From Thermoplasmatota archaeon (GTDB taxonomy: Archaea; Thermoplasmatota; JASEFT01): a stretch of 64,000 nucleotides of DNA. The notes beneath the pieces are model-generated. The model was not told the DNA's origin. It searched no databases and saw only the letters and a list, made by a program, of their open reading frames with translations. The translations under genes were made by a program, and so were the position numbers. Positions 1-64,000 of the stretch are shown piece by piece; the first letter of the stretch is position 1, and each line of letters starts with the position of its first letter. The stretch covers positions 15,111-79,110 of the forward strand of contig JASEFT010000001.1 in assembly GCA_030018475.1 (NCBI GenBank). Direction: 5' to 3'.

Positions 1-951
1 GGCAGTCATGAGAAAGTCTCTGATAAAGATGCTAGAAATCTTTTAGGAATGCCTTTAAATTATATTTCTAGTAGCTCTAAATATCCTAATGAGTTTGAAT
101 ATGTAGGTAGTACTTCAAGAGGTACTGAAGTAAAGCTCAATAAAACATATCTAGAAGCTGATTTTAGAATATTAATTGGCGATGTAGAGCTCCATTATTT
201 TGCAGGATATGGCGGCGGAAGAAAATCTATTTTGCCAGGTGTTTCTGCACATGAAACTATTCAGAGCAATCACAAGCTAATGTTCGATAGAAACTGCAGA
301 CTAGGTAATTTGGAAAATAATCCTGTTCATTTAGATATGCTAGAAGCTTACGAGCTTGCAAACGTAGATTTTTTAGTTAATGTAGTGCAGAATGCGCAGC
401 GCAAACTTGTTGGCGTGTATGCTGGTAGCCATGACGCTTTTTACAAATGCGTTGAGCTCGTTGATAGAATGTGTAAAGTAAAAATATCTGAAAAACCAGA
501 TATTGTAGTTGCAGCTGCTGATGGTCATCCTCACGATATTGATTTCTATCAAGCAATTAAAGCTATTCAGACAGTTATTGAGGTTATAAAAGAAGGTGGA
601 GTGCTAATTCTTGTATGCAAATGCTCTAATGGTATTGGAAGCGATATATTTTATCAAGCAATGCAAAAATATAGTAGTAGTGACGAGGTAAAAGCTCATT
701 TACTTGAAAATTTTGTTATGGGTGTGCATAAAGCTTATTATTTACTTAAAGCTCTTGAAAAATTAAATATTATTTTAGTTTCTGAAATAGAAAGAAATAT
801 TGTAGAGCATGTTTTTAAATTAAGGTACGCAAAGAACATAGAGGCTGCCTTAAATTTAGCATTTGAACTTGTAGGCAAAGACTCAAATATTTTAGTTTCG
901 CCTAACGGAAGTACAACTCTTGTAGAGCTAAATCGTAATAAGAATGTTTAG
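1..951 (+). CDS. LarA-like (lactate racemase family, DUF2088) protein, 5' partial (continues upstream of window)
   Basis: Open frame from nt 1 with no upstream stop in the window. Motif HYFAGYGGGRK...H resembles the LarA H-x-F-x-G-x-x-GG-x-K nickel-pincer-cofactor binding region. Overlaps the next gene by 8 nt. Confidence 0.5.
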   Translation, partial: GSHEKVSDKDARNLLGMPLNYISSSSKYPNEFEYVGSTSRGTEVKLNKTYLEADFRILIGDVELHYFAGYGGGRKSILPGVSAHETIQSNHKLMFDRNCRLGNLENNPVHLDMLEAYELANVDFLVNVVQNAQRKLVGVYAGSHDAFYKCVELVDRMCKVKISEKPDIVVAAADGHPHDIDFYQAIKAIQTVIEVIKEGGVLILVCKCSNGIGSDIFYQAMQKYSSSDEVKAHLLENFVMGVHKAYYLLKALEKLNIILVSEIERNIVEHVFKLRYAKNIEAALNLAFELVGKDSNILVSPNGSTTLVELNRNKNV

Positions 952-2029
952 ATCTTTGTATTCTTTTGGTGTTGAAAAAGTCAAATGCAGGGTCTGTGGG
1001 AAAGAAGGTATAGAAACATCAAAAACTCTCGCGGTATGCTCCAACTGCATTAAAAGTAGATGGCAAGAGGCAGAGCCTTTGGTTAAAGAAGCACACTCAA
1101 ATATAAGGGGAAAATTTTCTATGCCTATTGAGCCACCTAAAAGTGAAGGTGGTATTGATTGCGGGCTATGCTTAAACAACTGCAAGCTCAAGTCTGACGA
1201 AATAGGGTATTGCGGGATAAGAGTTAATAGAAACGGTAGAATTGAAAGTCTTGTTGGCAATAATAATGCAGTTCTAGAATGGTACTATGATGCTCTACCA
1301 ACGAATTGCGTTGCAATGGAGTTCTGCGAAAATCGCAAGCTCAGCTACCAGTACAAGAACTTAGCGGTGTTTTATGGCGCTTGTAGCTTTAATTGCCTTT
1401 TCTGTCAGAACTGGCATTATCGTCACTTAGTGAAAGAGCTGAGACCTGTAATGAGTGCAAATGAACTCGCCTCTAAAGTAGATGGAAGCACAAAGTGCGT
1501 TTGCTATTTTGGCGGCGATCCTACACCTCAAATTCTGCATGCAATTGAAACCAGTAAAATTATTCTAGGAACTAGAAATGATGTAAGAATATGTTTTGAA
1601 ACTAATGGTAGCATGAGCAGAAGTATAGTTAAAAAAGCTGCTGAGCTAGCTTTCCAATCCAAAGGTACTATTAAATTCGATTTGAAAGCTCATACTGAAG
1701 AGCTCAATATTGCGCTATGCAGCGTTTCAAATAAAAACACTCTCGCTAATTTCGAATGGCTTGCAGAAAACTTTAGTTCTGATTATAATTTCCTAGTCGC
1801 AAGTACTTTACTTGTCCCCGGCTACGTTGATGAAAAAGAAGTCGAGAATATTGCAAAATTTATCTCTGCGCTAAGCAAAAAAATTCCATATAATTTACTT
1901 GCATTTCATCCACAGTTTTATATGACCGATATGCCCGTAACCTCAAAAGAGCTTGCTTTTAAATGCTATAAAATAGCAACTAAATATTTAGAAAATGTAA
2001 GAATTGGTAATGTGCATTTGCTGGTGTGA
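944..2029 (+). CDS. radical SAM enzyme (PflA/glycyl-radical-activase-like) with N-terminal Cys-rich extension
   Basis: CSFNCLFCQNW matches CxxxCxxC. Extra CxxC...CxxC and CGLCLNNC...C cluster motifs lie upstream. 361 aa; translationally coupled to the LarA-like gene. Confidence 0.7.
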   Translation: MFRSLYSFGVEKVKCRVCGKEGIETSKTLAVCSNCIKSRWQEAEPLVKEAHSNIRGKFSMPIEPPKSEGGIDCGLCLNNCKLKSDEIGYCGIRVNRNGRIESLVGNNNAVLEWYYDALPTNCVAMEFCENRKLSYQYKNLAVFYGACSFNCLFCQNWHYRHLVKELRPVMSANELASKVDGSTKCVCYFGGDPTPQILHAIETSKIILGTRNDVRICFETNGSMSRSIVKKAAELAFQSKGTIKFDLKAHTEELNIALCSVSNKNTLANFEWLAENFSSDYNFLVASTLLVPGYVDEKEVENIAKFISALSKKIPYNLLAFHPQFYMTDMPVTSKELAFKCYKIATKYLENVRIGNVHLLV

Positions 2030-2074
2030 ATATTGTTGGAAAACTTTTTACCGCTCTAGAACCTTTTCGTTAAT

Positions 2075-3238
2075 ATGAGCAATAGATTTGCTAGATCGTT
2101 GTATAGGCTAAGTGGCGAAGCTGCTTTTGAAACTCTTGCTAAAGCAAAGCAGCTGGAGCGCGAAGGTAAAAAGATAATACATTTTGAAATAGGCGAGCCT
2201 GATTTTAATACGCCTAGCGCTATAAAGCAAGCTGCTAAAAAAGGATTGGACCTCAATCTCACTCACTATGTACCTTCAGCAGGGCTTTTAGAGCTACGCG
2301 AGAGTGTTAGAGAATATATTAAAATTAAAAGAGGCTTTGAGCCAGAGCTAGAGCAAGTAGTAATAACTCCTGGCGTAAAGCCTGCGGTTTTTTATTCTAT
2401 TTTATCTTTGGTGGAAAAAGGCAACGAGGTTATATACCCAGACCCAGGCTATCCAACTTACTACTCCCTAATAGATTACGTGGGTGCTAAAAAAGTGCCT
2501 GTAAAGCTTGTAGATGAAGAAGAGTTTAGAATGACTCCTGAGGATATTAACGAAAAAATCACTAATAAAACTAAGCTTATTATCCTAAACTCACCAGAAA
2601 ACCCTACAGGTGGAACGAATACAGAAAAAGATATGAAAGGTATCGCTGAGTTAGCTGAAGATCATGATTTGTTCGTAATATCTGATGAAATATACTCAGA
2701 GATAATCTATGATGGCAAGCATTATTCTCCATGTAAATACGATGCTTGCACTGAGCGCTCAGTACTTATAGACGGCTTTTCTAAATCATTTGCAATGACT
2801 GGCTGGAGGCTTGGCTATATTATTACTAATAAAGAGCTTGCACGAAAAATAACTACTTTCATTACAAACTCAGTTAGCTGTACCAACTCTTTCGTTCAAT
2901 ACGCAGGTATAGAAGCGCTAAGGCGTTGTGAACAAGAAGTAAAAAAGATGGTTAAAGAATTTAAGCGCAGAAGAGATGCTATAGTTAAAGGATTGAATTC
3001 TGTAAAAGGATTTAAGTGCCTATTACCCAAAGGCGCTTTCTATGTATTCCCTAATATTGAAGAAACAAACTATACTTGCGAAGAGCTTGCAGAGCTTCTA
3101 TTAGAGAAAATAGGAGTCTGCACATTGCCTGGAACAGCTTTCGGAGAAGGCGGTAAGGGGCATATTCGCTTCTCTTACGCAAATTCTATTGAAAACATAG
3201 AAAAAGGGGTAGAGCTAATAAAATCAATATTAGGCTAG
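2075..3238 (+). CDS. class I/II (aspartate-family) PLP aminotransferase
   Basis: NSPENPTG motif and PLP-lysine motif SFSKSFAMTGWRLGY. 387 aa. Confidence 0.85.
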   Translation: MSNRFARSLYRLSGEAAFETLAKAKQLEREGKKIIHFEIGEPDFNTPSAIKQAAKKGLDLNLTHYVPSAGLLELRESVREYIKIKRGFEPELEQVVITPGVKPAVFYSILSLVEKGNEVIYPDPGYPTYYSLIDYVGAKKVPVKLVDEEEFRMTPEDINEKITNKTKLIILNSPENPTGGTNTEKDMKGIAELAEDHDLFVISDEIYSEIIYDGKHYSPCKYDACTERSVLIDGFSKSFAMTGWRLGYIITNKELARKITTFITNSVSCTNSFVQYAGIEALRRCEQEVKKMVKEFKRRRDAIVKGLNSVKGFKCLLPKGAFYVFPNIEETNYTCEELAELLLEKIGVCTLPGTAFGEGGKGHIRFSYANSIENIEKGVELIKSILG

Positions 3239-3753
3239 AGCGGCTCTCTAGCAGATGCTTTTGTGCAATAATAATCGTTATAACTCACGTTTTCACCTGA
3301 ATAACCAATACCTGAAGCTTCTACTCTGAGTTTCCACATGCCTGGCGTAGGGCTCGATATCAGTGGAGATTCTTCCGCAGTCTCTCTATAAGTTTTGTTA
3401 AAATATATGCCATCCGGCGAATCTAAAGATACAGTTACATACCTTTGCTGAGCTATTATCTCAGTAAGCGGTATAAGCTCTGCAATCTCCGGAAAAGTCT
3501 TAATATTAACCTTGATATCTATACGTAAAGAGTAAGTTCCTTCAATTATTGTAAACTGCTTCTCATCAGTTTGCTGCTCTGGAATAATTGTAGTGAATGT
3601 ATATTCTAAACTGGCTTTATCAGTAATTTTATAATTTATCTCGGGAAGAAAAGTCTTTCCACCGAACAGCTCTTTACCTAAATGGACATCTAAGCACCCT
3701 GAAATACTAATTGTAACAGAAATAATCACGAAGGCTAAAAGCGCAGTTTTCAT
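3235..3753 (-). CDS. secreted lipoprotein-like hypothetical protein
   Basis: N-terminal hydrophobic signal with a lipobox-like ISGC. 172 aa. No recognisable catalytic motif. Confidence 0.4.
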   Translation of the reverse strand: MKTALLAFVIISVTISISGCLDVHLGKELFGGKTFLPEINYKITDKASLEYTFTTIIPEQQTDEKQFTIIEGTYSLRIDIKVNIKTFPEIAELIPLTEIIAQQRYVTVSLDSPDGIYFNKTYRETAEESPLISSPTPGMWKLRVEASGIGYSGENVSYNDYYCTKASAREPL

Positions 3754-3797
3754 CAGTACTATATCAGCTTAAAATATATAAAATTTTTATCCTACGA

Positions 3798-5576
3798 ATG
3801 TATTCATTAAAATCAATGAGACTTGCCGCTTTGCTAAAAGAACGCTGTAATTCTAAGATTTGCGGTTTAGAATGCATTAAATACTGTCCTGTGGTTCGGA
3901 GCGGTAAAGAAGCTGTTGTGCTAGTAGCTGACAAGCCTTCGATTTCAGAAGAGCTTTGCGTAGGGTGCGGTATTTGTACGCACAAATGCCCTTTTGAAGC
4001 TATTAAAATTATTAATTTACCAGAAGAGCTGAAAGAGGAGCTTGTGCACCAGTATGGCAGGAACGAGTTTAGATTGTTTAGATTGCCGTCTATAAAAGAA
4101 GGAAAAGTTATTGCTCTCTTAGGTCCTAACGGTATAGGAAAGACTACAGCTTTAAATATACTGTGCGGAGACCTTGTTCCTAATTTAGGAAATTGCTATA
4201 AGCCAGCTGAATGGCAGCACTGCTTGAAAAAATTTGCAGGTACTGAACTTTATAACTATTTAAGCAAGCTTGCAACTAAAAAAATCACTGCCTCAATAAA
4301 GCCTCAATATGTAGATAAACTGCTCGATACCTGCACAAATAAAAAAGTTATAGAGCTCCTTGAAAGTAACAATCCTTCTAAAGAGCATTTGAATTTCGTT
4401 ATGCAGCAGCTAGAGCTTGAAGATTTAAAGGAACGTTACCTAGCTACTCTTGCAGGTGGCGAATTGCAAAGAGTAGCGATTGCAAATACAATTTTGAAAA
4501 GCGCGGATATTTACTTTTTCGATGAGCCTTCCTCTTATCTTGATGTATACCAGAGATTAAAAGCAGCTAGAATTATAAAAGTATTGGCGGAGCGAAAAAA
4601 AGTAGTTGTTGTAGAGCACGACTTAGCAGTTCTGGATTTTCTAGCAGACGAAATATGTCTTTTATACGGTAGTGAGGGCGCTTACGGAATCGTGGCTCAG
4701 CCTAAAACGGCAAGGGTTGCAATTAACGACTATCTTGAAGGCTATTTAAAAGAAGAAAATGTGAGGTTTAGGGATTGGAAGATTGAATTTGCTACTAAGC
4801 CTGCAATACGCAGATGGCCTAGCGGAGTATTTTTTGAATACGGAGCTTTAGTAAAAAGTTACGAGAAATTCGTACTTAGAGTAAGCGAAGGTAAAGTGCA
4901 TAAAGGCGAAGTTGTAGGTATTGTAGGGCCCAATGCTACTGGTAAAACTACTTTTATGGAGCTTTTGGCAGGCAAGCTAAAACCTAGCGAAGGTAAAATT
5001 GACCTTGCTCTTACTATTAGTTACAAGCCTCAATATATAAATCTTAAAGGCGATGCAAAAGTCAAAGAACTGCTCACCGAGAAAACAGCTGAAGCAAGTT
5101 TGCTAGTAGAGCTTGAACGAGGACTGAGCTTAAAGAGTCTGTACAACAAATCTGTAAATGCTCTATCTGGAGGCGAGCTACAAAGAGTTGCAATTGCTTT
5201 AGCGCTGGCGCAAGAAGCAGATATTTATTTGATTGACGAACCTTCCGCTTATCTCGATTCTAGCCAGAGAATGGAGGCTGCAAAAACTATAAGAAAAATG
5301 ATGGAGCAAAGAGGTAAAAGCGCAATGATTGTAGATCACGACGTTTATTTGATAGATCTTGTGGCTGATAGTTTGGTGGTGTTCTCAGGAATACCAGCTA
5401 AAGAAGGTTTTGCTCAAGGTCCGTTTGATATGCGCACAGGTATGAATCTATTTTTGAAATCTTTAGATATAACTTTCAGAAGAGATGCTGACAGCAACAG
5501 ACCGAGGATAAACAAGCCCGAATCAAGATTAGACAGGGAGCAGAAGGAGAAAGGCGAGTATTATTACATAACTTAA
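3798..5576 (+). CDS. abcE1: ABCE1 / RNase L inhibitor-type ribosome recycling ATPase (true start probably Met at 3816)
   Basis: N-terminal two 4Fe-4S ferredoxin motifs (CGLECIKYCP, CVGCGICTHKCP). Two ABC domains with Walker A GPNGIGKTT and GPNATGKTT and LSGGELQR signatures. Confidence 0.92.
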   Translation: MYSLKSMRLAALLKERCNSKICGLECIKYCPVVRSGKEAVVLVADKPSISEELCVGCGICTHKCPFEAIKIINLPEELKEELVHQYGRNEFRLFRLPSIKEGKVIALLGPNGIGKTTALNILCGDLVPNLGNCYKPAEWQHCLKKFAGTELYNYLSKLATKKITASIKPQYVDKLLDTCTNKKVIELLESNNPSKEHLNFVMQQLELEDLKERYLATLAGGELQRVAIANTILKSADIYFFDEPSSYLDVYQRLKAARIIKVLAERKKVVVVEHDLAVLDFLADEICLLYGSEGAYGIVAQPKTARVAINDYLEGYLKEENVRFRDWKIEFATKPAIRRWPSGVFFEYGALVKSYEKFVLRVSEGKVHKGEVVGIVGPNATGKTTFMELLAGKLKPSEGKIDLALTISYKPQYINLKGDAKVKELLTEKTAEASLLVELERGLSLKSLYNKSVNALSGGELQRVAIALALAQEADIYLIDEPSAYLDSSQRMEAAKTIRKMMEQRGKSAMIVDHDVYLIDLVADSLVVFSGIPAKEGFAQGPFDMRTGMNLFLKSLDITFRRDADSNRPRINKPESRLDREQKEKGEYYYIT

Positions 5577-6341
5577 TTACCTGACTTCAGGAATTGCTGG
5601 TAGCGCCCTTTTATGCTCAGAACTTTCTATCATCTTCTTTACGCGCCCAGCTTCTCTTGACGGCAAATCAAGCTCTTTCGCAATCTCTTTACAGCTCAAT
5701 CCTTTTTCTAATTTCATCAAAATCATATCAAGCTTCTTATAACTTATACCCAACTCTTTCTCGTCAGTTTGTCCTTTCCACAACCCAGCGCTAGGAACTT
5801 TAGCGATGATTTTATGATGAATTCCCAGCCCTTTTGCTAGCTCTCTTACCTGAGTTTTATATAGATTGCCCAAGGGCAAAATATCGCAAGCGCCATCTCC
5901 ATATTTTGTAAAATAGCCCACAAGTCTCTCTGATTTATTACCGGTACCAACAACAAGATAGTTTAGCTTGTTTGCAAAAAAGTAGAGGAGAATCATTCTT
6001 ACCCTTGCCTGTATATTACCGTATTCTTCACGAGTTGCTTTTTCTAAAACAAAGTTATCTGCGATTTTAGAAATATCTATAACCTTATAATTCGCTTTCC
6101 AAGTTTTTGCGAACTCTATAGCGTCTTTAGTATCATCCCATTTTGTAATTTTCCCAGGGAGTATCAGCAGCAGTACATTTTTATTTCCTAGAGCTTCAAT
6201 GCACAGCTTGGCAGTGACTGCAGAATCTAATCCACCACTTAATCCAACAACTGCGCCTCCTGCATTTGCCTCTTTTACTTTAGCTCTGATAAACGATTTT
6301 ATAAGTTCTACGTATCGTGCCTCAAGTTCTGATTTTTTCAT
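5577..6341 (-). CDS. nadE: NH3-dependent NAD+ synthetase
   Basis: PP-loop SGGLDSAV and typical NadE length (254 aa). Confidence 0.85.
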   Translation of the reverse strand: MKKSELEARYVELIKSFIRAKVKEANAGGAVVGLSGGLDSAVTAKLCIEALGNKNVLLLILPGKITKWDDTKDAIEFAKTWKANYKVIDISKIADNFVLEKATREEYGNIQARVRMILLYFFANKLNYLVVGTGNKSERLVGYFTKYGDGACDILPLGNLYKTQVRELAKGLGIHHKIIAKVPSAGLWKGQTDEKELGISYKKLDMILMKLEKGLSCKEIAKELDLPSREAGRVKKMIESSEHKRALPAIPEVR

Positions 6342-6397
6342 AGCAAAGAATCTGTATACGAATAAATAAATATAATCAAAAGATATTCTTCCTTTCT

Positions 6398-7180
6398 ATG
6401 AGACTAAAAGTCGCGATAGTTCAAGGTGCTCCTTCAACATGCAACAAAGAAGAAAATTTAAAATTTATGGAGAGTAAAATTAGAAGAAGCGAAGCAGAGC
6501 TAATAGTATTTCCCGAGCTATTCCTTACGGGCTATGAATGTGACGATAGATTTTCTGAACTTGCGGAACCTTTAGAAGGCGAAAGTATGAGTAGAATTAC
6601 AAAACTTGCGCAATCGAAAAACTGCTATGTGATTTTCGGTATGCCTGAGTTAGCAGGAAAATCTGTGTATAACTCCAGTGTCTTGGTAACATGCGATGGA
6701 TTGGCAAAGAGCTATAGAAAAATCCATCTACCGCATTTCTGGAAATTCAAAGAGAAATCTTATTTTAGGGAGGGCAAGGATCCTGTTATTGCGAATACTA
6801 AATTTGGCAAATTGGGTATGATGATATGCTACGATTTGTTCTTTCCAGAACTTGCTAAATTCTATGCCCTTAAAGGCGCGAATATTATAATTTGTATTTC
6901 CGCAGCTCCAGTGCAGAGCCAGAGATATTTTGAAGTTTTGACTCAAGCGAGAGCATTAGAAAACACAGTGTTTTTGGTTTATGCAAATCTTGTAAGCAGA
7001 GAAAAAAAACTTACATTTTGGGGTGGTAGCAGAGTTATAAATCCTTTAGGAAAATTAATAGCAACTGCAGGCGGTAAACCTTGTGTTTTAGAATGTGTTT
7101 TAGACCTTGCAGAAGTTAAGAGTGCAAGAAAGCAAAGGCCTGTCCTCAGAGATACTAAACTATCGTTTTTCCACGCCTAA
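6398..7180 (+). CDS. carbon-nitrogen hydrolase (nitrilase superfamily) protein
   Basis: Glu-Lys-Cys triad context (FPELFLTGYE, KIHL, MICYDLFFPE). 260 aa. Divergently arranged with nadE. Confidence 0.75.
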   Translation: MRLKVAIVQGAPSTCNKEENLKFMESKIRRSEAELIVFPELFLTGYECDDRFSELAEPLEGESMSRITKLAQSKNCYVIFGMPELAGKSVYNSSVLVTCDGLAKSYRKIHLPHFWKFKEKSYFREGKDPVIANTKFGKLGMMICYDLFFPELAKFYALKGANIIICISAAPVQSQRYFEVLTQARALENTVFLVYANLVSREKKLTFWGGSRVINPLGKLIATAGGKPCVLECVLDLAEVKSARKQRPVLRDTKLSFFHA

Positions 7181-7222
7181 CAGCTAATGAAAACGCTATG
7201 CTGACTGCTACCAACACGACAG

Positions 7223-7882
7223 TTAAGCCACCATTAACCCACATGATCCGGTAACTAAGTTCCACCCCGCCTCTTTGATTCTTACTCCTTTCACCCAAGT
7301 ATCATACTGTGCTATATCACATGTAATTCTTCCGGGATAAAAATAACCATCTCCCTTGGCTTGCAGATGAACATCACACCACCAATCTATATAGATCTTG
7401 CATCCTGGAGATGGGAAAGATACATTAGAATAAATGTAATAGAATATTTCCCCCTGCTCTTTGTGGATCATACTTAATACGATATACTTTTTTTGGTGTT
7501 TGATATAATTTTCTGTGAATATATCTACTTTCCCATTTCCTACAACTTTCAGAGCTTTGCCTCTTTCTGTATCAATTACATCGTAAGTGGCATTTCCATA
7601 AATAGTAAGATTCTCAATAAAAGGTGGGAGTTGCCCATCGACTTTTGGGTTCTCAATAAATTCTGACCAATCGGTAATGTTGATTATCACTGGCAAAGGT
7701 AAAAGCAGGGTAAAGTTTTCACTATTTGGTGGAGAGATACAGACAGTGTAATTGTAGTAACATTCTTCCCGTAATCCTAGTGTGGCACGCCATTGCTTCC
7801 AGAAATAATAATACCCGCCAATCAAAGATACCAAACACAAGGACACGATCAATAATATAAAAATCTTTTTCTTGTAGAGCAT
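7223..7882 (-). CDS. membrane-anchored hypothetical protein
   Basis: Single N-terminal TM (IFILLIVSLCLVSLIGGYYYFW). Extracytoplasmic domain has N-glycosylation sequons. Confidence 0.4.
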   Translation of the reverse strand: MLYKKKIFILLIVSLCLVSLIGGYYYFWKQWRATLGLREECYYNYTVCISPPNSENFTLLLPLPVIINITDWSEFIENPKVDGQLPPFIENLTIYGNATYDVIDTERGKALKVVGNGKVDIFTENYIKHQKKYIVLSMIHKEQGEIFYYIYSNVSFPSPGCKIYIDWWCDVHLQAKGDGYFYPGRITCDIAQYDTWVKGVRIKEAGWNLVTGSCGLMVA

Positions 7883-7888
7883 CTTGTT

Positions 7889-8332
7889 TCACCAAATTTT
7901 TTCAAATTGTATTTCTGTATTGAGTTGTGCTAGACAGGAAGAACAATAATGCATTCTCAGCGAAGATATGTTACCCTGATAGTGTTCTTTTCCGTCCATA
8001 GCACAACCACAGGTAGTGTCATAGAGACCACAGTTATGCCCCAATTCATGCGTAAAAAACTGTACTTGTCTTTTCCAATATTTGCCCCCTGTCGAAACAG
8101 CATCCCAGTATATCATGTGATCAAAAAGTACGAATGTGTTTCCTGGTCGATAACCTTTCCCCCTATCAGTTTCGTCAATACCGCTTTTATGTGCCATTAT
8201 ACAGTACCTTAACTCAAAGGTAAAAGGGAAGAAACGAAAGGTGGCTAGGTGAAGGACGTAAGCCTCATTCTGTTCAGCCTTTCCTATTACTAGAAAAAGG
8301 CTTGATAGCATGTGACTAAGCGCCCTACTCAC
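7889..8332 (-). CDS. amzA: archaemetzincin-like zinc metallopeptidase
   Basis: HELGHNCGLYDTTCGCAM followed by a downstream CSSC. This fits the archaemetzincin pattern HExxHxxG...C...CxM...CxxC. Confidence 0.55.
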   Translation of the reverse strand: MSRALSHMLSSLFLVIGKAEQNEAYVLHLATFRFFPFTFELRYCIMAHKSGIDETDRGKGYRPGNTFVLFDHMIYWDAVSTGGKYWKRQVQFFTHELGHNCGLYDTTCGCAMDGKEHYQGNISSLRMHYCSSCLAQLNTEIQFEKIW

Positions 8333-8459
8333 AGTCTTGAGCTAGTCATCCTGTTCTTTGGGCTTGCTCTAGAGTAAGATAGCCGTTTCACCAAATCTCT
8401 TTAGAACTTCATGCTCTTGCAATCATCATATACTAAAGAGCTGTGCCGTTTCTGCGCTT

Positions 8460-8745
8460 AACTTAAGGCTCTCGCCTTGCAAGCTTGCGCTTGCGCTCCT
8501 GCTCTCAGAGGGAGGACTTTCCTCAGAAGCCTTTTTCTTTTCTTTCCAAGAAAAGAAAAAGCCTTCAGGGAAAAAAGAAAAGAAGCTACGCAATTAGTAA
8601 TTGTTATTGCATTAGCAATCTTCGTATTCTCAAGGGGTTGCAAGGCAATCCCTTGCTTCTTTTTCTTTTCCACAGAGCGCTTTTCTTTTTCTTTTAAAGA
8701 AAAAAGAAAAGGGCTCCCGTGAGCTATCTGCCTTCTCCTAGCCAT
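8460..8745 (-). ncRNA. candidate structured ncRNA, copy B of a two-member family (unknown function)
   Basis: A series of near-perfect hairpins (GGAA and CUUG loops) with an enclosing helix. ~70% identical to the plus-strand element at 44563-44856, with compensatory stem changes. A TATA-like box (plus 8746-8760) lies just 5' on the minus strand. The ORFs that overlap it are low-complexity artefacts. Confidence 0.5.
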
Positions 8746-8794
8746 CTAATATTATATATGAGCTTGTTAAAAAATCTTTCGGCAGAAATGTTTC

Positions 8795-9673
8795 TTAAAC
8801 CAAAATTTTCGCTCTTTCGCCAATAGAGCATATATAGACATGTCCGTATTCTCTCAGCATCCCAACCAATTTCTTAGTATCGCCAATTGCGAACACAGAA
8901 TTTCCGAGCATAGTTTGGGCTGCGTAACCATGTGCTTGGCATTTCTCTACAACTTCAATTACCTTTTTTAGTGCCAGACCTGTTTTTAATGCAAATTCAT
9001 TTGAAACAGCGAAAAAGTTTTCGATACTCATCTTTCTAATCAATTTTTTCAAGCATTTTTCGCCCCAGAAATTAATTTTAGCTCTTAAACTTGGGTTTGT
9101 AAGAACGGATTTTGTCTCTATTTTTCTACCTACTACAGAAATTACAATTTTATTTCCATTGTGCCATGTGATATTTTTAATCAAGCCAAATGGTGGCAGA
9201 CCCTCTTTCAATCTTATTTCAAATCCTCCTATACTTTGCGCAACCACATCTCCCAAACCTGTTTTGCAATAAAGTTCCGCTTTGTGCGCTATAGCTACAA
9301 GAACTTCGTAGCTTAATCCTAGTCTTAAAGCTTCGTTTAATGCAAGTGCTGTAGACAGAGCGCCTGCACCACTAATGCCAAGACCCTGTGAGATAGGGAG
9401 TTGGAATGAGCTCTTCACTCTAACATTTAAATTCTCATTACTCACAAGTTCTTCAGCTACTTTTCTAGTTACCTCAGCTTTTGCTTTTTTATTGTTTAAA
9501 AAAATCACTATTTTTCTAGTGGCACTTCTTTCCACCTCTGCCTCTGTGACTACTCCCTCAGACAAGCACAAACCTGCGCCTCTAGAGCCTTTTCTGCGAA
9601 AATCTTTTGCAGTATTGCCTATTCTGAAGAATCCTGTAATATGCCCTGGTGCGAAAGCTCTTGCAACTCTCAT
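8795..9673 (-). CDS. GHMP kinase family protein, probable archaeal pantoate kinase
   Basis: GHMP motif GLGISGAGALSTALALNEAL. 292 aa. 4-nt overlap with coaBC, as in archaeal CoA-pathway gene pairs. Confidence 0.55.
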   Translation of the reverse strand: MRVARAFAPGHITGFFRIGNTAKDFRRKGSRGAGLCLSEGVVTEAEVERSATRKIVIFLNNKKAKAEVTRKVAEELVSNENLNVRVKSSFQLPISQGLGISGAGALSTALALNEALRLGLSYEVLVAIAHKAELYCKTGLGDVVAQSIGGFEIRLKEGLPPFGLIKNITWHNGNKIVISVVGRKIETKSVLTNPSLRAKINFWGEKCLKKLIRKMSIENFFAVSNEFALKTGLALKKVIEVVEKCQAHGYAAQTMLGNSVFAIGDTKKLVGMLREYGHVYICSIGERAKILV

Positions 9674-10875
9674 AAATCTTCTTTTATCTTATCTAATATT
9701 CTATCTGCAATTTTTTCTTTTCTATCTTTGACAAAAATAAAATTTTTATTTCTATCTATAATTAAAACCTCGCTTGATTCATGGCTAATATTTTTCAAAT
9801 CGTTAGCTACAATTAAATCTAACTTTTCTGATTTTAGCTTTCTATACGCTCGCTCTAAGAGCACTTCTCTAGATACGTTACTTTCTAGTTTAAACCCGAC
9901 AAGATACTTTTTATAATCCTTTCTTATTAATTCTAATATCTTAGGAGCTTGTGTCAAGCTCAGTAATAAATGTTTTTTTTCGGAAGATAATTTACCTGCT
10001 TCCTTTTTAGGTATGTAATCAGAGATTGCAGCAGGACAAATAATAACATTATAAGAAGCTAAATTTTTTAACTTGCGTCTCAAATCGTCAGTAGATTGGA
10101 ATCTTTCTGTTTTAAGGTAGTTCGGAGCTTGCTCTAAAGCTGAGCCGTAAAGTAATTCAACCTCAGCACCACGTTCAAACGCGCACTTTGCAATTTCTAT
10201 ACCTGTTCTTCCTGAACTTTTTGCAGCTATAAAGCGCACATCATCGATAGGCTCAGCGGTAGAGCCTGCTATCACCAATATTTTTTTGTTTTCTAAATCG
10301 TTTTTCCATAGTTTCCTTATTACTCTCTCAACTATTTCTCCTATACTAGCGAGTTTTGCTTTTCCTTCTTCCACCCTGGGCTCTATAAATTCTATACCTA
10401 ACTTTTTCAACTTCTTTATATTCTCTTGCACAATTTCATGTTCATACATACTAGAATGCATCGCAGGCACAATGATAATTGGTATTTTAGAGCTGAGCGC
10501 TGTAGTTGCAAATGTAGTTACTGGCGTATCATCGATACCACATGCTATTTTAGAAATAGTATTAGCTGTGCATGGTGCAATAAGCAGAAGCGAAGCTTTA
10601 CTCTTTGTTGAGCCACATAGCGATACATGCTCAACTTTACCAGTTATTTCAGTGATAGGTTTGTTGCCGGTAGCGAACTCAACAGCATTGGGATGGATTA
10701 TTTTATGAGCTTCAAAGCTCATTACTGCAAAAACCTCTGCGCCATGCCTTATAAGCTCTCTAGCCAGTTTCACAGTCTCTACAGCTGCAATACTGCCTGT
10801 AATTCCTAGAACGATTGTTTTACCTTCTAGCTTAGCACTTTTGGTAGAGCGCAACTCTTCGCTTGGATGAAGCAT
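9670..10875 (-). CDS. coaBC: bifunctional phosphopantothenoylcysteine decarboxylase / phosphopantothenate-cysteine ligase
   Basis: N-terminal flavoprotein motif (IVLGITGSIAAVETVKLARELIRHGAEV) and C-terminal CoaB region (GSTAEPIDDVRFIAAKSSG). 401 aa. Confidence 0.85.
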   Translation of the reverse strand: MLHPSEELRSTKSAKLEGKTIVLGITGSIAAVETVKLARELIRHGAEVFAVMSFEAHKIIHPNAVEFATGNKPITEITGKVEHVSLCGSTKSKASLLLIAPCTANTISKIACGIDDTPVTTFATTALSSKIPIIIVPAMHSSMYEHEIVQENIKKLKKLGIEFIEPRVEEGKAKLASIGEIVERVIRKLWKNDLENKKILVIAGSTAEPIDDVRFIAAKSSGRTGIEIAKCAFERGAEVELLYGSALEQAPNYLKTERFQSTDDLRRKLKNLASYNVIICPAAISDYIPKKEAGKLSSEKKHLLLSLTQAPKILELIRKDYKKYLVGFKLESNVSREVLLERAYRKLKSEKLDLIVANDLKNISHESSEVLIIDRNKNFIFVKDRKEKIADRILDKIKEDL

Positions 10876-10929
10876 TCTTTAGTAAATAATGGGTTAAGGT
10901 TTATATAATAGTTAATATTTTTGTAAAAC

Positions 10930-11316
10930 ATGAACTATTTTAGATTAGCGTTTATAGTATTTGTATCGGGAATTATATTGATAGCATTAAGTGCTTTAAT
11001 AAGTGGAAGTATCTCATTGTTTCTTTTTATACCAGTCTTCTATACTACGGGACTACTTGGATTTCTAGGCGCTCTGTTCATAATTTTAAGTTTAATCTTG
11101 TTCGTTTTTGGCTTCACTAAAGGGTTGGTTTATGAAGAAGAGCAGGAAATAACACCTGCGGGTAAAGGAGAGAAGAAGCTCAAGGCTGGCGGAATTGTGT
11201 TATTAGGGCCAATACCTATAATATTTGGAACTGATAGAAGTTTGGTAATGATATTACTACTTTTAGCTATAATACTGATTATAGCAATGCTTGCCCTCTT
11301 TCTAATGCTCAGCTAA
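10930..11316 (+). CDS. small integral membrane protein (3-4 TM), hypothetical
   Basis: Highly hydrophobic 128-aa ORF. Confidence 0.4.
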   Translation: MNYFRLAFIVFVSGIILIALSALISGSISLFLFIPVFYTTGLLGFLGALFIILSLILFVFGFTKGLVYEEEQEITPAGKGEKKLKAGGIVLLGPIPIIFGTDRSLVMILLLLAIILIIAMLALFLMLS

Positions 11317-11535
11317 AATCTCTTTCTTCTTCCTTTTTTTCAATCTTTTCAAATACTCCTCTATCGCTTCTCTGTGCTCAGGGCTAAGCCATGCCTGCTC
11401 TAAGGCTTCGCACTCATCAGCACCGCCAGCAATCCCCAGATATTCTACAAGCTCTTGATAAGCGTAGCTCTTTTCTAGCTCATCTAAAAAAATTCCGAGC
11501 TCCTCTAGAATCTTTTCAAGTACTCTAATAGACAT
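11302..11535 (-). CDS. small acidic helical hypothetical protein
   Basis: 77-aa ORF immediately downstream of the CBS gene on the same strand. Confidence 0.3.
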   Translation of the reverse strand: MSIRVLEKILEELGIFLDELEKSYAYQELVEYLGIAGGADECEALEQAWLSPEHREAIEEYLKRLKKRKKKEILAEH

Positions 11536-11538
11536 TTT

Positions 11539-12012
11539 TTACTTACCTGCAAAACTTCTTATAATATCGCCTCTTGTGATTATACCAATAAGTTTGTCGT
11601 TCTCTACAACCGGCAGTCGGTTAACTTTTCTTTCCACCATAATCTCAGCAGCTTTCTCAACAGTATCATTGCACCCTATCACAATGGGATTCTTTGTCAT
11701 TACCTCAGTTACTTTCTTCCTACTAATATCTTCTAAACTGAGTTTAACTTCTGCAAACGTTATAGCCTGACGAAAAGGTATCTCTATTAAATCGAACGGC
11801 GTAGGTAAAAATACGATATTGGGAGCGCTGTAGCGCGTTTTTAAAACTCTTAGAATATCTGCTTCACTTAAAATACCCATAACTTTATTGTTTTTATCAA
11901 CAACAGGTGCGCCGCTAATGTTTTTTGAAGCCAGCTTTTCAGAAGCCTCTCGAATAGTATTCTCAGGAGCTAAGGTAATTACATATTTGGTCATTACATC
12001 TTTTACAAGCAT
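11539..12012 (-). CDS. tandem CBS-domain protein
   Basis: Two CBS repeats (GAPVVDKNNKVMGILSEADILR; RLPVVENDKLIGIITRGDIIR). Confidence 0.75.
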   Translation of the reverse strand: MLVKDVMTKYVITLAPENTIREASEKLASKNISGAPVVDKNNKVMGILSEADILRVLKTRYSAPNIVFLPTPFDLIEIPFRQAITFAEVKLSLEDISRKKVTEVMTKNPIVIGCNDTVEKAAEIMVERKVNRLPVVENDKLIGIITRGDIIRSFAGK

Positions 12013-12116
12013 TTTTTTTCTTTGTAAGAATTTGTTAGATGGTTAATAAATTTTTGTGCTTTGGCTGTATTGTACAGGTATATTATTTATCTATCTAAAA
12101 TCATTTTCTACTGAGA

Positions 12117-13523
12117 ATGCTTGCCAAAGCAGAGAAGATAGCTTCGTATTTAAAAGCGCATAAAGAAGTAAAACTTGTATCTCATATTGATGCAGATGGT
12201 ATTGCATCCGCAGCTATTGCTAGTACAGCATTGAGCAGAGCTAATGTTGAGCACAGCATAGAGTTCGTAAAGCAGTTGGATGAGTGTACAATTGAAAGGT
12301 TGAAGAACGAAAGCCAGTTGATTTGGTTTGCAGATTTAGGCTCCGGCGTCATAGAATATTTGGAAGACTTGCGTTTTATTATTACAGATCATCATAAGCC
12401 CAGTATGCGCAAGCTCAAAGGTAATTCCTTACTTGATTTTTATAGCGCTAAAGATGAGCTTGAACTGAATCCTCATTTTTTCCAGCTTGACGGCTCTACA
12501 GCTGTTAGCGGCGCTGGAGTTACATATCTAGTTGCAAGAGCAATGAGCTCAGAAAATTTAGATTTAGCACCTCTTGCTATCGTAGGCGCTGTTGGCGATT
12601 TGCAGGACAGCGCTTACTCTAAGCTTGTGGGCTTGAACAGAAATATTCTCGAAGAAGCTAAAGAGCTAAATCTAATAGATTCTTTTATCGATATAAGATA
12701 TTTCGGTAGAGAGTCTCGTCCTGTATTTAAACTTCTAGAGTACGCGAGCGATCCTTTGCTACCAACACTTTCAGGCAGAGAGGAAAATTGCATTCAGTTC
12801 CTTATAGAGCTGGGTATAGAACTGAAATTTCAAGAGCATTGGCGTAGATGGATTGATTTGAATAAAGAAGAGAAGCACAAAATAATTTCAGAGCTCGTTA
12901 ATTTATTGCTATCAAAAGGTTTTGGATATAGAAATGCAAAGCGCGTTGTAGGCGAAGTTTATACACTGAGTAAAGAGCCTTTGGGCACAGAACTTCATGA
13001 CGCTAAAGAGTTTGCAACTTTGCTCAACGCTTGCGGAAGATATGGCAAAGCAGAGATAGGATATAAGGTATGTCTTGGTGACAGAGCTGAGTACTTAGAG
13101 CGTTCAAGAGCTCTGCTTAGAGGGCATCGTAAAACTTTGGCTGAAAGCTTGCGTTTTGTAAACGAGTCAGGAACTGTTAGAAGAGATTTTCTGCAATATT
13201 TTCATGTGTTTGATAATATAGGTGAGAAAATTGTAGGTATAGTAGCAGGTATGGTGCTGAATAGTGGCATAGCGCAAGATTTGCCTTTATTAGCTTTTGC
13301 GCAAACTGACGATGGCAAACAAATAAAAGCATCTGCAAGAGCTACAAGAGAACTTGTAGCCAAAGGTATTGATTTAGCAGCAGCTCTGACGAAGGCAGCG
13401 CAAGTGGTTGGCGGTGTCGGCGGCGGTCATAATATTGCTGCAGGCGCTACAATACCTAAAGGCAGTGAAGAAGAATTTTTGAATGAAGTTGAAAGAGTAA
13501 TTAAAGAGCAACTATCTGGATAG
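12117..13523 (+). CDS. DHH/DHHA1 phosphoesterase (archaeal RecJ-like / GAN-like nuclease or nanoRNase)
   Basis: DHH motifs (SHIDADGIAS, ITDHHKP) and the DHHA1 GGGH motif near the C-terminus. 468 aa. Confidence 0.7.
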   Translation: MLAKAEKIASYLKAHKEVKLVSHIDADGIASAAIASTALSRANVEHSIEFVKQLDECTIERLKNESQLIWFADLGSGVIEYLEDLRFIITDHHKPSMRKLKGNSLLDFYSAKDELELNPHFFQLDGSTAVSGAGVTYLVARAMSSENLDLAPLAIVGAVGDLQDSAYSKLVGLNRNILEEAKELNLIDSFIDIRYFGRESRPVFKLLEYASDPLLPTLSGREENCIQFLIELGIELKFQEHWRRWIDLNKEEKHKIISELVNLLLSKGFGYRNAKRVVGEVYTLSKEPLGTELHDAKEFATLLNACGRYGKAEIGYKVCLGDRAEYLERSRALLRGHRKTLAESLRFVNESGTVRRDFLQYFHVFDNIGEKIVGIVAGMVLNSGIAQDLPLLAFAQTDDGKQIKASARATRELVAKGIDLAAALTKAAQVVGGVGGGHNIAAGATIPKGSEEEFLNEVERVIKEQLSG

Positions 13524-13653
13524 AGGTCATAGAAAGATTTGTATGAAGCAATCTTCAGTTATTTCAAAGTTGTGTTTGAAGAGAGAATAATCAATAAAAA
13601 AATGAGAAAAATTTATCCAATTACTGTGTTTCCAATCGGGGGAGGTGATTGGT

Positions 13654-13773
13654 ATGGAAAAAGTACTACCTTATCCATGCCTTTGCGGCGGTAAAATGAA
13701 AGGAATAAAAGATTATGTAGAGTTTTTTGGTGAGCAGTTCGGCCCTGTAACTGTAGAAATTTGTACTGCGTGA
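13654..13773 (+). CDS. possible 39-aa small protein (CxC...C)
   Basis: ATG preceded by a strong GGAGGTGA Shine-Dalgarno at 13641-13648. Intergenic position. Below the ORF-track length cutoff. Confidence 0.25.
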   Translation: MEKVLPYPCLCGGKMKGIKDYVEFFGEQFGPVTVEICTA

Positions 13774-13796
13774 TCCAATTGCGCGATTAATTAGAA

Positions 13797-14465
13797 TTAG
13801 AGATAGAAATCAGCGTTAGGATTGCCATCAAATTGCATCGGCTGATCGTTTGCCCAATCCGTGCCCCAATTAATATAATCAGTATAGTATGCGCTCCAAG
13901 CAGCTGCGAAATTACCTTCCATATCTGTAGAATTAGAATTTCCATTTACCAAGCCCCACTCTAAAAACCAGTAAGTCCAAGCGCCGTTCTGATATTCATC
14001 TACATCATAGCCCAAGCCTGTTACGGTACATGTTGTAGTGCAGTAGAATGTAGAATTGTTTGGAAGCGCTGCAATATTATCAATAAACCCGCCTGAGTAG
14101 CAGTGGTCTAAAAAGATAAAATTTCGGCTTGCTTTTGAATTTGCAAACAAAGCTGCCAGCTCATAATCCCATAAATTGCCGTCCTCACCACTTTCTCCTG
14201 CACCAGAGTCCCACATACAGAGGTAAGCCGAGTTTGCGCCCCCGTAACCTCCGTGCCCTGAAGAAACAAATGCAATAATATCGTTTTCGCCAGCAATTGA
14301 AAGTACGTATTGTAATATTTGCTTTATATTGTATTCAGTTGCATATCCGTCCCACTTAGGATAATTAGATATATTCCCGTCCCCATAGACCCAGCATGTG
14401 TAGCCCTGAGCCACGAAAAAAGTTATACCAGTCTGATGCATCTTCATCGCAGTATGATAAGTCAC
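13797..14465 (-). CDS. caspase-like (clan CD, C11/C13-type) cysteine peptidase domain, frame-shifted C-terminal continuation of the 1953-aa surface protein
   Basis: The domain begins in the upstream ORF (KKYAIIVGISDY...CDEDASDWYNFF). It continues here in another frame (VAQGYTCWVYGDG..., SSGHGG His, LDHCYSGG Cys). The frames meet at a T6 run near plus 14413-14418. A 1-nt change restores one ORF. Confidence 0.6.
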   Translation of the reverse strand: MTYHTAMKMHQTGITFFVAQGYTCWVYGDGNISNYPKWDGYATEYNIKQILQYVLSIAGENDIIAFVSSGHGGYGGANSAYLCMWDSGAGESGEDGNLWDYELAALFANSKASRNFIFLDHCYSGGFIDNIAALPNNSTFYCTTTCTVTGLGYDVDEYQNGAWTYWFLEWGLVNGNSNSTDMEGNFAAAWSAYYTDYINWGTDWANDQPMQFDGNPNADFYL

Positions 14466-17400
14466 TCATAACTTTATAATCTGAAATTCCAACTATGATA
14501 GCGTATTTCTTAGCGCTATAAGAGCTTACAACGTATAAAGTTACCCATTCAAAATATGCGTCATCGTAAGGATTAGGGTCTCCGCCAGGAACTAACGTGA
14601 TTATAGTTGTGCCGCTAACAGATACATTCACACTAGAATAGCTAGATAACAGATAGCCTGCCGGCAGCTCTATAGTAAATATTGCGTTTTGGGTGTAAGG
14701 TATTTTTACTTTGATGTTATGAGCTCCAACTGAAGGTGTTCCGGAAGAATACATATTATAAGAGACTGTAAGCGATATTGGTGCGTTAAGATTCCACATA
14801 CCTGTAATATTGCTAAAAGCAGTTGTCATACCGCCTGGCTGAGTTATGTAATAATATAGATTATCCAAAATGAGTGTATCAGCAGTATTGAAATAAGGGC
14901 TACCGAATTCAGGGCTTGTCCAGAGCATTGTCAGAAACTTTTCAGCTTCACTTTCATCTACTATATAATCGCCGTTACCGAAAAAGTCTATCATTAGTCG
15001 TAGAAGAGCACTACAGTTTATTCCAAACTGGATATTCATTGTTAGCGATAACTGCTCCCAAGTATAGAATTTTGCATAGCCACTCATTGTTATTGGTTCA
15101 GGATGCCCCAAAATAAAGTTTAGAGATATATCATTATACGCGTCAATCTCTTGATAAGCAATCGTTATTGTTCCCCTCGGCATTTCTGCAAATAGTTCTG
15201 CAATACCGATATAATGTCCTGGAGAAACTGCAACCTGATAATAGCCTGTAGAGTCTGTCATACCGCCGTATAGCTTAGAGCTGTTATAGAACCATACTAT
15301 GCCATTTGCTACCGGCTTGTTTTCAGAATCGTAAACATACCCTGAGACCGTAACTGTACCTGACTGTATTATGATCTTGCATTCCAGACTTCCGCCTTGA
15401 GCTACCGTGACTCTAACGGCGTTGCTGCATGGATACGAAGAGGCTAGTATTAACACATTGCCTGCAAGCACGCCTATACTATAATAGCCTGTAGAATCTG
15501 AAAAAGTATAGTTAGACCATTGATAGCCTTTTGCATCAAAACATATTACACTAATAGATGCATACTGTACAGGGTTACCGTTTTCATCACTAACGTATCC
15601 GTAAATTGAGGCGTTAGCAACAGGCATAGGCTCGAGCATTAAGTCCAACTGTAAACTACTGCCTACTAAAAGATATGTGGTTGTATAATTGGAATAGTAA
15701 GCTCCATACATAGATGCGTGAATTCTTACACTCCCTGCAAGCACTCCTATCTTATAATAGCCTGTTTCGTTAGTCCATGTATAATTCCACCAATAATTTC
15801 CTTGCGAGTCGTAACAAGATACGCTTATTGAAGCGTAAGGTATACCAGTATTTGCAACCGCATCTTTTACGTATCCGTAGAGCCATGCGTTAGCAACAGG
15901 TTTCGGCGTTAAGTAGATATCCAGAAGTAGCGATTGCCCTTGGGAAACGGTCACTGTGGTCTCGTTAGAGTAATAACCATCTGCGTAGACGTGAATTTTT
16001 ACACTTCCTGCAAACACTCCTATCTTATAATAGCCTGTTTCGTTAGCCCATGTATAATTCCACCAATAATTTCCTTGCGGGTCGTAACAAGATACGCTTA
16101 TTGAAGCGTAAGGTATACCAGTATTTGTAACCGCATCTTTTACGTATCCGTAGAGCCATGCGTTAGCAACAGGTATAGGAGTTAAGTAGATATCCAGAAG
16201 TAGCGATTGCCCTTGGGAAACAGTCACTGTGGTATAGTTAGAGTAATAACCATCTGCGTAGACGTGAATTTCTACACTTCCTGCAAACACTCCTATCTTA
16301 TAATAGCCTGTTTCGTTAGCCCATGTATAATTCCACCAATAATTTCCTTGCGGGTCGTAACAAGATACGCTTATTGAAGCGTAAGGTATACCAGTATTTG
16401 TAACCGCATCTTTTACGTATCCGTAGAGCCATGCGTTAGCAACAGGTATAGGAGTTAAGTAAATATAATTCCAAATTATCTGGCCCTCTGAGATATTAAA
16501 ATCTTCGCAGTAGTATATATAACCTTCTGCGTAGACGTAAATCCAATAGCTCCCATGCGGTATATGGAATTCGAAATAGCCCGACTCGTTTGTATAAGTC
16601 CAATCGTTGTAGTAGGAATAGTTGCACTCGTAAGAGAACTTTGAGTATATCATCACATATGCACCAGATATAGGCTCTTTCGTTACGTTATCATAAACAT
16701 AGCCTTTCTTCCAGCAGTCTTTAGCTACCGTAGGCTCTAAAGTTATATTGTTCCAAAGCACCTTACCCTGAGCTAAAGTAAATTCTTCGTAATAATCTTC
16801 GTACCCTGCAGACCGTACATATAAGTAATACTTGCCGTGCGGAATGTAAAACTCATAATACCCTGTTGCACTAGTAGAAGTTTGATTGTACCAGCCTACT
16901 TCAGACCATATATACACGTAAGCACCTTTTATAGGCTCCGATGTGCTACTATCCCGAACATAGCCTTTCTTCCAAGAATCTTTTTCAGTACCGTAAGGTA
17001 CTAGGTATATCTTATTCTCTAATGTTTCCCCTTTCTTTATTACGAACTCTTCGTAGTAGCTACTGTAGCCAAAATGGTAGATATAGAGTGAAGCGTTGCC
17101 GTGAGGAATACCAAGCTCGAAGTAGCCTGTTCCGTTTGTATAAGTATAGTTATAATAGTACCAAGACCAGTCTGGTGCATAGGAATAAATGTACACAGAA
17201 ACATTTTGCAGACACTGATTTGTAGCTGAGTCGTACACGTAACCCACCTTCCAACAGTCTACCTCCGGTACATAATAAGGCTCCAGACTGATATTATTCT
17301 GTTTAGTGTCATTCTTTTGAATAGTGAACTCCTCGTAGTATAAATAATATCCCTCAGCCCATACAGAGATATAGTAAGAGCCGTGTGCCAGCCCTAATTT

Positions 17401-20226
17401 GAAATAGCCAGTTGCATTAGTATAAGTCCAGTTATAGAACCACCAACTTTGATTATAAGAGCATACATATACGTAAGCATTACTTATTCCTTTATCTGTA
17501 CTCTTATCATATACTTTACCTTCTTTCCAAGAATCTTCTCTCGGTACATAGTAGGGCTCTAGTTTGATAAGATTCCATTCCGTAGAATTTGGCTTGAGAC
17601 TAAACTCGCCATAATAACTATAGTACCCGTCAGCCCATACATAGATATAATAGGAGCCGTTAGGTATGCCAAGCTCAAAGTAGCCTGTAACATTAGCAGA
17701 AGTCCAGTTATAATACCACCATGTTGCGCTCTTAGAATAAACGTAAACGTATGCATCTTTTATAGGACTGTTCGTTGCGTTATCATAAACATAACCTTTC
17801 TTCCAAGAATCTTCTTTAGGTATATAGTATTTCTCTAGAGCTAAGTGATTCGTTTTAGTCTCGTTCGCATTTAAAGTGAAATTTTCGTAATAAGAATAGT
17901 ACCCTTCGGCATAGACGTACAAATAGTAACTGCCGTGCGGCAATGAGAAATTGAAGTAGCCTGTACTATCGGTAGATGTGTAATTCCAGTAGTACCAGTA
18001 GTCTGTAGAATAAATGTACACGTAAGCGCCCTCGATAGACATGTGATTTTCTTTATCGTATACATATCCTTCTTTCCTACAATCATCCACAGTAGTCGGG
18101 GCTTTAAGACGGATATTATTCAATACAATCTCGCCACTTTTCAAATTGAAACTTTCGTAATAAGAGTAGTACCCTTCAGCCCAAACGTAAATTTCGTATT
18201 TGCCTGCGGAAAGATTGAATTTGAAAGAGCCGTTTGCATCTGTTTGTGTATAGTTATAGAATGAGTAGTCTGCAGAATATACATAGACCCATGCGCCTTC
18301 TATAGGAGTAAACGAGCTTGCATCGCAAACGTATCCTTTCTTCCAGCCCTCAACAACGCCTTCAATGTAAATATCGAAGAACACGTCGAAGAAGCTATCA
18401 TGGACTATGTGCACTTCATGGTTGCCTGAAGATAAGTTCTTGACAGCGCATGTACCATTAACAGTTTTACCTTGATATACGCTGTCAGTAAATATTTTCG
18501 CATTACTTATAGGATAGTTTGTGCTATTCCATACATAGAACTCAACATCGTTGTAAATTCCATCTCCATCAAAGGCAGATATTGTGTAATCTGTAGTCAT
18601 ATAATCGCCGACAGTAAATTCTGTATAGGCATATAGAGTTGCATAGTACACATCAACTTTATATTTGCCCGGAGAGAGGTTAGAAAGGTAAAGTTTACCC
18701 TCTGCAGATGTGTTGCCTCTATAATTACTGTTTAATATTACGCTTGCATTCGCTACCGGCGTGTGATTAGAATCTTTCACATAGACCCAGCCGCTATCTA
18801 ATGCTAATACATTCCAATCCCAAAGCCATTCTGCATAAATAAAGTATCCAACTTCTGCAGTTGCATTGCCAGTATATAGAGAGCCTGCCTTTACCGCTTT
18901 TATAATGTGCTTACCGTGAGGGAGAGTAACTCTCAAGTTCCCAGTGCTGTTAGTCTTCCCCATATACCTGTTGTTAATATATATAATTGCATCAGCAACA
19001 GCACCTGTATCGTTGTACACATGTGTCACTACTGGCGAATATCCTCCACCAACACCACGTGTGCTGGGAAGTACTTCAGTAGTAATATAAAGTGTATTAC
19101 CTACATCTATAACTGTACTTGAGACAAAAGTTTGATAAATTGCTTTGACTTCACGCCAGCCATCAGCCACGTTGAGCGCTTCAAAATCGCCAGGCGCGAA
19201 ATCGCCAGGGCCTGTCTTACCTTTGTATTTTCTATCTATGTAAATGGAAGCATTATCTACAGGTAAATTATTAGAATCGCAAACAGATATGCGCAAATCG
19301 TTATTGTAGCCTATACCGTCGATATTTTTCTTTTCAACCTTAATACTAATCCCAGTTATAGCTCTTACACTCGTAGTCAGCGCTATTGAATCTTTTTTGG
19401 TAGGGTCACTAGTAGAAGTAGCATTTACCCAGACCGTCAACTGCGCACCTTCAGCAAAATCGCCAGCAGTGACTCTAAGTGTGAGCTCAGCAAAATCGCC
19501 TGGCGCAAGTGCCTTTTCTGCAAATTTCGTAAAGTCGCCTGGAGCAAAGACGATCTCAGGACTTAAATTAAAACTCACAGGCCAATCTAAAGAGCTTCTT
19601 GTAATTGTCAAGTTAATTGTATCGCTTACAGTTCCGTTATTTTTTACAGTAATTTCGTATATCACACTTCTGCCACGAGTTATGTACTTACTAAGCTCCA
19701 GACAGCTTAGCTCTATTCCATAAGGTGATATTGCAGTTGTAGTTCTAGAAATAGAAGAGCTCTTGGTAGGATCTCCTTGAGAAGTCCCTGTTACTGTTAT
19801 CGCTGCAGAACCAACAGCATGTGGTGCAACTACATTAAGTGTTATTGTGGTCTCTCCACCTGCATCTAATATAACAGACTCGCTACTAAGTGTAGCAGTC
19901 CAACCCGTAGGGGGCGAAGTCCTAGAAATAGAGATTGTATCTTTTACATTACCAGTATTTCTTACAGATATTTGGTAAGTAGCTGTAGCACCGATATTAA
20001 TGGTTTTGTCAGGTTCTGCACAGCTCAGCTCAACTCCGTATACTGCAGCAGTAGGCGCTACCCAAGGCTTCATTAAAACTACTGCGCATGCAGCCACTAC
20101 TATAGCTACCGCAGCAACCGCTACGCCAATTAAAACTTTCTTCTTCACCATTTCTTTCAACCTCTTTTTATGTGCTTTTTCAATAAAATCCTCAATCTCT
20201 CTCCACTCATTTCTTTCCTTTGCCAT
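14365..20226 (-). CDS. giant cell-surface protein (N-terminal TM anchor, CARDB-like domains, ~16 transthyretin/CarboxypepD_reg-like repeats), 1953 aa
   Basis: Cytoplasmic N-terminus plus TM (VLIGVAVAAVAIVVAACAVVLM). Repeated ~91-100-aa units (KxGYVYD...GYFEL.IPHGSYYIYVWAEGYY...). Very dense NxS/T sequons. Confidence 0.8.
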   Translation of the reverse strand: MAKERNEWREIEDFIEKAHKKRLKEMVKKKVLIGVAVAAVAIVVAACAVVLMKPWVAPTAAVYGVELSCAEPDKTINIGATATYQISVRNTGNVKDTISISRTSPPTGWTATLSSESVILDAGGETTITLNVVAPHAVGSAAITVTGTSQGDPTKSSSISRTTTAISPYGIELSCLELSKYITRGRSVIYEITVKNNGTVSDTINLTITRSSLDWPVSFNLSPEIVFAPGDFTKFAEKALAPGDFAELTLRVTAGDFAEGAQLTVWVNATSTSDPTKKDSIALTTSVRAITGISIKVEKKNIDGIGYNNDLRISVCDSNNLPVDNASIYIDRKYKGKTGPGDFAPGDFEALNVADGWREVKAIYQTFVSSTVIDVGNTLYITTEVLPSTRGVGGGYSPVVTHVYNDTGAVADAIIYINNRYMGKTNSTGNLRVTLPHGKHIIKAVKAGSLYTGNATAEVGYFIYAEWLWDWNVLALDSGWVYVKDSNHTPVANASVILNSNYRGNTSAEGKLYLSNLSPGKYKVDVYYATLYAYTEFTVGDYMTTDYTISAFDGDGIYNDVEFYVWNSTNYPISNAKIFTDSVYQGKTVNGTCAVKNLSSGNHEVHIVHDSFFDVFFDIYIEGVVEGWKKGYVCDASSFTPIEGAWVYVYSADYSFYNYTQTDANGSFKFNLSAGKYEIYVWAEGYYSYYESFNLKSGEIVLNNIRLKAPTTVDDCRKEGYVYDKENHMSIEGAYVYIYSTDYWYYWNYTSTDSTGYFNFSLPHGSYYLYVYAEGYYSYYENFTLNANETKTNHLALEKYYIPKEDSWKKGYVYDNATNSPIKDAYVYVYSKSATWWYYNWTSANVTGYFELGIPNGSYYIYVWADGYYSYYGEFSLKPNSTEWNLIKLEPYYVPREDSWKEGKVYDKSTDKGISNAYVYVCSYNQSWWFYNWTYTNATGYFKLGLAHGSYYISVWAEGYYLYYEEFTIQKNDTKQNNISLEPYYVPEVDCWKVGYVYDSATNQCLQNVSVYIYSYAPDWSWYYYNYTYTNGTGYFELGIPHGNASLYIYHFGYSSYYEEFVIKKGETLENKIYLVPYGTEKDSWKKGYVRDSSTSEPIKGAYVYIWSEVGWYNQTSTSATGYYEFYIPHGKYYLYVRSAGYEDYYEEFTLAQGKVLWNNITLEPTVAKDCWKKGYVYDNVTKEPISGAYVMIYSKFSYECNYSYYNDWTYTNESGYFEFHIPHGSYWIYVYAEGYIYYCEDFNISEGQIIWNYIYLTPIPVANAWLYGYVKDAVTNTGIPYASISVSCYDPQGNYWWNYTWANETGYYKIGVFAGSVEIHVYADGYYSNYTTVTVSQGQSLLLDIYLTPIPVANAWLYGYVKDAVTNTGIPYASISVSCYDPQGNYWWNYTWANETGYYKIGVFAGSVKIHVYADGYYSNETTVTVSQGQSLLLDIYLTPKPVANAWLYGYVKDAVANTGIPYASISVSCYDSQGNYWWNYTWTNETGYYKIGVLAGSVRIHASMYGAYYSNYTTTYLLVGSSLQLDLMLEPMPVANASIYGYVSDENGNPVQYASISVICFDAKGYQWSNYTFSDSTGYYSIGVLAGNVLILASSYPCSNAVRVTVAQGGSLECKIIIQSGTVTVSGYVYDSENKPVANGIVWFYNSSKLYGGMTDSTGYYQVAVSPGHYIGIAELFAEMPRGTITIAYQEIDAYNDISLNFILGHPEPITMSGYAKFYTWEQLSLTMNIQFGINCSALLRLMIDFFGNGDYIVDESEAEKFLTMLWTSPEFGSPYFNTADTLILDNLYYYITQPGGMTTAFSNITGMWNLNAPISLTVSYNMYSSGTPSVGAHNIKVKIPYTQNAIFTIELPAGYLLSSYSSVNVSVSGTTIITLVPGGDPNPYDDAYFEWVTLYVVSSYSAKKYAIIVGISDYKVMSDLSYCDEDASDWYNFFRGSGLHMLGLWGREYI
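15620..16460. repeat. intragenic tandem repeat, 273-bp period, ~3 near-identical copies (91-aa protein repeat)
   Basis: The string gccatgcgttagcaacagg recurs at 15883, 16156 and 16429. Long stretches between them are identical. Confidence 0.85.
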
Positions 20227-20322
20227 TTTTAGCGCTTTAGCACCCTAATCTCACTTGGTAGTTAATAAATGTTTCTTGTAAATGTACAAAAATTTATATG
20301 CTATTAGATAAATGAACCAACA

Positions 20323-21957
20323 GTGCAAAAATTTACTATAAAGGAGAGAACGCTACTCCATCTTTTAGAGTGCGGATTGCCAAAAGAGGACATGCATGGT
20401 GAAATTGACGCTAGCTATTCGCAAGAAGGTATTTCTTTAGCTATTGGCGCTGCTAGAAGTCTTGTCTCTAGAGCTGTTGAAGAGCTTGAGGAGCAAAAAT
20501 TTATACTTGCAACTTCAGCGCGAGTAATAGGAAAAAGAGCTAAAGTAAAAGTTTATTATTTAACTAGTGAAGGTATAAAAAAAGCTAAAGAGTTGAAGAG
20601 CGATGCTGATAATTTAACTTTAACTGTGAAAGATTTTAATAGCAAACTGAAGGAAGTTAAAGTTAGTGATTTGAAAAAAGAGTTGCCAGAACTTTCTATT
20701 GTCAAAATTCTAAAGCTGGCGTCTGAAAAAGAGTATTTAGCATTTGAAGATTTAAATGCTTTAGCAAAAGCAGCGCAATTTGTTGATTTCTCTTCTCAAG
20801 CGCCTAAACTAAGATATTTTTTCGGTCGTGATAAAGAACTTGCGCTGCTGAGAAGCTGGGTTGAAGATAGCGAGACTAAAATTATTGCTATCAGAGGAAT
20901 TGCAGGGATAGGTAAGAGCGCACTTTGCTCTCGATTTATCAACATTGTAAAAGGAGAAAGGAATGTTTTTTGGTATACAGTGCAAGAATGGACTACGCAG
21001 ACCGATATTCTCCAGCTACTATCGCGATTTATGTATGCTATGAACAAGCCAGCACTTAACAACTATTTGAGTCCTACTAAAGAACCACAGCTTGAAGAAA
21101 TATCTAAATTATTGCAAGCCGAACTTCACGGTACTAATACTATCTTGGTATTTGATGATATAGACAAAGCTCAATCCGAAGTCGCAGTATTTTTCAAATC
21201 TTTATTTGCTCGATTGAAAAACACCCAGAAAGTAAAATTTTTAATTGTTGGGAGATGGCTGAAAGAACTTTATACTGTTAGAGAGGTAGCTATAGAAAGA
21301 GCAGTTAAGGAACTTACGCTGGAAGGTTTGAATGAGAGAGGTGCTTTTGAGCTTTTAAAAGCCAGAGGTTTTGTAAAAGAGCTGAAAAAGCTTTATGAGA
21401 GTACTGCTGGCCATCCGCTATGCCTTGAGCTAATTGATTACAAAGGTGTTAAGCGCAATGTCGCAAGATATATACGAGAAGAGATATTTTCAAAGCTCAG
21501 TGAGCAGGAGCGAAAAGCGCTAAGCTTGAGCTCTGTGCTCAAAGCGCCTTTTTCATCAGAAGTACTCTTTAAATCAGGTATAGAGCCTACTACTGTAGAG
21601 ACTCTTACAGAAAAATCACTACTCCATGTATATGAGAATGATACTTATAGTACCCATGATTTGATTAAAAACTTCTTCTGTAGCAGACTAACAGCGCAAG
21701 AGCTGGCTTTACATCATAAAACAGCTGCTCACTACTATGATGAGATTGAAGATTATCTTGAGGCTGCCTTCCATTATCTGCAGGCTGGCGATAGGGCTCA
21801 GTCTTTAGAACTACTTGCAAGCAGAGCAGAAAAGATTTTAGAGCAGGGTAATGAAGAAGAGTTAAGAAAGTTAGCCGAGAAAATAGCGCTCGAGGATTTG
21901 AGCTTTGAAGAGCGCGCTAAGCTAGCGAGAATAGAAAAGGTATTAATGCAAACTTGA
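20323..21957 (+). CDS. HTH-AAA ATPase-TPR-like (STAND/Arch_ATPase-type) putative regulator
   Basis: N-terminal wHTH (ISLAIGAARSLVSRAVEEL), Walker A GIAGIGKSAL, Walker B LVFDDID, and a C-terminal helical repeat region. Divergent from the giant surface-protein gene. Confidence 0.55.
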   Translation: MQKFTIKERTLLHLLECGLPKEDMHGEIDASYSQEGISLAIGAARSLVSRAVEELEEQKFILATSARVIGKRAKVKVYYLTSEGIKKAKELKSDADNLTLTVKDFNSKLKEVKVSDLKKELPELSIVKILKLASEKEYLAFEDLNALAKAAQFVDFSSQAPKLRYFFGRDKELALLRSWVEDSETKIIAIRGIAGIGKSALCSRFINIVKGERNVFWYTVQEWTTQTDILQLLSRFMYAMNKPALNNYLSPTKEPQLEEISKLLQAELHGTNTILVFDDIDKAQSEVAVFFKSLFARLKNTQKVKFLIVGRWLKELYTVREVAIERAVKELTLEGLNERGAFELLKARGFVKELKKLYESTAGHPLCLELIDYKGVKRNVARYIREEIFSKLSEQERKALSLSSVLKAPFSSEVLFKSGIEPTTVETLTEKSLLHVYENDTYSTHDLIKNFFCSRLTAQELALHHKTAAHYYDEIEDYLEAAFHYLQAGDRAQSLELLASRAEKILEQGNEEELRKLAEKIALEDLSFEERAKLARIEKVLMQT

Positions 21958-22007
21958 TTTTTTTTTTACGATATCTTTTTGTATTCATTCACTATTATTA
22001 TTTTCTA

Positions 22008-23411
22008 ATGATAGGTGAAGAAGAGTTTAGCGAGCGCTACAGCGAGCTTATTGAAAGAGCTGAAATTTCTGATAAGCGTTACCCTATCAAAGGAATGAAT
22101 GTATGGCTTCCTTACGGCTGGAAGCTTATGCTCAATATCGATAATTTAATTCGTGAAGAGCTTGACAAAAAAAAATATCGAGAAGTAATGTTTCCAGCTT
22201 TGATTACCAAAGAGCAGTTTAGTAAAGAGAAAGGGCATATAAAAGGGTTTGATGCACAAGTCTATTGGGTAACTAAAGGAGGCACTACTGAGCTTGAAAG
22301 CCCTCTTTTACTAAGACCCACTTCAGAAACTGCAATGTACTCAATGTTCTCGCTATGGATAAGAAGCCATGCAGATCTGCCACTTAAACTCTATCAGCTT
22401 GTTAATGTTTATAGATACGAGACCAAGCAAACCAGGAGTTTTATTAGAGTTAGAGAAATACATTTTTTCGAAGCTCATACTTGTCATGATAGCTTTGAGC
22501 AAGCAGAAGAGCAAATCAAAGAATATTTTGAAATTATTAAAAAAATAATGGAAAAGCTTTGCATTCCCTATTTAGCAACTAAGCGTCCAGACTGGGATAA
22601 GTTTCCAGGCGCTTACTACTCTATAGGATTCGATACACTTATGCCTACAGGTAAAACTTTGCAAGTAGCTTCAGTGCATCAATACAAAGAAAACTTTTCT
22701 AAAGTTTATAATATAAAATACGAGACAGTCACTGGCGAGCACAAATACGTACATCAGACAACTTACGGTATGAGTGAAAGGCTTGTAGGAGCTATTATAG
22801 GGTTGCACAGCGATGAAAGAGGTCTTGCATTACCGCCTGCAATTGCGCCAATCCAAGTTGTTATCGTGCCGATCCATAACAAGCAGGAGCGAATATTAAA
22901 AGAAGCTGATAGTGTGAAGCGAGAATTAGAATCTAATAATTTTAGAGTTGAACTTGATAGTAGAGCTGAACTCACGCCCGGCAGCAAATTTTATTACTGG
23001 GAGCTTAGAGGCGTACCTTTGCGTATAGAGCTCGGAGCTCGAGAGCTCGCTGCTAACGAAATTAGTTTTGTTAAGCGCACAAGCAAGGAAAGAATAGTGT
23101 GCAAAAGAGATAAATTGGTTGAGAGTGCAAGGGCGCTTTTGCGGGAGCTAGAGGAAAAGCTCAGTCTCAGAGCGAAAAATTTTCTAGAGAATAATATTAA
23201 ATCTGCAACTAGTATAGAAGAGCTGAGTGAGAACGCTATTTATAAAGTTTTATGGTGTGGCGAAAAAGAGTGTGCTCTTGAGTTAGAGAGTAGAACAAAC
23301 TTTAAAACTCTGGGATTGGAGCTGGCTGTAGCGGCATTTGAAAAGGGTGAGAAATGCCTTAATTGTAGCAAGCCTGCAAAATCAACTATCTATTTAGCTA
23401 AAACATATTAA
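22008..23411 (+). CDS. proS: prolyl-tRNA synthetase, archaeal/eukaryotic type (ORF opens at 21954; likely start 22008)
   Basis: Class II aaRS motifs including RPTSETAMY. C-terminal zinc-binding ProRS-C region (WCGEKECA...CLNC). Confidence 0.9.
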   Translation: MIGEEEFSERYSELIERAEISDKRYPIKGMNVWLPYGWKLMLNIDNLIREELDKKKYREVMFPALITKEQFSKEKGHIKGFDAQVYWVTKGGTTELESPLLLRPTSETAMYSMFSLWIRSHADLPLKLYQLVNVYRYETKQTRSFIRVREIHFFEAHTCHDSFEQAEEQIKEYFEIIKKIMEKLCIPYLATKRPDWDKFPGAYYSIGFDTLMPTGKTLQVASVHQYKENFSKVYNIKYETVTGEHKYVHQTTYGMSERLVGAIIGLHSDERGLALPPAIAPIQVVIVPIHNKQERILKEADSVKRELESNNFRVELDSRAELTPGSKFYYWELRGVPLRIELGARELAANEISFVKRTSKERIVCKRDKLVESARALLRELEEKLSLRAKNFLENNIKSATSIEELSENAIYKVLWCGEKECALELESRTNFKTLGLELAVAAFEKGEKCLNCSKPAKSTIYLAKTY

Positions 23412-23419
23412 TTTTTTTT

Positions 23420-23779
23420 TCAAACCGTCAATTCCTCTATTACTTCCTCTATATTTTCAGCTGCAATACTTACTTCTATACTACCTAAAGGCGGACGCTC
23501 ATCAGTAATAAAATTCACTTTTCCTATAAAAGCTACTTGCTTGCTGAGCTTGAACTCTAATTTAGAGCCTCTTTTAGCGCTCAACAATACACTTTTCGCT
23601 GCCTTCCTTATTTTTTGTAATCTCAGTAGCTCTTTAAATTTGGATATAGAACTTGTCCTGCCCTTAATCTCGTTGTCTTTAATATCGAGTTCGAGCTCCG
23701 GAAAAATATTGAGTAGCGCGGATCTGACTTTATCTACATTTTCTGTTTTGTGCACAGACGCTCTTACAACTACATCCAT
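23420..23779 (-). CDS. conserved small archaeal protein (possibly UPF0201/COG1931-like RNA-binding), hypothetical
   Basis: 119 aa of alternating beta-alpha character. No catalytic motif recognised. Confidence 0.3.
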   Translation of the reverse strand: MDVVVRASVHKTENVDKVRSALLNIFPELELDIKDNEIKGRTSSISKFKELLRLQKIRKAAKSVLLSAKRGSKLEFKLSKQVAFIGKVNFITDERPPLGSIEVSIAAENIEEVIEELTV

Positions 23780-23850
23780 CTTCTCAGTACTCTAATCGGC
23801 TTTACAACTGAAAAAGTTTTTTATCTTCCTACGTAATTCTCTCTTTCTAA

Positions 23851-24285
23851 ATGCTTATTAGGAAGTTCAAGCGCGGCGATATCTTCACAGTGATGCGCCT
23901 AGTCAACGAAATTTTTCAAGAAGATTACGACCCTCAAATACTATTCGGATTCTATAATGAGTGGCGGGATGGCTTTATTGTTGCAGAGGAAAATAATGAG
24001 ATTTTGGGATTGGTTGTAGGCAGTCTTCCTGAGCCGACTAGAGCTAGAATTCTAATACTCGCTGTAGAAGAGCCCTATCGTAATAAAGGTATCGGCTCTC
24101 AACTACTGCAAGTATTTTTAAATGAGTGCATTATTAGAGGAGTAAAGTTAGTGACTTTAGAAGTAAGAGTTAGCAATCTCGGCGCTATAGAGTTTTACAA
24201 AAAGCGCAAGTTCTTTATAGTCCAAATAATACCTCATTATTACAAAGACGGCGAAGATGGCTATGTAATGCAGAAACTACTCTAG
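23851..24285 (+). CDS. GNAT family N-acetyltransferase (RimI/Ard1-like)
   Basis: Acetyl-CoA binding motif A (RNKGIGSQLL). 144 aa. Confidence 0.75.
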   Translation: MLIRKFKRGDIFTVMRLVNEIFQEDYDPQILFGFYNEWRDGFIVAEENNEILGLVVGSLPEPTRARILILAVEEPYRNKGIGSQLLQVFLNECIIRGVKLVTLEVRVSNLGAIEFYKKRKFFIVQIIPHYYKDGEDGYVMQKLL

Positions 24286-25901
24286 GAAGCGAGCATTTCA
24301 AGAGCTATTACAGGATGCGCAAGCTCGAAATTTACAATAACTTTAGGATGCAGCTCACCAAAATAGCCGATCTCCTTGTTGTTATGTATTATAGATGCGC
24401 ATCTTCCTGTGATAAAAGGAGGCCGTGCACTCTCCTCTAACTTATATTCCAAATTTCTAGCTTCTAATAAACTTCTCACAATCGATTTCATTTCTGCAAA
24501 GCTAGCTTTAGAATGAATTACAACACAAGCGAGCATCCTTATATTTTCACCTTTAATAATCACATCTCCAATCTCAAATATTTTATGTGGTAGCTCGTAG
24601 CGCTTGTTTAATTTCAAAATGCTCAATAAGCATGGCAGTAACGAGACTCTAAGAATAGTATGCTCTTTGGTTACTGGGTTGATAATTGCAGCTACCTCCA
24701 TACTCTTTGGTAATAGCATTTTATCGAACTGCTCTTCTTCATTTGAAAGTGTTAGCGTTACCACTTCATTGAAGCCGAGCCCTATCATTATTTCTCTTAA
24801 CTCGTTAGTTATAATTTCCAAAGCTCTTTCTTCGCCGAAAGTTAATTTTTTAGGTAGCTTGAGAGCAACGTTCTCAAACCCATAGCCTATAGCTACATCT
24901 TCAATTAAATCTGCAGTTTGAAATATATCTTTACGATACGGCGGTATTGTAACGAGCACTCTATTTTTGGCTTTAGCTCTAGCGTCAAAGCCCATACGCC
25001 TCAAGCATTTTATTACATCAGAAAGCTGAAGTTTTGTACCTAGTAATGAATTAGCTTCATTTAAACTCAGAGCTTTTGTCTCAGTAGCTAGATTTGGAAG
25101 TTCTAGTTTCTTCTTGCCAGCTGCTACCTCTACGGTATAGAGCTCACCACCCCTTTCTGCAAGTGCGGTAGCTACAAGCAGGACTGCAAAACTTACTGTA
25201 TTGAAATCCAACCCAGTAGCTTCTATAAATATGCTTTTAGTGCTTGATGTTACCTCGGTAAGCGCCCCGTTAATTATTGGTGGAAATGAAAGTACTTCAT
25301 TATGAGAATCTAAAATTATCGGATATTTTTTGAACCCGGCAAGCAAATCCTTGTACTCAATACCTTTCTCATGCGAGGCTAATATTTCATTTAAATCCAT
25401 AGCTCTACTACCACTTAAAGGTACAAATTTTATAGCGCTAGGCACAACTGCTTTGTAAGTAAAAGGATGCTTAACTCTATTGAAATCGTGCACTCCAATT
25501 GCAACTTTTCTACGCTTCCTGCCAATAGTGGCATGGAGCTTTTCTTGCAACTCCATTAATGAAAGAATAGCACTCTTAGTCATATTAACGTTCTTAACCA
25601 GTGCGCAAGCAATGAAAGGTCTTATGCTTTTTACAGAGCTATCTACAAATAATTTTATATTAGATTTTTTCAGCTTGTAATTTACCAAGCCAGTGACGTT
25701 AATGTAGGAGTTAAGTGCTCTTGCAATACCTTCCACTGAGAACAAGTCTGGTCTATTTGATAAAAACTCAACTTCTAATTTATTATCTATGATTTTAGCC
25801 TCGCCACCTAAGCTCGAGAGTATTTTCACAAGCTCTAAATTGCTCGGCTTTTTAACTAGTAATGTATTCAAATCTTCTAAATCTATTGCGATTGTTGGCA
25901 T
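24282..25901 (-). CDS. pheT: phenylalanyl-tRNA synthetase beta subunit, archaeal type
   Basis: 539 aa with B3/4, B5 and catalytic-like domain order typical of archaeal PheT. Confidence 0.8.
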   Translation of the reverse strand: MPTIAIDLEDLNTLLVKKPSNLELVKILSSLGGEAKIIDNKLEVEFLSNRPDLFSVEGIARALNSYINVTGLVNYKLKKSNIKLFVDSSVKSIRPFIACALVKNVNMTKSAILSLMELQEKLHATIGRKRRKVAIGVHDFNRVKHPFTYKAVVPSAIKFVPLSGSRAMDLNEILASHEKGIEYKDLLAGFKKYPIILDSHNEVLSFPPIINGALTEVTSSTKSIFIEATGLDFNTVSFAVLLVATALAERGGELYTVEVAAGKKKLELPNLATETKALSLNEANSLLGTKLQLSDVIKCLRRMGFDARAKAKNRVLVTIPPYRKDIFQTADLIEDVAIGYGFENVALKLPKKLTFGEERALEIITNELREIMIGLGFNEVVTLTLSNEEEQFDKMLLPKSMEVAAIINPVTKEHTILRVSLLPCLLSILKLNKRYELPHKIFEIGDVIIKGENIRMLACVVIHSKASFAEMKSIVRSLLEARNLEYKLEESARPPFITGRCASIIHNNKEIGYFGELHPKVIVNFELAHPVIALEMLAS

Positions 25902-25902
25902 T

Positions 25903-26487
25903 TTACTTTTTCCAAATTTTAATTATAGCAACAAATCCTAAAACTATGCACAAGCTTATAAGAATGCTGTACACAGAGCTTAGCTCTAGCGAATCTGAAA
26001 GTTTCAAGCTAAAGCAGGCAATAAGTTTGCTAAATGCTAATACAAACGCTGCAATTAAAGTTATCGGTAGCATTAGCAGCGATGTAGCACTCAAATAAGG
26101 CTTAGCAAGTTTTGCCCAAGCTTTAATATTGACAAGTTTTGCATAGCTACAACTCCATTCTAGGAACCATAGTAGCGCCACCGAAAATATGAGTAATTCT
26201 ACAACTTCTATAATTTTCAGCTCACGCACTGGCGATAGCGTTGCAATTGCGAGCATTGCGGCAGTGAAAAGCACTACTCCCCAAGTACTTCTTGCAACCA
26301 CTGCGTAAATACCTAGAATTATTGGCAAATAAAACAAACCAGTTGCAAGTATTATTTGTAAAAAACTCATTTTTTCGTAGCTCGCTATTTCTAACACCTG
26401 CGGCAGGTGCAGTGAGTAATTTAAATAGATAATAAAGGGTAGAAAAGCAATAAGTACTAAAACTATCTTGTTAATCTTAGCTTCCAT
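25903..26487 (-). CDS. polytopic membrane protein, hypothetical (last gene of the MoxR/DUF58 operon)
   Basis: 194 aa with 5-6 predicted TM segments. 25-nt overlap with the DUF58 gene. Confidence 0.45.
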   Translation of the reverse strand: MEAKINKIVLVLIAFLPFIIYLNYSLHLPQVLEIASYEKMSFLQIILATGLFYLPIILGIYAVVARSTWGVVLFTAAMLAIATLSPVRELKIIEVVELLIFSVALLWFLEWSCSYAKLVNIKAWAKLAKPYLSATSLLMLPITLIAAFVLAFSKLIACFSLKLSDSLELSSVYSILISLCIVLGFVAIIKIWKK

Positions 26488-27713
26488 TTAGATTCCATCA
26501 CCTCTAATACAGGCGCTAATGGTAGTGAAGCTCGCCACTCTATAACTTCAGCACCGCACTCTTTTAGACCAGTAACTAATATTTCACGCTCCAATTTTAG
26601 GATTTCTAAGCTCTCAAGTGCAAGTCCGCGCTCTAGCTCTAGAGCTGAAGGTGTAAGCACTGTAAGAGAATAACCTCTATCGCAAATTTCCTTTACACCT
26701 TGCTTTAGACTATCATCCTCTTCAAGACTAGAAATCAAAATAATCACAGATTGTGGAGTAGCTATAGAAACTAAACTTCTGGCTACAGAAGAAAAACCAA
26801 TGCTACCATCACTTTTTATTTCAGCAAGAGCGCATAGTATTTTGTAAAGCTGCCTTTCGCCATAGCCTGGTGCTAAACTTTTAATAGCGTTGCTATAAGT
26901 TATCAATCCCACATTGCATCTCCTTCTAATGAAGAAGGCGGCAATAGAAGCGCAAGCTCTAGCAGAATAAACCAAAGGATTTGCATTTATATAGCCAGTG
27001 CCAGTTATGCTGCGTGCATCTAAAATAATTGTGACATCAGAAATTGTTTCTAGCTCTCTTTGCACAACCATGAGTTTTCCTAGCCTAGAGTAAACTTTCC
27101 AGTTGATGTCTTTGAAAGGGTCTCCGCTTACATAATCACGCATACTAAAAAATTCTAATCCACGGCCTGGATATTTTATAGGAATAGTGCCTGGTATCAT
27201 TCTTGGTACTACAGCTCTTACTTCGAATTCTTTTAACTCCTCTATTTTAGGAAACACAATAAGCTCTGAGATAATATCTAGCCGGCTCTCTTTGTAAAAC
27301 ATCGAAAAAGGGTCTTCAGTTCTAACACTCAAAGGGCCTATTGTATAAACGCCTCGTAAAGGGCACTCTACAGAATATTTAAAAACATAGCTTTTGGCAG
27401 GCTCTAATATTGAAGTAGCGCAGTTATTACCTTCTCTCAACGCAAACACTTTAGGAAGCTCGTCTTTGAGCTCAACAGTTCCTTTACCTTTAATATAAAG
27501 AGTAATTTCTGCAGAGCCTTCTTCAAACAGCTTTTCAGTAGAAAGCTCTCTTGTGACTTTTAAGTTGGGCTTTCGTATAGTAAAAGCTCCCACTACGAGC
27601 ATTGAGAATATGAATACTGCGAATGTAGCAAGTGAAAAATTTTTCAAAATAAGCGCAAGAAATATTAGTAATATGCCGAGCACGCAGATTAAAATACTTT
27701 TTTCAGTCCACAT
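26463..27713 (-). CDS. DUF58 (VWA-like) domain protein with N-terminal TM segments
   Basis: Two N-terminal TM helices followed by a DUF58-type domain. Canonical partner position downstream of MoxR. Confidence 0.6.
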   Translation of the reverse strand: MWTEKSILICVLGILLIFLALILKNFSLATFAVFIFSMLVVGAFTIRKPNLKVTRELSTEKLFEEGSAEITLYIKGKGTVELKDELPKVFALREGNNCATSILEPAKSYVFKYSVECPLRGVYTIGPLSVRTEDPFSMFYKESRLDIISELIVFPKIEELKEFEVRAVVPRMIPGTIPIKYPGRGLEFFSMRDYVSGDPFKDINWKVYSRLGKLMVVQRELETISDVTIILDARSITGTGYINANPLVYSARACASIAAFFIRRRCNVGLITYSNAIKSLAPGYGERQLYKILCALAEIKSDGSIGFSSVARSLVSIATPQSVIILISSLEEDDSLKQGVKEICDRGYSLTVLTPSALELERGLALESLEILKLEREILVTGLKECGAEVIEWRASLPLAPVLEVMESKWKLRLTR

Positions 27714-27722
27714 TGGCTTTGC

Positions 27723-28673
27723 TCATAGTGCAGGCACCGGTACTTGCCTCAGAATATCTTCTAGAACATTCTCGCTTGTAACGCCTCTTACTCTAATCTC
27801 AGGCTTTAGTATCAATCTATGCGCTACCCCTGGGATTACAGCTCTTTTCACATCGTCAGGCGTAACGTAATCGCGGTTGTTAAGTATAGCAATGGCTCTT
27901 GCAATTTTGAAAACAGCTAAAGAGCCTCTGGGGCTAGCGCCTAAAACCAATCTTTTATCAGCCCTTGTCCTTGCGATTATTTCTACAATATATTCCTGGA
28001 TAGAGCTATCAATATGGATTTCTTCAACTGCTTTCTGTAACTCAAGTACTTTCGTAGGATTTGCTATAAGATCAACGTTTACATCTTCGCTTTTCCTGGC
28101 TATTCTTCTTCGCATAATCTCAATCTCATCCTTTTTATCAGGATACCCTATTCTTAGGCGCATTAAAAACCTATCTATTTGAGCTTCTGGTAACGGGTAA
28201 GTACCTTCGTATTCAATTGGGTTTTGAGTAGCCATCACAATAAAAGGTTTGGGTAATACATGAGTAATTCCTTCTATTGTGGCTTGCCTCTCCTGCATTG
28301 CTTCAAGTAAAGCTGATTGCGTTTTAGGGGGTGCTCTATTAATTTCGTCAGCTAATAAAATATTAGTGAATAAAGGTCCTTTACGAAGCTTGAATTCACC
28401 TGAGCTTTCATCATACACATAAGTACCTATAATATCTGCCGGCAGTACATCGGGTGTAAATTGAACCCTTCTGAAACTACAGCCTAGTATGCGAGCAAGT
28501 GTTTTCGCCATTAGAGTTTTAGCCAAGCCTGGAAAATCCTCAATAAGTATATGCCCATCGCAAAGTACTCCAGCCACAACAAATTTCAGAACATTTTCTT
28601 TTCCTACTATTGCTTTCTCTGCTTCTTTGATTATATTATTTGATATTTTCCACGACTCCTCTCTACTATTCAT
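27723..28673 (-). CDS. moxR: MoxR-family AAA+ ATPase
   Basis: Walker A GHILIEDFPGLAKT, Walker B LLADEINRAPPKTQSALLEAMQE. 316 aa. Confidence 0.88.
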   Translation of the reverse strand: MNSREESWKISNNIIKEAEKAIVGKENVLKFVVAGVLCDGHILIEDFPGLAKTLMAKTLARILGCSFRRVQFTPDVLPADIIGTYVYDESSGEFKLRKGPLFTNILLADEINRAPPKTQSALLEAMQERQATIEGITHVLPKPFIVMATQNPIEYEGTYPLPEAQIDRFLMRLRIGYPDKKDEIEIMRRRIARKSEDVNVDLIANPTKVLELQKAVEEIHIDSSIQEYIVEIIARTRADKRLVLGASPRGSLAVFKIARAIAILNNRDYVTPDDVKRAVIPGVAHRLILKPEIRVRGVTSENVLEDILRQVPVPAL

Positions 28674-29800
28674 GTTCTTCCCACTCCCAGCTTTTTTACA
28701 GCTCTAACAAGTTCCTCGCGAGTAATACTCTTGCCCCTTACTATTTTAGTAACTACAGGGTCGATACTATCTAGTTGTTTGTCGTTCAAGAGCTCAATCT
28801 GAGATATGTTGTAAGCTATTTTAACTTTTTCAACCACAGCTTTTGCAGCTCTTTCGTAAATATTTTGAGGCTCGTAAGACTTAAATTCTCTAATATTGAA
28901 CTCGTGCTTCCAAGGTATTTTGCCTTTTGATTTTATTATCACGCAAGCAAGTACAGCACCAACAATAATAGAACTTAATACAACCCATAACTGGTACGAA
29001 GTTAAGAATATTATGGTAGCGAGTGCTATATAGCTGCCGTGTCTGCTTTCATCGAAAATTACAACGGCATACTCTGATTGCGGCAGTAGCGAGCTTACAA
29101 GCTCTAGAATAAAGTCCAAATTATCTTGCTTCACTATCATTCGATTAATAAATATACTGGGATCGGCGATAAAAACTATAGCGCCTGCGCCAAACTTGAT
29201 TTTTAGAATTAGGGGCATGTCTTGAATAAGCTCGTCATCTAAATCTATGATTCGATTGCCATTCCAATCGATATAACATTCTAAAGCTTTACATATTATT
29301 TCAATTTCTTCACCATATATTCTAAACCCTGTAGGAATGTTAAATACAAGCTCATATTTTTTACCGTTGAGCACTGCGCAAGCATTTACAAATTCAGGTG
29401 AATCAGTAAAACTTTCATAATATATTCTGTGCTCGTAAAATGTAAAATTGAATTTTTCAGCTAAATTTCTTATGTTGCCGGTATCGTCTGCAATTATAGC
29501 CTTGCCGCCATTTTGCACAAACTCGTAAATACCCCAGGCTTCTTCTTCTGTATAAGGCTTCTCCACACCTGTAACAATAAGTAAAGTATCAGCGGGATTT
29601 AGATTCTGTAGTAATATGGGCGTTGATACAATACATTTAGGAATGTAGTTCCTTGCTTTAAGCTCTTCTCTTAGAATTGACACATCTGCCCAGCTAGTAT
29701 CGTAACCTGAAAGTTGCTTGGTATTGTAAGAAGGAATAAGTAAAATTGCAAGAGTTGTTATTATGAAAATACTAATTAGAATCTTAATTTTCAACTTCAT
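28670..29800 (-). CDS. bitopic membrane protein with GATase1-like ectodomain (DUF4350-like)
   Basis: N-terminal signal anchor, central GGKAIIADD-containing domain, and a second TM near the C-terminus. 4-nt overlaps on both sides. Confidence 0.4.
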   Translation of the reverse strand: MKLKIKILISIFIITTLAILLIPSYNTKQLSGYDTSWADVSILREELKARNYIPKCIVSTPILLQNLNPADTLLIVTGVEKPYTEEEAWGIYEFVQNGGKAIIADDTGNIRNLAEKFNFTFYEHRIYYESFTDSPEFVNACAVLNGKKYELVFNIPTGFRIYGEEIEIICKALECYIDWNGNRIIDLDDELIQDMPLILKIKFGAGAIVFIADPSIFINRMIVKQDNLDFILELVSSLLPQSEYAVVIFDESRHGSYIALATIIFLTSYQLWVVLSSIIVGAVLACVIIKSKGKIPWKHEFNIREFKSYEPQNIYERAAKAVVEKVKIAYNISQIELLNDKQLDSIDPVVTKIVRGKSITREELVRAVKKLGVGRT

Positions 29801-32800
29801 TTTCTTTTCATCCGCTCTTCTAACTCTTTTATACTAAGCTCTACAGCATTAAAATTTGCTATTGCCGCATCTCTATGCTTAGAGCTAATTTCATGATGCG
29901 AGTATCGTACTTCTTCTATAATACCAATAAACTTATCAAGGCACTCTTCAGCTATAGGCAAAGCCTTTCTAACTGCATATTCAAACTCTCTAAAAGTTTC
30001 AAAGCTTTTGCGCAAGAAGCCGAATTTTTTCAAATGCACACATAGTTTGCGATAGAGCTCTAGTATTGTTTTGATATAAGCGCTTCCTGCAACTAGCTCA
30101 CCTTTCGCAGATTCTATAATTTTGCGCATTTTAGCTATCTGGCGCTTTCGTAGTATGCAATAGCCCACGAAAGGTATTGGAAGTGCTAGTAAAGGCAGTA
30201 GATAGAGCCAAGTTGGGATTGCATATAACTTCCTCTCGTAAACACTAACGTTACAAACTATACTCGAAGGTATGTAGTAGTCATAATACTCAGTACCTGC
30301 AAACTCAGTTATCCCCTCTAATGTAAGGGTTCCTGTAAAGGTTGGAACGATTAGAGAGAAGCTCAGATTACCTTTACTATCTGCTTGCAATATTCGCTCT
30401 GCCATACCTGTTTCGTTTGTTAAAAGCTCATCAACTCTATTGCCAATCTTCAGTACAATTGTAATATTTTCTAGCTCTTCATCAACCAATCTCAGTTTTA
30501 ACTTTATATTTGCATTTGAAAGTCTAGGATTTAGCGAAAGCAAGCATTTAAGTTCGCAGCCTGCTTCTATAGCCGGTAGCGTATCGATAGCAATTTTAAC
30601 TCTTTCTTTTACAGCAATTGACTCCTCAAACTTAGAGCTTTCATAGTACCCAGAGCCGTTAAATTCGATTTTTATAATTTGACAGCCTAAGCTTATAGAG
30701 CCCGTAAGTATGCCAGTAAAGTTAGCAATGCCATTAATATCAGTACATGCATTTCCTAAACTGTGATTTGCAATGCTCAACAACATATATTTGCGAGCTA
30801 TTGGCAGTAAAGAATCGGTTTCTAAAAGCAGCGCTTCTATCGTAAAATTTTCGTATCTAACTAACAGCTCAGGCATAAACACTAAAATTGTAGTGTTTGA
30901 GTAAATTTTATAATACGTTATATTTTCAGAAGGCTCGTAAATATCGGTGCCGCTAAATTTAGCGCTAACTTTAGCCTCGCCAACAGCATCTAAAGCAGGG
31001 ATATTGTAGTAGAACGAGAACCCGCTAAAGTTAGTGACTGCAGCTCCAATTTGCCTGTCTCTCCAGAAAATACTAATTAACTGATTTGCAACAATGCTGC
31101 ATTGGTCATCTAATAAAGTACCGTTAATCTCTACAGTTGAATTTTTATAAATTTTTTCTGCTTTAGCAAGCACTAACGTTGTGTTTGAATAGATAGTATA
31201 GATGGCAGTAGCTTCAGAGCTATTATAAAAGTCTGCTCCTGAAAACTTAACGGTTACATTAACTTTTCCTACTGAATGATTGTAAGGAATATGATAAAGA
31301 CAGCTGAAAAAGCCTGAAGAATTAGAATGAGCAGTGATTGTTGTAGTATTCCAATGGATTTCTAAATCAACTTCTAAAGGCACGTATTGATCGTCTACTA
31401 TACTTCCTGAAATTTCTACTGTTGCGTTTCTAATCGATCTTTTACCAGCAACTTGAATATATGTCTCAGAGTAGATTTCGTAATATACTTCCGTGTGATT
31501 TGATTCGTATTTAGAAGATTGATTGAGCTCAGCTCTTATTTTTACATTACCAAGGCTCTGACTTGATTCTACAAGCCAAGCAAAAGAAAATTTACCTACG
31601 CTTGTAGTTGTAGTGTTTATAAGACTGTCATTCCAGAAAATTCTAATTGTTAATTCCTCGTCACTTATCATCATACCATTATCTGCAAAAATACTACAGG
31701 CAATATCCACAGTACTATTTCTTATAGCTCTACTAGGCTCTAACCTCAGCTCAATTCTTGTTTCCGAAGTTATTGTGTAATTTACAATTGCCTCAGAGCG
31801 AGCGAAAGTCTCGTTCTCTTCAAACACTGCTTTTACAGTTACATTTCCAAGAAAATGGTCTGAAGGTACCAGATAGGTGTAGGAAAACCAGCCTGTGGAA
31901 TTAGTAATATTGCTACCTATTTGCTCCTCGTTCCAGAACAGCGAGATATTAGCATTGTGCATATCTTCTCCATCGTCATCGAAGACACGACCTTTAATCT
32001 CAGTAGTATAGCGACGAACAGCTCTTTTACCTTCAAGAATAATATTAGCACCTCGCTGTACTGTGTAAGTTGTATTATTAGAACTGCTTTCATAATAATT
32101 TGAGCCACTAAAATTAGCAGTAACGTTTATAGTATTCGAGGGAGGAGCTCCCACGTAGAACTCTACACTGAAATTTCCAAATTCATTGGTTGTTGCGTTT
32201 TTTTCACTGTTATCCCACCAGCGTACAGTCACATTCTCGTCTGCGAGCGTAACATTCATATTATCAACTAAAGTCCCGGTAACATCTGCAGTTTTATTCC
32301 TTCCCACAACTTTAGAATTTAAAAGAATTTGAGTTTTTCTTTGTACAGTAACATTCAGCTCAGCACTCTTTTCAAGCCAGTACACTGAGCGCGGGTGAAA
32401 AACACGTATTATATGATTGCCTGCAGTTGTAATCAATGGAACAGTGTAATTAATTCTAAAATAGCCTTGCGAAAGAGTTTTAGTATCGTTTTTTGAAACA
32501 TTGTCTAGCAGCAACTCTACAGTCTCGTTCACTAACGCTGTGCCATCATCATCCTCTAGTTCGCCACTAATAGAAATATTATTACCGACAACCACAGAAG
32601 TTGTGCTCTCCACTACATTTATCACTACTTGGTGCATTACTTTAATTTTAGTCTCGTTCCAAGAGCTATTTCTATAGGTATCGCCCTCGAAACTTACATT
32701 TAATGGATAGCAGCCAGCTCTTTCTTTAGGAATAAAACTAAAGTTAAACGTGCCGTTTAGAGCAGGGTCTGAGGACAGCACAGTAACGAGTTCTGATAGC

Positions 32801-33063
32801 TTTGTATTATTCCAAGAAATGTTTAGAGTAGCGCCCCCAACACCGTTATAGCCTGGCACTTCAAATAACCTGCCTTCAACGCTTAAGCTTGTGTTGTTCT
32901 CTACCCAATCACGTGTGTATAAGTGTATTGTTGTGTTTGACGTTATATTGATATCGTCTCTTTCTACTTGAGCTATAATAACAGAAAACTGTGAGCTTTC
33001 TAAACTCATTATTGAGACTGACAGAAAAAGTACAATTCCAGAAAACATCAAAAATTTTTTCAT
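29797..33063 (-). CDS. giant glycoprotein-like surface protein (Ig/CARDB-like repeats) with C-terminal TM and cytoplasmic DUF4129-like tail, 1088 aa
   Basis: Signal peptide, ~950-aa sequon-dense ectodomain, then TM (WLYLLPLLALPIPFVGYCIL). Tail carries the ETFREFEYAV motif reminiscent of DUF4129. Confidence 0.65.
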   Translation of the reverse strand: MKKFLMFSGIVLFLSVSIMSLESSQFSVIIAQVERDDINITSNTTIHLYTRDWVENNTSLSVEGRLFEVPGYNGVGGATLNISWNNTKLSELVTVLSSDPALNGTFNFSFIPKERAGCYPLNVSFEGDTYRNSSWNETKIKVMHQVVINVVESTTSVVVGNNISISGELEDDDGTALVNETVELLLDNVSKNDTKTLSQGYFRINYTVPLITTAGNHIIRVFHPRSVYWLEKSAELNVTVQRKTQILLNSKVVGRNKTADVTGTLVDNMNVTLADENVTVRWWDNSEKNATTNEFGNFSVEFYVGAPPSNTINVTANFSGSNYYESSSNNTTYTVQRGANIILEGKRAVRRYTTEIKGRVFDDDGEDMHNANISLFWNEEQIGSNITNSTGWFSYTYLVPSDHFLGNVTVKAVFEENETFARSEAIVNYTITSETRIELRLEPSRAIRNSTVDIACSIFADNGMMISDEELTIRIFWNDSLINTTTTSVGKFSFAWLVESSQSLGNVKIRAELNQSSKYESNHTEVYYEIYSETYIQVAGKRSIRNATVEISGSIVDDQYVPLEVDLEIHWNTTTITAHSNSSGFFSCLYHIPYNHSVGKVNVTVKFSGADFYNSSEATAIYTIYSNTTLVLAKAEKIYKNSTVEINGTLLDDQCSIVANQLISIFWRDRQIGAAVTNFSGFSFYYNIPALDAVGEAKVSAKFSGTDIYEPSENITYYKIYSNTTILVFMPELLVRYENFTIEALLLETDSLLPIARKYMLLSIANHSLGNACTDINGIANFTGILTGSISLGCQIIKIEFNGSGYYESSKFEESIAVKERVKIAIDTLPAIEAGCELKCLLSLNPRLSNANIKLKLRLVDEELENITIVLKIGNRVDELLTNETGMAERILQADSKGNLSFSLIVPTFTGTLTLEGITEFAGTEYYDYYIPSSIVCNVSVYERKLYAIPTWLYLLPLLALPIPFVGYCILRKRQIAKMRKIIESAKGELVAGSAYIKTILELYRKLCVHLKKFGFLRKSFETFREFEYAVRKALPIAEECLDKFIGIIEEVRYSHHEISSKHRDAAIANFNAVELSIKELEERMKRK

Positions 33064-33066
33064 TTT

Positions 33067-36000
33067 TTACCATTCATCCCAAGCTTCTAAATACTCATAG
33101 GTGGCTTCTGATTTAGCAGCAATTGTAGCAGTACCAGCACTAATATTTTCAGGTACTTGGCATTCCACAATAAATTCGCCTGATTCGTTTGTCTTATTTA
33201 TACCTACAACGTAAGAGATTCCAGATTGATTAAGATAAATTGTTACTGTTATGTTTGGAATAGGCTGCGTAGGATTACTTGCATTAACAACTTTACCTCT
33301 CACCCAAAAACGTTCGCCTTTATAATAAAAATCTTTTAAAGGCCAAATCTCTAGAATAGTAATTTCTGCAACGTATCTCCCAACTGTTTGGTCGTCATTA
33401 GGATTTGTTGGGTTTGTGCCCCCCCCAACTTCAGTACCATCGCTTACACCGCCACCGTCACTGTCAGGGTTTGTTGGGTCTGTGCCAATGCTCAGCTCGC
33501 CAATGAATATTACCAGAGCATCGGTGCAATTATAGATTATACCACGATTCATAAGATGATTATACCGCTCCAAACCTTGATCGGTTGTTGTAGGCGTTAC
33601 GGTCTCAGTTATATTATAATCGCATAACATATACCAACACGTCCACGTTACAGTATTTACAGTTATATTAAATCCATCGAGCAGCCTATCCAAATCAGTA
33701 TCACAATGTGTTGGATTTGTGTCAGTTACTAAGAACTCAAATCTGTTAGTTAAGCCATCTAGATCTGGGTCTTCAGAATCGTCATTTCCATATGTAGGAT
33801 TAAAGCCATATTTAACCTCCCAGCCATCCCAACATCCGCAACAATCGCTATCTGGATTTAGCGGGTTTGTTATATATAGGTTGGGATAGCCGTCTCTTTC
33901 TACTATTCCAAGCTCATCGCCATCCCAGAGCCAATCTCCATCAGTATCTGGATTGTTAGGGTTTGTGCCGTAAATATTTACTTCTTCCCAGTTAGTCAGA
34001 CCATCGCCGTCACTATCTGCAGTCTCATTTTTTACGAGAGGGTTAGTCCCTAAAGTTAGCTCACCATAGAACGTTATGGTACCATCCAAGTTGTCGATAT
34101 GCGCAATACTATAATTTAAGAAATACCTGTAAAGCTCTGAGTTATTCATCACTATAAGATTATATCCATCCAGGAAAGTGTCGCTGTCAGTGTCTGGAGA
34201 CAATGGGTTGGTATTGTAATTTAGGTTGCCATCGCCATCCCAATCTATTTCAGATTCTTGGTAATAGGAGCTCATTTCAGCTCCGTCTAGCAAGCCGTCG
34301 CTGTCGCAATCCGGATTTAATGGGCTAGTGCCATTCCACCAAACGCCATACCAAGGAACAGCCCACCAGCTTGGAATTGAAACTAAATATTCCTCTAAAT
34401 TTGTGAGATTATCCTCGTCTTCGTCATTACCTGAATCTATTGAGCTGAGCGGATTAAGATTATAGCTTGCTTCCCAGCCATCAGGCATACCATCATTATC
34501 AGTATCCCAATTTATTGGGTTTGTGCCGTTCCACCAAACGCCATTCAAAGGAACGTCCCAGGCTGTTGGGAGATTAAATTGATATTCTTCTAAATTTGTT
34601 AAATTATCGTTATCTGCATCCAAAAGAGAATCATTAGCAAGCGGATTTAGCTGATAGAAAAACTCCCAGCCGTCAGGCATACCATCATTATCAGTATCCC
34701 AATTTATTGGATTTGTGCCGTTCCACCAAACGCCATTCATTGAAACACTCCAGTTATTAGGAATATTAAACAAATATTCTTGAAAATTAGTTAGTGCATC
34801 GCTATCGCTATCGCCGGCACTGTCATTTCTTCTAGGGTCGATATTCCAGTAATAGAAATCAATTTTGTAAACTGCATATTTTACTTCCCAGCCGTCAGGC
34901 ATACCATCACTATCAGTATCCCAGTTGTTAGGATGAGTGAGCCATGCTTTGACCTCATCGCCATCCAAAAGCGCATCGTTATCGCTATCGTAATTACATG
35001 GGTTTGTGGGTTTAATATCTGGGTAGCGCCAAACTAGCGCTCTAAAACAACTTCTTAAAAATACTTCTTCGTAGTCAGTCAATCCATCGTTATCAGTATC
35101 TTTAGCGCAAGGATTCGTAAAACTAATATTGTAAAGTTTGTAGAGTTCAGGAAACACTAATTTCAGAAATACTTCTTGGTAATCGTTTAGTCCATCTCCA
35201 TCAGTATCTGGATTAATTGGAGATGTATTGTAAAGTTTTACCTCATCGCCATCTATAAGGCCGTCGTAATCAGTATCGTTTAGTCTCGGATCTGTGAGTG
35301 CTAAGTATTCTTCTAAGTTAGTTAAATTATCCAAATCCTCGTCACTATAGGTATCGTTTGCAAGGGGATTTAGTCTGTAAAAAACTTCCCAGCCGTCAGG
35401 CATGCCATCGCTATCGCTGTCGGGATTGCGAGGATTTGTGCCTGCTAAATATTCTTCTAGATTTGTGAATTTTTCATCTTGGTCGATTGCTCCATTCCTA
35501 TCAAAATCGTAACCATCATTGTCAGGATCTTCGCTTGAATCGTCTCTAAGCGGGTCTAGTAAATAGTAAACTTCCCAGCCGTCAGGCATGCCATCGCTAT
35601 CAGTATCTGGGTTTGTGGGATTTGTTTTATAAATGTAAATCTCGTCGTAGTCGCCAAGACCATCGTTATCTGTATCGTTATTTTTAGGATTTGTGCCTGC
35701 TAAATATTCTTCTAAGTTTGATAACCCATCGTCATCCAAATCTAAAGAAGAGTCATTAGCCAGTGGGTTTAGTCCATAGAATACTTCCCAGCCATCAAGC
35801 ATGCCATCGCTATCAGTATCGTTATTACCAGGATTCGTGTCAGCTAGATATTCTTGAAGATTTGTAAGGCCATCGCTGTCAATATCGCAATTAGAGTCTG
35901 CACGATTTGGGTCTGCAGGCTGGTATTTGTCTTCAGCCATATCGAACCATAATCGATATTTTACTTCCCACCCATCTGGAATACCGTCTCCGTCAGTATC

Positions 36001-36210
36001 CGGATTAGTGTAGTTAGTTGCAGGAAAGCCGGGTGGATAGCCGAGCTCTTTTATATCAGGTAGTCCATCTTCATCTGTATCTATAAGTGGTATTTGCTCC
36101 TCTTTGCCTTCAAATACATGTTGCGCATACCTTAAAGGATAAAACTGAAAAAAATGGATCAAAAACAGTATGGCGATAAGCGCGAGAATTGCAAGTATTA
36201 GCTTCTTCAT
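33067..36210 (-). CDS. secreted protein with ~25 thrombospondin type-3-like Ca-binding repeats, 1047 aa
   Basis: Repeated NPxNxDTDxDGxxDGWE motifs throughout. N-terminal signal/TM and a C-terminal beta-sandwich-like domain. Confidence 0.75.
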   Translation of the reverse strand: MKKLILAILALIAILFLIHFFQFYPLRYAQHVFEGKEEQIPLIDTDEDGLPDIKELGYPPGFPATNYTNPDTDGDGIPDGWEVKYRLWFDMAEDKYQPADPNRADSNCDIDSDGLTNLQEYLADTNPGNNDTDSDGMLDGWEVFYGLNPLANDSSLDLDDDGLSNLEEYLAGTNPKNNDTDNDGLGDYDEIYIYKTNPTNPDTDSDGMPDGWEVYYLLDPLRDDSSEDPDNDGYDFDRNGAIDQDEKFTNLEEYLAGTNPRNPDSDSDGMPDGWEVFYRLNPLANDTYSDEDLDNLTNLEEYLALTDPRLNDTDYDGLIDGDEVKLYNTSPINPDTDGDGLNDYQEVFLKLVFPELYKLYNISFTNPCAKDTDNDGLTDYEEVFLRSCFRALVWRYPDIKPTNPCNYDSDNDALLDGDEVKAWLTHPNNWDTDSDGMPDGWEVKYAVYKIDFYYWNIDPRRNDSAGDSDSDALTNFQEYLFNIPNNWSVSMNGVWWNGTNPINWDTDNDGMPDGWEFFYQLNPLANDSLLDADNDNLTNLEEYQFNLPTAWDVPLNGVWWNGTNPINWDTDNDGMPDGWEASYNLNPLSSIDSGNDEDEDNLTNLEEYLVSIPSWWAVPWYGVWWNGTSPLNPDCDSDGLLDGAEMSSYYQESEIDWDGDGNLNYNTNPLSPDTDSDTFLDGYNLIVMNNSELYRYFLNYSIAHIDNLDGTITFYGELTLGTNPLVKNETADSDGDGLTNWEEVNIYGTNPNNPDTDGDWLWDGDELGIVERDGYPNLYITNPLNPDSDCCGCWDGWEVKYGFNPTYGNDDSEDPDLDGLTNRFEFLVTDTNPTHCDTDLDRLLDGFNITVNTVTWTCWYMLCDYNITETVTPTTTDQGLERYNHLMNRGIIYNCTDALVIFIGELSIGTDPTNPDSDGGGVSDGTEVGGGTNPTNPNDDQTVGRYVAEITILEIWPLKDFYYKGERFWVRGKVVNASNPTQPIPNITVTIYLNQSGISYVVGINKTNESGEFIVECQVPENISAGTATIAAKSEATYEYLEAWDEW

Positions 36211-36212
36211 AG

Positions 36213-39200
36213 CTATTTTATTAATTGCTTTTTCATTAATTGCTTTTTCAAACTATAAATGTATGTGGCTCGGCGCTTTTTACTCCTTCTCCTTAGCTCC
36301 CTCAATCCTAAAGTTATAGTTATCGCTACAGCAATTGCTACTACTATGTATAGATATATATTCCAAAACTCTATAAAGCTGACTTCGAATTTTTGAATGA
36401 AAACGTTATTGTCTTCGTTAAGCTCTGGGAACCTGTTTTCGGGATCGAGCTCTATTCTTAATATATAACTTCCTGGTTTAGCATACCATGTAAACCATAG
36501 GTAGACGACTTCATTCGCCATTAATACTGAAATTTCTTCACTCTTAAAAAGAGCATCATTTTCATATAACGATACCAGCACATTTTGCATTGTAATATTA
36601 CCTTCGTTAGTTATACCTACCCTTATTCTCACCTCTTCACCAGCCTTAGGATTTAAATTAGAAATTTTTATATCTGCAAATTTAAAATCAGGTAGTAGCA
36701 GTATTAGTTTAAGAGTAATTTTTTTGACTAAACTATTATTGCCGCAAGATTGTATTAAAAGCTCAAACTCATAGCTAAAATTATCTATCTTAAAAGGTAT
36801 ATGTACTCGTACAGAAATATTTTTACGCTCGCTTAAATTTAACACTGAGCTTGTATTCTCTAACCATCCAAAATTGCTTATTAACAAAATAATATCTTTT
36901 CCATTACCTAAATTTTCCACTTCAATATTGTACTTTACTGTTGTGTTTGGTGCTCCCGCTACTACCGGCTTTTCACATGCAATATTAAAATCATAATATT
37001 GAGCCACTTCAATTGTAATATTCAATATAAAACTAACATTTTTGGCGCTAACGTTAAGTTCTAAATAATATTCCTCCTCAGCAGACGCTGCTCTTGGAGC
37101 GAAAATCAATATTTCCAAATATTTTAGCTCGTTAGGAAGTATTGAGAAATTCAAGTATGAAAGACTAACTTCCCAGTTAGGTGGCTTTGCTAATAGCTTG
37201 AATTTAAGTAAATTTTCTACGTTACCATTATTTTTGAAGCCCAAATTTAAACTTTCGTTTTTGCCAGGCTCTATAACAAAAGTCTTGTTATAAATTGCAG
37301 TAATATTATAAATTGGAGCTACTATTGCAGTCAAAATAATATTGCCAGTGTAGTTTTCTAGCTTTGAAGTTAAATTGACTTTCAAACACTCGCCACTAAT
37401 TGCATTTTCAGGTACTTTTAGGTATAGATAAATTAGAGACTTAGCTCCTGTGGCTAAATAAATTCTATCTTCAGATAGGGAAGCGTTCCATAAGGTAGTA
37501 TTAAGTTCAAAGTTGATTTCGCCGCTTCCAACTAGGTTCCAAACGTTAATTGTATAGTTTAGAGTGGCACCAGGGACTGCGTATTTAGTAGCTTCATCAC
37601 AAGACAAATCTATTGTAAAATTCTTGATCCCAGTGTAGGTTGTAACGTAATCTCTTTTGGTACTGTCGTATTTAGAAAGCGCTCTTACTTTTACCTCTGC
37701 AATTCCTTTATCAGCTTCAGGTGCTTTAACGCAAAGGTAAAAATATTTAGTTTCGCTATGCTCTAATACCAGTTCGTAATCGCTAAGTGATGAATCCCAG
37801 CCGAATGGCACACTTACCTGAATTAAATCCAGAAGGTAGACATTATCTCTGCGATTTCCTCTATTCTGAACCGATATAGTGTAATAAGCTATTCCACCCG
37901 CTTCTACAATACTGCTACTATACTCACATTCTAAAGCCAGATTGTAGATCGGAATAATACTTGTAACTGTCTCTATAGAATCCTCGATATTGCCATAATT
38001 AGAGTGGGCTATTACTAAAATATAAGCTTTAGAGTTAATATCTGGGGTACTAGCAGTAACTGTTAAATTCACAGTTGCATCCTTTCTCGGCTCTAAAATT
38101 AGAGCTGTTAAGTTTAGGGAAGCACTCCAGTTGAGGGTATCAACCTGCTGATTAGAGAACTCCCATCTCAGCTCTATATTATCAACTCTGCTACCTAGAT
38201 TTTTTAAAATAATAGTGTAATTAACAGAGGAGTTAAAATTTAACTCTTTAGAATTAATTTCGCATTCGAGCTTTAGTTGATAACGCTCTTTCTCAGGTCT
38301 AGTATAATAAATATCGAAATCTCCGTCAAGATTATCATGCCAGAATATGTTAGTAGTGTTATCAAGACAGAGCGTGGGGCAATCTGACACGCAAATATTA
38401 GTATATGTTACTCTTTCGCAGTCCCATGTAATGCCATTATAACTCACTCCAAGATAGATTTCAAAATTACCTGGTGTACTATCAGACCATACTACATAAA
38501 TACCTGTATCGTTTACTGCAATTGCCGGGTTTTTAGAATCGCCGCTAGTAGTTGTAAGCTTTTTTTGCTCTAACGCAGTTAAATTAGCCCAGTAAATCTC
38601 CCAATTACCATCTCTGTTATCTTGCCATACTATCCAAGCATCGGTTTCATTTGCTGCAATTGCTGGCTTTTCTGAACAGCTTAAAGTGTTAGTTACTCTT
38701 CTTTCAGTCCAGCTCAAGCCTTTATCGGTACTAAAACTACAATATATATCCCAAGTATACAAATCTTCAGATTCTTGCCAGGCGACATAAACACTATCGT
38801 TCCAGCATGCTATTGCAGGGTTCTTAATATAATAACCATAGGCAATAGTATAGGCAGGAGACCAATTATCGCCGTTATCGCTGCTGTTAGCAAGGCGAAT
38901 ATAGCACTGATCGTGCCATACTATGTACAGCTCGGTTTCGTTAAGCGCAATTCTTACTTCAGAGCAATATGCTGAAATTATCGTCTTAGGATAGAAATCC
39001 CAGCTAGAGCCATTCGTACTACTTCTCAGATAATATATAAAATTGCCTTTGACCCAAACAATATGCACATAATTTTGCCATACAGCAATTGCTGGCGAAC
39101 GACCCAAGGAAGAGGCAGGTATATTTACCTCTTCCCATACGCATCCCGAAGAGCTACTTCTATTATACCTAATGCCCTGAGCATCTTCCCAAACTACATG

Positions 39201-39380
39201 AACATAATTTTTCCAGCTTGCTGCTGCAGGATGCATTGAGCTGACTGTATTATTAGACAAATTCACAGGATCTTCCCAGGTTGTTAGTCTGTTAGAACTA
39301 CTCAGAGCTACGAGAGTAATATTACTGACAACTATAGAACTTAAAACAGCCAGTACAATTACAAATTTATGCACAGTCAA
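36213..39380 (-). CDS. BNR/Asp-box beta-propeller surface protein with CARDB-like domains and C-terminal TM anchor, 1055 aa
   Basis: Asp-box motifs (SSTNGSSWD, SSDNGDNWS, STDKGLSWT). C-terminal TM plus basic tail (IVVAIAVAITITLGL-RELRRRSKKRR). Confidence 0.75.
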   Translation of the reverse strand: MTVHKFVIVLAVLSSIVVSNITLVALSSSNRLTTWEDPVNLSNNTVSSMHPAAASWKNYVHVVWEDAQGIRYNRSSSSGCVWEEVNIPASSLGRSPAIAVWQNYVHIVWVKGNFIYYLRSSTNGSSWDFYPKTIISAYCSEVRIALNETELYIVWHDQCYIRLANSSDNGDNWSPAYTIAYGYYIKNPAIACWNDSVYVAWQESEDLYTWDIYCSFSTDKGLSWTERRVTNTLSCSEKPAIAANETDAWIVWQDNRDGNWEIYWANLTALEQKKLTTTSGDSKNPAIAVNDTGIYVVWSDSTPGNFEIYLGVSYNGITWDCERVTYTNICVSDCPTLCLDNTTNIFWHDNLDGDFDIYYTRPEKERYQLKLECEINSKELNFNSSVNYTIILKNLGSRVDNIELRWEFSNQQVDTLNWSASLNLTALILEPRKDATVNLTVTASTPDINSKAYILVIAHSNYGNIEDSIETVTSIIPIYNLALECEYSSSIVEAGGIAYYTISVQNRGNRRDNVYLLDLIQVSVPFGWDSSLSDYELVLEHSETKYFYLCVKAPEADKGIAEVKVRALSKYDSTKRDYVTTYTGIKNFTIDLSCDEATKYAVPGATLNYTINVWNLVGSGEINFELNTTLWNASLSEDRIYLATGAKSLIYLYLKVPENAISGECLKVNLTSKLENYTGNIILTAIVAPIYNITAIYNKTFVIEPGKNESLNLGFKNNGNVENLLKFKLLAKPPNWEVSLSYLNFSILPNELKYLEILIFAPRAASAEEEYYLELNVSAKNVSFILNITIEVAQYYDFNIACEKPVVAGAPNTTVKYNIEVENLGNGKDIILLISNFGWLENTSSVLNLSERKNISVRVHIPFKIDNFSYEFELLIQSCGNNSLVKKITLKLILLLPDFKFADIKISNLNPKAGEEVRIRVGITNEGNITMQNVLVSLYENDALFKSEEISVLMANEVVYLWFTWYAKPGSYILRIELDPENRFPELNEDNNVFIQKFEVSFIEFWNIYLYIVVAIAVAITITLGLRELRRRSKKRRATYIYSLKKQLMKKQLIK

Positions 39381-39485
39381 TTTATTGTGCTCAGTTGTAT
39401 ATAATATTTGCGACTATGCTGAGCAATTTTGCGCCCTTATTTGACAATTTAGAAATTATATACTTGTATATCCATGTATATCTAA

Positions 39486-39695
39486 GTGAAGGAATGCTCT
39501 ATTAGAGGTTCAGTACGTGGAGAGTATAGAATCGTACAAAGAGGAATCTCTACAAAAGAGTTGCGAGAGACTATACTAAAAGGTGCTAAGACAGTGAAAT
39601 GGAATAGAATAATATCAAGATACAAAAAACTTGAGGTTGTATGGAAGAAATTGCCCTGCTTGTATTTTGTGATAACGACCTATTGGAGGGAATAA
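39486..39695 (+). CDS. small basic hypothetical protein (possible toxin-like partner)
   Basis: 69-aa ORF overlapping the start of the downstream Zn-ribbon/AbrB gene. No recognised motif. Confidence 0.25.
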   Translation: MKECSIRGSVRGEYRIVQRGISTKELRETILKGAKTVKWNRIISRYKKLEVVWKKLPCLYFVITTYWRE

Positions 39696-40027
39696 GATGG
39701 AATGTCCTATCCGCCAAAAAGGAAAACTTGTATCAAAAAAAAATTGACTACTTGTATGAGGATTTGTATCTTGGTAAGTTCGAGGCGGATGTATGCAACC
39801 AATGCGGCGAGGCTTTCTTTACAGAGAATGCTATGAATAAAATAGAAAAGAAGGCAAAAGAGATAGGAATACGGGGTCTGGAGCGAAAAACAAAGATCTC
39901 AAGGTCCGGGAACTCGCTCATTATCCGAATACCGAAAGCAATTGCTGAGTTCGTTGGTGCAAAGGATGGTACAAGTGTCACCATTCGACCCGGTGGTAAA
40001 AGTAAACTTATCGTGGCAATGGAGTAA
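39641..40027 (+). CDS. YgiT/MqsA-type zinc-ribbon plus AbrB/SpoVT swapped-hairpin DNA-binding protein (antitoxin-like)
   Basis: VCNQCGEAFF...IEKKAKE zinc-ribbon half-motif. C-terminal SGNSLIIRIPKAIAEFVG AbrB-type motif. An A9 homopolymer at 39735-39743 separates an alternative MECP... start. Confidence 0.55.
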   Translation: MEEIALLVFCDNDLLEGIRWNVLSAKKENLYQKKIDYLYEDLYLGKFEADVCNQCGEAFFTENAMNKIEKKAKEIGIRGLERKTKISRSGNSLIIRIPKAIAEFVGAKDGTSVTIRPGGKSKLIVAME

Positions 40028-40039
40028 AACACGTATCCC

Positions 40040-40431
40040 CTATACTCGTTCCACAATTCCCTTCTCCGCATCCACAACCAGCTTATCGCCCGTTTTAATC
40101 TGCTCTATTTTAATTTTATCAACACATGGTATGCCTGGTAGGATCACACCGGTAGCAACGATAGTTTCGGTTTCTTCATTTATAATCGCTCTCGGCGCTA
40201 CACCATTCTTTTTCAAGCCGTAGATCGCATAAGAGCCTGCTGTAGAGCCCTTACCGCATGGGAACACCAGTATCTTATCCTTAACACATTTGCCCTCGAG
40301 CTCGTGCCACTTTTCTATTCACGGTACCTGTCTTTGCATCTATCCCGCCGTAAAAACCAAGAGGCTCTTTTGAAACGAGCGCTTCACCTTCTGCTTTTCC
40401 TGGACAGATTGTTCTCCCTCTCATAATAACC
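40040..40431 (-). pseudogene. phosphomevalonate dehydratase small subunit (aconitase X swivel, DUF126), frameshifted
   Basis: N-terminal part MRGRTICPGKAEGEALVSKEPLGFYGGIDAKTGTV stops after ...GQMC. The C-terminal part continues in another frame (KILVFPCGKGSTAGSYAIYGL...). A single extra A in gtgaAtagaa (plus ~40318-40325) accounts for it. Confidence 0.6.
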
Positions 40432-40850
40432 TCGCTATCAGCTCATCAATATTTTTGAAAACAACCTTCTGCTTGCAAAAACTAGGCAGATAATTTGCAG
40501 CCTTGCCTGAATTGACACCTGTGGTTTTGTAGCCTATTCTTTCAATAGGTGAAACAACCATGCAAGTATCTGCAACTATTTTACTCCCGGCATTTTCTAC
40601 AATCTTCGTATAACCCATTCTGTTAGCGCATTCCTTCATAACCCTTGAGGTGCAAATCCATAATGGTTTCTTCGGTTTTTTTCCCTTTTAGCTTCTCAGC
40701 TAAAACAGATATTTCTCTTAATGAAGCGTGCGGACAACCAAGAACCACAATATTCGGATCTTTACCTGTGTTCAGTTTCTCATAAGTCTCCTTTACAAAA
40801 TGCTCGTTAAACAAAATCACCTTCCCAAAGCCCCAGCCTTCTCCCATCAA
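40421..40850 (-). pseudogene. phosphomevalonate dehydratase large subunit (aconitase X, DUF521) C-terminal fragments, N-terminally truncated and frameshifted
   Basis: Two adjacent ORF pieces (..GCPHASLREISVLA..; ..ECANRMGYTKIVEN..). They cover only ~140 of ~390 aa. The 5' end abuts the transposase remnant. Confidence 0.55.
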
Positions 40851-40866
40851 ACCTCACCGTGTGATA

Positions 40867-41037
40867 ATGAATTTGAAACGGAAAAAGTTTTTTATCTCTG
40901 CACAGATTGGAGAAATAGAAAGATTTGCTAACTCAAAGAAATTATGTTCTGATGCAGGACTTGTTCCTTCATTAAAACGATCTGGAGGCTACTTAAAAAT
41001 GGGACATATACCAAAACCGAGAAGAAAATGGAGGTGA
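40867..41037 (+). mobile_element. IS110-family transposase C-terminal remnant (Transposase_20-like)
   Basis: FISAQIGEIERFANSKKLCSDAGLVPSLKRSGG matches the IS110-family (l)aeiGdisrF...laayaGLvP...SGg signature. It is truncated by a stop, and no N-terminal DEDD domain is present. Confidence 0.5.
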
Positions 41038-41177
41038 AAATTAAGTACTCATAATCATATTGATGTAACAAAAAGGGAGCCATCAGGGGTGACGGGGGTT
41101 AAATACGTGGAGTGAATGTAGGTGTTTGGAGTAAATAGTGATAAACTAAGAGCCAACCAACAGCCCAATTTTACCTA

Positions 41178-41675
41178 CTACTTTCTTTCTATTTTTTCCT
41201 GTTTCTTTATAGACTGAACAAAAATATGATATCTTGCTATTATGTGATGAAGTGTGATCTCGCCTATGATAACGTCATTCTCCGTTACTGGCAGGCGCCT
41301 CACGCCGTATCTTGACATCAAATCCAGTGCAGCTTTAATTGTAGTTTTTGGGGCGCATTTGATAAGCTTCTTTGACATTATGCTACCTGCAGTTGCTTCG
41401 TGCAGGGTTCTAACATCAGGTATGCCGAAAACATAAGATGGCAGCTTCTTAGGCGCGAGAATTGACAGAATATCGTGTTCCGTTATCACGCCAACCAATT
41501 TTTTAGTTTCCTTACTTTCGACAACCCAAACGTGGCTCTTCCCGCTCAAAACAGCTAACACGTGCTCCACATCTGTATCCTTTTCAATTAAAGGCAGGTC
41601 CCACAAACGCTTGTCCATAATTTCTTCTACCGTAAATTTGTAGAACTCGGGCACAACCACTTTTTCTTCATGCAT
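41178..41675 (-). CDS. tandem CBS-domain protein
   Basis: Two CBS repeats. 165 aa. Downstream of and co-oriented with the antiporter gene. Confidence 0.75.
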   Translation of the reverse strand: MHEEKVVVPEFYKFTVEEIMDKRLWDLPLIEKDTDVEHVLAVLSGKSHVWVVESKETKKLVGVITEHDILSILAPKKLPSYVFGIPDVRTLHEATAGSIMSKKLIKCAPKTTIKAALDLMSRYGVRRLPVTENDVIIGEITLHHIIARYHIFVQSIKKQEKIERK

Positions 41676-41704
41676 ATACTTCCCCTCTACCGACTTTTTA
41701 TGTA

Positions 41705-42928
41705 TTAAACCTTCTCCTTCTCTTTCTTTTCTTTTCTAATCATTTTCAGGGCTTTAACTAATAAAGGAGGTGTGATAAGAGTGGTAACGATAATCATGAT
41801 AAGTATAGCGGATGCTATATTCGAGCCTATAATCTTATAGTCCAATGCAAATTTGAGCAATATTAGTTCTACGCCCGCTCTTGGTATCATGGCAATACCA
41901 ACAGCAAAGGACTCGCGCCCGCTAAATTTAGATATCTTAGCGCCACCACCACAACCTACAATCTTACCGATTATTGCGACAATTAGAAGAACGACTGCGA
42001 ATAGCCCGATGGTTAAGAATGCGCGAACATCGAACTTCGTACCCATGAAAACAAAAAAGATAGGTATGAAAAAAGCACCACCGATCAACGATACGTGTTC
42101 TCTAACCTCAGCAGCCAAGCGGGACTGTCCAACAACCAAGCCTGCCACAAAAGCGCCAACAATAGATGCCAGCCCAATTTCTTCTGTTATCAGCCCGAAG
42201 AGTAAAACCACGATTAAGCCCAACAACAGAACGCTTTCCTTTCCTAGATGTATTTTTTCTGAGAATTTTCTAAACCCTTTTATTCCCAAAGTAAGAGCTA
42301 TCAGGAAAAATAGTACAACAAAAACAACAAGTAGAGATATTCTTGCTAGAGGTATAGTACCAGTTACCACGATACCCACAAGAGCGCTTATCATTACTAC
42401 GCCTATCACATCATCTACCACTGCTGCGCCCATAATCAACGTGCCAAGCCTAGTTCTTAACATTTTCAATTCTGTAAGAATTGAGGCGTTGACTCCAACC
42501 GATGTCGCCACTAGACTAACGCCTAGATATAGCGCGATGATAGTAGAAAAACCAAAAAAGATTGCCACCAAATAACCGAGTAGAAATGGAAAGATCACGC
42601 CTAAGGAAGCGACAACGCTTGAAGCAATTTCAAGCCTTTTAAATTCTTCAAAATTTATTGCCAAGCCCGTAGAAAATAGTAATAGGATTATGCCGATATC
42701 TGCAAGATGAGACATTATCTTTAGGTCATCTTCGGTGAAAATAAGGCTCTGCAGGCTTTGGATATCTACAAGCTGAGGTATAGGACCTACCAAAACGAGA
42801 TAGCCTAGGTTCCCAAGAATCATGCCCAAAATTATTTCACCAAGAATTACCGGCTGTTTTATTGCTCTTGACAATATTCTCCCCAATCCCACGGCAATGA
42901 GGATAATCAAGAGACTCAGGATAAACAT
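41705..42928 (-). CDS. CPA2-family monovalent cation:proton antiporter (Kef/NapA-like)
   Basis: 407 aa with ~12 TM and glycine-rich TM pattern (ILGEIILGMILG). Paired with the CBS protein. Confidence 0.7.
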   Translation of the reverse strand: MFILSLLIILIAVGLGRILSRAIKQPVILGEIILGMILGNLGYLVLVGPIPQLVDIQSLQSLIFTEDDLKIMSHLADIGIILLLFSTGLAINFEEFKRLEIASSVVASLGVIFPFLLGYLVAIFFGFSTIIALYLGVSLVATSVGVNASILTELKMLRTRLGTLIMGAAVVDDVIGVVMISALVGIVVTGTIPLARISLLVVFVVLFFLIALTLGIKGFRKFSEKIHLGKESVLLLGLIVVLLFGLITEEIGLASIVGAFVAGLVVGQSRLAAEVREHVSLIGGAFFIPIFFVFMGTKFDVRAFLTIGLFAVVLLIVAIIGKIVGCGGGAKISKFSGRESFAVGIAMIPRAGVELILLKFALDYKIIGSNIASAILIMIIVTTLITPPLLVKALKMIRKEKKEKEKV

Positions 42929-43307
42929 GCGGCGCCTTCTATTCTGAAATATTAATTGGTGGATTAACTTTTGTTTTATTAAATTTTGTTATGGAAATGG
43001 ACTCTCCGAAAAGAATCTTGCTGGGGGTTACCAATTGTCGTTTCTAGAATTTAAAACCCTATTATTGTTTGCCTAGGTTGACCTCCGCAATCTGTTCCCC
43101 CCTTCAACTCCAACTTCTGGACTATCACTCCACTGCGCCCATTTGTTTGAAGCATGCGTGGGCAGAATTTTGATATACTAAGAAATCAATCCAGTTAAGA
43201 ACAGAATTAAATTCAATTCGATGAGATTGTCGGCTTATAAGTGTTTAGAAGTGATAAAACAGTACCTCGATTTTAAATACTATATCCAAAGACATTTTGA
43301 AGATAAA

Positions 43308-44033
43308 TTAGAAAGGTTTTAATCCATGGAACTTGCAGGTTTGTACAGAAACTATATTTCGTAGCTCTAACAGTGAATTTATTTTTATTATTGGGCTTTT
43401 TAATGAGCTAGAGCTCAAGTTGCTGGAAAATAATATTGGGATCATACCGACAGCTCTTGCGCCTAAAATATCGCGCTCAATCGAATCGCCAATATAAAGC
43501 GCATTTCGAGGCTCACATTTTGCTTTCTTAAGTGCAATTTTAAAAATTTTCTTGGAAGGTTTTCTAACCCCAACTTCTTCAGAAGTAGTTATAGAATCAA
43601 AAAATTTCAGTATTTTTAGCGCTTTTAATTGCTCGTGAAGATAGGCATTATCTACATCTGATATAAGCCCCAAATGAAGTTTTTTAGCTTTTATATTTCT
43701 TAATATAACTCTTGCACGTTTGTTAAGCCGTACGTTTTTCAAATGAGCTTTGAGATACTCTTCCCAAAACCAATCGTAGTCAGGAATTTTATTTTCTTCT
43801 TTTAATATTTGTGAGAATGCGTTATTTATGTTCTTCAAGCCATGCGATTGCTCATACTTTAAAGGGTTTGGGTAAGTATGGGTGCAGTATTCGTATTTTT
43901 CTACTAGCTCTTTTATTGGCGCTCTAAGATTGTATCTCCGTTTTACGGCTTTCATTAGTTTCCAATGAGCTTTCCTATCACTCTCGGTGCTCATAAGAGT
44001 ACCGCCAAAATCAAAAAACACAGCTTTTACCAT
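43308..44033 (-). CDS. HAD-superfamily hydrolase
   Basis: Motif I FFDFGGTL (atypical: the second Asp is Gly), motif II LGLISDVD, motif IV YIGDSIERD. 241 aa. Confidence 0.6.
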   Translation of the reverse strand: MVKAVFFDFGGTLMSTESDRKAHWKLMKAVKRRYNLRAPIKELVEKYEYCTHTYPNPLKYEQSHGLKNINNAFSQILKEENKIPDYDWFWEEYLKAHLKNVRLNKRARVILRNIKAKKLHLGLISDVDNAYLHEQLKALKILKFFDSITTSEEVGVRKPSKKIFKIALKKAKCEPRNALYIGDSIERDILGARAVGMIPILFSSNLSSSSLKSPIIKINSLLELRNIVSVQTCKFHGLKPF

Positions 44034-44038
44034 TTATC

Positions 44039-44464
44039 TCACTCTCTAAACCACAATGTATTTTTTATTTCATCGCAATCTAAGGAGAGCCATTTTTTGT
44101 CAATGAAAAGGGCTCTTTCGGCAAGGATTCTCAGAAAAATCACTGAGCTACAATCATAGCAATAAATTTCGTAAATCAGCCCTTTAAGGATATCTGCCTG
44201 CTTAACTCCTAAATCTACATTTTCGCCTTCCTCTAATACAAATCTTTGTACTTCACATTTTGAATTCTTAATTGTTTCTTCTGCGATAAGCGCTATTTCT
44301 TGAAAAATTACATCCAAAAACTCTTCACTAGGCTCTAGATTCACAGAACCTATTCTGTAATTATTATCTTTTTTCATTAGAACATTAAACCTTTGCTTGA
44401 GCCTCTTATCGTCTTTGAATTTAATTTCTATTGCCGGGAATAATCTTTCTACGAATTGGCACAT
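44039..44464 (-). CDS. hypothetical protein
   Basis: 141-aa ORF. No motif recognised. Confidence 0.35.
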   Translation of the reverse strand: MCQFVERLFPAIEIKFKDDKRLKQRFNVLMKKDNNYRIGSVNLEPSEEFLDVIFQEIALIAEETIKNSKCEVQRFVLEEGENVDLGVKQADILKGLIYEIYCYDCSSVIFLRILAERALFIDKKWLSLDCDEIKNTLWFRE

Positions 44465-44562
44465 TCTAAAAACTATAATATACTGGAACGTTTATTTAGC
44501 TATCGCGATTTAGCTATCAAGGAAAAACTTCGTTTTTCCTCTTATCATTCGCCTCTGCTTAC

Positions 44563-44856
44563 GCGGGCTCATGAGGTAAAGGATAGCCTACCAGGCTTCG
44601 GACCAGCCCTTTCTTTTCTCTTAAAAAGAGAAAAGAAAGCGACTGGCGGGAAGAAAAGAGAAACAAGGGATTACTTCGTAATCCCTTAATAATACGAAGA
44701 TTGCTACGCAATTACTAGTACTAATTGCGTAGTAACTAACGAAAGTTCTTTTCTTTTTCCTGGAGAGACCTGGAAGTCGGGGTTCGATTGGCGTTGAGGC
44801 GCTTCACGCCTCAACTCATTTTCAAGGCTATGTCTCGAAAATCCCCGTGAGCCCGT
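44563..44856 (+). ncRNA. candidate structured ncRNA, copy A of a two-member family (unknown function); lies upstream of orc1/cdc6
   Basis: Terminal 11-bp helix (GCGGGCUCAUG/CGUGAGCCCGU). Perfect hairpins with loop AAAAA, UUCG (GGGAUUACUUCGUAAUCCC), CTAGTAC, and GUUGAGGCG-CUUCA-CGCCUCAAC. A closing helix around the central hairpins. Homologous to 8460-8745(-). An upstream ctataatata box and an extra UUCG hairpin lie at 44521-44539. Confidence 0.55.
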
Positions 44857-44895
44857 CTAAAAAGCGATCTCGTTCAACGCAGTTCACACATTACA

Positions 44896-44903
44896 TTTAT
44901 AAT
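44896..44903 (+). promoter_or_regulatory. TATA-box-like element for orc1/cdc6 (leaderless transcript likely)
   Basis: tttataat lies ~25 nt upstream of the ATG at 44926. Confidence 0.35.
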
Positions 44904-44925
44904 CCCACAACTACTTTTCCTCTGT

Positions 44926-46068
44926 ATGCCCTTCTCCTTCAAAGACGAATCAAAACTTTTCGTTGACTATTACGTGCCTGACGAGTTGCCTCATCGTGAA
45001 GAAGAGCTTGAGAGCCTTAAGAAAACGTTCGCGCCGATGCTCGAAAAAAATATTCCATGCAAGGCAGAAATTACAGGCGCTCCCGGAACAGGCAAAACAG
45101 CGGTTGCAAAACTATTTAGCAAAATTGTAGCTGAGAAAGCGCATGTAAAACCAGTTTACTTAAATTGCAGAGTTGTGCCGAGCGGTGTAAGTGCAATTAC
45201 AGAGACTATAGCTGAATTTGATAAAGAAGCGCGAGCGAGAGGCAAAGGTTTCTCTATGCACGAAAATTTTAAGGCTTTAGTTAAAATTTTAAAAGAGCGC
45301 GAAGCGCATTTGCTGCTTGTTCTTGACGAAGCAAACATTTTAGCAACCAAAGAGAAAGATTTTCTGTATCTTATTGGCAGGGCAAAGGAGATTGCAAAAT
45401 GCAATATTTCTGTAATTCTCATAGCTGTTTACGATATTCTTCATTACTTAGATATTGCAACTCAGGATACGTTTAGAGTAATGAATAGAATAAATTTGAA
45501 CATTTACACAGAGAAGCAGCTTATAGATATTATCAAGCAAAGAGTCGAGCTAGCATTTTATCCAAAAAGCATTACAAGTGCTTCTATAGACCTAATTGCA
45601 AAACTAGCAGCTAAGCAGGGGAGCGCTAGAATTGCAGTAGAATTGCTTAGAGGCGCAGGCTGGTATGCAATAAATAATTATCTTGACAAGATAACTCCGG
45701 AGTGCGTTAGAGCTACGCAGGCAGAAATATATCCTTTTTATAGTTATGATAAGCTCAGAGAACTAAGTGACCAAGAAAAAGCATACTTGCTGGCTGTAGC
45801 AAGAAAGCTAAAAGTCAAAGAAGAGCCTTACGCTACAAGCGGTGAAGTTGATAATCTATATCTTGTTGTGTGCGAAGAATATAATCTAGAAAAGTTAAGC
45901 TCTAGAACGTTACTGAGAATGCGCGAGAAACTAAAAGAGCACGGCTTTATAGACACTAAGAAATCTGCTACAAAAGAAGGTTTGACAAGTCATATTTACT
46001 TAACTGATATTCCTGGAAGCGTTCTGGAAGAGAAACTGGAAGAAGAATTAAAGAGATTAGCTAGATAG
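44926..46068 (+). CDS. orc1: Orc1/Cdc6 replication initiator
   Basis: Walker A GAPGTGKTAV, Walker B LVLDEAN. C-terminal winged-helix region. 380 aa. Confidence 0.88.
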   Translation: MPFSFKDESKLFVDYYVPDELPHREEELESLKKTFAPMLEKNIPCKAEITGAPGTGKTAVAKLFSKIVAEKAHVKPVYLNCRVVPSGVSAITETIAEFDKEARARGKGFSMHENFKALVKILKEREAHLLLVLDEANILATKEKDFLYLIGRAKEIAKCNISVILIAVYDILHYLDIATQDTFRVMNRINLNIYTEKQLIDIIKQRVELAFYPKSITSASIDLIAKLAAKQGSARIAVELLRGAGWYAINNYLDKITPECVRATQAEIYPFYSYDKLRELSDQEKAYLLAVARKLKVKEEPYATSGEVDNLYLVVCEEYNLEKLSSRTLLRMREKLKEHGFIDTKKSATKEGLTSHIYLTDIPGSVLEEKLEEELKRLAR

Positions 46069-46255
46069 CACTAGACATCTTGTGGCGAGTGGCTTTCACG
46101 TCGCTGAGGAGCTCTAAGAGCACTCGCCATTTTTCTAGCCGGGTTCACCTAAGCTTTAAATACTCCAAAATCCTAACCAGAGTTCGTAATTGCGCTTCCC
46201 AGATATATAGCGCCCTAAGGCGGGCTCTGGGAAAGCGTTTATTGCCCAGCCCCTA

Positions 46256-46930
46256 TTATTTTTTTGTTTCTAATTCTTCAATTATACAAGCGCCTGAACT
46301 CCCAGACCACTCTTTTCTAGCTTTGCTAACTTCTAATTTGTATTTGAACAATGGCATATTTAGAACGAAAGTTTCGTATTCGCCGCCTTCGCCAGCTAGT
46401 TGAATTTTATATTTTTTGTTAACAGCTTTTAAATCTTCAACAAGTTTCTTATCGATTTTCCTGCCGAGCAAGCTTTCATCTAATCCATAGGCGGAGACTG
46501 CTGTAACGATTATTTCGAAGCCAGCGCTCAGCATATCCTCTAACAGCATTTCTTGGTCTTTGTGCCATAATGGCGCAAAAGAACGTAAGCTAAGCTCTTC
46601 GCAAATAAAATCTATTCTCTGCTTCTGGTATTCTGAGGCTATAGCTCCTGTAACTATTCCGTCAAGCTCATCCTTTACCGATTTGATTAGCTCAGCTAAA
46701 TCTTTTAATTCTTCTTCTTTCTCACCTTTAGTGGATTTTTGAATTAATGGAATTCCAATAGAGCAAGCTTGAAATTCCGTCAGCTTAGCATTATAGTAAT
46801 GGAACATATAGCTGTAGGGATTCTCTGGCAGTAGTGTGATAAGGTACTTTAACTCAAAGCCTTGAGAATGCATAATATAGGCAGCGTATAAGGAATCTTT
46901 GCCTCCCGAAGTCAGTACCCCAAGCTTCAT
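46256..46930 (-). CDS. PP-loop ATP pyrophosphatase, diphthine-ammonia ligase (Dph6/MJ0570-like)
   Basis: N-terminal SGGKDS PP-loop. 224 aa, the typical archaeal Dph6 size. Confidence 0.7.
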   Translation of the reverse strand: MKLGVLTSGGKDSLYAAYIMHSQGFELKYLITLLPENPYSYMFHYYNAKLTEFQACSIGIPLIQKSTKGEKEEELKDLAELIKSVKDELDGIVTGAIASEYQKQRIDFICEELSLRSFAPLWHKDQEMLLEDMLSAGFEIIVTAVSAYGLDESLLGRKIDKKLVEDLKAVNKKYKIQLAGEGGEYETFVLNMPLFKYKLEVSKARKEWSGSSGACIIEELETKK

Positions 46931-48222
46931 TTTTCTAATTTACTAACTAACTCGAGAGCTGATTCAGAAGCTTTTGCTAAGATTTCCAGCTCGTTTAGAG
47001 TTTTAACTTCATAATCTTCCATTAATATTTTGCCATTAACTATAGTTGTAGCTACATCAGAGCTTTTTGCAGAATATACTAGATTAGAGACAATATCATG
47101 GCACGGCGTTAAATGGGGGCTCGTCAGCTCCAATAATATCAAGTCTGCTTTTTTACCTACTTCGACTGAGCCTAATAAATGCTCTACTCCAAGCGCTTTA
47201 GCACCGTTTATAGTTGCCATATCCAGCGCTATTTGCGCTGGTATTACTCTAGGGTCCCATCTATGCATTTTCTGTAACAGAGCAGCTACTTTCATTTCTT
47301 CAAATAAATCCAAGCTATTATTTGAGACTGGGCTATCAGTTCCCAAAGCAACAGCTACGCTGTTATCAAACATCTCAGCAAGTGGCGCTACGCCACCAAC
47401 GCCTAATTTCATATTAGAGACAGGGCAGTGCACTGCCTTAGCGCCCGTCTTGCTTAATATCGAAATCTCTTCTTTAGTTATCCAACCTAAATGGACTGCA
47501 ACTACATTTTTATCTAAAAAACCAATTTCGTTGAGATATTCAACAGGTCTTCTGCCATGCTCTTCTAACGATTCGTAAACTTCTTTTCTTGTCTCAGCTA
47601 CATGGATATGTAGCAAAGTTTCGTATTTTCTCGCCAGCTCTTTCGCTTTTAGTAAAGTTTCTGTAGAGCAGGTGTATTGAGAATGCGTTCCTACTGTTGG
47701 GGTAAATAGCTCAGAGCTACTTTTCGCTAAATTTTCAAATGCTCTGAAAGCTCCTGATGAATTCCTAAACTCAGCAGTTGGAAAATCGACAATAGCTTGA
47801 GCGAAGAAAGTTCTCACCCCACTTTCTTCAGCTGCACGCTTAACAGCGGTGCCGAAAAAATACATATCGTGGAAAGTTGTAATTCCAGCTTTGACGAGCT
47901 CTAGCATTCCTAGCACAGCACCGCGATAAACATGTTTTTCAGTTAGATTTGATTCTAAAGGCCATATCTTATCTTCAAGCCATTCTTGTAGTAAAAGATC
48001 ATCAGCATAACCTCTGAAAAGAGTCATTGGTAAATGGGTGTGAGAATTAATCAAGCCTGGCAGCACTATTTTATCACTGCAATCAATTATATAGTCCTTG
48101 GTGGTTAAGTTACAGCCAATCCCAGCGATTCTATCGTCTTCTATAGAAATGTCGACGTTGCGCAGAATTTCACGATTTGCATTTTGAGTCACTACCCAAG
48201 AGCAGTTTCTTAAGAGTATCAT
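46927..48222 (-). CDS. amidohydrolase, 5-methylthioadenosine/S-adenosylhomocysteine (or 5'-deoxyadenosine) deaminase-like (MtaD/DadD)
   Basis: Metal-binding HxH (INSHTHLPM) and HVAE. 431 aa. 4-nt overlap with the Dph6-like gene. Confidence 0.65.
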   Translation of the reverse strand: MILLRNCSWVVTQNANREILRNVDISIEDDRIAGIGCNLTTKDYIIDCSDKIVLPGLINSHTHLPMTLFRGYADDLLLQEWLEDKIWPLESNLTEKHVYRGAVLGMLELVKAGITTFHDMYFFGTAVKRAAEESGVRTFFAQAIVDFPTAEFRNSSGAFRAFENLAKSSSELFTPTVGTHSQYTCSTETLLKAKELARKYETLLHIHVAETRKEVYESLEEHGRRPVEYLNEIGFLDKNVVAVHLGWITKEEISILSKTGAKAVHCPVSNMKLGVGGVAPLAEMFDNSVAVALGTDSPVSNNSLDLFEEMKVAALLQKMHRWDPRVIPAQIALDMATINGAKALGVEHLLGSVEVGKKADLILLELTSPHLTPCHDIVSNLVYSAKSSDVATTIVNGKILMEDYEVKTLNELEILAKASESALELVSKLEK

Positions 48223-48266
48223 AATATTGTATAACTCAGACTCGTTATTTAAATTTACTTACTCTT

Positions 48267-48734
48267 TTAGGAAGTTAGCCACACAGTTCCTGTCAAGCAA
48301 AGCAGTGTTACGAGCAAGCCTGCAATAATTACACCTATTGAGATAGTTAATATAGCCTTTGTAAGTTTAAGTCCGAAAAGATAAGCTATTAAGGAGCCGG
48401 TCCAAGCGCCTGTAAATGGTGATGGGATAGCTACGAAAGCTATAAGCCCTAGAGTTTTATATTTCTGGATTTTTGGGTTTGCTCTCCTCCTTGTACGGTC
48501 GAAAAGCCTTGTAAGAACTCTATCCCAGCGCTTGTATCTGCGCAGTAATATTTCTATATAACTAAAAAATAATATGATGAAAGGTACTGGTAAAATATTG
48601 CCGAGCACGGAAATTGAAAAAACTTGCCACAGCGGTAGGTTATAGAGAAGTCCCATTAGAATTGCTACTCTGAGCTCTGCGAAAGGCATCATTGAGATGA
48701 TAAATATTATTAGATGCGGTGTCAGTTCTAGCAT
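48267..48734 (-). CDS. small multi-TM membrane protein (COG2426-like), hypothetical
   Basis: 155 aa with 4 predicted TM. Confidence 0.4.
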   Translation of the reverse strand: MLELTPHLIIFIISMMPFAELRVAILMGLLYNLPLWQVFSISVLGNILPVPFIILFFSYIEILLRRYKRWDRVLTRLFDRTRRRANPKIQKYKTLGLIAFVAIPSPFTGAWTGSLIAYLFGLKLTKAILTISIGVIIAGLLVTLLCLTGTVWLTS

Positions 48735-48743
48735 TTTAATTTT

Positions 48744-49991
48744 TTATTCATTACTTATAAACTTGCCATAGCCTTTTTCGCCAACGAACTCTAAATTCTC
48801 AATTATAGGTGTGCCTCTTATAAATACCCATAGCGGAAATACCACTGAAAAATTTTCAAACGCGCTCCATTGGCATTTAGAATGTAGCTTAGAGCTTTTG
48901 ATTTTTTGCACTTCATTTAAGTCAACTAGTATCAAATCTGCGTCATAGCCTTTAGCAATTTTACCTTTTTTCAATTTGAGGAACGAGGCAGGCTTTTCAC
49001 AAAACAATTCTACAGCTCTTGCTAAAGATATTTTTTGCTCTCTCACCAAATTCAGAAGCAAAGGGTAGGTTGTTTCTACGCCAGGCATGCCTGGCGGAGC
49101 TTCTGAAAAATCTTTTTTCTCTTCAAGTGTATGCGGAGCATGATCACTTGCAATAATATCTATTTCATTTGCTTTTAGCGCTTGCCAGAGTGCGTTGCTG
49201 TCTTCCTTAGTTCTAAGAGGAGGTACAACCTTACCTAAGCCTTCTATCTTCAGTTTTGAGTTTGAATTTAGCAATAAATAATGAAGTGCAACTTCAGAAC
49301 TAAAATTTTTATTTTCTAGATAAGGGAGCGATTCCTTTGCAGAAACATGGCATATATGTAGAGGTCTTTTGGTAAAGGAAGATAATTTTTTTATAGCTTC
49401 TGGTTCAGCTTTCCAACTAAGCTTCATGTGCTCATTCAAGTTTTTTGCATGCCCTTGTTTAATGAAATTTTTATCTTCTGCATGGACCAGCAAAGGCTTA
49501 GAAATATTTTCTTTTTCTATCAATTTTAGAGTTTCTTCGTAAACTGAGAAATCAATTTCAGGCAGGTAGATTTTAAAGCCGGTAGCTAATTTAGCAAGTT
49601 TTTTTAGCTCTTTGCTCACTGCGCTAGCGTATAACCCGAAATCAATACACGACTTATTTTTTACAATTCTTAACTTATTTTGAAATCTTTCTACAGAATC
49701 TACTTTAGGTATTGTATTAGGCATATCTGCCACATAGCTTACACCTCCGAAGCAAGCTGCTAAACTTCCTGTGAAAAAATCTTCTTTATGCTCTAAACCA
49801 GGCTCGCGAAAATGCACATGAACATCTACACCTGAAGGTAAAATAAGTTTAGAGCCGAAATCTAAGTTTTTTTCTCCCTTAAGCACTTTTTTTATTTCTA
49901 CAATTCTACCGTTTTCAATTCCAACGCAGCACTTCATTAACTCGTACTCGCCACCAAGCCAGAGATTACCTTCTATTACAAGATAGCTCAT
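48744..49991 (-). CDS. pyrC: dihydroorotase
   Basis: DVHVHFREPG (DxHxH) and SDHAPHT motifs. 415 aa. Confidence 0.8.
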   Translation of the reverse strand: MSYLVIEGNLWLGGEYELMKCCVGIENGRIVEIKKVLKGEKNLDFGSKLILPSGVDVHVHFREPGLEHKEDFFTGSLAACFGGVSYVADMPNTIPKVDSVERFQNKLRIVKNKSCIDFGLYASAVSKELKKLAKLATGFKIYLPEIDFSVYEETLKLIEKENISKPLLVHAEDKNFIKQGHAKNLNEHMKLSWKAEPEAIKKLSSFTKRPLHICHVSAKESLPYLENKNFSSEVALHYLLLNSNSKLKIEGLGKVVPPLRTKEDSNALWQALKANEIDIIASDHAPHTLEEKKDFSEAPPGMPGVETTYPLLLNLVREQKISLARAVELFCEKPASFLKLKKGKIAKGYDADLILVDLNEVQKIKSSKLHSKCQWSAFENFSVVFPLWVFIRGTPIIENLEFVGEKGYGKFISNE

Positions 49992-49993
49992 AA

Positions 49994-50596
49994 TTATTCC
50001 TCAACAAGTTTCCTTTCAACTATTTTCCCTCTAGGCGAGACCTCTGAAAATATCTGAGCTTGGAATTTATAAATTTTGATGTCTTTACTCAGCCAAGCAT
50101 CTGGTGGTAAGCCTGCTTTCATACACACATGTGTAAGAAAATCTTCTTCATCCCACTTCCACTCGACAGGAACTTGCGGTAGCAAAATACCTCTAAAAAG
50201 AGCTTTCTCTGCAATTAGTCCGTCAACGCCAATCTTAATCTTCTCTTTGTATTCAAGAGGATGTCTGACTTCAATTAGCTCAGGGTGTGTTAAAATACTT
50301 AATTCTACAACTATTTTATCAATTTCTTGCTCAGTTAAAGGCTCAAATCTAGGGTCGTTACATGCGTTCTGAGCACTCTCTATTATCGCATTTGCTAGTT
50401 CTAAACTAGGTTCTAGATAACCTATACATCCACGTAGCTCTTTCTCAGGATATGTATTGATAGTAACGAACACGCCTAATTTTTGATCGAATTTAGCTGA
50501 TAACTTTTCTGTGATTTTTGGCTCGCCTTTCACATATCTTTCAATCGTTTCTCGTGCAAGCTTCACTGCCTTTATACCTTCTTCTAAAGAGAGCAT
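49994..50596 (-). CDS. AMMECR1 domain protein
   Basis: Conserved LRGCIGYLEP motif. 200 aa. Confidence 0.8.
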   Translation of the reverse strand: MLSLEEGIKAVKLARETIERYVKGEPKITEKLSAKFDQKLGVFVTINTYPEKELRGCIGYLEPSLELANAIIESAQNACNDPRFEPLTEQEIDKIVVELSILTHPELIEVRHPLEYKEKIKIGVDGLIAEKALFRGILLPQVPVEWKWDEEDFLTHVCMKAGLPPDAWLSKDIKIYKFQAQIFSEVSPRGKIVERKLVEE

Positions 50597-50653
50597 GCTT
50601 TGTTAATGCGCTCCGAAGGTTTTTAATTTTACTACTGCTATTCTATTTTCTGA

Positions 50654-51766
50654 ATGTTCGCGAAAAGAATGAAAAGTATAGAAGTTACTGGTATAAGAAA
50701 AATGTTCGAGCTTGCAGGCGAAGGAGCAATTAATCTAGGACTTGGCGAGCCCGATTTTCAACCTGCTCAACACATAAAAGAAGCGCTAGAAAAAGCTCTG
50801 GCAGATGGTTTTAATAAATACGGTCCTACTGCAGGTATTTATCAGTTAAGGGAAGCGGTTGCAGAAAGGCTAAAAAAATACAAGTCAGATATTACTCACG
50901 ATGAAATAATTATTACTGCAGGCGCTACCGAAGCTCTGCATGCAGCTATGCTCACTTTTATTGAAAAAGGCGATGAGGTTTTAGTTCCCAACCCAGGCTT
51001 TCCGCTATATCCAACTGAAGTTTCACTTGCAGGCGGCAAACCTGTTTTTTATAGACTGAAAGAGGATTTCATGCCTAACGTAGCTAATTTTAAGGTTAGT
51101 AAAAAAACCAAGGCTATTATTGTGAACTCGCCTTCTAATCCCACAGGAAGTGTTTTTAGCAAAGAGAAAGTAAAAGAAATAATAGAATTTGCAGAAGATA
51201 ATGACTTAATTATATTTTCAGATGAGGTTTACGACGAAATAATCTACGACTGCGAGCATTTCTCTTTTCTAGGAAATTACGATAATGTAGTGCACATAAA
51301 TTCATTTTCCAAAACTTATGCTTTGACAGGCTGGAGGCTTGGCTATTTAGCCGCTAAAAAAGAATTTGTTAATGAAATATTGAAAATGCATTACTATACA
51401 GTGGCATGTCCGCCTACACCTACTCAGTATGCAGCGCTTACAGCACTTAAAAGTTCACAGGAATGCGTTAAAAAAATGGTATCAGAATTTAGAAAAAGGC
51501 GCGATACAGCTATAAAAATCATCAATGATATGAAGGGCTTTCGCTGTGTGCCGCCCAAGGGCGCTTTCTATCTATTCCCTTCTTATAACTTAGATATTAC
51601 TTCTGAAAAGCTCGCACTGAAAATACTTGAAAAAAACGTTATTTGCGTTCCTGGAATTGCGTTTGGCACTGCTGGCGAAAGCCATTTAAGAATTTCTTAT
51701 GCAAATTCAATTGAGAACATAGAAAAGGGCTTGGGAATAGTCAGAGAAGTTGTTGAAAAGCTTTAG
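50654..51766 (+). CDS. class I/II PLP aminotransferase (paralog of 2075-3238)
   Basis: NSPSNPTG and SFSKTYALTGWRLGY motifs. The C-terminus RISYANSIENIEKG is nearly identical to that of the first paralog. Confidence 0.85.
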   Translation: MFAKRMKSIEVTGIRKMFELAGEGAINLGLGEPDFQPAQHIKEALEKALADGFNKYGPTAGIYQLREAVAERLKKYKSDITHDEIIITAGATEALHAAMLTFIEKGDEVLVPNPGFPLYPTEVSLAGGKPVFYRLKEDFMPNVANFKVSKKTKAIIVNSPSNPTGSVFSKEKVKEIIEFAEDNDLIIFSDEVYDEIIYDCEHFSFLGNYDNVVHINSFSKTYALTGWRLGYLAAKKEFVNEILKMHYYTVACPPTPTQYAALTALKSSQECVKKMVSEFRKRRDTAIKIINDMKGFRCVPPKGAFYLFPSYNLDITSEKLALKILEKNVICVPGIAFGTAGESHLRISYANSIENIEKGLGIVREVVEKL

Positions 51767-54700
51767 AATAAAAGCAACGAGAGTATAGGCGCTATAAAAA
51801 TATAATGTGTTGCGGTATCTGTTATTCGAATAGAGTTCCTGCGCGTGCTCAGTGAAAAGCCTCCAAAATTTGTCAGCGCAAGTTTATCTAGCTTGCCTAC
51901 TGGCGTACTGACAAGTATTTTGAGATTTATTTGGAGCTCTTTGACATTACAACTTAGTTCTAGAACAGGCATTTTACCAAACAGCGAATGAACAGCAAAT
52001 CTCACGCTAGTTAGCTCTACAGCTAAAAGCTCTAATTTCTCCACTCTTGCTAGTCCCACTGTAGCGTTACCAGCCTCGAACAATAGCTTATCTACGTCGC
52101 CTGTCATGAGCACAGTATCACTTTCGCTTCTCACTGAGTAATACTTCAGCCCTTCTACGTATAGCTTGTACTCTCCCTCTCTCCCAACAAGCTCGCCTGC
52201 TAGCTTTAGCTGAAAATCAAATTTCTCAGAAGCACTGATATTGAATTCAGGCAAGGCTTTATGGATAGCAAACGTCTCACCAACTAATTTCGGTGAAGGC
52301 AGTATTTTGAACTCAAATTTTTCAGGTAGTTTATGAGCTAGGAAGTAGCTTTTACGCGTTCCTTTTCCTCCTGCAATATTTAGATAGATAGCAGGTGTGG
52401 AAGAGCTTGCTTCCCAAACCATAGTAAGATTAGGCCTACGAGTAAAAGTTAAACTTAAGTTCTGAGGTACGTTAGCTATTAAAATCTCTATACTTAAATT
52501 TAGTTGCTCAAGCGTTTCTGTTAGTGTAACTTCAACTCCATCTTTCACAACCTCTTCTTCAACTATTTTTATAACTCCGCTTCCGTTTTTCAGTTCGGTA
52601 ATATTCAATAGATGCGCAAATAGTTTTGTATTATCCCTTTCTAAACTAGCGGTAAGCCAGTTAAAAGAGCTTACCCAGTTTTCAAATAAATATCTTAGCT
52701 CAAGACCGTTGCTCCTGTTCAAACTAAAAGTTCCATTTTGAGGTAGCTCTAAATACATTTTACTGTGTAAAGATGATTTTGTAGCGCTCAATGCTATTCC
52801 GTGAGTCCAAGGTAGTGTGTTTTCATCAGCGCTAAGATTAGCAATAATGATTGGGGCTTGAGCAGAAGTATAAGAGAACGTTAGGCTCTCGCTAAGTATA
52901 AGCTCTTCAAACAACTTGCCAAAGGTATGCGTAGCTTGCTCTAGAGCATTAGCAAAGGAAGATAATACTTCGAGCTTTGAAAAGTTCAGCTCCTCAAGTT
53001 CAGGTATCGCAACTAAAGGTCGCGCTAATGAAATATTGATTTTAGTAGCTAAGTTCTTAACCAATATTTTTCCTCCAGCGTAATTAGCGTTGAGAAGTAC
53101 TTTCAGAGGGTATTCTTTGAAGAGCTCTAGCTCAAAGATTTCCCCGGCTCGTAAAAATTTAAGTTTCTCTAGTCTTAGAGCTATCGCACTCTCAAAAGTA
53201 TTTACGAAAAGGTAGTTATCAGTCATTTTATAGAAATGTCCTTTACTCAATGCGCAGTGTAGCTCAACCTCAGAACCGAATTCAAAACTGACATTTTGAT
53301 TCTCTCTTGTAAAATTACCTTCCTGCGCATTTTTTACATATCCTTCTAGATTATAATTTTGAGTTTTTGCTATAATAGCAAGTTCTACAGGCTCCTTGAA
53401 AATATAACTCAGCCCTTTAACGCTACCTTCAATTGCTAGTTCTGATGGAAGCTTAGAAATATCAACTAAAATTTCTATACCCTTGTAAATGCAAATAGCT
53501 TTGAATGCCTCGTCACCGGCGCTCCTTTTTAGTAAGAGAGTTATATTTCTACCGAGCGATAGCTTGAGCTCTGTAACATTTGTCAAGCCTGCTTGGATTG
53601 AAGTGTTGAGCGACCCAATATAATTACCTGACAGCAGTAATTGTTCTGCATTTACAGTATTATTCTCAACACTACCCTTTAGAAATGCAAATTCAAGTTT
53701 AGCTATAGGAGACTGAAGGTGAAACACGTTATCAGGAGCGTAGAATGTTTCTGAGATACTTCTTAAAGCCTTCCGCACTCTGTTCATTGCGGCAGATATC
53801 CTTGCAATAACATAATTTAGAGCTCTACCGATAAAAGTATCACTGGCGTCTGGATTGAGCTCTTCTTTAGGTGGAATTGTAAAAGTACCTCTCAGCACAA
53901 GCTTTATTGGTAAATTTAAAAGCTCTAGTTTGGCTATCTGCCCAGCACTGAAATCGTAATAGATAGATGAAAATTTAGAGACTGTGCCTGAGGCGTTGTA
54001 TTCAAGGACAGAGAACGGCCTCCCAATCTCAGCTGATAGATTTATAATTGATAGATTTAGATTTGAAGGTAAGTTGCTGAGCTCGAATTCCCCATATAAA
54101 TTTTCATCTTTGTAGCAAGCGCTAATATTTGTCTCTTCGCTTCCAGACCAAGTTAGAGCTGTTCTTTCAGCAACTTCTTCATAGTAGATATTTCCATATT
54201 TTATTCCAGGCGAGAATCTTGCCTCAAACGAATTTAAAGCTTTCACAGGCTGAAATTGCGCGTAGCCTATAAAAATTGAGAGTTCAGAAATTTGTATATC
54301 CATATTCCAAGTTATTTGATAAGGTGGTGTTACGTTAATTATGGTCTGCCCGCCCATCGCAAAAGCAACGGCTTCAAGTGTAATATTTTCAGAAATTGCG
54401 GTAAAAGAAAAAGTCCCAGGTAAAGAATAGAAATAAAAACCAATTATCCAAATATAAGTTTTATTTTCGTAACTTACGGGTTTGACGAAATAGATCGTCA
54501 GGTTATCAAGCTCTCTAGCTCTATAAATATTGATATTTAACCCACCAATCAGGTGAGTGGGTGGTTCCCACCAATCCCTAAAAGGCTCGTTCACTATGCC
54601 AGTTAATACTAACGAAACAACAAAGTCGTCGTCGCCATCCCCATCAACATCTATAGAATTATTTTCATGTAGAGTAAATCCCAATTGAGGTATTGCACCG

Positions 54701-55824
54701 CCAGCTACGCCATCTCTATCAACTTGTAAAATATCATTGTAATAAGTGAATACATAATATCTTCTATCTATAGTGGCTGTTGCAACGTTGATAGTAATAT
54801 CTTCTAGCAGAGGTTTATCATCAACGCCTCCCAAAAAAACTACTGCATACATAAAATATCTTCCTGAGACAACTTCCTTAACAATTTCCTCAAAATCCGG
54901 GAATAGTTGCTTAACCGCCTCTGGAATCACGTCTCTGGAAGACCAAACTGGTACCCAAATCCCGAGAGTAAGGTTATAGGAGACCCCAACAATGATTACA
55001 ATCTCTGATAAGTGAGGTTGAGTTGTAGGATGCCAAACAACATTTTTCAAAACTGCATTATCTGTCCCTGAATCTAAAGGTGTAGAAATGAACACACCTT
55101 GAGCAGCAAGGGTATGCAGTCTAATCATATCATTTGCTATATCTACGTTTTCGCTAAAAGAGCAATTATTCCGAAAGTCAGCAGTTGTTGTATGGGTCCA
55201 TGGTTTATAAGTAGTTTCTGGAGTGATATTTGCATTCTCAATATCTTCAAATATTCTTGACCATTCAGGCTTTGGCTTACTTATTCTACCTACGTTATAA
55301 CTTATTTCTTTCGGCGATTTCTTTTCATAACCCCAGTCGAGCTCGTTAACTAAGTTCTCTGCCCTCTCTTTTACTAAGCCACTCGAACTTTCAAATTCTT
55401 GCTTCGCAAGCTCAAGTTCTTGCGGTATACCGAAGTCATTCGGTACAATTCTCGTTTCGCCAGTAGGTATAAGCGATGCTAGCTGTACGCTTGTGAGAAT
55501 TATTGCAACTACAAGAAGTATCACTATAGGCTTTATTATCCTCTGCTTTAGGAAATTCTTTAGCTTAGAACGGATAGAAACAGGAGTAGGTTTGGATGGA
55601 GCAAGAGGGGGCTCAGCTTCCTTTACCTCTTTTTCAAGCTTTGGCTTGGCTTCTTCCTTTCTTATCTCTTTCTTGGGTTCGGGCTTAGGCTCTGGCTTTG
55701 GGAGCGGCTCCCTTAAAATACCAACAGCTTTACACTCAGGGCATTTAACTTTCAAAGGTCTTTTCTTAGATGTTACTTCTATGATATGTTCGCATTTATG
55801 GCATTTGACTTTAACCTTTTCCAT
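51763..55824 (-). CDS. giant membrane-anchored surface protein with cytoplasmic N-terminal zinc ribbon, 1353 aa
   Basis: N-terminal CHKCEH...CPECK zinc ribbon, then a Pro/Glu/Lys-rich linker, a TM (IVILLVVAIILTSVQLASLI) and a ~1200-aa sequon-rich ectodomain. Confidence 0.7.
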   Translation of the reverse strand: MEKVKVKCHKCEHIIEVTSKKRPLKVKCPECKAVGILREPLPKPEPKPEPKKEIRKEEAKPKLEKEVKEAEPPLAPSKPTPVSIRSKLKNFLKQRIIKPIVILLVVAIILTSVQLASLIPTGETRIVPNDFGIPQELELAKQEFESSSGLVKERAENLVNELDWGYEKKSPKEISYNVGRISKPKPEWSRIFEDIENANITPETTYKPWTHTTTADFRNNCSFSENVDIANDMIRLHTLAAQGVFISTPLDSGTDNAVLKNVVWHPTTQPHLSEIVIIVGVSYNLTLGIWVPVWSSRDVIPEAVKQLFPDFEEIVKEVVSGRYFMYAVVFLGGVDDKPLLEDITINVATATIDRRYYVFTYYNDILQVDRDGVAGGAIPQLGFTLHENNSIDVDGDGDDDFVVSLVLTGIVNEPFRDWWEPPTHLIGGLNINIYRARELDNLTIYFVKPVSYENKTYIWIIGFYFYSLPGTFSFTAISENITLEAVAFAMGGQTIINVTPPYQITWNMDIQISELSIFIGYAQFQPVKALNSFEARFSPGIKYGNIYYEEVAERTALTWSGSEETNISACYKDENLYGEFELSNLPSNLNLSIINLSAEIGRPFSVLEYNASGTVSKFSSIYYDFSAGQIAKLELLNLPIKLVLRGTFTIPPKEELNPDASDTFIGRALNYVIARISAAMNRVRKALRSISETFYAPDNVFHLQSPIAKLEFAFLKGSVENNTVNAEQLLLSGNYIGSLNTSIQAGLTNVTELKLSLGRNITLLLKRSAGDEAFKAICIYKGIEILVDISKLPSELAIEGSVKGLSYIFKEPVELAIIAKTQNYNLEGYVKNAQEGNFTRENQNVSFEFGSEVELHCALSKGHFYKMTDNYLFVNTFESAIALRLEKLKFLRAGEIFELELFKEYPLKVLLNANYAGGKILVKNLATKINISLARPLVAIPELEELNFSKLEVLSSFANALEQATHTFGKLFEELILSESLTFSYTSAQAPIIIANLSADENTLPWTHGIALSATKSSLHSKMYLELPQNGTFSLNRSNGLELRYLFENWVSSFNWLTASLERDNTKLFAHLLNITELKNGSGVIKIVEEEVVKDGVEVTLTETLEQLNLSIEILIANVPQNLSLTFTRRPNLTMVWEASSSTPAIYLNIAGGKGTRKSYFLAHKLPEKFEFKILPSPKLVGETFAIHKALPEFNISASEKFDFQLKLAGELVGREGEYKLYVEGLKYYSVRSESDTVLMTGDVDKLLFEAGNATVGLARVEKLELLAVELTSVRFAVHSLFGKMPVLELSCNVKELQINLKILVSTPVGKLDKLALTNFGGFSLSTRRNSIRITDTATHYIFIAPILSLLLF

Positions 55825-55870
55825 CAGTGAGTAAATTCTCTGGCGGATATATAAACTATAGCTCGAAAGA

Positions 55871-55944
55871 TGCGTCTGCCGGGATTTGAACCCGGGCTAT
55901 GAGCTTGGGAAGCTCAAGTCCTAACCAGACTAGACTACAGACGC
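55871..55944 (-). tRNA. tRNA-Gly (anticodon CCC), no encoded CCA
   Basis: Manual cloverleaf fold. Acceptor GCGUCUG/CAGACGC, D-stem GUCU/GGAC, anticodon stem UGAGC/GCUCA with loop UUCCCAA, T-stem CCGGG/CCCGG with loop UUCAAAU, discriminator A. Confidence 0.9.
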
Positions 55945-55989
55945 TCCAATACCAAAATAACTTTACGCTCGTTTAAAAGTTGCTTTTAG

Positions 55990-56571
55990 AAGAACTGGTG
56001 CGAGCAAAGTAGTAAAGGTATGAAGAAGATAGCAAGCATGCCTATGTCCTTTATCGCAGATAGATCTATTATTGCGCCAATCCAGACGAAAAAACAAAGG
56101 TATGAAAAATTAAATCATAACCGGCAATGACATAGTGCCGTTTAGCACTCTAGTTAGTAAAAACGGTCCTAGCAAGATTCCAGCAAGTATTTCTCCAATA
56201 ACCGTCAGCTGCTTGAGCTTTTCAAATGCATAGCCTAACGCTTTTGCAGCGATAATTGCAAGTGCAATCTCAAGCAGCATTTTCAGACAGAAGTCAAGTC
56301 AGGCATGCCGAATCTATAAGAGGGAAAACTTTCGGTGCGAAAATATTAAGGACGTTATGCTCAGTAATTACACCTACAACTTTTCTGCTGCCTTCACTCT
56401 TTACAACCCAAATATGGTCTTTACCTCATAAAATCGCTAATACTTTATCCAAAACCGCTTGTCAACAATATCTTCAACTTTAAGCTCGTAAAACGATTCC
56501 GTTAATTCCTTCTGCTCAGTCATGGCTTTTAAAAGGCGATAGAATGGCTTAAATATTCTCATTACTATATG
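55990..56571 (-). pseudogene. degraded duplicate of the CBS-domain protein plus CPA2 antiporter pair (remnants)
   Basis: Minus-strand fragments FYELKVEDIVDKRFW and WVVKSEGSRKVVGVITEHNVLNIFAPK match the CBS protein at 41178-41675. MLLEIALAIIAAKALG...VIGEILAGILLG and FFIPLFF match the antiporter at 41705-42928. Multiple stops and frameshifts. Confidence 0.7.
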
Positions 56572-56651
56572 AATAAAACGGTGAAAATAAGATTAGCGTA
56601 ATAAAAGGTATCTCAGAAACTCTATACAAAGCTTACAAAAAGAAGTTAGCG

Positions 56652-57464
56652 TTGGATGAGTTACTACGTAAAAAAACAGGGCTAAAAATTAACTTGATGA
56701 AGCAACTGTCAGATAGTTTCTCTAAAGTTTACGAGAGGAAGCTTACTGAAGAGATCTTAGCAAATCCTCTTCCTAATCATATAGCTATTATAATGGACGG
56801 AAATAGAAGATTTGCAGAAAAGCTAGGCTTGAAGCCTATTGAAGGACATGTCATGGGCAGGGATAAACTAGAAGAAGTGCTTGACTGGTGTTTAGAGCTA
56901 GGTATAAAGATAGTTACTGTTTATGCGCTTTCTACGGAGAATATTATGAGAACTGCTGAGGAGTTAAAAGCGCTCTTGGAACTTTTCACAGAAAGTTTCA
57001 GAAAGGCTGGCGATGATGAAAGAGTACACAGAAACAAAGTAAGAATAAAAGCTATTGGCAGAGTAGATATTTTGCCTAGAGAAGTTCAAGAATCGATAAA
57101 ATATGCAGAAGATAGGACAAAAGAGCACGAGAATTACTATCTTAACATAGCAATAGCTTACGGGGGCAGGGAGGAAATAGTGCAGGCTGTGAGAGGAATT
57201 GCAAATGATGTGAAGGTTGGTAAATTAGATGAAAGCAGTATAAACGAGGAGCTAATATCTTCTTATCTCTATACTAAAGATTTGCCTGATCCTGATTTGA
57301 TTTTAAGGACTTCTGGTGAGGAAAGAATCTCTAATTTCCTGCTCTGGCAGCTTGCTTATTCAGAACTATATTTTGCAGATGTTTATTGGCCTGAACTTAG
57401 AAAGATAGATTTTCTTAGAGCAATAAGAGCTTATCAGCATCGTCAGCGCAGGTTTGGAGAGTAA
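56652..57464 (+). CDS. uppS: cis-prenyltransferase (undecaprenyl/dehydrodolichyl diphosphate synthase)
   Basis: HIAIIMDGNRRFA and downstream RTSGE..SNFLLWQ motifs. 270 aa. Confidence 0.85.
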   Translation: MDELLRKKTGLKINLMKQLSDSFSKVYERKLTEEILANPLPNHIAIIMDGNRRFAEKLGLKPIEGHVMGRDKLEEVLDWCLELGIKIVTVYALSTENIMRTAEELKALLELFTESFRKAGDDERVHRNKVRIKAIGRVDILPREVQESIKYAEDRTKEHENYYLNIAIAYGGREEIVQAVRGIANDVKVGKLDESSINEELISSYLYTKDLPDPDLILRTSGEERISNFLLWQLAYSELYFADVYWPELRKIDFLRAIRAYQHRQRRFGE

Positions 57465-57499
57465 AATATATATTGAGTTAAAAATCTTTACTTATAAAG

Positions 57500-59992
57500 A
57501 TGAAAATAAAAAAGCTTAGCGCTGTGATAGCCTTTGTTCTTATATTGCTCTCGTCCCTGAGTTTTATTCCTTTAAATGCCAAAGGCGCTGTTGTGGAAAG
57601 TGATAGCGAAGTACCAATAGCTCTATATTTTCATAGGAATAATACAATGAATACCACTCCGCCAGCCGTAGGCGTAGAGGCGAAAGCATCACTAAAAGAT
57701 GGTGGATCAATAACTTTTTTCTCTCCTGAGTTGAAAGAGGATCTAACTGTGAACACAATTTACTGCAACGTTAGTTTTTATCTAGAGATCAAAGTTACAC
57801 AAGTACATACGCCGCACACTGATCCAAACGAAACTGTTGATGTGAAGTTGAGTTTCTCTTTCGAGAATCCAGAGCTGCGTGCAGAGGCTACAGAATGGTT
57901 TGAAGACGTTATCGAATGGAGTGGCTGGAAAACAGTCAATCTTACTTACGATAAGACTGGTAAGGTTACATTAAAAAAATATTCTAACTTAACTTTAAAA
58001 ATCTCTTCAAAAGCGGTTCCCTCGTCAATTCTTGCATACAACTATAATGTAACGCTTTACTACGACGAGAAAAATTACGCATCGCAGGTATCATTTCCTT
58101 GTTCGCCGGTAACAGCCACTGTAACTACAGAAGGTGGTACTGAATTCAAGCCTTATGCGCCAACCCCCGAAATACCATTTAAAGGAAACATAAAAGACGC
58201 TTTTGACAACGAAGACTTAAAAGAAGTAAGATTAGAAATCAATGGCCCAGGCTATCATTATACTACTCCGCCACTGGAAAATATAACAACCGGCGATTAC
58301 ACCTATAAATGGAACTATTCTGGTGAGAGCTCCAGACTGAAAGCAGGCAACTACACAGCAAGACTTAACGTAATAACTCATCAGCATACATTTTACAAAA
58401 CCACTAATTTTACGTTTATTGCCTGCGCTTTGGATTCATGGTCAAATCGTACATATGAAACAATACTTGTAGGCAAGTCTGCAAGCTATGCAGTAGCTAT
58501 AAGAAACACAGGTTCATATGATACTACAGTTACTATCAATATATCTTTCGATATACAAATTATACCCGGCGGAAGTCATTTATGGAACATAACTGTTTTT
58601 GACAAAGATAGAGGCGTTATTGTGGGTAACGTAAGTACTAACGCAAGCAGGAGTTTGTATTATGATGTTTACAATTTCAATGGCGGCAGTACTAAAAATC
58701 TTATTTTAACTGTAACTTCTGCAGACACCACAATAGGCGTGGATTGGAAATGCAGAGTAGATTTACATGCACGCTCGATTACTCCCGGCCATGAGGCAGA
58801 TGCGCCGCCAGTTACTATTTTCACTTATATTGCGGCGCCTTACGAAATAAATATCACATGGTCGAAAAGGTATGATTACATACTTGTTAACAGACTATAC
58901 CAGCTCGAGCTTACTGTAATTAATCTAGGCTCTATGCCGGATTCGGTTGAAATTGTGCTCAACTATACTAATAAAGCTGTCTGGAATATAACCTTAGAAA
59001 AGGACATCGTAGAAAATCTTAATCCCTATGGCTCACCAGGCTATTTTAGTGCAGTTAAACTTAACGTTACAGCTAATACCACCGCAGGTGCAGATAATAC
59101 TACACTAAACATTACTGCAGAATCTGTTTACGCGCCACTGGATTATAAAGCCAACTGGACTAATAAGACACTCAAATATTTAACTCTAGAGCTTAAGCGC
59201 GCGTTCGGAATATCTCTGCCTGATGTGGGTGAGTATACTAAGAATGTAGATGTGAAAGTTTCTCAAGATCAAGCGCAATATACAATCGCTCTAGAAACTA
59301 ATGACGAGATTCCTCATTTGGTTAGGCTAACTGCAAACGCAACTCCTCCTTTAACCGCAACTCTTGAAAGTACTTACGTAGAAGTCTCTAAAGCTACTCG
59401 TAAGGAAGTAATTTTAACAGTTACAGCTCCTAAAGGAACTCGCGCAGGCAGCTATACAACAATTATAAACGTGGGTATTGAGGTAGAAGGTATCGTTAGT
59501 CCGGAGCATACTAAAACGAAATCTGTAATTACAATTGTAAATACTTACTATGATATAGACGTGGTATGGTCTGACGAAAACATCAAGGTTATTAATCTTA
59601 CCGCCTCTCCAGGCGCTACGATAACGAAGAGCTTAAAAGTAACTAATAAAGGCAATAATTTTACAGATGTCGCTCTATTTCTGGCTAAGGGTTGGGAATA
59701 TGCTAGTTTAGAAACAGAGCGTATAGATGGATTGGCGCCAGCCCCCAACAACACCTGTAAAATAGATATAATTTTGAAAATACCTAGTGATGCAAAGCAC
59801 GGCCAGAAAATTCTAATTGAAGTAAGAGCTACTGCTTATGGCGAAACAGAAACTACAACTCTTATAATTGAAGTTACTAAAACAGAGCTGGAGCGCTTTT
59901 GGGACATTCTAGCTCAGATGGCTCATTTCATTATACTTTTAATCGCTGTTATTGTTGTTTTTGTAACGATGTGGCTGAAGAGAAGGAAGTAG
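57500..59992 (+). CDS. cell-surface glycoprotein-like protein with N-terminal signal and C-terminal TM anchor, 830 aa
   Basis: Signal (LSAVIAFVLILLSSLSF). Repeated Ig/CARDB-like segments with dense NxS/T. C-terminal TM plus basic tail (FIILLIAVIVVFVTMWLKRRK). Confidence 0.7.
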   Translation: MKIKKLSAVIAFVLILLSSLSFIPLNAKGAVVESDSEVPIALYFHRNNTMNTTPPAVGVEAKASLKDGGSITFFSPELKEDLTVNTIYCNVSFYLEIKVTQVHTPHTDPNETVDVKLSFSFENPELRAEATEWFEDVIEWSGWKTVNLTYDKTGKVTLKKYSNLTLKISSKAVPSSILAYNYNVTLYYDEKNYASQVSFPCSPVTATVTTEGGTEFKPYAPTPEIPFKGNIKDAFDNEDLKEVRLEINGPGYHYTTPPLENITTGDYTYKWNYSGESSRLKAGNYTARLNVITHQHTFYKTTNFTFIACALDSWSNRTYETILVGKSASYAVAIRNTGSYDTTVTINISFDIQIIPGGSHLWNITVFDKDRGVIVGNVSTNASRSLYYDVYNFNGGSTKNLILTVTSADTTIGVDWKCRVDLHARSITPGHEADAPPVTIFTYIAAPYEINITWSKRYDYILVNRLYQLELTVINLGSMPDSVEIVLNYTNKAVWNITLEKDIVENLNPYGSPGYFSAVKLNVTANTTAGADNTTLNITAESVYAPLDYKANWTNKTLKYLTLELKRAFGISLPDVGEYTKNVDVKVSQDQAQYTIALETNDEIPHLVRLTANATPPLTATLESTYVEVSKATRKEVILTVTAPKGTRAGSYTTIINVGIEVEGIVSPEHTKTKSVITIVNTYYDIDVVWSDENIKVINLTASPGATITKSLKVTNKGNNFTDVALFLAKGWEYASLETERIDGLAPAPNNTCKIDIILKIPSDAKHGQKILIEVRATAYGETETTTLIIEVTKTELERFWDILAQMAHFIILLIAVIVVFVTMWLKRRK

Positions 59993-60105
59993 TAGAAGAA
60001 ACTCTTCAGAGAAAGAAAAAGTAGGTCAAAGTTTTGTCTTTTTGAAAAGCAGTGAAAATATTATTAATATAGCAAATCATTTCTCTAAAAAGGTGAACTG
60101 GCAAA

Positions 60106-63100
60106 ATGAGCGCAAAAGGAGTTTGGGTCGCATATTTGGCTTTGGGACTGCTCGTTGCTGGATTGGTAGTAAGTGCGCAGCAAAATATCTGGAATCAGAA
60201 TGAGAAGAATATTGTGAAGGCAAGCGGAGACGAAATAATAGATAGTGCGATAACATGGTTTAATTTAACTAAGATTATGGATGGCAATCTCACAATAACT
60301 TCAACTGGTAAACTCACGCTCAGAAATGTTACCCTGATAATGAACTGCACAATAAACGGTCAATATTATATTGAAGTACAGAGCGGCGGAGAAATGTACA
60401 TTTTGAACAATTCTAACATAACTTCTGCGAGAGAGTTTCATTATCTTTTCTGGGTGCGCAATAATAGCACATTTGAAATGAGGGATAGTGAGTTCCACGG
60501 GTGCGGGTACGCTAACTGGACAGAGCCAAGTCATAGAGGACTATTCATTCAAGCGAATAATACAGTGATAGCAAATAATCTGATTTCAAATAACTATTAT
60601 GGGATATTCCTTTATCAATCTTCGGATGGACTAATTCTCGATAATAACATAAGTTCGAACCAAGATGGTATAGAACTTTACTACTCCACTAACAACCTAA
60701 TATCTAACAATCAAATAAGTTCGAGTATCTCTGTGGGCATCTATCTAGATATTAGTTCTACGCACAATATTTTATTGAACAATACTATTAAAGGCGATGG
60801 AATTTCAGGTGATTATGGTATCGTCGTCTCTCAATCAAATAATAATACAATTTCAAACAATAAAGTAAGCTCAGAAGATTATGGTATCTATCTCGATAGC
60901 TCAGGCAATATTACCATCGTAAACTGTAGTGTATTAAACAGCGAAACGGGTATATCGCTCGAGGACTACTCTCACAATAATCGATTAATCAGTAACGAAA
61001 TACGCAATAACAAATACGATGGCATCAGGCTAGATAATTCTGACAACAACACATTAATTGGAAATCTATTATACAACAATTCTTATGATGATGCTTACGG
61101 CGGGATTCGTCTCTCCCACAGTGATAATAATTTGATATTTAATTGCTCCATGATCAATAACTTTTATAATGGGATTATAATTAGTCACTCGAGCAGCAAT
61201 ATCGTTGATAGCTGCAATATTTCTGGTAATGAACATAACGGGACAAGAGTTGAGTTTTCTAAAAACAATGCAATTGTAAATTCAACTATCTCTGGCAATT
61301 ATTCTAATCTGAGCTATCGCGATATTTACTTGTGGGGCGACTCAATACTGAGCCTTGTGAATACTACATTTAACAGTTCGAGCGTGTTCATCATCTCGCC
61401 TCTCGCTATACTCAATGTTTCTTGGTATTTGAACGTTAAAGTTATAGACACTGATGCAAAGCCAATCCATTATGCTAACGTTGCTGTTAGAGATAATCAT
61501 AGCAAATTAGTAGGAAATTTTGCAACTGATAAAGGAGGCTGGGCGAAATATATTCCTTGCATGGCATATAGTGAGAACATTACCGGCAGAGATTACTCAA
61601 TGAACAATCACAGTATAGTCGTTGGTAATAACACTCAGAGCCATAATATGTCAGAAAACCAAGAGATAGTCATGCCTGTAAGCTATTTCTCTATAGCAAG
61701 TCCTGTCCCAACTGCTCTGAGCTACGAAAACTATCTAATTGTGCAAGAAAATAATCTGACAATCACTGAAAACGGAACTCTAACCTTGAGCAATATAACT
61801 CTAAAAATGAACTGTAGCTATAACGGCTCACTTGCTATTGAAGTTTTGAGCGGTGGTGAAATGTATATTCTCAACAACTCAAACATCACCTCAACAAATT
61901 CAAACAATCATTATCTTTTCTGGGTGCGCAATGATAGCAAATTTGAGATGAGGGATTCTGAGTTGAGTGAGTGCGGATACGACTACCCTTATGACTCTGC
62001 GGGGCTTTGGGTAAATACAGATAATGCTATCATAGAAAACTCCACTCTTTCATGGAATTATAAAGGAATAATCTTAGACTGCTCCAATTGGAGTACCATT
62101 TCAAACACTACTATTTCATATAACAACAATGACGGGGTTGACATTATCTCCGCTATGAATAGCAGTATAGCAAACTGCACAATAAATAACAATTGTCGTG
62201 GCATCGTTTTGGACTATTCTATAAACAACATCGTAATAGACTGTACAATTTACAATGTTTTTGGTGGTTTTCATCTTGAATATTCTTCATATAATATAAT
62301 CACGAACTGTACAATCTACGACTCTGACATCGGCATCTATCTTGGACTTTCTTCGGTGAACATCATAACAAACTGTGTAATTTACAATGGCTCTCAGGGC
62401 ATCCAATTTTCTTTTTCTTTAAATAATATTGTAGAAAATTGCGCAATCTACAACAGCTCCGGGTGGGGCATCTATATGTCCTCCTCGTCGGATTACAACA
62501 ATATAATAAAATGCACGATTTATAATAACAGCTACAATGGTATAAAAATTGTTTACTCCTCAAACAACACCATAACAAATTGTACGATCTATAATAACTC
62601 CCCCTACGGCATCCATATTTACTGGACATATTTAACCATTTATCCGTGCCCAAATAATACCAAAATCATAAACTGCGCCATTTATAACAACTCATGGGCT
62701 GGCATTAAAATAGATTCTTCTCTAAACACCGATATAATAAACTGCGTAATTTATAACAGTTCTTCTGGCATCTCTCTCTACAATTCTTCAAATAACGTTA
62801 TGACAAACTCTAGTATCTATAACAATTTTTACGATTTATATTTATCTGAGCATTCCATGCTTCACTGTCTCAATACTACGTTCGATAAATCTAAAGTTCA
62901 GTTTCCCTTTGGCGACTACAACTCCACTCTCAACGTCTCTTGGTATCTGCACATTAACGTTCTCTGGAACAACAGCGTTCCTGCAGAAGAGGCGAACGTT
63001 AGCGTTCGAGATTTTAATTGTACATTTGATATGATAAATAGAATAACTGATCTATTTGGCTGGGTGAAAGACATAGTTGTTCAGGAATACACTCAAAATC

Positions 63101-64000
63101 AGACAAATACTACATACTTTATTCCTTATAATGTAAATGCTTCTCAAGGCGCTTTCTGGAATTCAACTTCTATACCAATAACTAATACTCTAGAGCTTAT
63201 ACTTTACCTTAATCAACCGTTTCCGCATAACGCGCCTGAAATCTCGGATATATCACCGGATCTAAAATATACAATAACAGAAGGCGTTAGAGTTGAGTTT
63301 AAATTCAACATCTTTCATCAAAATAATTTAACTCTAACTTACTATTGGTATTTTAGTGACGTAGAAGTGAAAAACAACACTCTAGAAAACACTAATATCA
63401 CGCAAGAACTCAACTGGAGCAAATATTTTGACTATCTTTCTGGCAGCGAAATCGGTACTGAATATAAAATCAAAATTAAAATTTCAGACAGCAATGCAAC
63501 TGTATCTAGGACTTGGAAAGTAATAGTGATAAATATCGATGCTCCACCTGAAATTACATCTTACGAGCCGAAATGGTATACTATGAGCATAACTGAAGAG
63601 CAAATAATAACTTTTACTGTCGTGGTTTTCGAAGCAGACTGCGATGCTATAAGCTATTGGTGGTATGTTTATTACGAAAATGTAACTGAGTGGGTTAAAA
63701 CATATGGCGGAGTTAATGCTACAGGCACGCAATCGTTCGGACCTTTTGATGCAGCTGGGAATTATACTGTGTTGGTAAATGTTTCTAGTTACAATGCAAC
63801 TCTTAATGAGAGTTTAACTGTCACACATAATTGGCTTTTGAGGGTTTGGAATGTAACTGAGTTAAGCCAGCAGCTCGCTAACTTACAGCAGCAAATAAAT
63901 ACGATGAACGATACGATAACAAATTTAAATTCAAACCTTACTCAATCAAACGCTACTATTAGCTCTTTACAAGACCAGCTTGACACACTAAACGGTACTG
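60106..64000 (+). CDS. giant right-handed parallel beta-helix (PbH1/NosD-like) surface protein, 3' partial (runs off window), at least 1298 aa
   Basis: ATG at 60106 with AGGTGA 10 nt upstream. Signal/TM (VWVAYLALGLLVAGLVV). Two ~540-aa modules, each starting G.LTL.N.TL.MNC...EV.SGGEMYILNNSNITS...HYLFWVRN and filled with PbH1-like repeats (N.I..N.....GI.L). Coiled-coil-like heptads near 63850-64000. Not in the ORF track because no stop occurs in the window. Confidence 0.65.
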   Translation, partial: MSAKGVWVAYLALGLLVAGLVVSAQQNIWNQNEKNIVKASGDEIIDSAITWFNLTKIMDGNLTITSTGKLTLRNVTLIMNCTINGQYYIEVQSGGEMYILNNSNITSAREFHYLFWVRNNSTFEMRDSEFHGCGYANWTEPSHRGLFIQANNTVIANNLISNNYYGIFLYQSSDGLILDNNISSNQDGIELYYSTNNLISNNQISSSISVGIYLDISSTHNILLNNTIKGDGISGDYGIVVSQSNNNTISNNKVSSEDYGIYLDSSGNITIVNCSVLNSETGISLEDYSHNNRLISNEIRNNKYDGIRLDNSDNNTLIGNLLYNNSYDDAYGGIRLSHSDNNLIFNCSMINNFYNGIIISHSSSNIVDSCNISGNEHNGTRVEFSKNNAIVNSTISGNYSNLSYRDIYLWGDSILSLVNTTFNSSSVFIISPLAILNVSWYLNVKVIDTDAKPIHYANVAVRDNHSKLVGNFATDKGGWAKYIPCMAYSENITGRDYSMNNHSIVVGNNTQSHNMSENQEIVMPVSYFSIASPVPTALSYENYLIVQENNLTITENGTLTLSNITLKMNCSYNGSLAIEVLSGGEMYILNNSNITSTNSNNHYLFWVRNDSKFEMRDSELSECGYDYPYDSAGLWVNTDNAIIENSTLSWNYKGIILDCSNWSTISNTTISYNNNDGVDIISAMNSSIANCTINNNCRGIVLDYSINNIVIDCTIYNVFGGFHLEYSSYNIITNCTIYDSDIGIYLGLSSVNIITNCVIYNGSQGIQFSFSLNNIVENCAIYNSSGWGIYMSSSSDYNNIIKCTIYNNSYNGIKIVYSSNNTITNCTIYNNSPYGIHIYWTYLTIYPCPNNTKIINCAIYNNSWAGIKIDSSLNTDIINCVIYNSSSGISLYNSSNNVMTNSSIYNNFYDLYLSEHSMLHCLNTTFDKSKVQFPFGDYNSTLNVSWYLHINVLWNNSVPAEEANVSVRDFNCTFDMINRITDLFGWVKDIVVQEYTQNQTNTTYFIPYNVNASQGAFWNSTSIPITNTLELILYLNQPFPHNAPEISDISPDLKYTITEGVRVEFKFNIFHQNNLTLTYYWYFSDVEVKNNTLENTNITQELNWSKYFDYLSGSEIGTEYKIKIKISDSNATVSRTWKVIVINIDAPPEITSYEPKWYTMSITEEQIITFTVVVFEADCDAISYWWYVYYENVTEWVKTYGGVNATGTQSFGPFDAAGNYTVLVNVSSYNATLNESLTVTHNWLLRVWNVTELSQQLANLQQQINTMNDTITNLNSNLTQSNATISSLQDQLDTLNGT

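Follow-up and report, generated by a model that had tools for sequence, protein, structure and literature searches.

The minus strand at 55963-56523 of the window (the whole 64-kb stretch of DNA analysed here) carries pieces of a CBS-domain gene and of a CPA2-type cation:proton antiporter gene that are interrupted by stop codons, frameshifts and extensive deletions. Judged by comparison with related sequences, these pieces are very probably what is left of an ancestral operon, with the CBS gene preceding the antiporter gene, that decayed in place by ordinary gene loss. Intact CBS and antiporter genes, in this order, adjoin tRNA-Gly(CCC) in three related Thermoplasmatota contigs (L081, L082 and L001). 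Identity of the antiporter pieces is 71% to the syntenic genes of L081 and L082, as against 28-36% to the antiporter of the intact pair located 14 kb away in the window (41178-42928), which identifies the remnant as an orthologue of the resident operon. An earlier note on this DNA had read it as a degraded second copy of that intact pair.

Anatomy of the remnant

The features of the locus are listed below in window coordinates.

51763..55824, minus strand: gene downstream of the tRNA, coding for 1353 aa; synteny anchor
55871..55944, minus strand: tRNA-Gly(CCC), intact (ARAGORN; Rfam RF00005, 67.7 bits)
55963..56280, minus strand: “type A” CPA2 antiporter, predicted pseudogene; ~318 nt left of ~1176 nt
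56040-55966, minus strand: antiporter residues ~373-390, running to the original stop at 55965-963
56109-56007, minus strand: antiporter residues ~275-310, the FFIPLFF piece, with a frameshift inside
56280-56125, minus strand: antiporter residues 1-52, with the ATG at 56280 and a stop at 56112-110
56286..56523, minus strand: CBS gene, predicted pseudogene; first CBS domain only, spread over three reading frames
56333-56286, minus strand: CBS residues 76-91; beyond this piece the second CBS domain and the spacer are gone
56458-56321, minus strand: CBS residues 34-79, with an in-frame TGA at 56428-426, then a further frame change
56523-56449, minus strand: CBS residues 1-25, with a frame change after the piece
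56524..56651, no strand: divergent intergenic region, retained between the decayed operon and uppS
56652..57464, plus strand: uppS (cis-prenyltransferase), intact (Pfam Prenyltransf, E 1.3e-83); synteny anchor

About 561 nt are left of an operon of about 1666 nt (the length of the L082 operon), that is, around one third of the original DNA. The deleted ~1100 nt include the second CBS domain and the antiporter core; the antiporter residues missing from the remnant are ~53-275 and ~311-372. At least four changes of frame come on top of the deletions, in addition to the two stop codons. The earlier note had recognised the antiporter N-terminus and the internal FFIPLFF piece, and had described stops and internal deletions: the two pieces are indeed found at 56280-56125 and 56109-56007, and the interruptions could all be mapped (TGA at 56426-56428, stop at 56110-56112, the frame changes and the deletions). 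The C-terminal antiporter piece, 56040-55966, was absent from that account.

With its frames disrupted in this way, the remnant cannot give a full-length product of either gene. In the intact relatives L001 and L082, antiporter residues ~53-275 hold the DD pair (TM5) typical of CPA2 proteins, and with this core deleted the remnant is unable to make a transporter. The Pfam profiles give the same picture: the CBS profile scores 18 bits (E 0.0038) against a gathering cut-off of 24, with only part of the first of the two tandem CBS domains kept, while Na_H_Exchanger stays below its gathering score (23.4 bits, E 3.3e-5, against 26.2) and, instead of a full domain with the TM5 DD motif, finds a match only for profile positions 9-45 and for one short internal stretch. 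The missing parts of the operon were sought across the 64-kb window and were not found elsewhere in it. No minus-strand ORF between the tRNA and uppS is longer than 56 aa, and the two pseudogenes are the only content of these 707 nt. The intergenic region at 56524..56651 presumably still carries the uppS promoter; start codons for uppS are available at 56652 (TTG) and 56697 (ATG).

The intact operon at the same site in relatives

In TBLASTN searches with the L082 and L081 antiporters, the remnant was matched with 71% identity over 52 aa (E 3e-22), while the other pieces gave 69% over 29 aa and 65% over 23 aa (E 1e-11 and 1e-5). Over the 110 surviving antiporter residues, identity is 71% to L081 and L082, 65% to L001 and 64% to L083. 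Amongst themselves, the intact orthologues are 69-80% identical over these same 110 columns. The surviving sequence is thus barely beyond the normal divergence of orthologues, which implies that erosion went mainly through deletion. The L001 antiporter, used as a query, retrieved a large family that we term type A, in which P0021, P0018 and P0019 are nearest to the remnant pieces.

The pair is situated between uppS and the tRNA gene in L082 and L001. In L082, the order is uppS, then divergently the CBS gene, the antiporter gene, tRNA-Gly(CCC) and a gene for a 1193-aa protein; the divergent layout is like that of the window: uppS, on the minus strand, ends at 874-958, and position 1022 is the start of the CBS gene. 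In L081, CBS gene, antiporter gene and tRNA-Gly(CCC) are followed by genes for a 1143-aa protein, an aminotransferase, AMMECR1, an amidohydrolase and Sm_multidrug_ex. L001 has tRNA-Gly, antiporter gene and CBS gene, then uppS and an 858-aa gene; the CBS gene (164 aa) and the antiporter gene downstream of it (395 aa) are both intact and divergent to uppS. A genome scan with UppS yielded 80 Thermoplasmatota loci, the best being L001 with 66% identity. Among these 80 loci, the CBS–antiporter pair stands beside uppS in L001 only, and the synteny thus appears to be confined to the close clade of the window.

The neighbours in L081 and L082 follow one another as do their counterparts in window 48267-57464. 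Protein identities to the window are 70% for uppS (L082; 66% for L001), 67% for the aminotransferase, 69% for AMMECR1, 58% for the amidohydrolase and 63% for Sm_multidrug_ex. The range for these neighbours is 57-70%, the large protein encoded after the tRNA being left aside; the latter is 31% identical over ~1040 aa to its counterparts in L081 (1143 aa) and L082 (1193 aa). The start and the stop of the remnant, and its spacing to both neighbours, are placed as in the relatives.

The tRNA gene beside the remnant

The tRNA-Gly(CCC) gene is the sole tRNA gene in the window and is identical in sequence to the one after the intact L081 antiporter gene. Its distance to the antiporter stop is 18 nt in the remnant, compared with 24-33 nt in L081 and L082. 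Genes for tRNAs are common integration sites, and the earlier note had proposed an old integration or duplication next to this one. That proposal does not agree with the relatives: the pair is intact at the same place in L081, L082 and L001, and the other neighbours are collinear. The segment is hence present at the site in relatives, where a mobile element would be absent. Since an intact pair lies next to tRNA-Gly(CCC) in the three closest relatives available, the tRNA adjacency is ancestral. The direct repeat of the tRNA 3′ end that the earlier note suggested as a boundary mark did not turn up, the longest repeat of the tRNA or its flanks in the 64-kb window being 11 nt, which is at chance level. 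Likewise, no integrase or recombinase was found in the segment between the tRNA and uppS, which has no room for an integrase. With tRNA-targeted integrative elements and genomic islands, the remnant shares the tRNA adjacency only; it differs from them in having neither an integrase nor a duplicated tRNA segment, and in being represented in the relatives. The tRNA gene evidently has no role in the event and should not be regarded as an integration site.

The syntenic tRNA-Gly(CCC) of L001 (JASEEW010000095.1, positions 366-740, minus strand) is itself unusual. It lies in three pieces separated by two large inserts, of ~99 nt after the anticodon loop and of ~203 nt in the T-loop, and was missed by both ARAGORN and Rfam; after joining the three pieces in silico, ARAGORN calls a tRNA-Gly(CCC). 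The inserts and their flanks show odd short repeats (cagtagttagtag, ccctaatccctaac). The gene may have several introns of unusual length, or it may be disrupted.

Comparison with the intact pair of the window

The intact pair and the element fragment next to it are the following.

40867..41037, plus strand: IS110-family transposase fragment, 56 aa (Pfam Transposase_20, 27.7 bits, E 3.6e-6)
41178..41675, minus strand: CBS-pair protein, second gene of the intact pair (Pfam: two CBS stretches, E 4.1e-23)
41705..42928, minus strand: “type B” CPA2 antiporter, first gene of the intact pair (Pfam Na_H_Exchanger, E 1.6e-57; TIGR00932 CPA2, E 4.8e-40)

Homology between the two loci was evident in a TBLASTX comparison of 55945-56660 with the whole window, in which three linked minus-strand segments match the intact CBS gene, 41178-41675 (summed E 5.7e-21); the segments are 44 aa, 27 aa and 16 aa long, at identities of 57%, 48% and 44%, respectively. 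The translated alignment called for by the earlier note is therefore significant for CBS, and it includes both peptide matches quoted there. Significant homology is thereby given for both genes of the remnant, for the CBS gene by this summed E and for the antiporter gene by the three pieces aligned with L081 and L082. The remnant antiporter pieces align with the intact window antiporter at 28-36% identity, with E values of 1.8e-4 to 5e-6 in a search space consisting of the 716-nt remnant only.

What stands of the second-copy reading is this family-level homology of both genes; the copy itself does not. The gene order is opposite, CBS before antiporter in the remnant and antiporter (42928 to 41705) before CBS (41675 to 41178) in the intact pair, and in BLASTN the two loci share at best 65.8% over 155 nt (E 0.038), which is at chance level. 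Opposite order and chance-level DNA similarity argue against a simple duplicate, in which the order of the source, residual nucleotide similarity and a closest relative within the genome would be expected; for the antiporter pieces, the closest relatives are in other contigs. The CBS pieces do not discriminate in this respect between the intact gene of the window and the genes of the relatives: the best CBS fragment is 57% identical to the former and 56-60% identical to those of L081, L082 and L001. The type B antiporter is 34-36% identical to type A antiporters and is, by these measures, a distant relative of the remnant from a different subfamily, not its source.

Alternative explanations

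A degraded duplicate of the 41178-42928 pair, or a copy brought by a mobile element, that landed beside tRNA-Gly would account for CBS peptides that match the intact CBS gene (57% over 44 aa), and both the IS110 fragment adjoining the intact pair and the general propensity of tRNA genes to receive insertions would suit it. The reversed gene order, the absence of DNA similarity beyond chance, the affinity of the antiporter pieces to the syntenic orthologues and the presence of the operon at this very place in L081, L082 and L001 speak against it, as do the lack of a tRNA repeat longer than 11 nt and of space for an integrase, and the synteny of the gene across the tRNA. We consider this origin highly improbable. 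Even less credit, indeed next to none, is due to an artefact of sequencing or assembly, in which the operon would be intact and the breaks would stem from errors or from chimeric joining. The DNA does come from a metagenome-assembled genome, but an independent Logan assembly from another run (L089) agrees with window 51818-59620 at 99.82% over 7803 nt, gapless and with the remnant included, and the same remnant sequence in L089 indicates that it is not an assembly artefact. Two thirds of the operon are missing, which is beyond base-calling errors, and the flanks are collinear with the relatives.

The remnant could also be alive in some form, with a surviving ORF expressed in a new role or with the DNA kept as a promoter or terminator for uppS or the tRNA gene. 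Candidates would be a 56-aa N-terminal membrane hairpin (56110-56280) and a 41-aa ORF (56437-56562), both listed by gene callers in L089; moreover, the antiporter gene has kept its start codon, 52 residues in frame and the divergent promoter region upstream, and the spacers to uppS and to the tRNA are at ancestral length. A homologue of a protein truncated in this way was not seen, conservation of the fragments is no better than expected for recently inactivated sequence, and the mixture of frames, stops and deletions is the pattern of neutral erosion. Further copies of the remnant come from the same species only, and none of the 14 differences between the window and L089 falls in it. A live remnant is, on balance, very unlikely. 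Nothing observed contradicts decay in place of the resident operon, for which eroded prokaryotic pseudogenes are the closest known parallel. Inactivated prokaryotic genes reportedly shrink through deletions (the deletional bias known from work of the type of Mira, Ochman and Moran). The remnant resembles such cases in that an orthologue exists at the same locus in relatives, in its stops, frameshifts and large internal deletions, in its untouched flanks, and in surviving pieces whose divergence does not exceed that between intact orthologues. It shows no essential difference from such cases; what is particular is that both genes of an operon decayed together, and that a distant pair in reverse order is intact in the same genome.

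Strain differences and the large flanking genes

The 14 SNPs between the window and L089 are all located in the two large surface-protein genes that flank the locus, at 51763-55824 and 57500-59992. These genes are 31-34% identical to their syntenic counterparts, versus 57-70% for the neighbouring enzymes, and thus evidently evolve fast. The 1353-aa protein (51763-55824) has an N-terminal zinc-ribbon-like motif; the 830-aa protein (57500-59992) has Ig-like/NPCBM-associated domains and a C-terminal hydrophobic stretch that resembles a membrane anchor.

Identity and origin of the type B pair

The intact antiporters conform to the CPA2 (Kef/NapA-type) family: the L081, L082 and L001 orthologues and the intact window antiporter match PF00999, with TIGR00932 as their best NCBIfam model, and carry the DD pair in the expected helix (AAVVDDVIG, AAVIDDVIG). 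All four tested proteins score below the curated cut-off of TIGR00932 (138-164 bits, compared with 238). Each of the intact antiporters has an adjacent 155-168-aa protein with two CBS domains. In KefC, by contrast, a C-terminal KTN/RCK domain is fused to the transporter, while the CBS protein here is encoded by a separate gene. By analogy with other transporters regulated by CBS domains, the CBS-pair protein would act as a nucleotide-sensing regulator of the adjacent antiporter. Our literature search for CBS–CPA2 pairs in archaea returned nothing relevant.

The best matches of the type B antiporter are in MAGs of the same species (99-100%), followed by proteins in Hadesarchaea contexts (66-67%), where the antiporter also precedes the CBS gene, as in the window pair, with a similarly short spacer. 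In neighbour-joining bootstraps, it groups with the Hades-labelled clade, apart from antiporters labelled Thermoplasmatota, Thermococci, Methanofastidiosia and MSBL1, in 83% of the replicates; a position strictly within the Hades MRCA is obtained in only 17%. The intact CBS protein is 64% identical to CBS proteins of the L001 clade (type-A-linked Thermoplasmatota) and 53-59% identical to Hades-linked ones; neighbour-joining trees and bootstraps (164 columns, or 82 with the remnant included) assign it, with poor support, a position between the CBS clades of the L001 and the Hades type. The two genes of the pair thus have discordant nearest relatives, the antiporter in Hadesarchaea contexts and the CBS protein amongst type-A-linked Thermoplasmatota. 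The CBS protein being nearer to Thermoplasmatota and the antiporter nearer to Hades, the history of the intact pair is not a simple one.

Base composition also sets the pair apart. GC3 is 0.385 in the type B antiporter gene and 0.446 in the intact CBS gene, a value (z = 4.3) that none of the 35 other long ORFs of the window reaches; these have a mean of 0.317 (SD 0.03). The GC content of the contig is low, 38%. Given the sequence affinities and composition, horizontal acquisition of the type B pair from a foreign source is plausible.

A metagenome scan with the neighbouring 224-aa gene brought up relatives (at most 57% identity) that share a two-gene block, w431 and w224, with no collinearity beyond it. 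A larger transferred block including Cdc6 is not supported: Cdc6 occurs near the type B pair here and in Hadesarchaea, but with 35-36% identity and in a different arrangement.

The earlier note was right in placing an IS remnant beside the intact pair, namely the IS110 Transposase_20 fragment at 40867-41037, which is also called in the same-species contig L092 and sits between the intact CBS gene and fragments of aconitase X. The latter are three minus-strand ORF fragments at 40040-40850, with matches to aconitase X (positions 270-320 and 333-399 of the PF04412 profile) and to its swivel domain (PF01989); here a further gene of the window, or a pair of genes, has evidently decayed. On the plus strand at 39486-40027, small ORFs that overlap one another show a weak match to DUF4258 and a match to a MazE/AbrB-type antitoxin, and are likely to be a toxin–antitoxin module at the edge of the decayed zone. 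Elsewhere in the window, the minus strand at 8247-8538 encodes an archaeal RNase P RNA (Rfam RF00373, 133.7 bits), which confirms the archaeal origin of the contig.

Decay in place and its significance

In the Thermoplasmatota lineage to which the window belongs, the ancestral site of the operon was very probably between the divergent uppS and tRNA-Gly(CCC). The operon was inactivated and then eroded where it was located. The main damage is due to three large deletions, which removed the second CBS domain with the spacer, antiporter residues ~53-275 and antiporter residues ~311-372, and to which small frameshifts and the two stop codons added. The loss would have been tolerated owing to the type B pair (41178-42928), from a different subfamily and with overlapping function, which may have made the native operon dispensable. 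Such a displacement would be consistent with the presence of an intact second pair, its Hadesarchaea-nearest antiporter, its anomalous GC3 and its neighbourhood of IS110 fragment, toxin–antitoxin module and AcnX pseudogene.

A composite origin of the displacing operon can also be envisaged, in which a Hadesarchaea-type antiporter gained by horizontal transfer was combined with a CBS regulator that descends from Thermoplasmatota and may be a copy of the gene now decaying beside uppS. We regard this version as unlikely. If true, it would explain the association of a Hades-like antiporter with a CBS partner that best matches the type-A-linked Thermoplasmatota CBS proteins, and it would mean that the regulator was kept while the transporter was swapped.

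The practical consequence lies mainly in annotation: two pseudogenes, rather than small hypothetical ORFs, should be entered for the 700 nt that separate tRNA-Gly from uppS. The locus is a clean, small case in which an uncultured Thermoplasmatota lineage lost an operon by deletion, and it may show the replacement of one ion-transport module by a distantly related, foreign one.

Follow-up and report, generated by a model that had tools for sequence, protein, structure and literature searches.

A predicted stalked, sequon-rich surface protein of a Thermoplasmatota archaeon with allelic beta-helix cassettes

The window analysed here is a 64,000-nucleotide stretch of a Thermoplasmatota contig (JASEFT010000001.1) whose archaeal context is indicated by an RNaseP_arch match, and its last part is occupied by the gene of a large beta-helix protein (Table 1). 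The frame is open over 1298 codons, 94% of a 1376-aa gene, and contains no misread stop. Its absence from the list of open reading frames had been put down by the sequence-only reading to the want of an in-window stop, and this was confirmed, as the gene running off the window is the sole reason for the omission. The description of the gene as unannotated was wrong, since the translation matches a GenBank protein (MDI6855221.1; P0001) of an uncultured archaeon, represented by a Candidatus Thermoplasmatota MAG, at 100% identity and 100% coverage, where its only name is "right-handed parallel beta-helix repeat-containing protein". This full-length protein supplied the C-terminus that an extension of the 3' end had been suggested to find. 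The gene ends ~237 nt past the window, and the 78 codons outside it encode the rest of a coiled coil, a transmembrane (TM) helix at aa 1347-1371 and an RRKKK tail. Upstream of the gene, a TATA-like A/T-rich element, AAAATATTATTAATATA, at 60055-60071 may serve as the promoter, and a putative ribosome binding site (RBS), GGTGA (60092-60096), stops 9 nt short of the ATG. The QME47 orthologue shares this region without a difference, and a similar TATA-like element, TTATAAAAGATTATATA, lies at the beta-helix gene of a second lineage.

Table 1. Genes and features at the beta-helix locus, in positions of the window
Feature	Position	Strand	Remarks
cis-Prenyltransferase (UppS family)	56652..57464	+	directly upstream of both surface-protein genes, conserved
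830-aa lineage-restricted surface protein	57500..59992	+	syntenic partner; signal peptide, C-terminal TM helix and KRRK
Putative archaeal promoter and RBS	60055..60096	+	read from the sequence
Beta-helix surface glycoprotein gene (predicted), codons 1-1298 of 1376	60106..64000	+	open frame; MDI6855221.1
Sec-type signal peptide, aa 1-24	60106..60177	+	MSAK, hydrophobic core, then VSA and QQ on either side of the predicted cleavage site
Cap 1, aa 57-135	60274..60510	+	conserved start of module 1
Variable cassette 1	60402..61095	+	second half of cap 1 and most of core 1; no L001 match at the orthologous position
Beta-helix core 1, aa 136-435	60511..61410	+	between cap 1 and beta-sandwich 1
Beta-sandwich 1 and linker, aa 436-545	61411..61740	+	conserved; homologous to sandwich 2
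Cap 2, aa 546-625	61741..61980	+	conserved; 90-100% aa identity to QME47
Variable cassette 2, formed by beta-helix core 2 (aa 626-941)	61980..62919	+	~16 coils; no BLASTN homology to L001
Beta-sandwich 2, aa 942-1040	62929..63225	+	opens LNVSWYL; AlphaFold all-beta; 98.5% DNA identity to QME47
Two Ig/PKD-like domains, aa 1041-1243	63226..63834	+	HNAP/DAPPEI linker opens each
Start of heptad coiled-coil stalk, aa 1244-~1345	63835..64000	+	3-4 hydrophobic spacing; cut by window end

The UppS-family gene was identified by Pfam Prenyltransf (1.3e-83) and TIGR00055 (287 bits against a cut-off of 109.55) and occupies the same position in the loci L009 and L016; it may be tied to the lipid carrier of glycosylation. 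The 830-aa protein encoded next to it, for which only two homologues were found among 5.8 billion proteins, is encoded directly ahead of the beta-helix gene in three lineages and has a sequon excess of z=6.6. As this neighbour combines a signal peptide, a C-terminal TM helix with KRRK, sequons and conserved synteny, the earlier description of the two genes as a second surface-protein locus was fair. The alleles of the beta-helix gene are all syntenic, with the same beta-CASP nuclease gene downstream.

Only two hydrophobic segments occur in the beta-helix protein (Kyte-Doolittle windows >1.6), one at aa 2-26, in agreement with the N-terminal signal or TM segment proposed in the sequence-only reading, and the other being the C-terminal TM anchor. 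With this anchor, it is a stalked membrane protein of type I whose C-terminal half resembles SlaB. Self-alignment recovered the two modules that had been seen to open with similar caps, matching aa 57-497 to aa 546-1004 at 39% identity (E=1e-64), with caps 68% identical over 80 aa. Their period, given before as ~540 aa, is ~490 aa (1470 nt) according to this alignment and to a 74-nt DNA repeat, 85% identical, at 1470-nt spacing; the DNA of the beta-helices also carries coil repeats of 69 nt. The proposed PbH1-type coils were supported by the profiles Pfam PF13229 Beta_helix (E=7.7e-92, 305.5 bits, cut-off 25.9) and TIGR03804 (167.3 bits, cut-off 19.45), each in 7 stretches. In the AlphaFold models the beta-helix leads to a sandwich, then to an Ig domain and finally to a long helix; the beta-helix is right-handed with three strands per coil and has a pLDDT of ~95 over ~400 residues. 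Beta-sandwich 2 was modelled at pLDDT 68-89 (AlphaFold residues 406-500), and the equivalent domains of multi-module relatives appear as PF13620 in precomputed domain lists. The first Ig/PKD-like domain was modelled at pLDDT 74-88, and the models of the second and of the C-terminus are of low confidence. PKD_4 matches five of seven orthologous C-terminal halves but not this sequence, and a HMMER search of representatives showed that the domain recurs as a repeat in numerous large proteins. The stalk shows unbroken 3-4-3-4 hydrophobic heptad spacing over aa 1250-1313, is a continuous helix in both AlphaFold models and matches coiled-coil families; its heptad positions hold I/L/V at a and L at d, residues that do not discriminate the oligomeric state. 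The heptads in which the protein had been said to end are real, and its true end is the TM helix with the RRKKK tail.

The full protein contains 84 sequons against 34.5 expected (z=10.3), and its first 1298 aa contain 82 against 35.0 +/- 4.9 in shuffles, with none in the TM helix and tail. The density is about one sequon per 16 residues, lower than the one every few residues first noted; the excess beyond composition nevertheless fits the heavy N-glycosylation proposed on that ground, and the protein would probably be extensively modified. All seven predicted surface proteins of the window are sequon-rich (z=5.7-14.6), with z~0 for its cytoplasmic ORFs and z<0 for bacterial beta-helix homologues. 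The gene of the oligosaccharyltransferase AglB was not seen among the window ORFs scanned.

Apart from these features, comparison with the QME47 locus (L001) uncovered a variation within the gene that goes beyond the earlier reading. BLASTN aligned three flanking blocks at 97.8%, 94.5% and 98.5% identity and found no homology at the orthologous position across either core. The first breakpoint lies within cap 1 at ~60402, the first part of this cap being conserved. Cassette 1 (aa 100-330) has 48.5% aa and 57% nt identity to QME47, and where both encode the same residue, 46 of 98 codons differ; core 2 has 33-34.6% aa and 49% nt identity, with 59 of 101 such codons differing. The C block shows synonymous-codon changes at just 6 of 345, and aa 421-560, around beta-sandwich 1, are 100% identical. 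At the edges of core 2 the nucleotide identity drops from 95% to 52% at the start and rises from 51% to 98% at the end, each within a single 20-codon bin, and beside core 1 lies a zone of graded identity (aa 341-400, 80-90% nt). A second near-isogenic pair, L010 and L011, has flanks 97.3% and 99.3% identical and a core at 49% aa, and the same pattern of conserved flanks and divergent cores was found in a third lineage (L016) and also in ~10 syntenic alleles. L008 and L003 are 100% identical except for sharp patches at 84-87%. Among 13 cores sampled, whose lengths in the alleles range from 217 to 372 aa, just one pair shares a segment of at least 70% identity. The locus thus presents the marks of a replacement flexible island, namely the same position, conserved flanks, divergent content and mosaic identity with sharp breakpoints. 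Judged from these alignments, which include two near-isogenic pairs and draw on MAGs and metagenome contigs throughout, both cores are allelic cassettes, replaced within a gene otherwise 94-99% conserved. Donor sequences for the swapped cores were not found, and no second copy of any core occurs in the window or L001. As no relatives of the protein were found on viral contigs, a link to viruses is purely inferential.

The heads matched only generic carbohydrate-binding beta-helices in Foldseek, at probability 1.0 to AlgE4, AlgG and tailspikes. Across alleles, the charged, aromatic and cysteine residues conserved at 85% or more all lie in the cap or the helix-sandwich junction; in the cores of 11 modules only the scaffold types G/N/S/I/L/T/F/V reach this level and none of D/E/H/K/R/Y does. 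The epimerase motif DPH[DE] was absent from all 10 alleles checked, and membership in the alginate C5-epimerases or polysaccharide lyases was rejected for lack of this motif and of conserved acid/base residues. Identity with NosD was rejected as well (TIGR04247, 83.1 bits against a cut-off of 300), the Pfam NosD match being due to shared PbH1 repeats only; the neighbours are UppS, the orphan 830-aa protein and the beta-CASP nuclease, without nosZ, nosF, nosY or nosL. The C-terminus, ending in YRLAAGVIGGVLAGIFAGAFVLALSTRRKKK, has no PGF as needed for PGF-CTERM/archaeosortase anchoring. A diversity-generating retroelement (DGR) target was also rejected, as the differences hit all bases and include indels; no reverse transcriptase was found among the ORFs scanned, which covered only part of the small ones. 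The most likely role of the heads is to bind or recognise glycans, other cells or substrates, and the label adhesin-like given by the sequence-only reading may be used in an architectural sense only.

We consider it probable that the gene encodes a type-I, C-terminally anchored, N-glycosylated stalked surface protein with recombination-swapped beta-helix heads. Such a protein would run from a Sec signal peptide through two ~490-aa head modules, in each of which a conserved cap is followed by ~16 right-handed beta-helix coils and then a beta-sandwich, to two Ig/PKD-like domains, a coiled coil of ~100 residues, the TM helix and RRKKK. The coiled coil would oligomerise the protein, and the stalk would keep the heads tens of nanometres off the membrane, where they may also serve as an outer glycoprotein coat. 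Anciently diverged cores would be swapped in by homologous recombination whose arms are the conserved cap as well as the last coils with the sandwich, so that strains ~98% identical would show different heads. Viruses or partners, exerting frequency-dependent selection, presumably drive this exchange.

The protein might instead be a lattice-forming or main coat protein of S-layer type, whose stalk spaces a beta-helix canopy and which is no adhesin. The C-terminal half of SlaB/tetrabrachion type (beta domains, sequon-bearing coiled coil, TM helix, basic tail), a sequon density as extreme as in known archaeal S-layer glycoproteins, the gene's own promoter-like element and RBS and the conserved syntenic partner all speak for this. 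We nevertheless hold it to be unlikely, as lattice contacts are hard to keep with heads 33-50% identical and varying in coil number, the same 64 kb holds six or more further large, sequon-rich surface proteins with an equal claim to this role, and no solved S-layer protein appears among the top 50 fold matches listed. A membrane-tethered polysaccharide-active enzyme (lyase, epimerase or glycosidase), whose cores would represent substrate specificities as in phage tailspike depolymerases, is suggested by the best PDB sequence and fold matches, which are AlgG, AlgE4, polysaccharide lyases and tailspike endoglycosidases; tailspikes too pair a conserved anchor with swapped beta-helix domains. These matches, however, reach just 9-15% identity and TM-scores of 0.1-0.5, and together with the missing DPH[DE] and the want of any charged, His or Tyr core residue conserved across the 11 modules, a test blind to allele-specific sites, they make an enzyme improbable.

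Divergence of the cores in place, by fast local evolution under positive selection or by targeted hypermutation such as a DGR, is more doubtful still. In a surface-exposed region so rich in repeats, strong diversifying selection and slippage between the 69-nt coil repeats are plausible, and the graded zone beside core 1 would agree with them. Against this, synonymous sites are saturated in the cores a few codons away from the nearly unchanged C block, which selection on amino acids does not yield, and the identity breaks abruptly at both ends of core 2. The orthologous core 2 (33% aa) is also no nearer than the paralogous module (29-33%), no template-like core copy lies in the window or L001, and recombination mosaics such as that between L008 and L003 are visible elsewhere in the locus. 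Least probable of all is an assembly or binning artefact in which paralogous beta-helix genes were chimerically joined through cap and sandwich repeats. It is true that all data are short-read MAGs or contigs of metagenomes, that assemblies break up at the locus, leaving many alleles on 2-8 kb contigs, and that the QME47 neighbour gene is broken across contig ends. Yet every allele is an intact ORF of identical architecture with the same flanking genes, one allele occurs in both ENA and JGI records (L002 and L010, 99.97% identity over 7.1 kb), L008, L009, L003 and L013 are mutually consistent, and the cap repeats within the gene, at 85% over 74 nt, are a poor substrate for misjoining.

The stalked protein with exchangeable heads resembles several known systems in part. 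The archaeal adhesin-like proteins (ALPs) of Methanobrevibacter and Methanosphaera are likewise large envelope proteins with often repeated right-handed beta-helix (RBH) domains, N-terminal to Ig-like domains and one membrane-anchoring helix, and the class, with its inferred function, is defined by this architecture (PMC11532034), which the window protein shares. ALPs are anchored mostly by an N-terminal helix, whereas the window protein is anchored C-terminally, as is a minority in that survey, behind a coiled coil of ~100 aa; for the ALPs, the survey reports neither a coiled-coil stalk nor glycosylation, both terms occurring zero times in it (PMC11532034). The window protein differs further in its defined duplicated cap-helix-sandwich unit and in having helix cores as allelic cassettes.

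With SlaB, which forms the membrane-anchored stalk of the Sulfolobus acidocaldarius S-layer (8QOX), it shares a signal peptide, consecutive beta-sandwich or Ig-like domains, a long sequon-bearing C-terminal coiled-coil helix and a TM helix at the extreme C-terminus (PMC10903991), in the same order of beta-sandwich domains, long coiled coil and TM helix. The PDB match to SlaB (8qox_B, E=6.8e-7 over aa 1212-1362) falls in the coiled coil, and an unrelated coiled-coil protein scores above SlaB when the helix alone is the query, so this match may be compositional. SlaB has 475 aa and no beta-helix and supports a separate canopy protein, SlaA, whereas the window protein carries ~1000 aa of beta-helix heads fused to its stalk and is in this respect nearer the tetrabrachion of Staphylothermus.

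The podovirus tailspikes of P22, Sf6 and HK620 present unrelated beta-helix receptor-binding domains on a conserved attachment domain, a modular exchange of specificity. They have the same right-handed fold and are among the Foldseek matches, but as trimeric endoglycosidases of viruses they possess catalytic acidic residues, whereas the window protein is a membrane protein of a cell and conserves no catalytic residue.

Replacement islands such as GI1 of Haloquadratum walsbyi have a constant position and conserved flanks as well, and keep divergent versions of surface-glycoprotein genes in the population through homologous recombination; in aquatic prokaryotes, such replacement or cell-wall islands have been read as an escape from viruses (PMC4535781, PMC4033161). 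These islands swap whole genes or clusters, whereas here an intragenic domain of ~0.7-0.9 kb would be exchanged, with the cap and sandwich coding parts of the same gene as arms and two cassettes per ORF. Exchanging heads wholesale is a typical microbial way of varying what viruses and partners see.

Translation of the beta-helix gene gave 1298 codons without a stop up to the window end, as the sequence-only reading had stated, and it is because the frame runs past this end that it is absent from the ORF listing. A protein database search retrieved the complete product, the 1376-aa entry P0001, which matches the window protein with 100% identity and full coverage; the C-terminus was taken from this entry, and the 3' end sought beyond the window is thereby placed 78 codons outside it. 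The gene had been called unannotated, which was incorrect, as it is already present in GenBank as MDI6855221.1 (Candidatus Thermoplasmatota MAG, locus-tag prefix QMD21, 86.5-kb contig), with only the generic product name 'right-handed parallel beta-helix repeat-containing protein'. The gene is preceded by an A/T-rich TATA-like box and a putative GGTGA ribosome-binding site, each identical in the orthologue, and the archaeal RNase P RNA in the window marks the DNA as archaeal.

The protein has exactly two hydrophobic segments, a signal peptide at aa 2-26 (MSAK...VSA/QQ) and a segment at aa 1347-1371 directly followed by RRKKK, which makes it a type-I membrane protein with nearly its whole mass extracellular; the earlier description of a protein ending in coiled coil had missed this C-terminal anchor. 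The proposed PbH1-type coils were confirmed by Pfam Beta_helix (E=7.7e-92, seven stretches) and by a TIGR03804 score exceeding the family cut-off, besides a Pfam NosD match of 7e-56. The internal duplication also stands (aa 57-497 against aa 546-1004, 39% identity, E=1e-64), though not at the suggested size of about 540 aa, the module period being 490 aa, and a 74-nt DNA repeat (85% identical) has its copies 1470 nt apart. Between the two modules, each made of cap, beta-helix core and beta-sandwich, the caps are 68% and the cores about 33% identical. The AlphaFold model of aa 536-1298 (mean pLDDT 79.6) predicts a beta-helix of about 16 coils (pLDDT ~95), followed by the beta-sandwich and a first Ig-like domain (pLDDT 70-89), a poorly modelled second Ig-like region and a long helix. 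The model of aa 942-1376 (mean pLDDT 53), read for secondary-structure topology only, places three beta domains before one helix of 102 residues; PKD_4 was found in 5/7 orthologous C-terminal halves, and heptads run unbroken across aa 1250-1313.

What the sequence-only reading overlooked is hypervariability: the beta-helix cores are allelic cassettes, a pattern seen in three lineages. The sole full-length orthologue, P0002 of MAG QME47 (locus L001), is 67% identical to P0001 overall and a mosaic when amino acid identity is measured in 30-aa bins, with 90-100% over aa 1-90, 30-63% in the aligned parts of core 1 (aa 91-330), 73-93% over aa 331-420, 100% over aa 421-570, 80-93% over aa 571-630, 20-47% in core 2 (aa 631-930) and 90-100% over aa 961-1376. 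At the DNA level the window and L001 share three blocks (97.8%, 94.5% and 98.5% identical), and BLASTN between them found no homology over 60402-61095 or 61980-62919. In their background proteins the two MAGs agree at 98-99.6% identity.

Local amino acid selection as the source of the divergent cores was ruled out by the codons of shared residues, which differ in 46/98 and 59/101 cases in the cores against 6/345 in the C block; these counts indicate that the cores diverged anciently and were inserted into a young background. The GC content is 34.6-36% in the cores and 36-39.5% in the conserved blocks; a foreign base composition was considered and rejected, as the Asn/Ile/Ser-rich residue make-up of the cores explains the shift and their GC3 is unremarkable. 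Chimeric assembly is argued against by independent records yielding the same alleles, L002 and L010 being 99.97% identical across 7.1 kb. When all four cores were searched for by TBLASTN in the window and in L001, no donor-like or silent cassette came up outside the gene itself.

A second lineage with one-module versions (P0004, P0006-P0009, P0011-P0013, P0127; L008-L013) retains the P0001-type signal peptide, cap, sandwich, two Ig/PKD domains, coiled coil and TM helix, with the tail RRKLPKKG, in a constant locus order of UppS, an 830-873-aa TM-anchored protein, the beta-helix protein and beta-CASP. Mean pairwise amino acid identity within it falls from 83% in signal peptide plus cap through 76% in the C-half to 51% in the core, which varies from 217 to 372 aa in length. 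L010 and L011 form a second near-isogenic pair, with flanks 97.3% and 99.3% and C-halves 100% identical, and their cores are 49% identical with no DNA homology. Between L008 and L003, 100% identity is broken by sharp-edged patches of 84-87% in two places, the neighbour gene and the membrane-proximal coiled coil, a pattern that on sequence comparison is a classic recombination mosaic. In a third lineage, L016, the synteny and the conserved/variable pattern are kept at ~75% background identity, and module 1 bears another cap type. Among the sampled core pairs only P0008/P0013 share a segment at least 70% identical over at least 35 aa, so the core pool is large. Domain-level cassette exchange is clean, reproducible across lineages and testable.

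The post-helix beta-sandwich of P0004/L003 (…IQDFNCTFDLINRTTDKLGW…) is of the window type (…VRDFNCTFDMINRITDLFGW…; P0001, window 62929-63225), and other second-lineage alleles carry a different type, …IQDNENGTFDENHTTDKNG…; this hints at possible cassette sharing across lineage boundaries. The cap, beta-helix and sandwich unit also occurs as 2-4 tandem modules in the much larger P0003, P0005, P0010, P0014, P0020 (annotated Lokiarchaeia) and P0029, several of which finish with CARDB, fibronectin or dockerin-like regions and a C-terminal TM helix. The module is widespread among archaea as a building block.

Regarding function, the PDB fold and sequence matches were generic carbohydrate-binding or -processing beta-helices (AlgE4, AlgG, tailspikes, lyases) at 9-15% identity, and the epimerase DPH(D/E) motif was not found in the alleles. 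Core residues conserved at >=85% across 11 modules are only G/N/S/I/L/T/F/V scaffold positions, and the charged, aromatic and Cys residues that are conserved all lie in the cap or at the sandwich junction. NosD membership was rejected (83 bits against the NCBIfam cut-off of 300, and no nos context). Taken together, these make a conserved enzyme unlikely, and the best reading is a putative binding or recognition surface carried on a stalk. Neither the stalk nor the GGEMYILNN cap motif has relatives in IMG/VR contigs. When the stalk by itself was the query of a word-indexed search, one match came back and the query's own entry was missed, which makes this search a weak guide to rarity; an exhaustive HMMER search told more.

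The full protein carries 84 NxS/T sequons where its composition alone would predict 34.5 (z=10.3), which bears out the high density noticed before; they are present in all extracellular domains, seven of them on the coiled coil, and there are none in the TM helix and tail. The seven predicted surface proteins of the window have z of 5.7 to 14.6 and its cytoplasmic ORFs about 0. The low z of homologues of the same fold (-0.8 and -1.5 in two bacterial, 0.6 and 1.0 in the Methanosarcina and Methanoperedens proteins) indicates that the excess is not a by-product of the Asn-rich PbH1 repeat. It is a lineage- and compartment-specific signal consistent with probable heavy N-glycosylation, and the earlier proposal of a surface glycoprotein is supported.

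The pairing with the 830-aa neighbour as a surface-protein locus likewise holds, since a TM-anchored neighbour and the beta-helix gene adjoin in the syntenic loci. The neighbour is a lineage-restricted orphan, for which only two homologues turned up in 5.8 billion proteins, and it may also be variable. The QME47 assembly breaks inside it (N-terminal 268 aa 99.6% and C-terminal 250 aa 98.8% identical, middle absent), L008 and L003 differ in it by an 84-85% patch within 100% identity, and the second-lineage versions have a mutual identity of only 45%. UppS-type cis-prenyltransferases make the polyprenol/dolichol carrier for N-glycosylation, and in 3/3 lineages such a gene immediately precedes the two surface-glycoprotein genes, a tie that could be functional or mere synteny.

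Several other features were recorded in the window (see table). The first surface-protein cluster, which resembles MoxR-DUF58-type operons, continues with three ~1050-aa secreted proteins (sequon z=5.7-14.6) bearing Big_3_5/CarboxypepD_reg/DUF4129, bacterial TSP3 repeats and CARDB. The tandem repeat in the 1953-aa surface protein suggests a probable recent domain expansion. In the 1353-aa protein an N-terminal zinc-ribbon-like motif (CxxC...CxxC) is accompanied by a linker rich in Lys, Pro and Glu and by a TM segment; the protein gave no Pfam or NCBIfam match and, unlike the beta-helix protein, is not variable (98.4% identical in MAG QME47, 97.6% in MAG QMC98). A region without a long ORF may be a decayed insertion site, and the Cdc6/Orc1 homologue implies that a replication origin is perhaps close.

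Coordinates of the features recorded in the window and, for UppS, in two other loci
Feature	Position	Strand	Remarks
Archaeal RNase P RNA	8247-8538	-	133.7 bits
1953-aa surface protein	14365-20226	-	>=13 CarboxypepD_reg domains, sequon z=9.2
273-bp tandem repeat	15717-16466		in the 1953-aa protein; 2.7 copies, 97% identical
STAND/NB-ARC-type NTPase	20323-21957	+	N-terminal HTH
First surface-protein cluster	26463-39380	-	DUF58, MoxR-type AAA_3 ATPase and DUF4350 genes
Region without long ORF	39400-41100		possible decayed insertion site
Zinc-ribbon/AbrB-like ORF	39641-40027		small
Several short neighbouring ORFs	40040-40850	-	by eye, look like remnants of one broken aconitase-X/DUF521-DUF126-type gene
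Transposase-like piece	40861-41037		short, resembles a transposase C-terminus
Cdc6/Orc1 homologue	44926-46068	+	
1353-aa protein	51763-55824	-	sequon z=6.7
tRNA-Gly(CCC)	55871-55944	-	
UppS-type cis-prenyltransferase	56652-57464	+	L009 927-1700, L016 478-1200
830-aa neighbour	57500-59992	+	
Beta-helix gene	60106-64000	+	runs past window end

Thermoplasmatota are widespread and mostly uncultured, and to our knowledge archaeal envelope proteins have hardly been characterised beyond a few model organisms. The locus offers a well-delimited case of beta-helix 'heads' fused to a SlaB-like coiled-coil stalk in one polypeptide, and of strain-level replacement of a single domain by recombination within an otherwise conserved gene. 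It also exemplifies lineage-specific selection for N-glycosylation sequons, an enrichment missing in bacterial homologues of the same fold. As short-read assemblies break at the locus, such genes are systematically truncated or absent in MAGs. Almost all sampled alleles have their own unique core, and we tentatively put forward, as a rather doubtful possibility, an archaeal domain-level 'variable surface antigen' system with conserved blocks as recombination arms and heads as recognition determinants. The cap and the block of last coils plus sandwich would then be kept partly for their role as arms, which would let the population shuffle a large pool of heads over a constant SlaB-like stalk, and in these wall-less archaea it would be chiefly the heads that decide which viruses adsorb, or how cells recognise one another or a symbiont. 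Should the heads serve as virus receptors or adhesins, the locus would naturally mark the specificity of individual strains for viruses or partners and would offer a tractable case for the upkeep of archaeal cell-surface diversity. Such an antigen system, if true, would mirror, on the cellular side, the module exchange of phage tailspikes.

No finding at the beta-helix locus is at odds with expectation, and the protein is a new architectural variant inside known kinds, namely archaeal beta-helix adhesin-like proteins, SlaB-like stalks and recombination-driven surface diversity. Its C-terminal half is like SlaB in its beta-sandwich domains, long coiled coil (glycosylated in SlaB, sequon-bearing here), TM helix and basic tail (PMC10903991), the sequence match being limited to the coiled coil and possibly compositional. 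Among described classes the protein comes nearest to the adhesin-like proteins of gut methanogens, in which beta-helix repeats are combined with Ig-like domains and a single TM helix (PMC11532034). The nearest evolutionary parallel is the replacement flexible genomic island or cell-wall island, kept up by homologous recombination and ascribed to virus pressure (PMC4535781, PMC4033161), in which whole genes are exchanged, whereas at the window locus the exchanged unit is a single protein domain.
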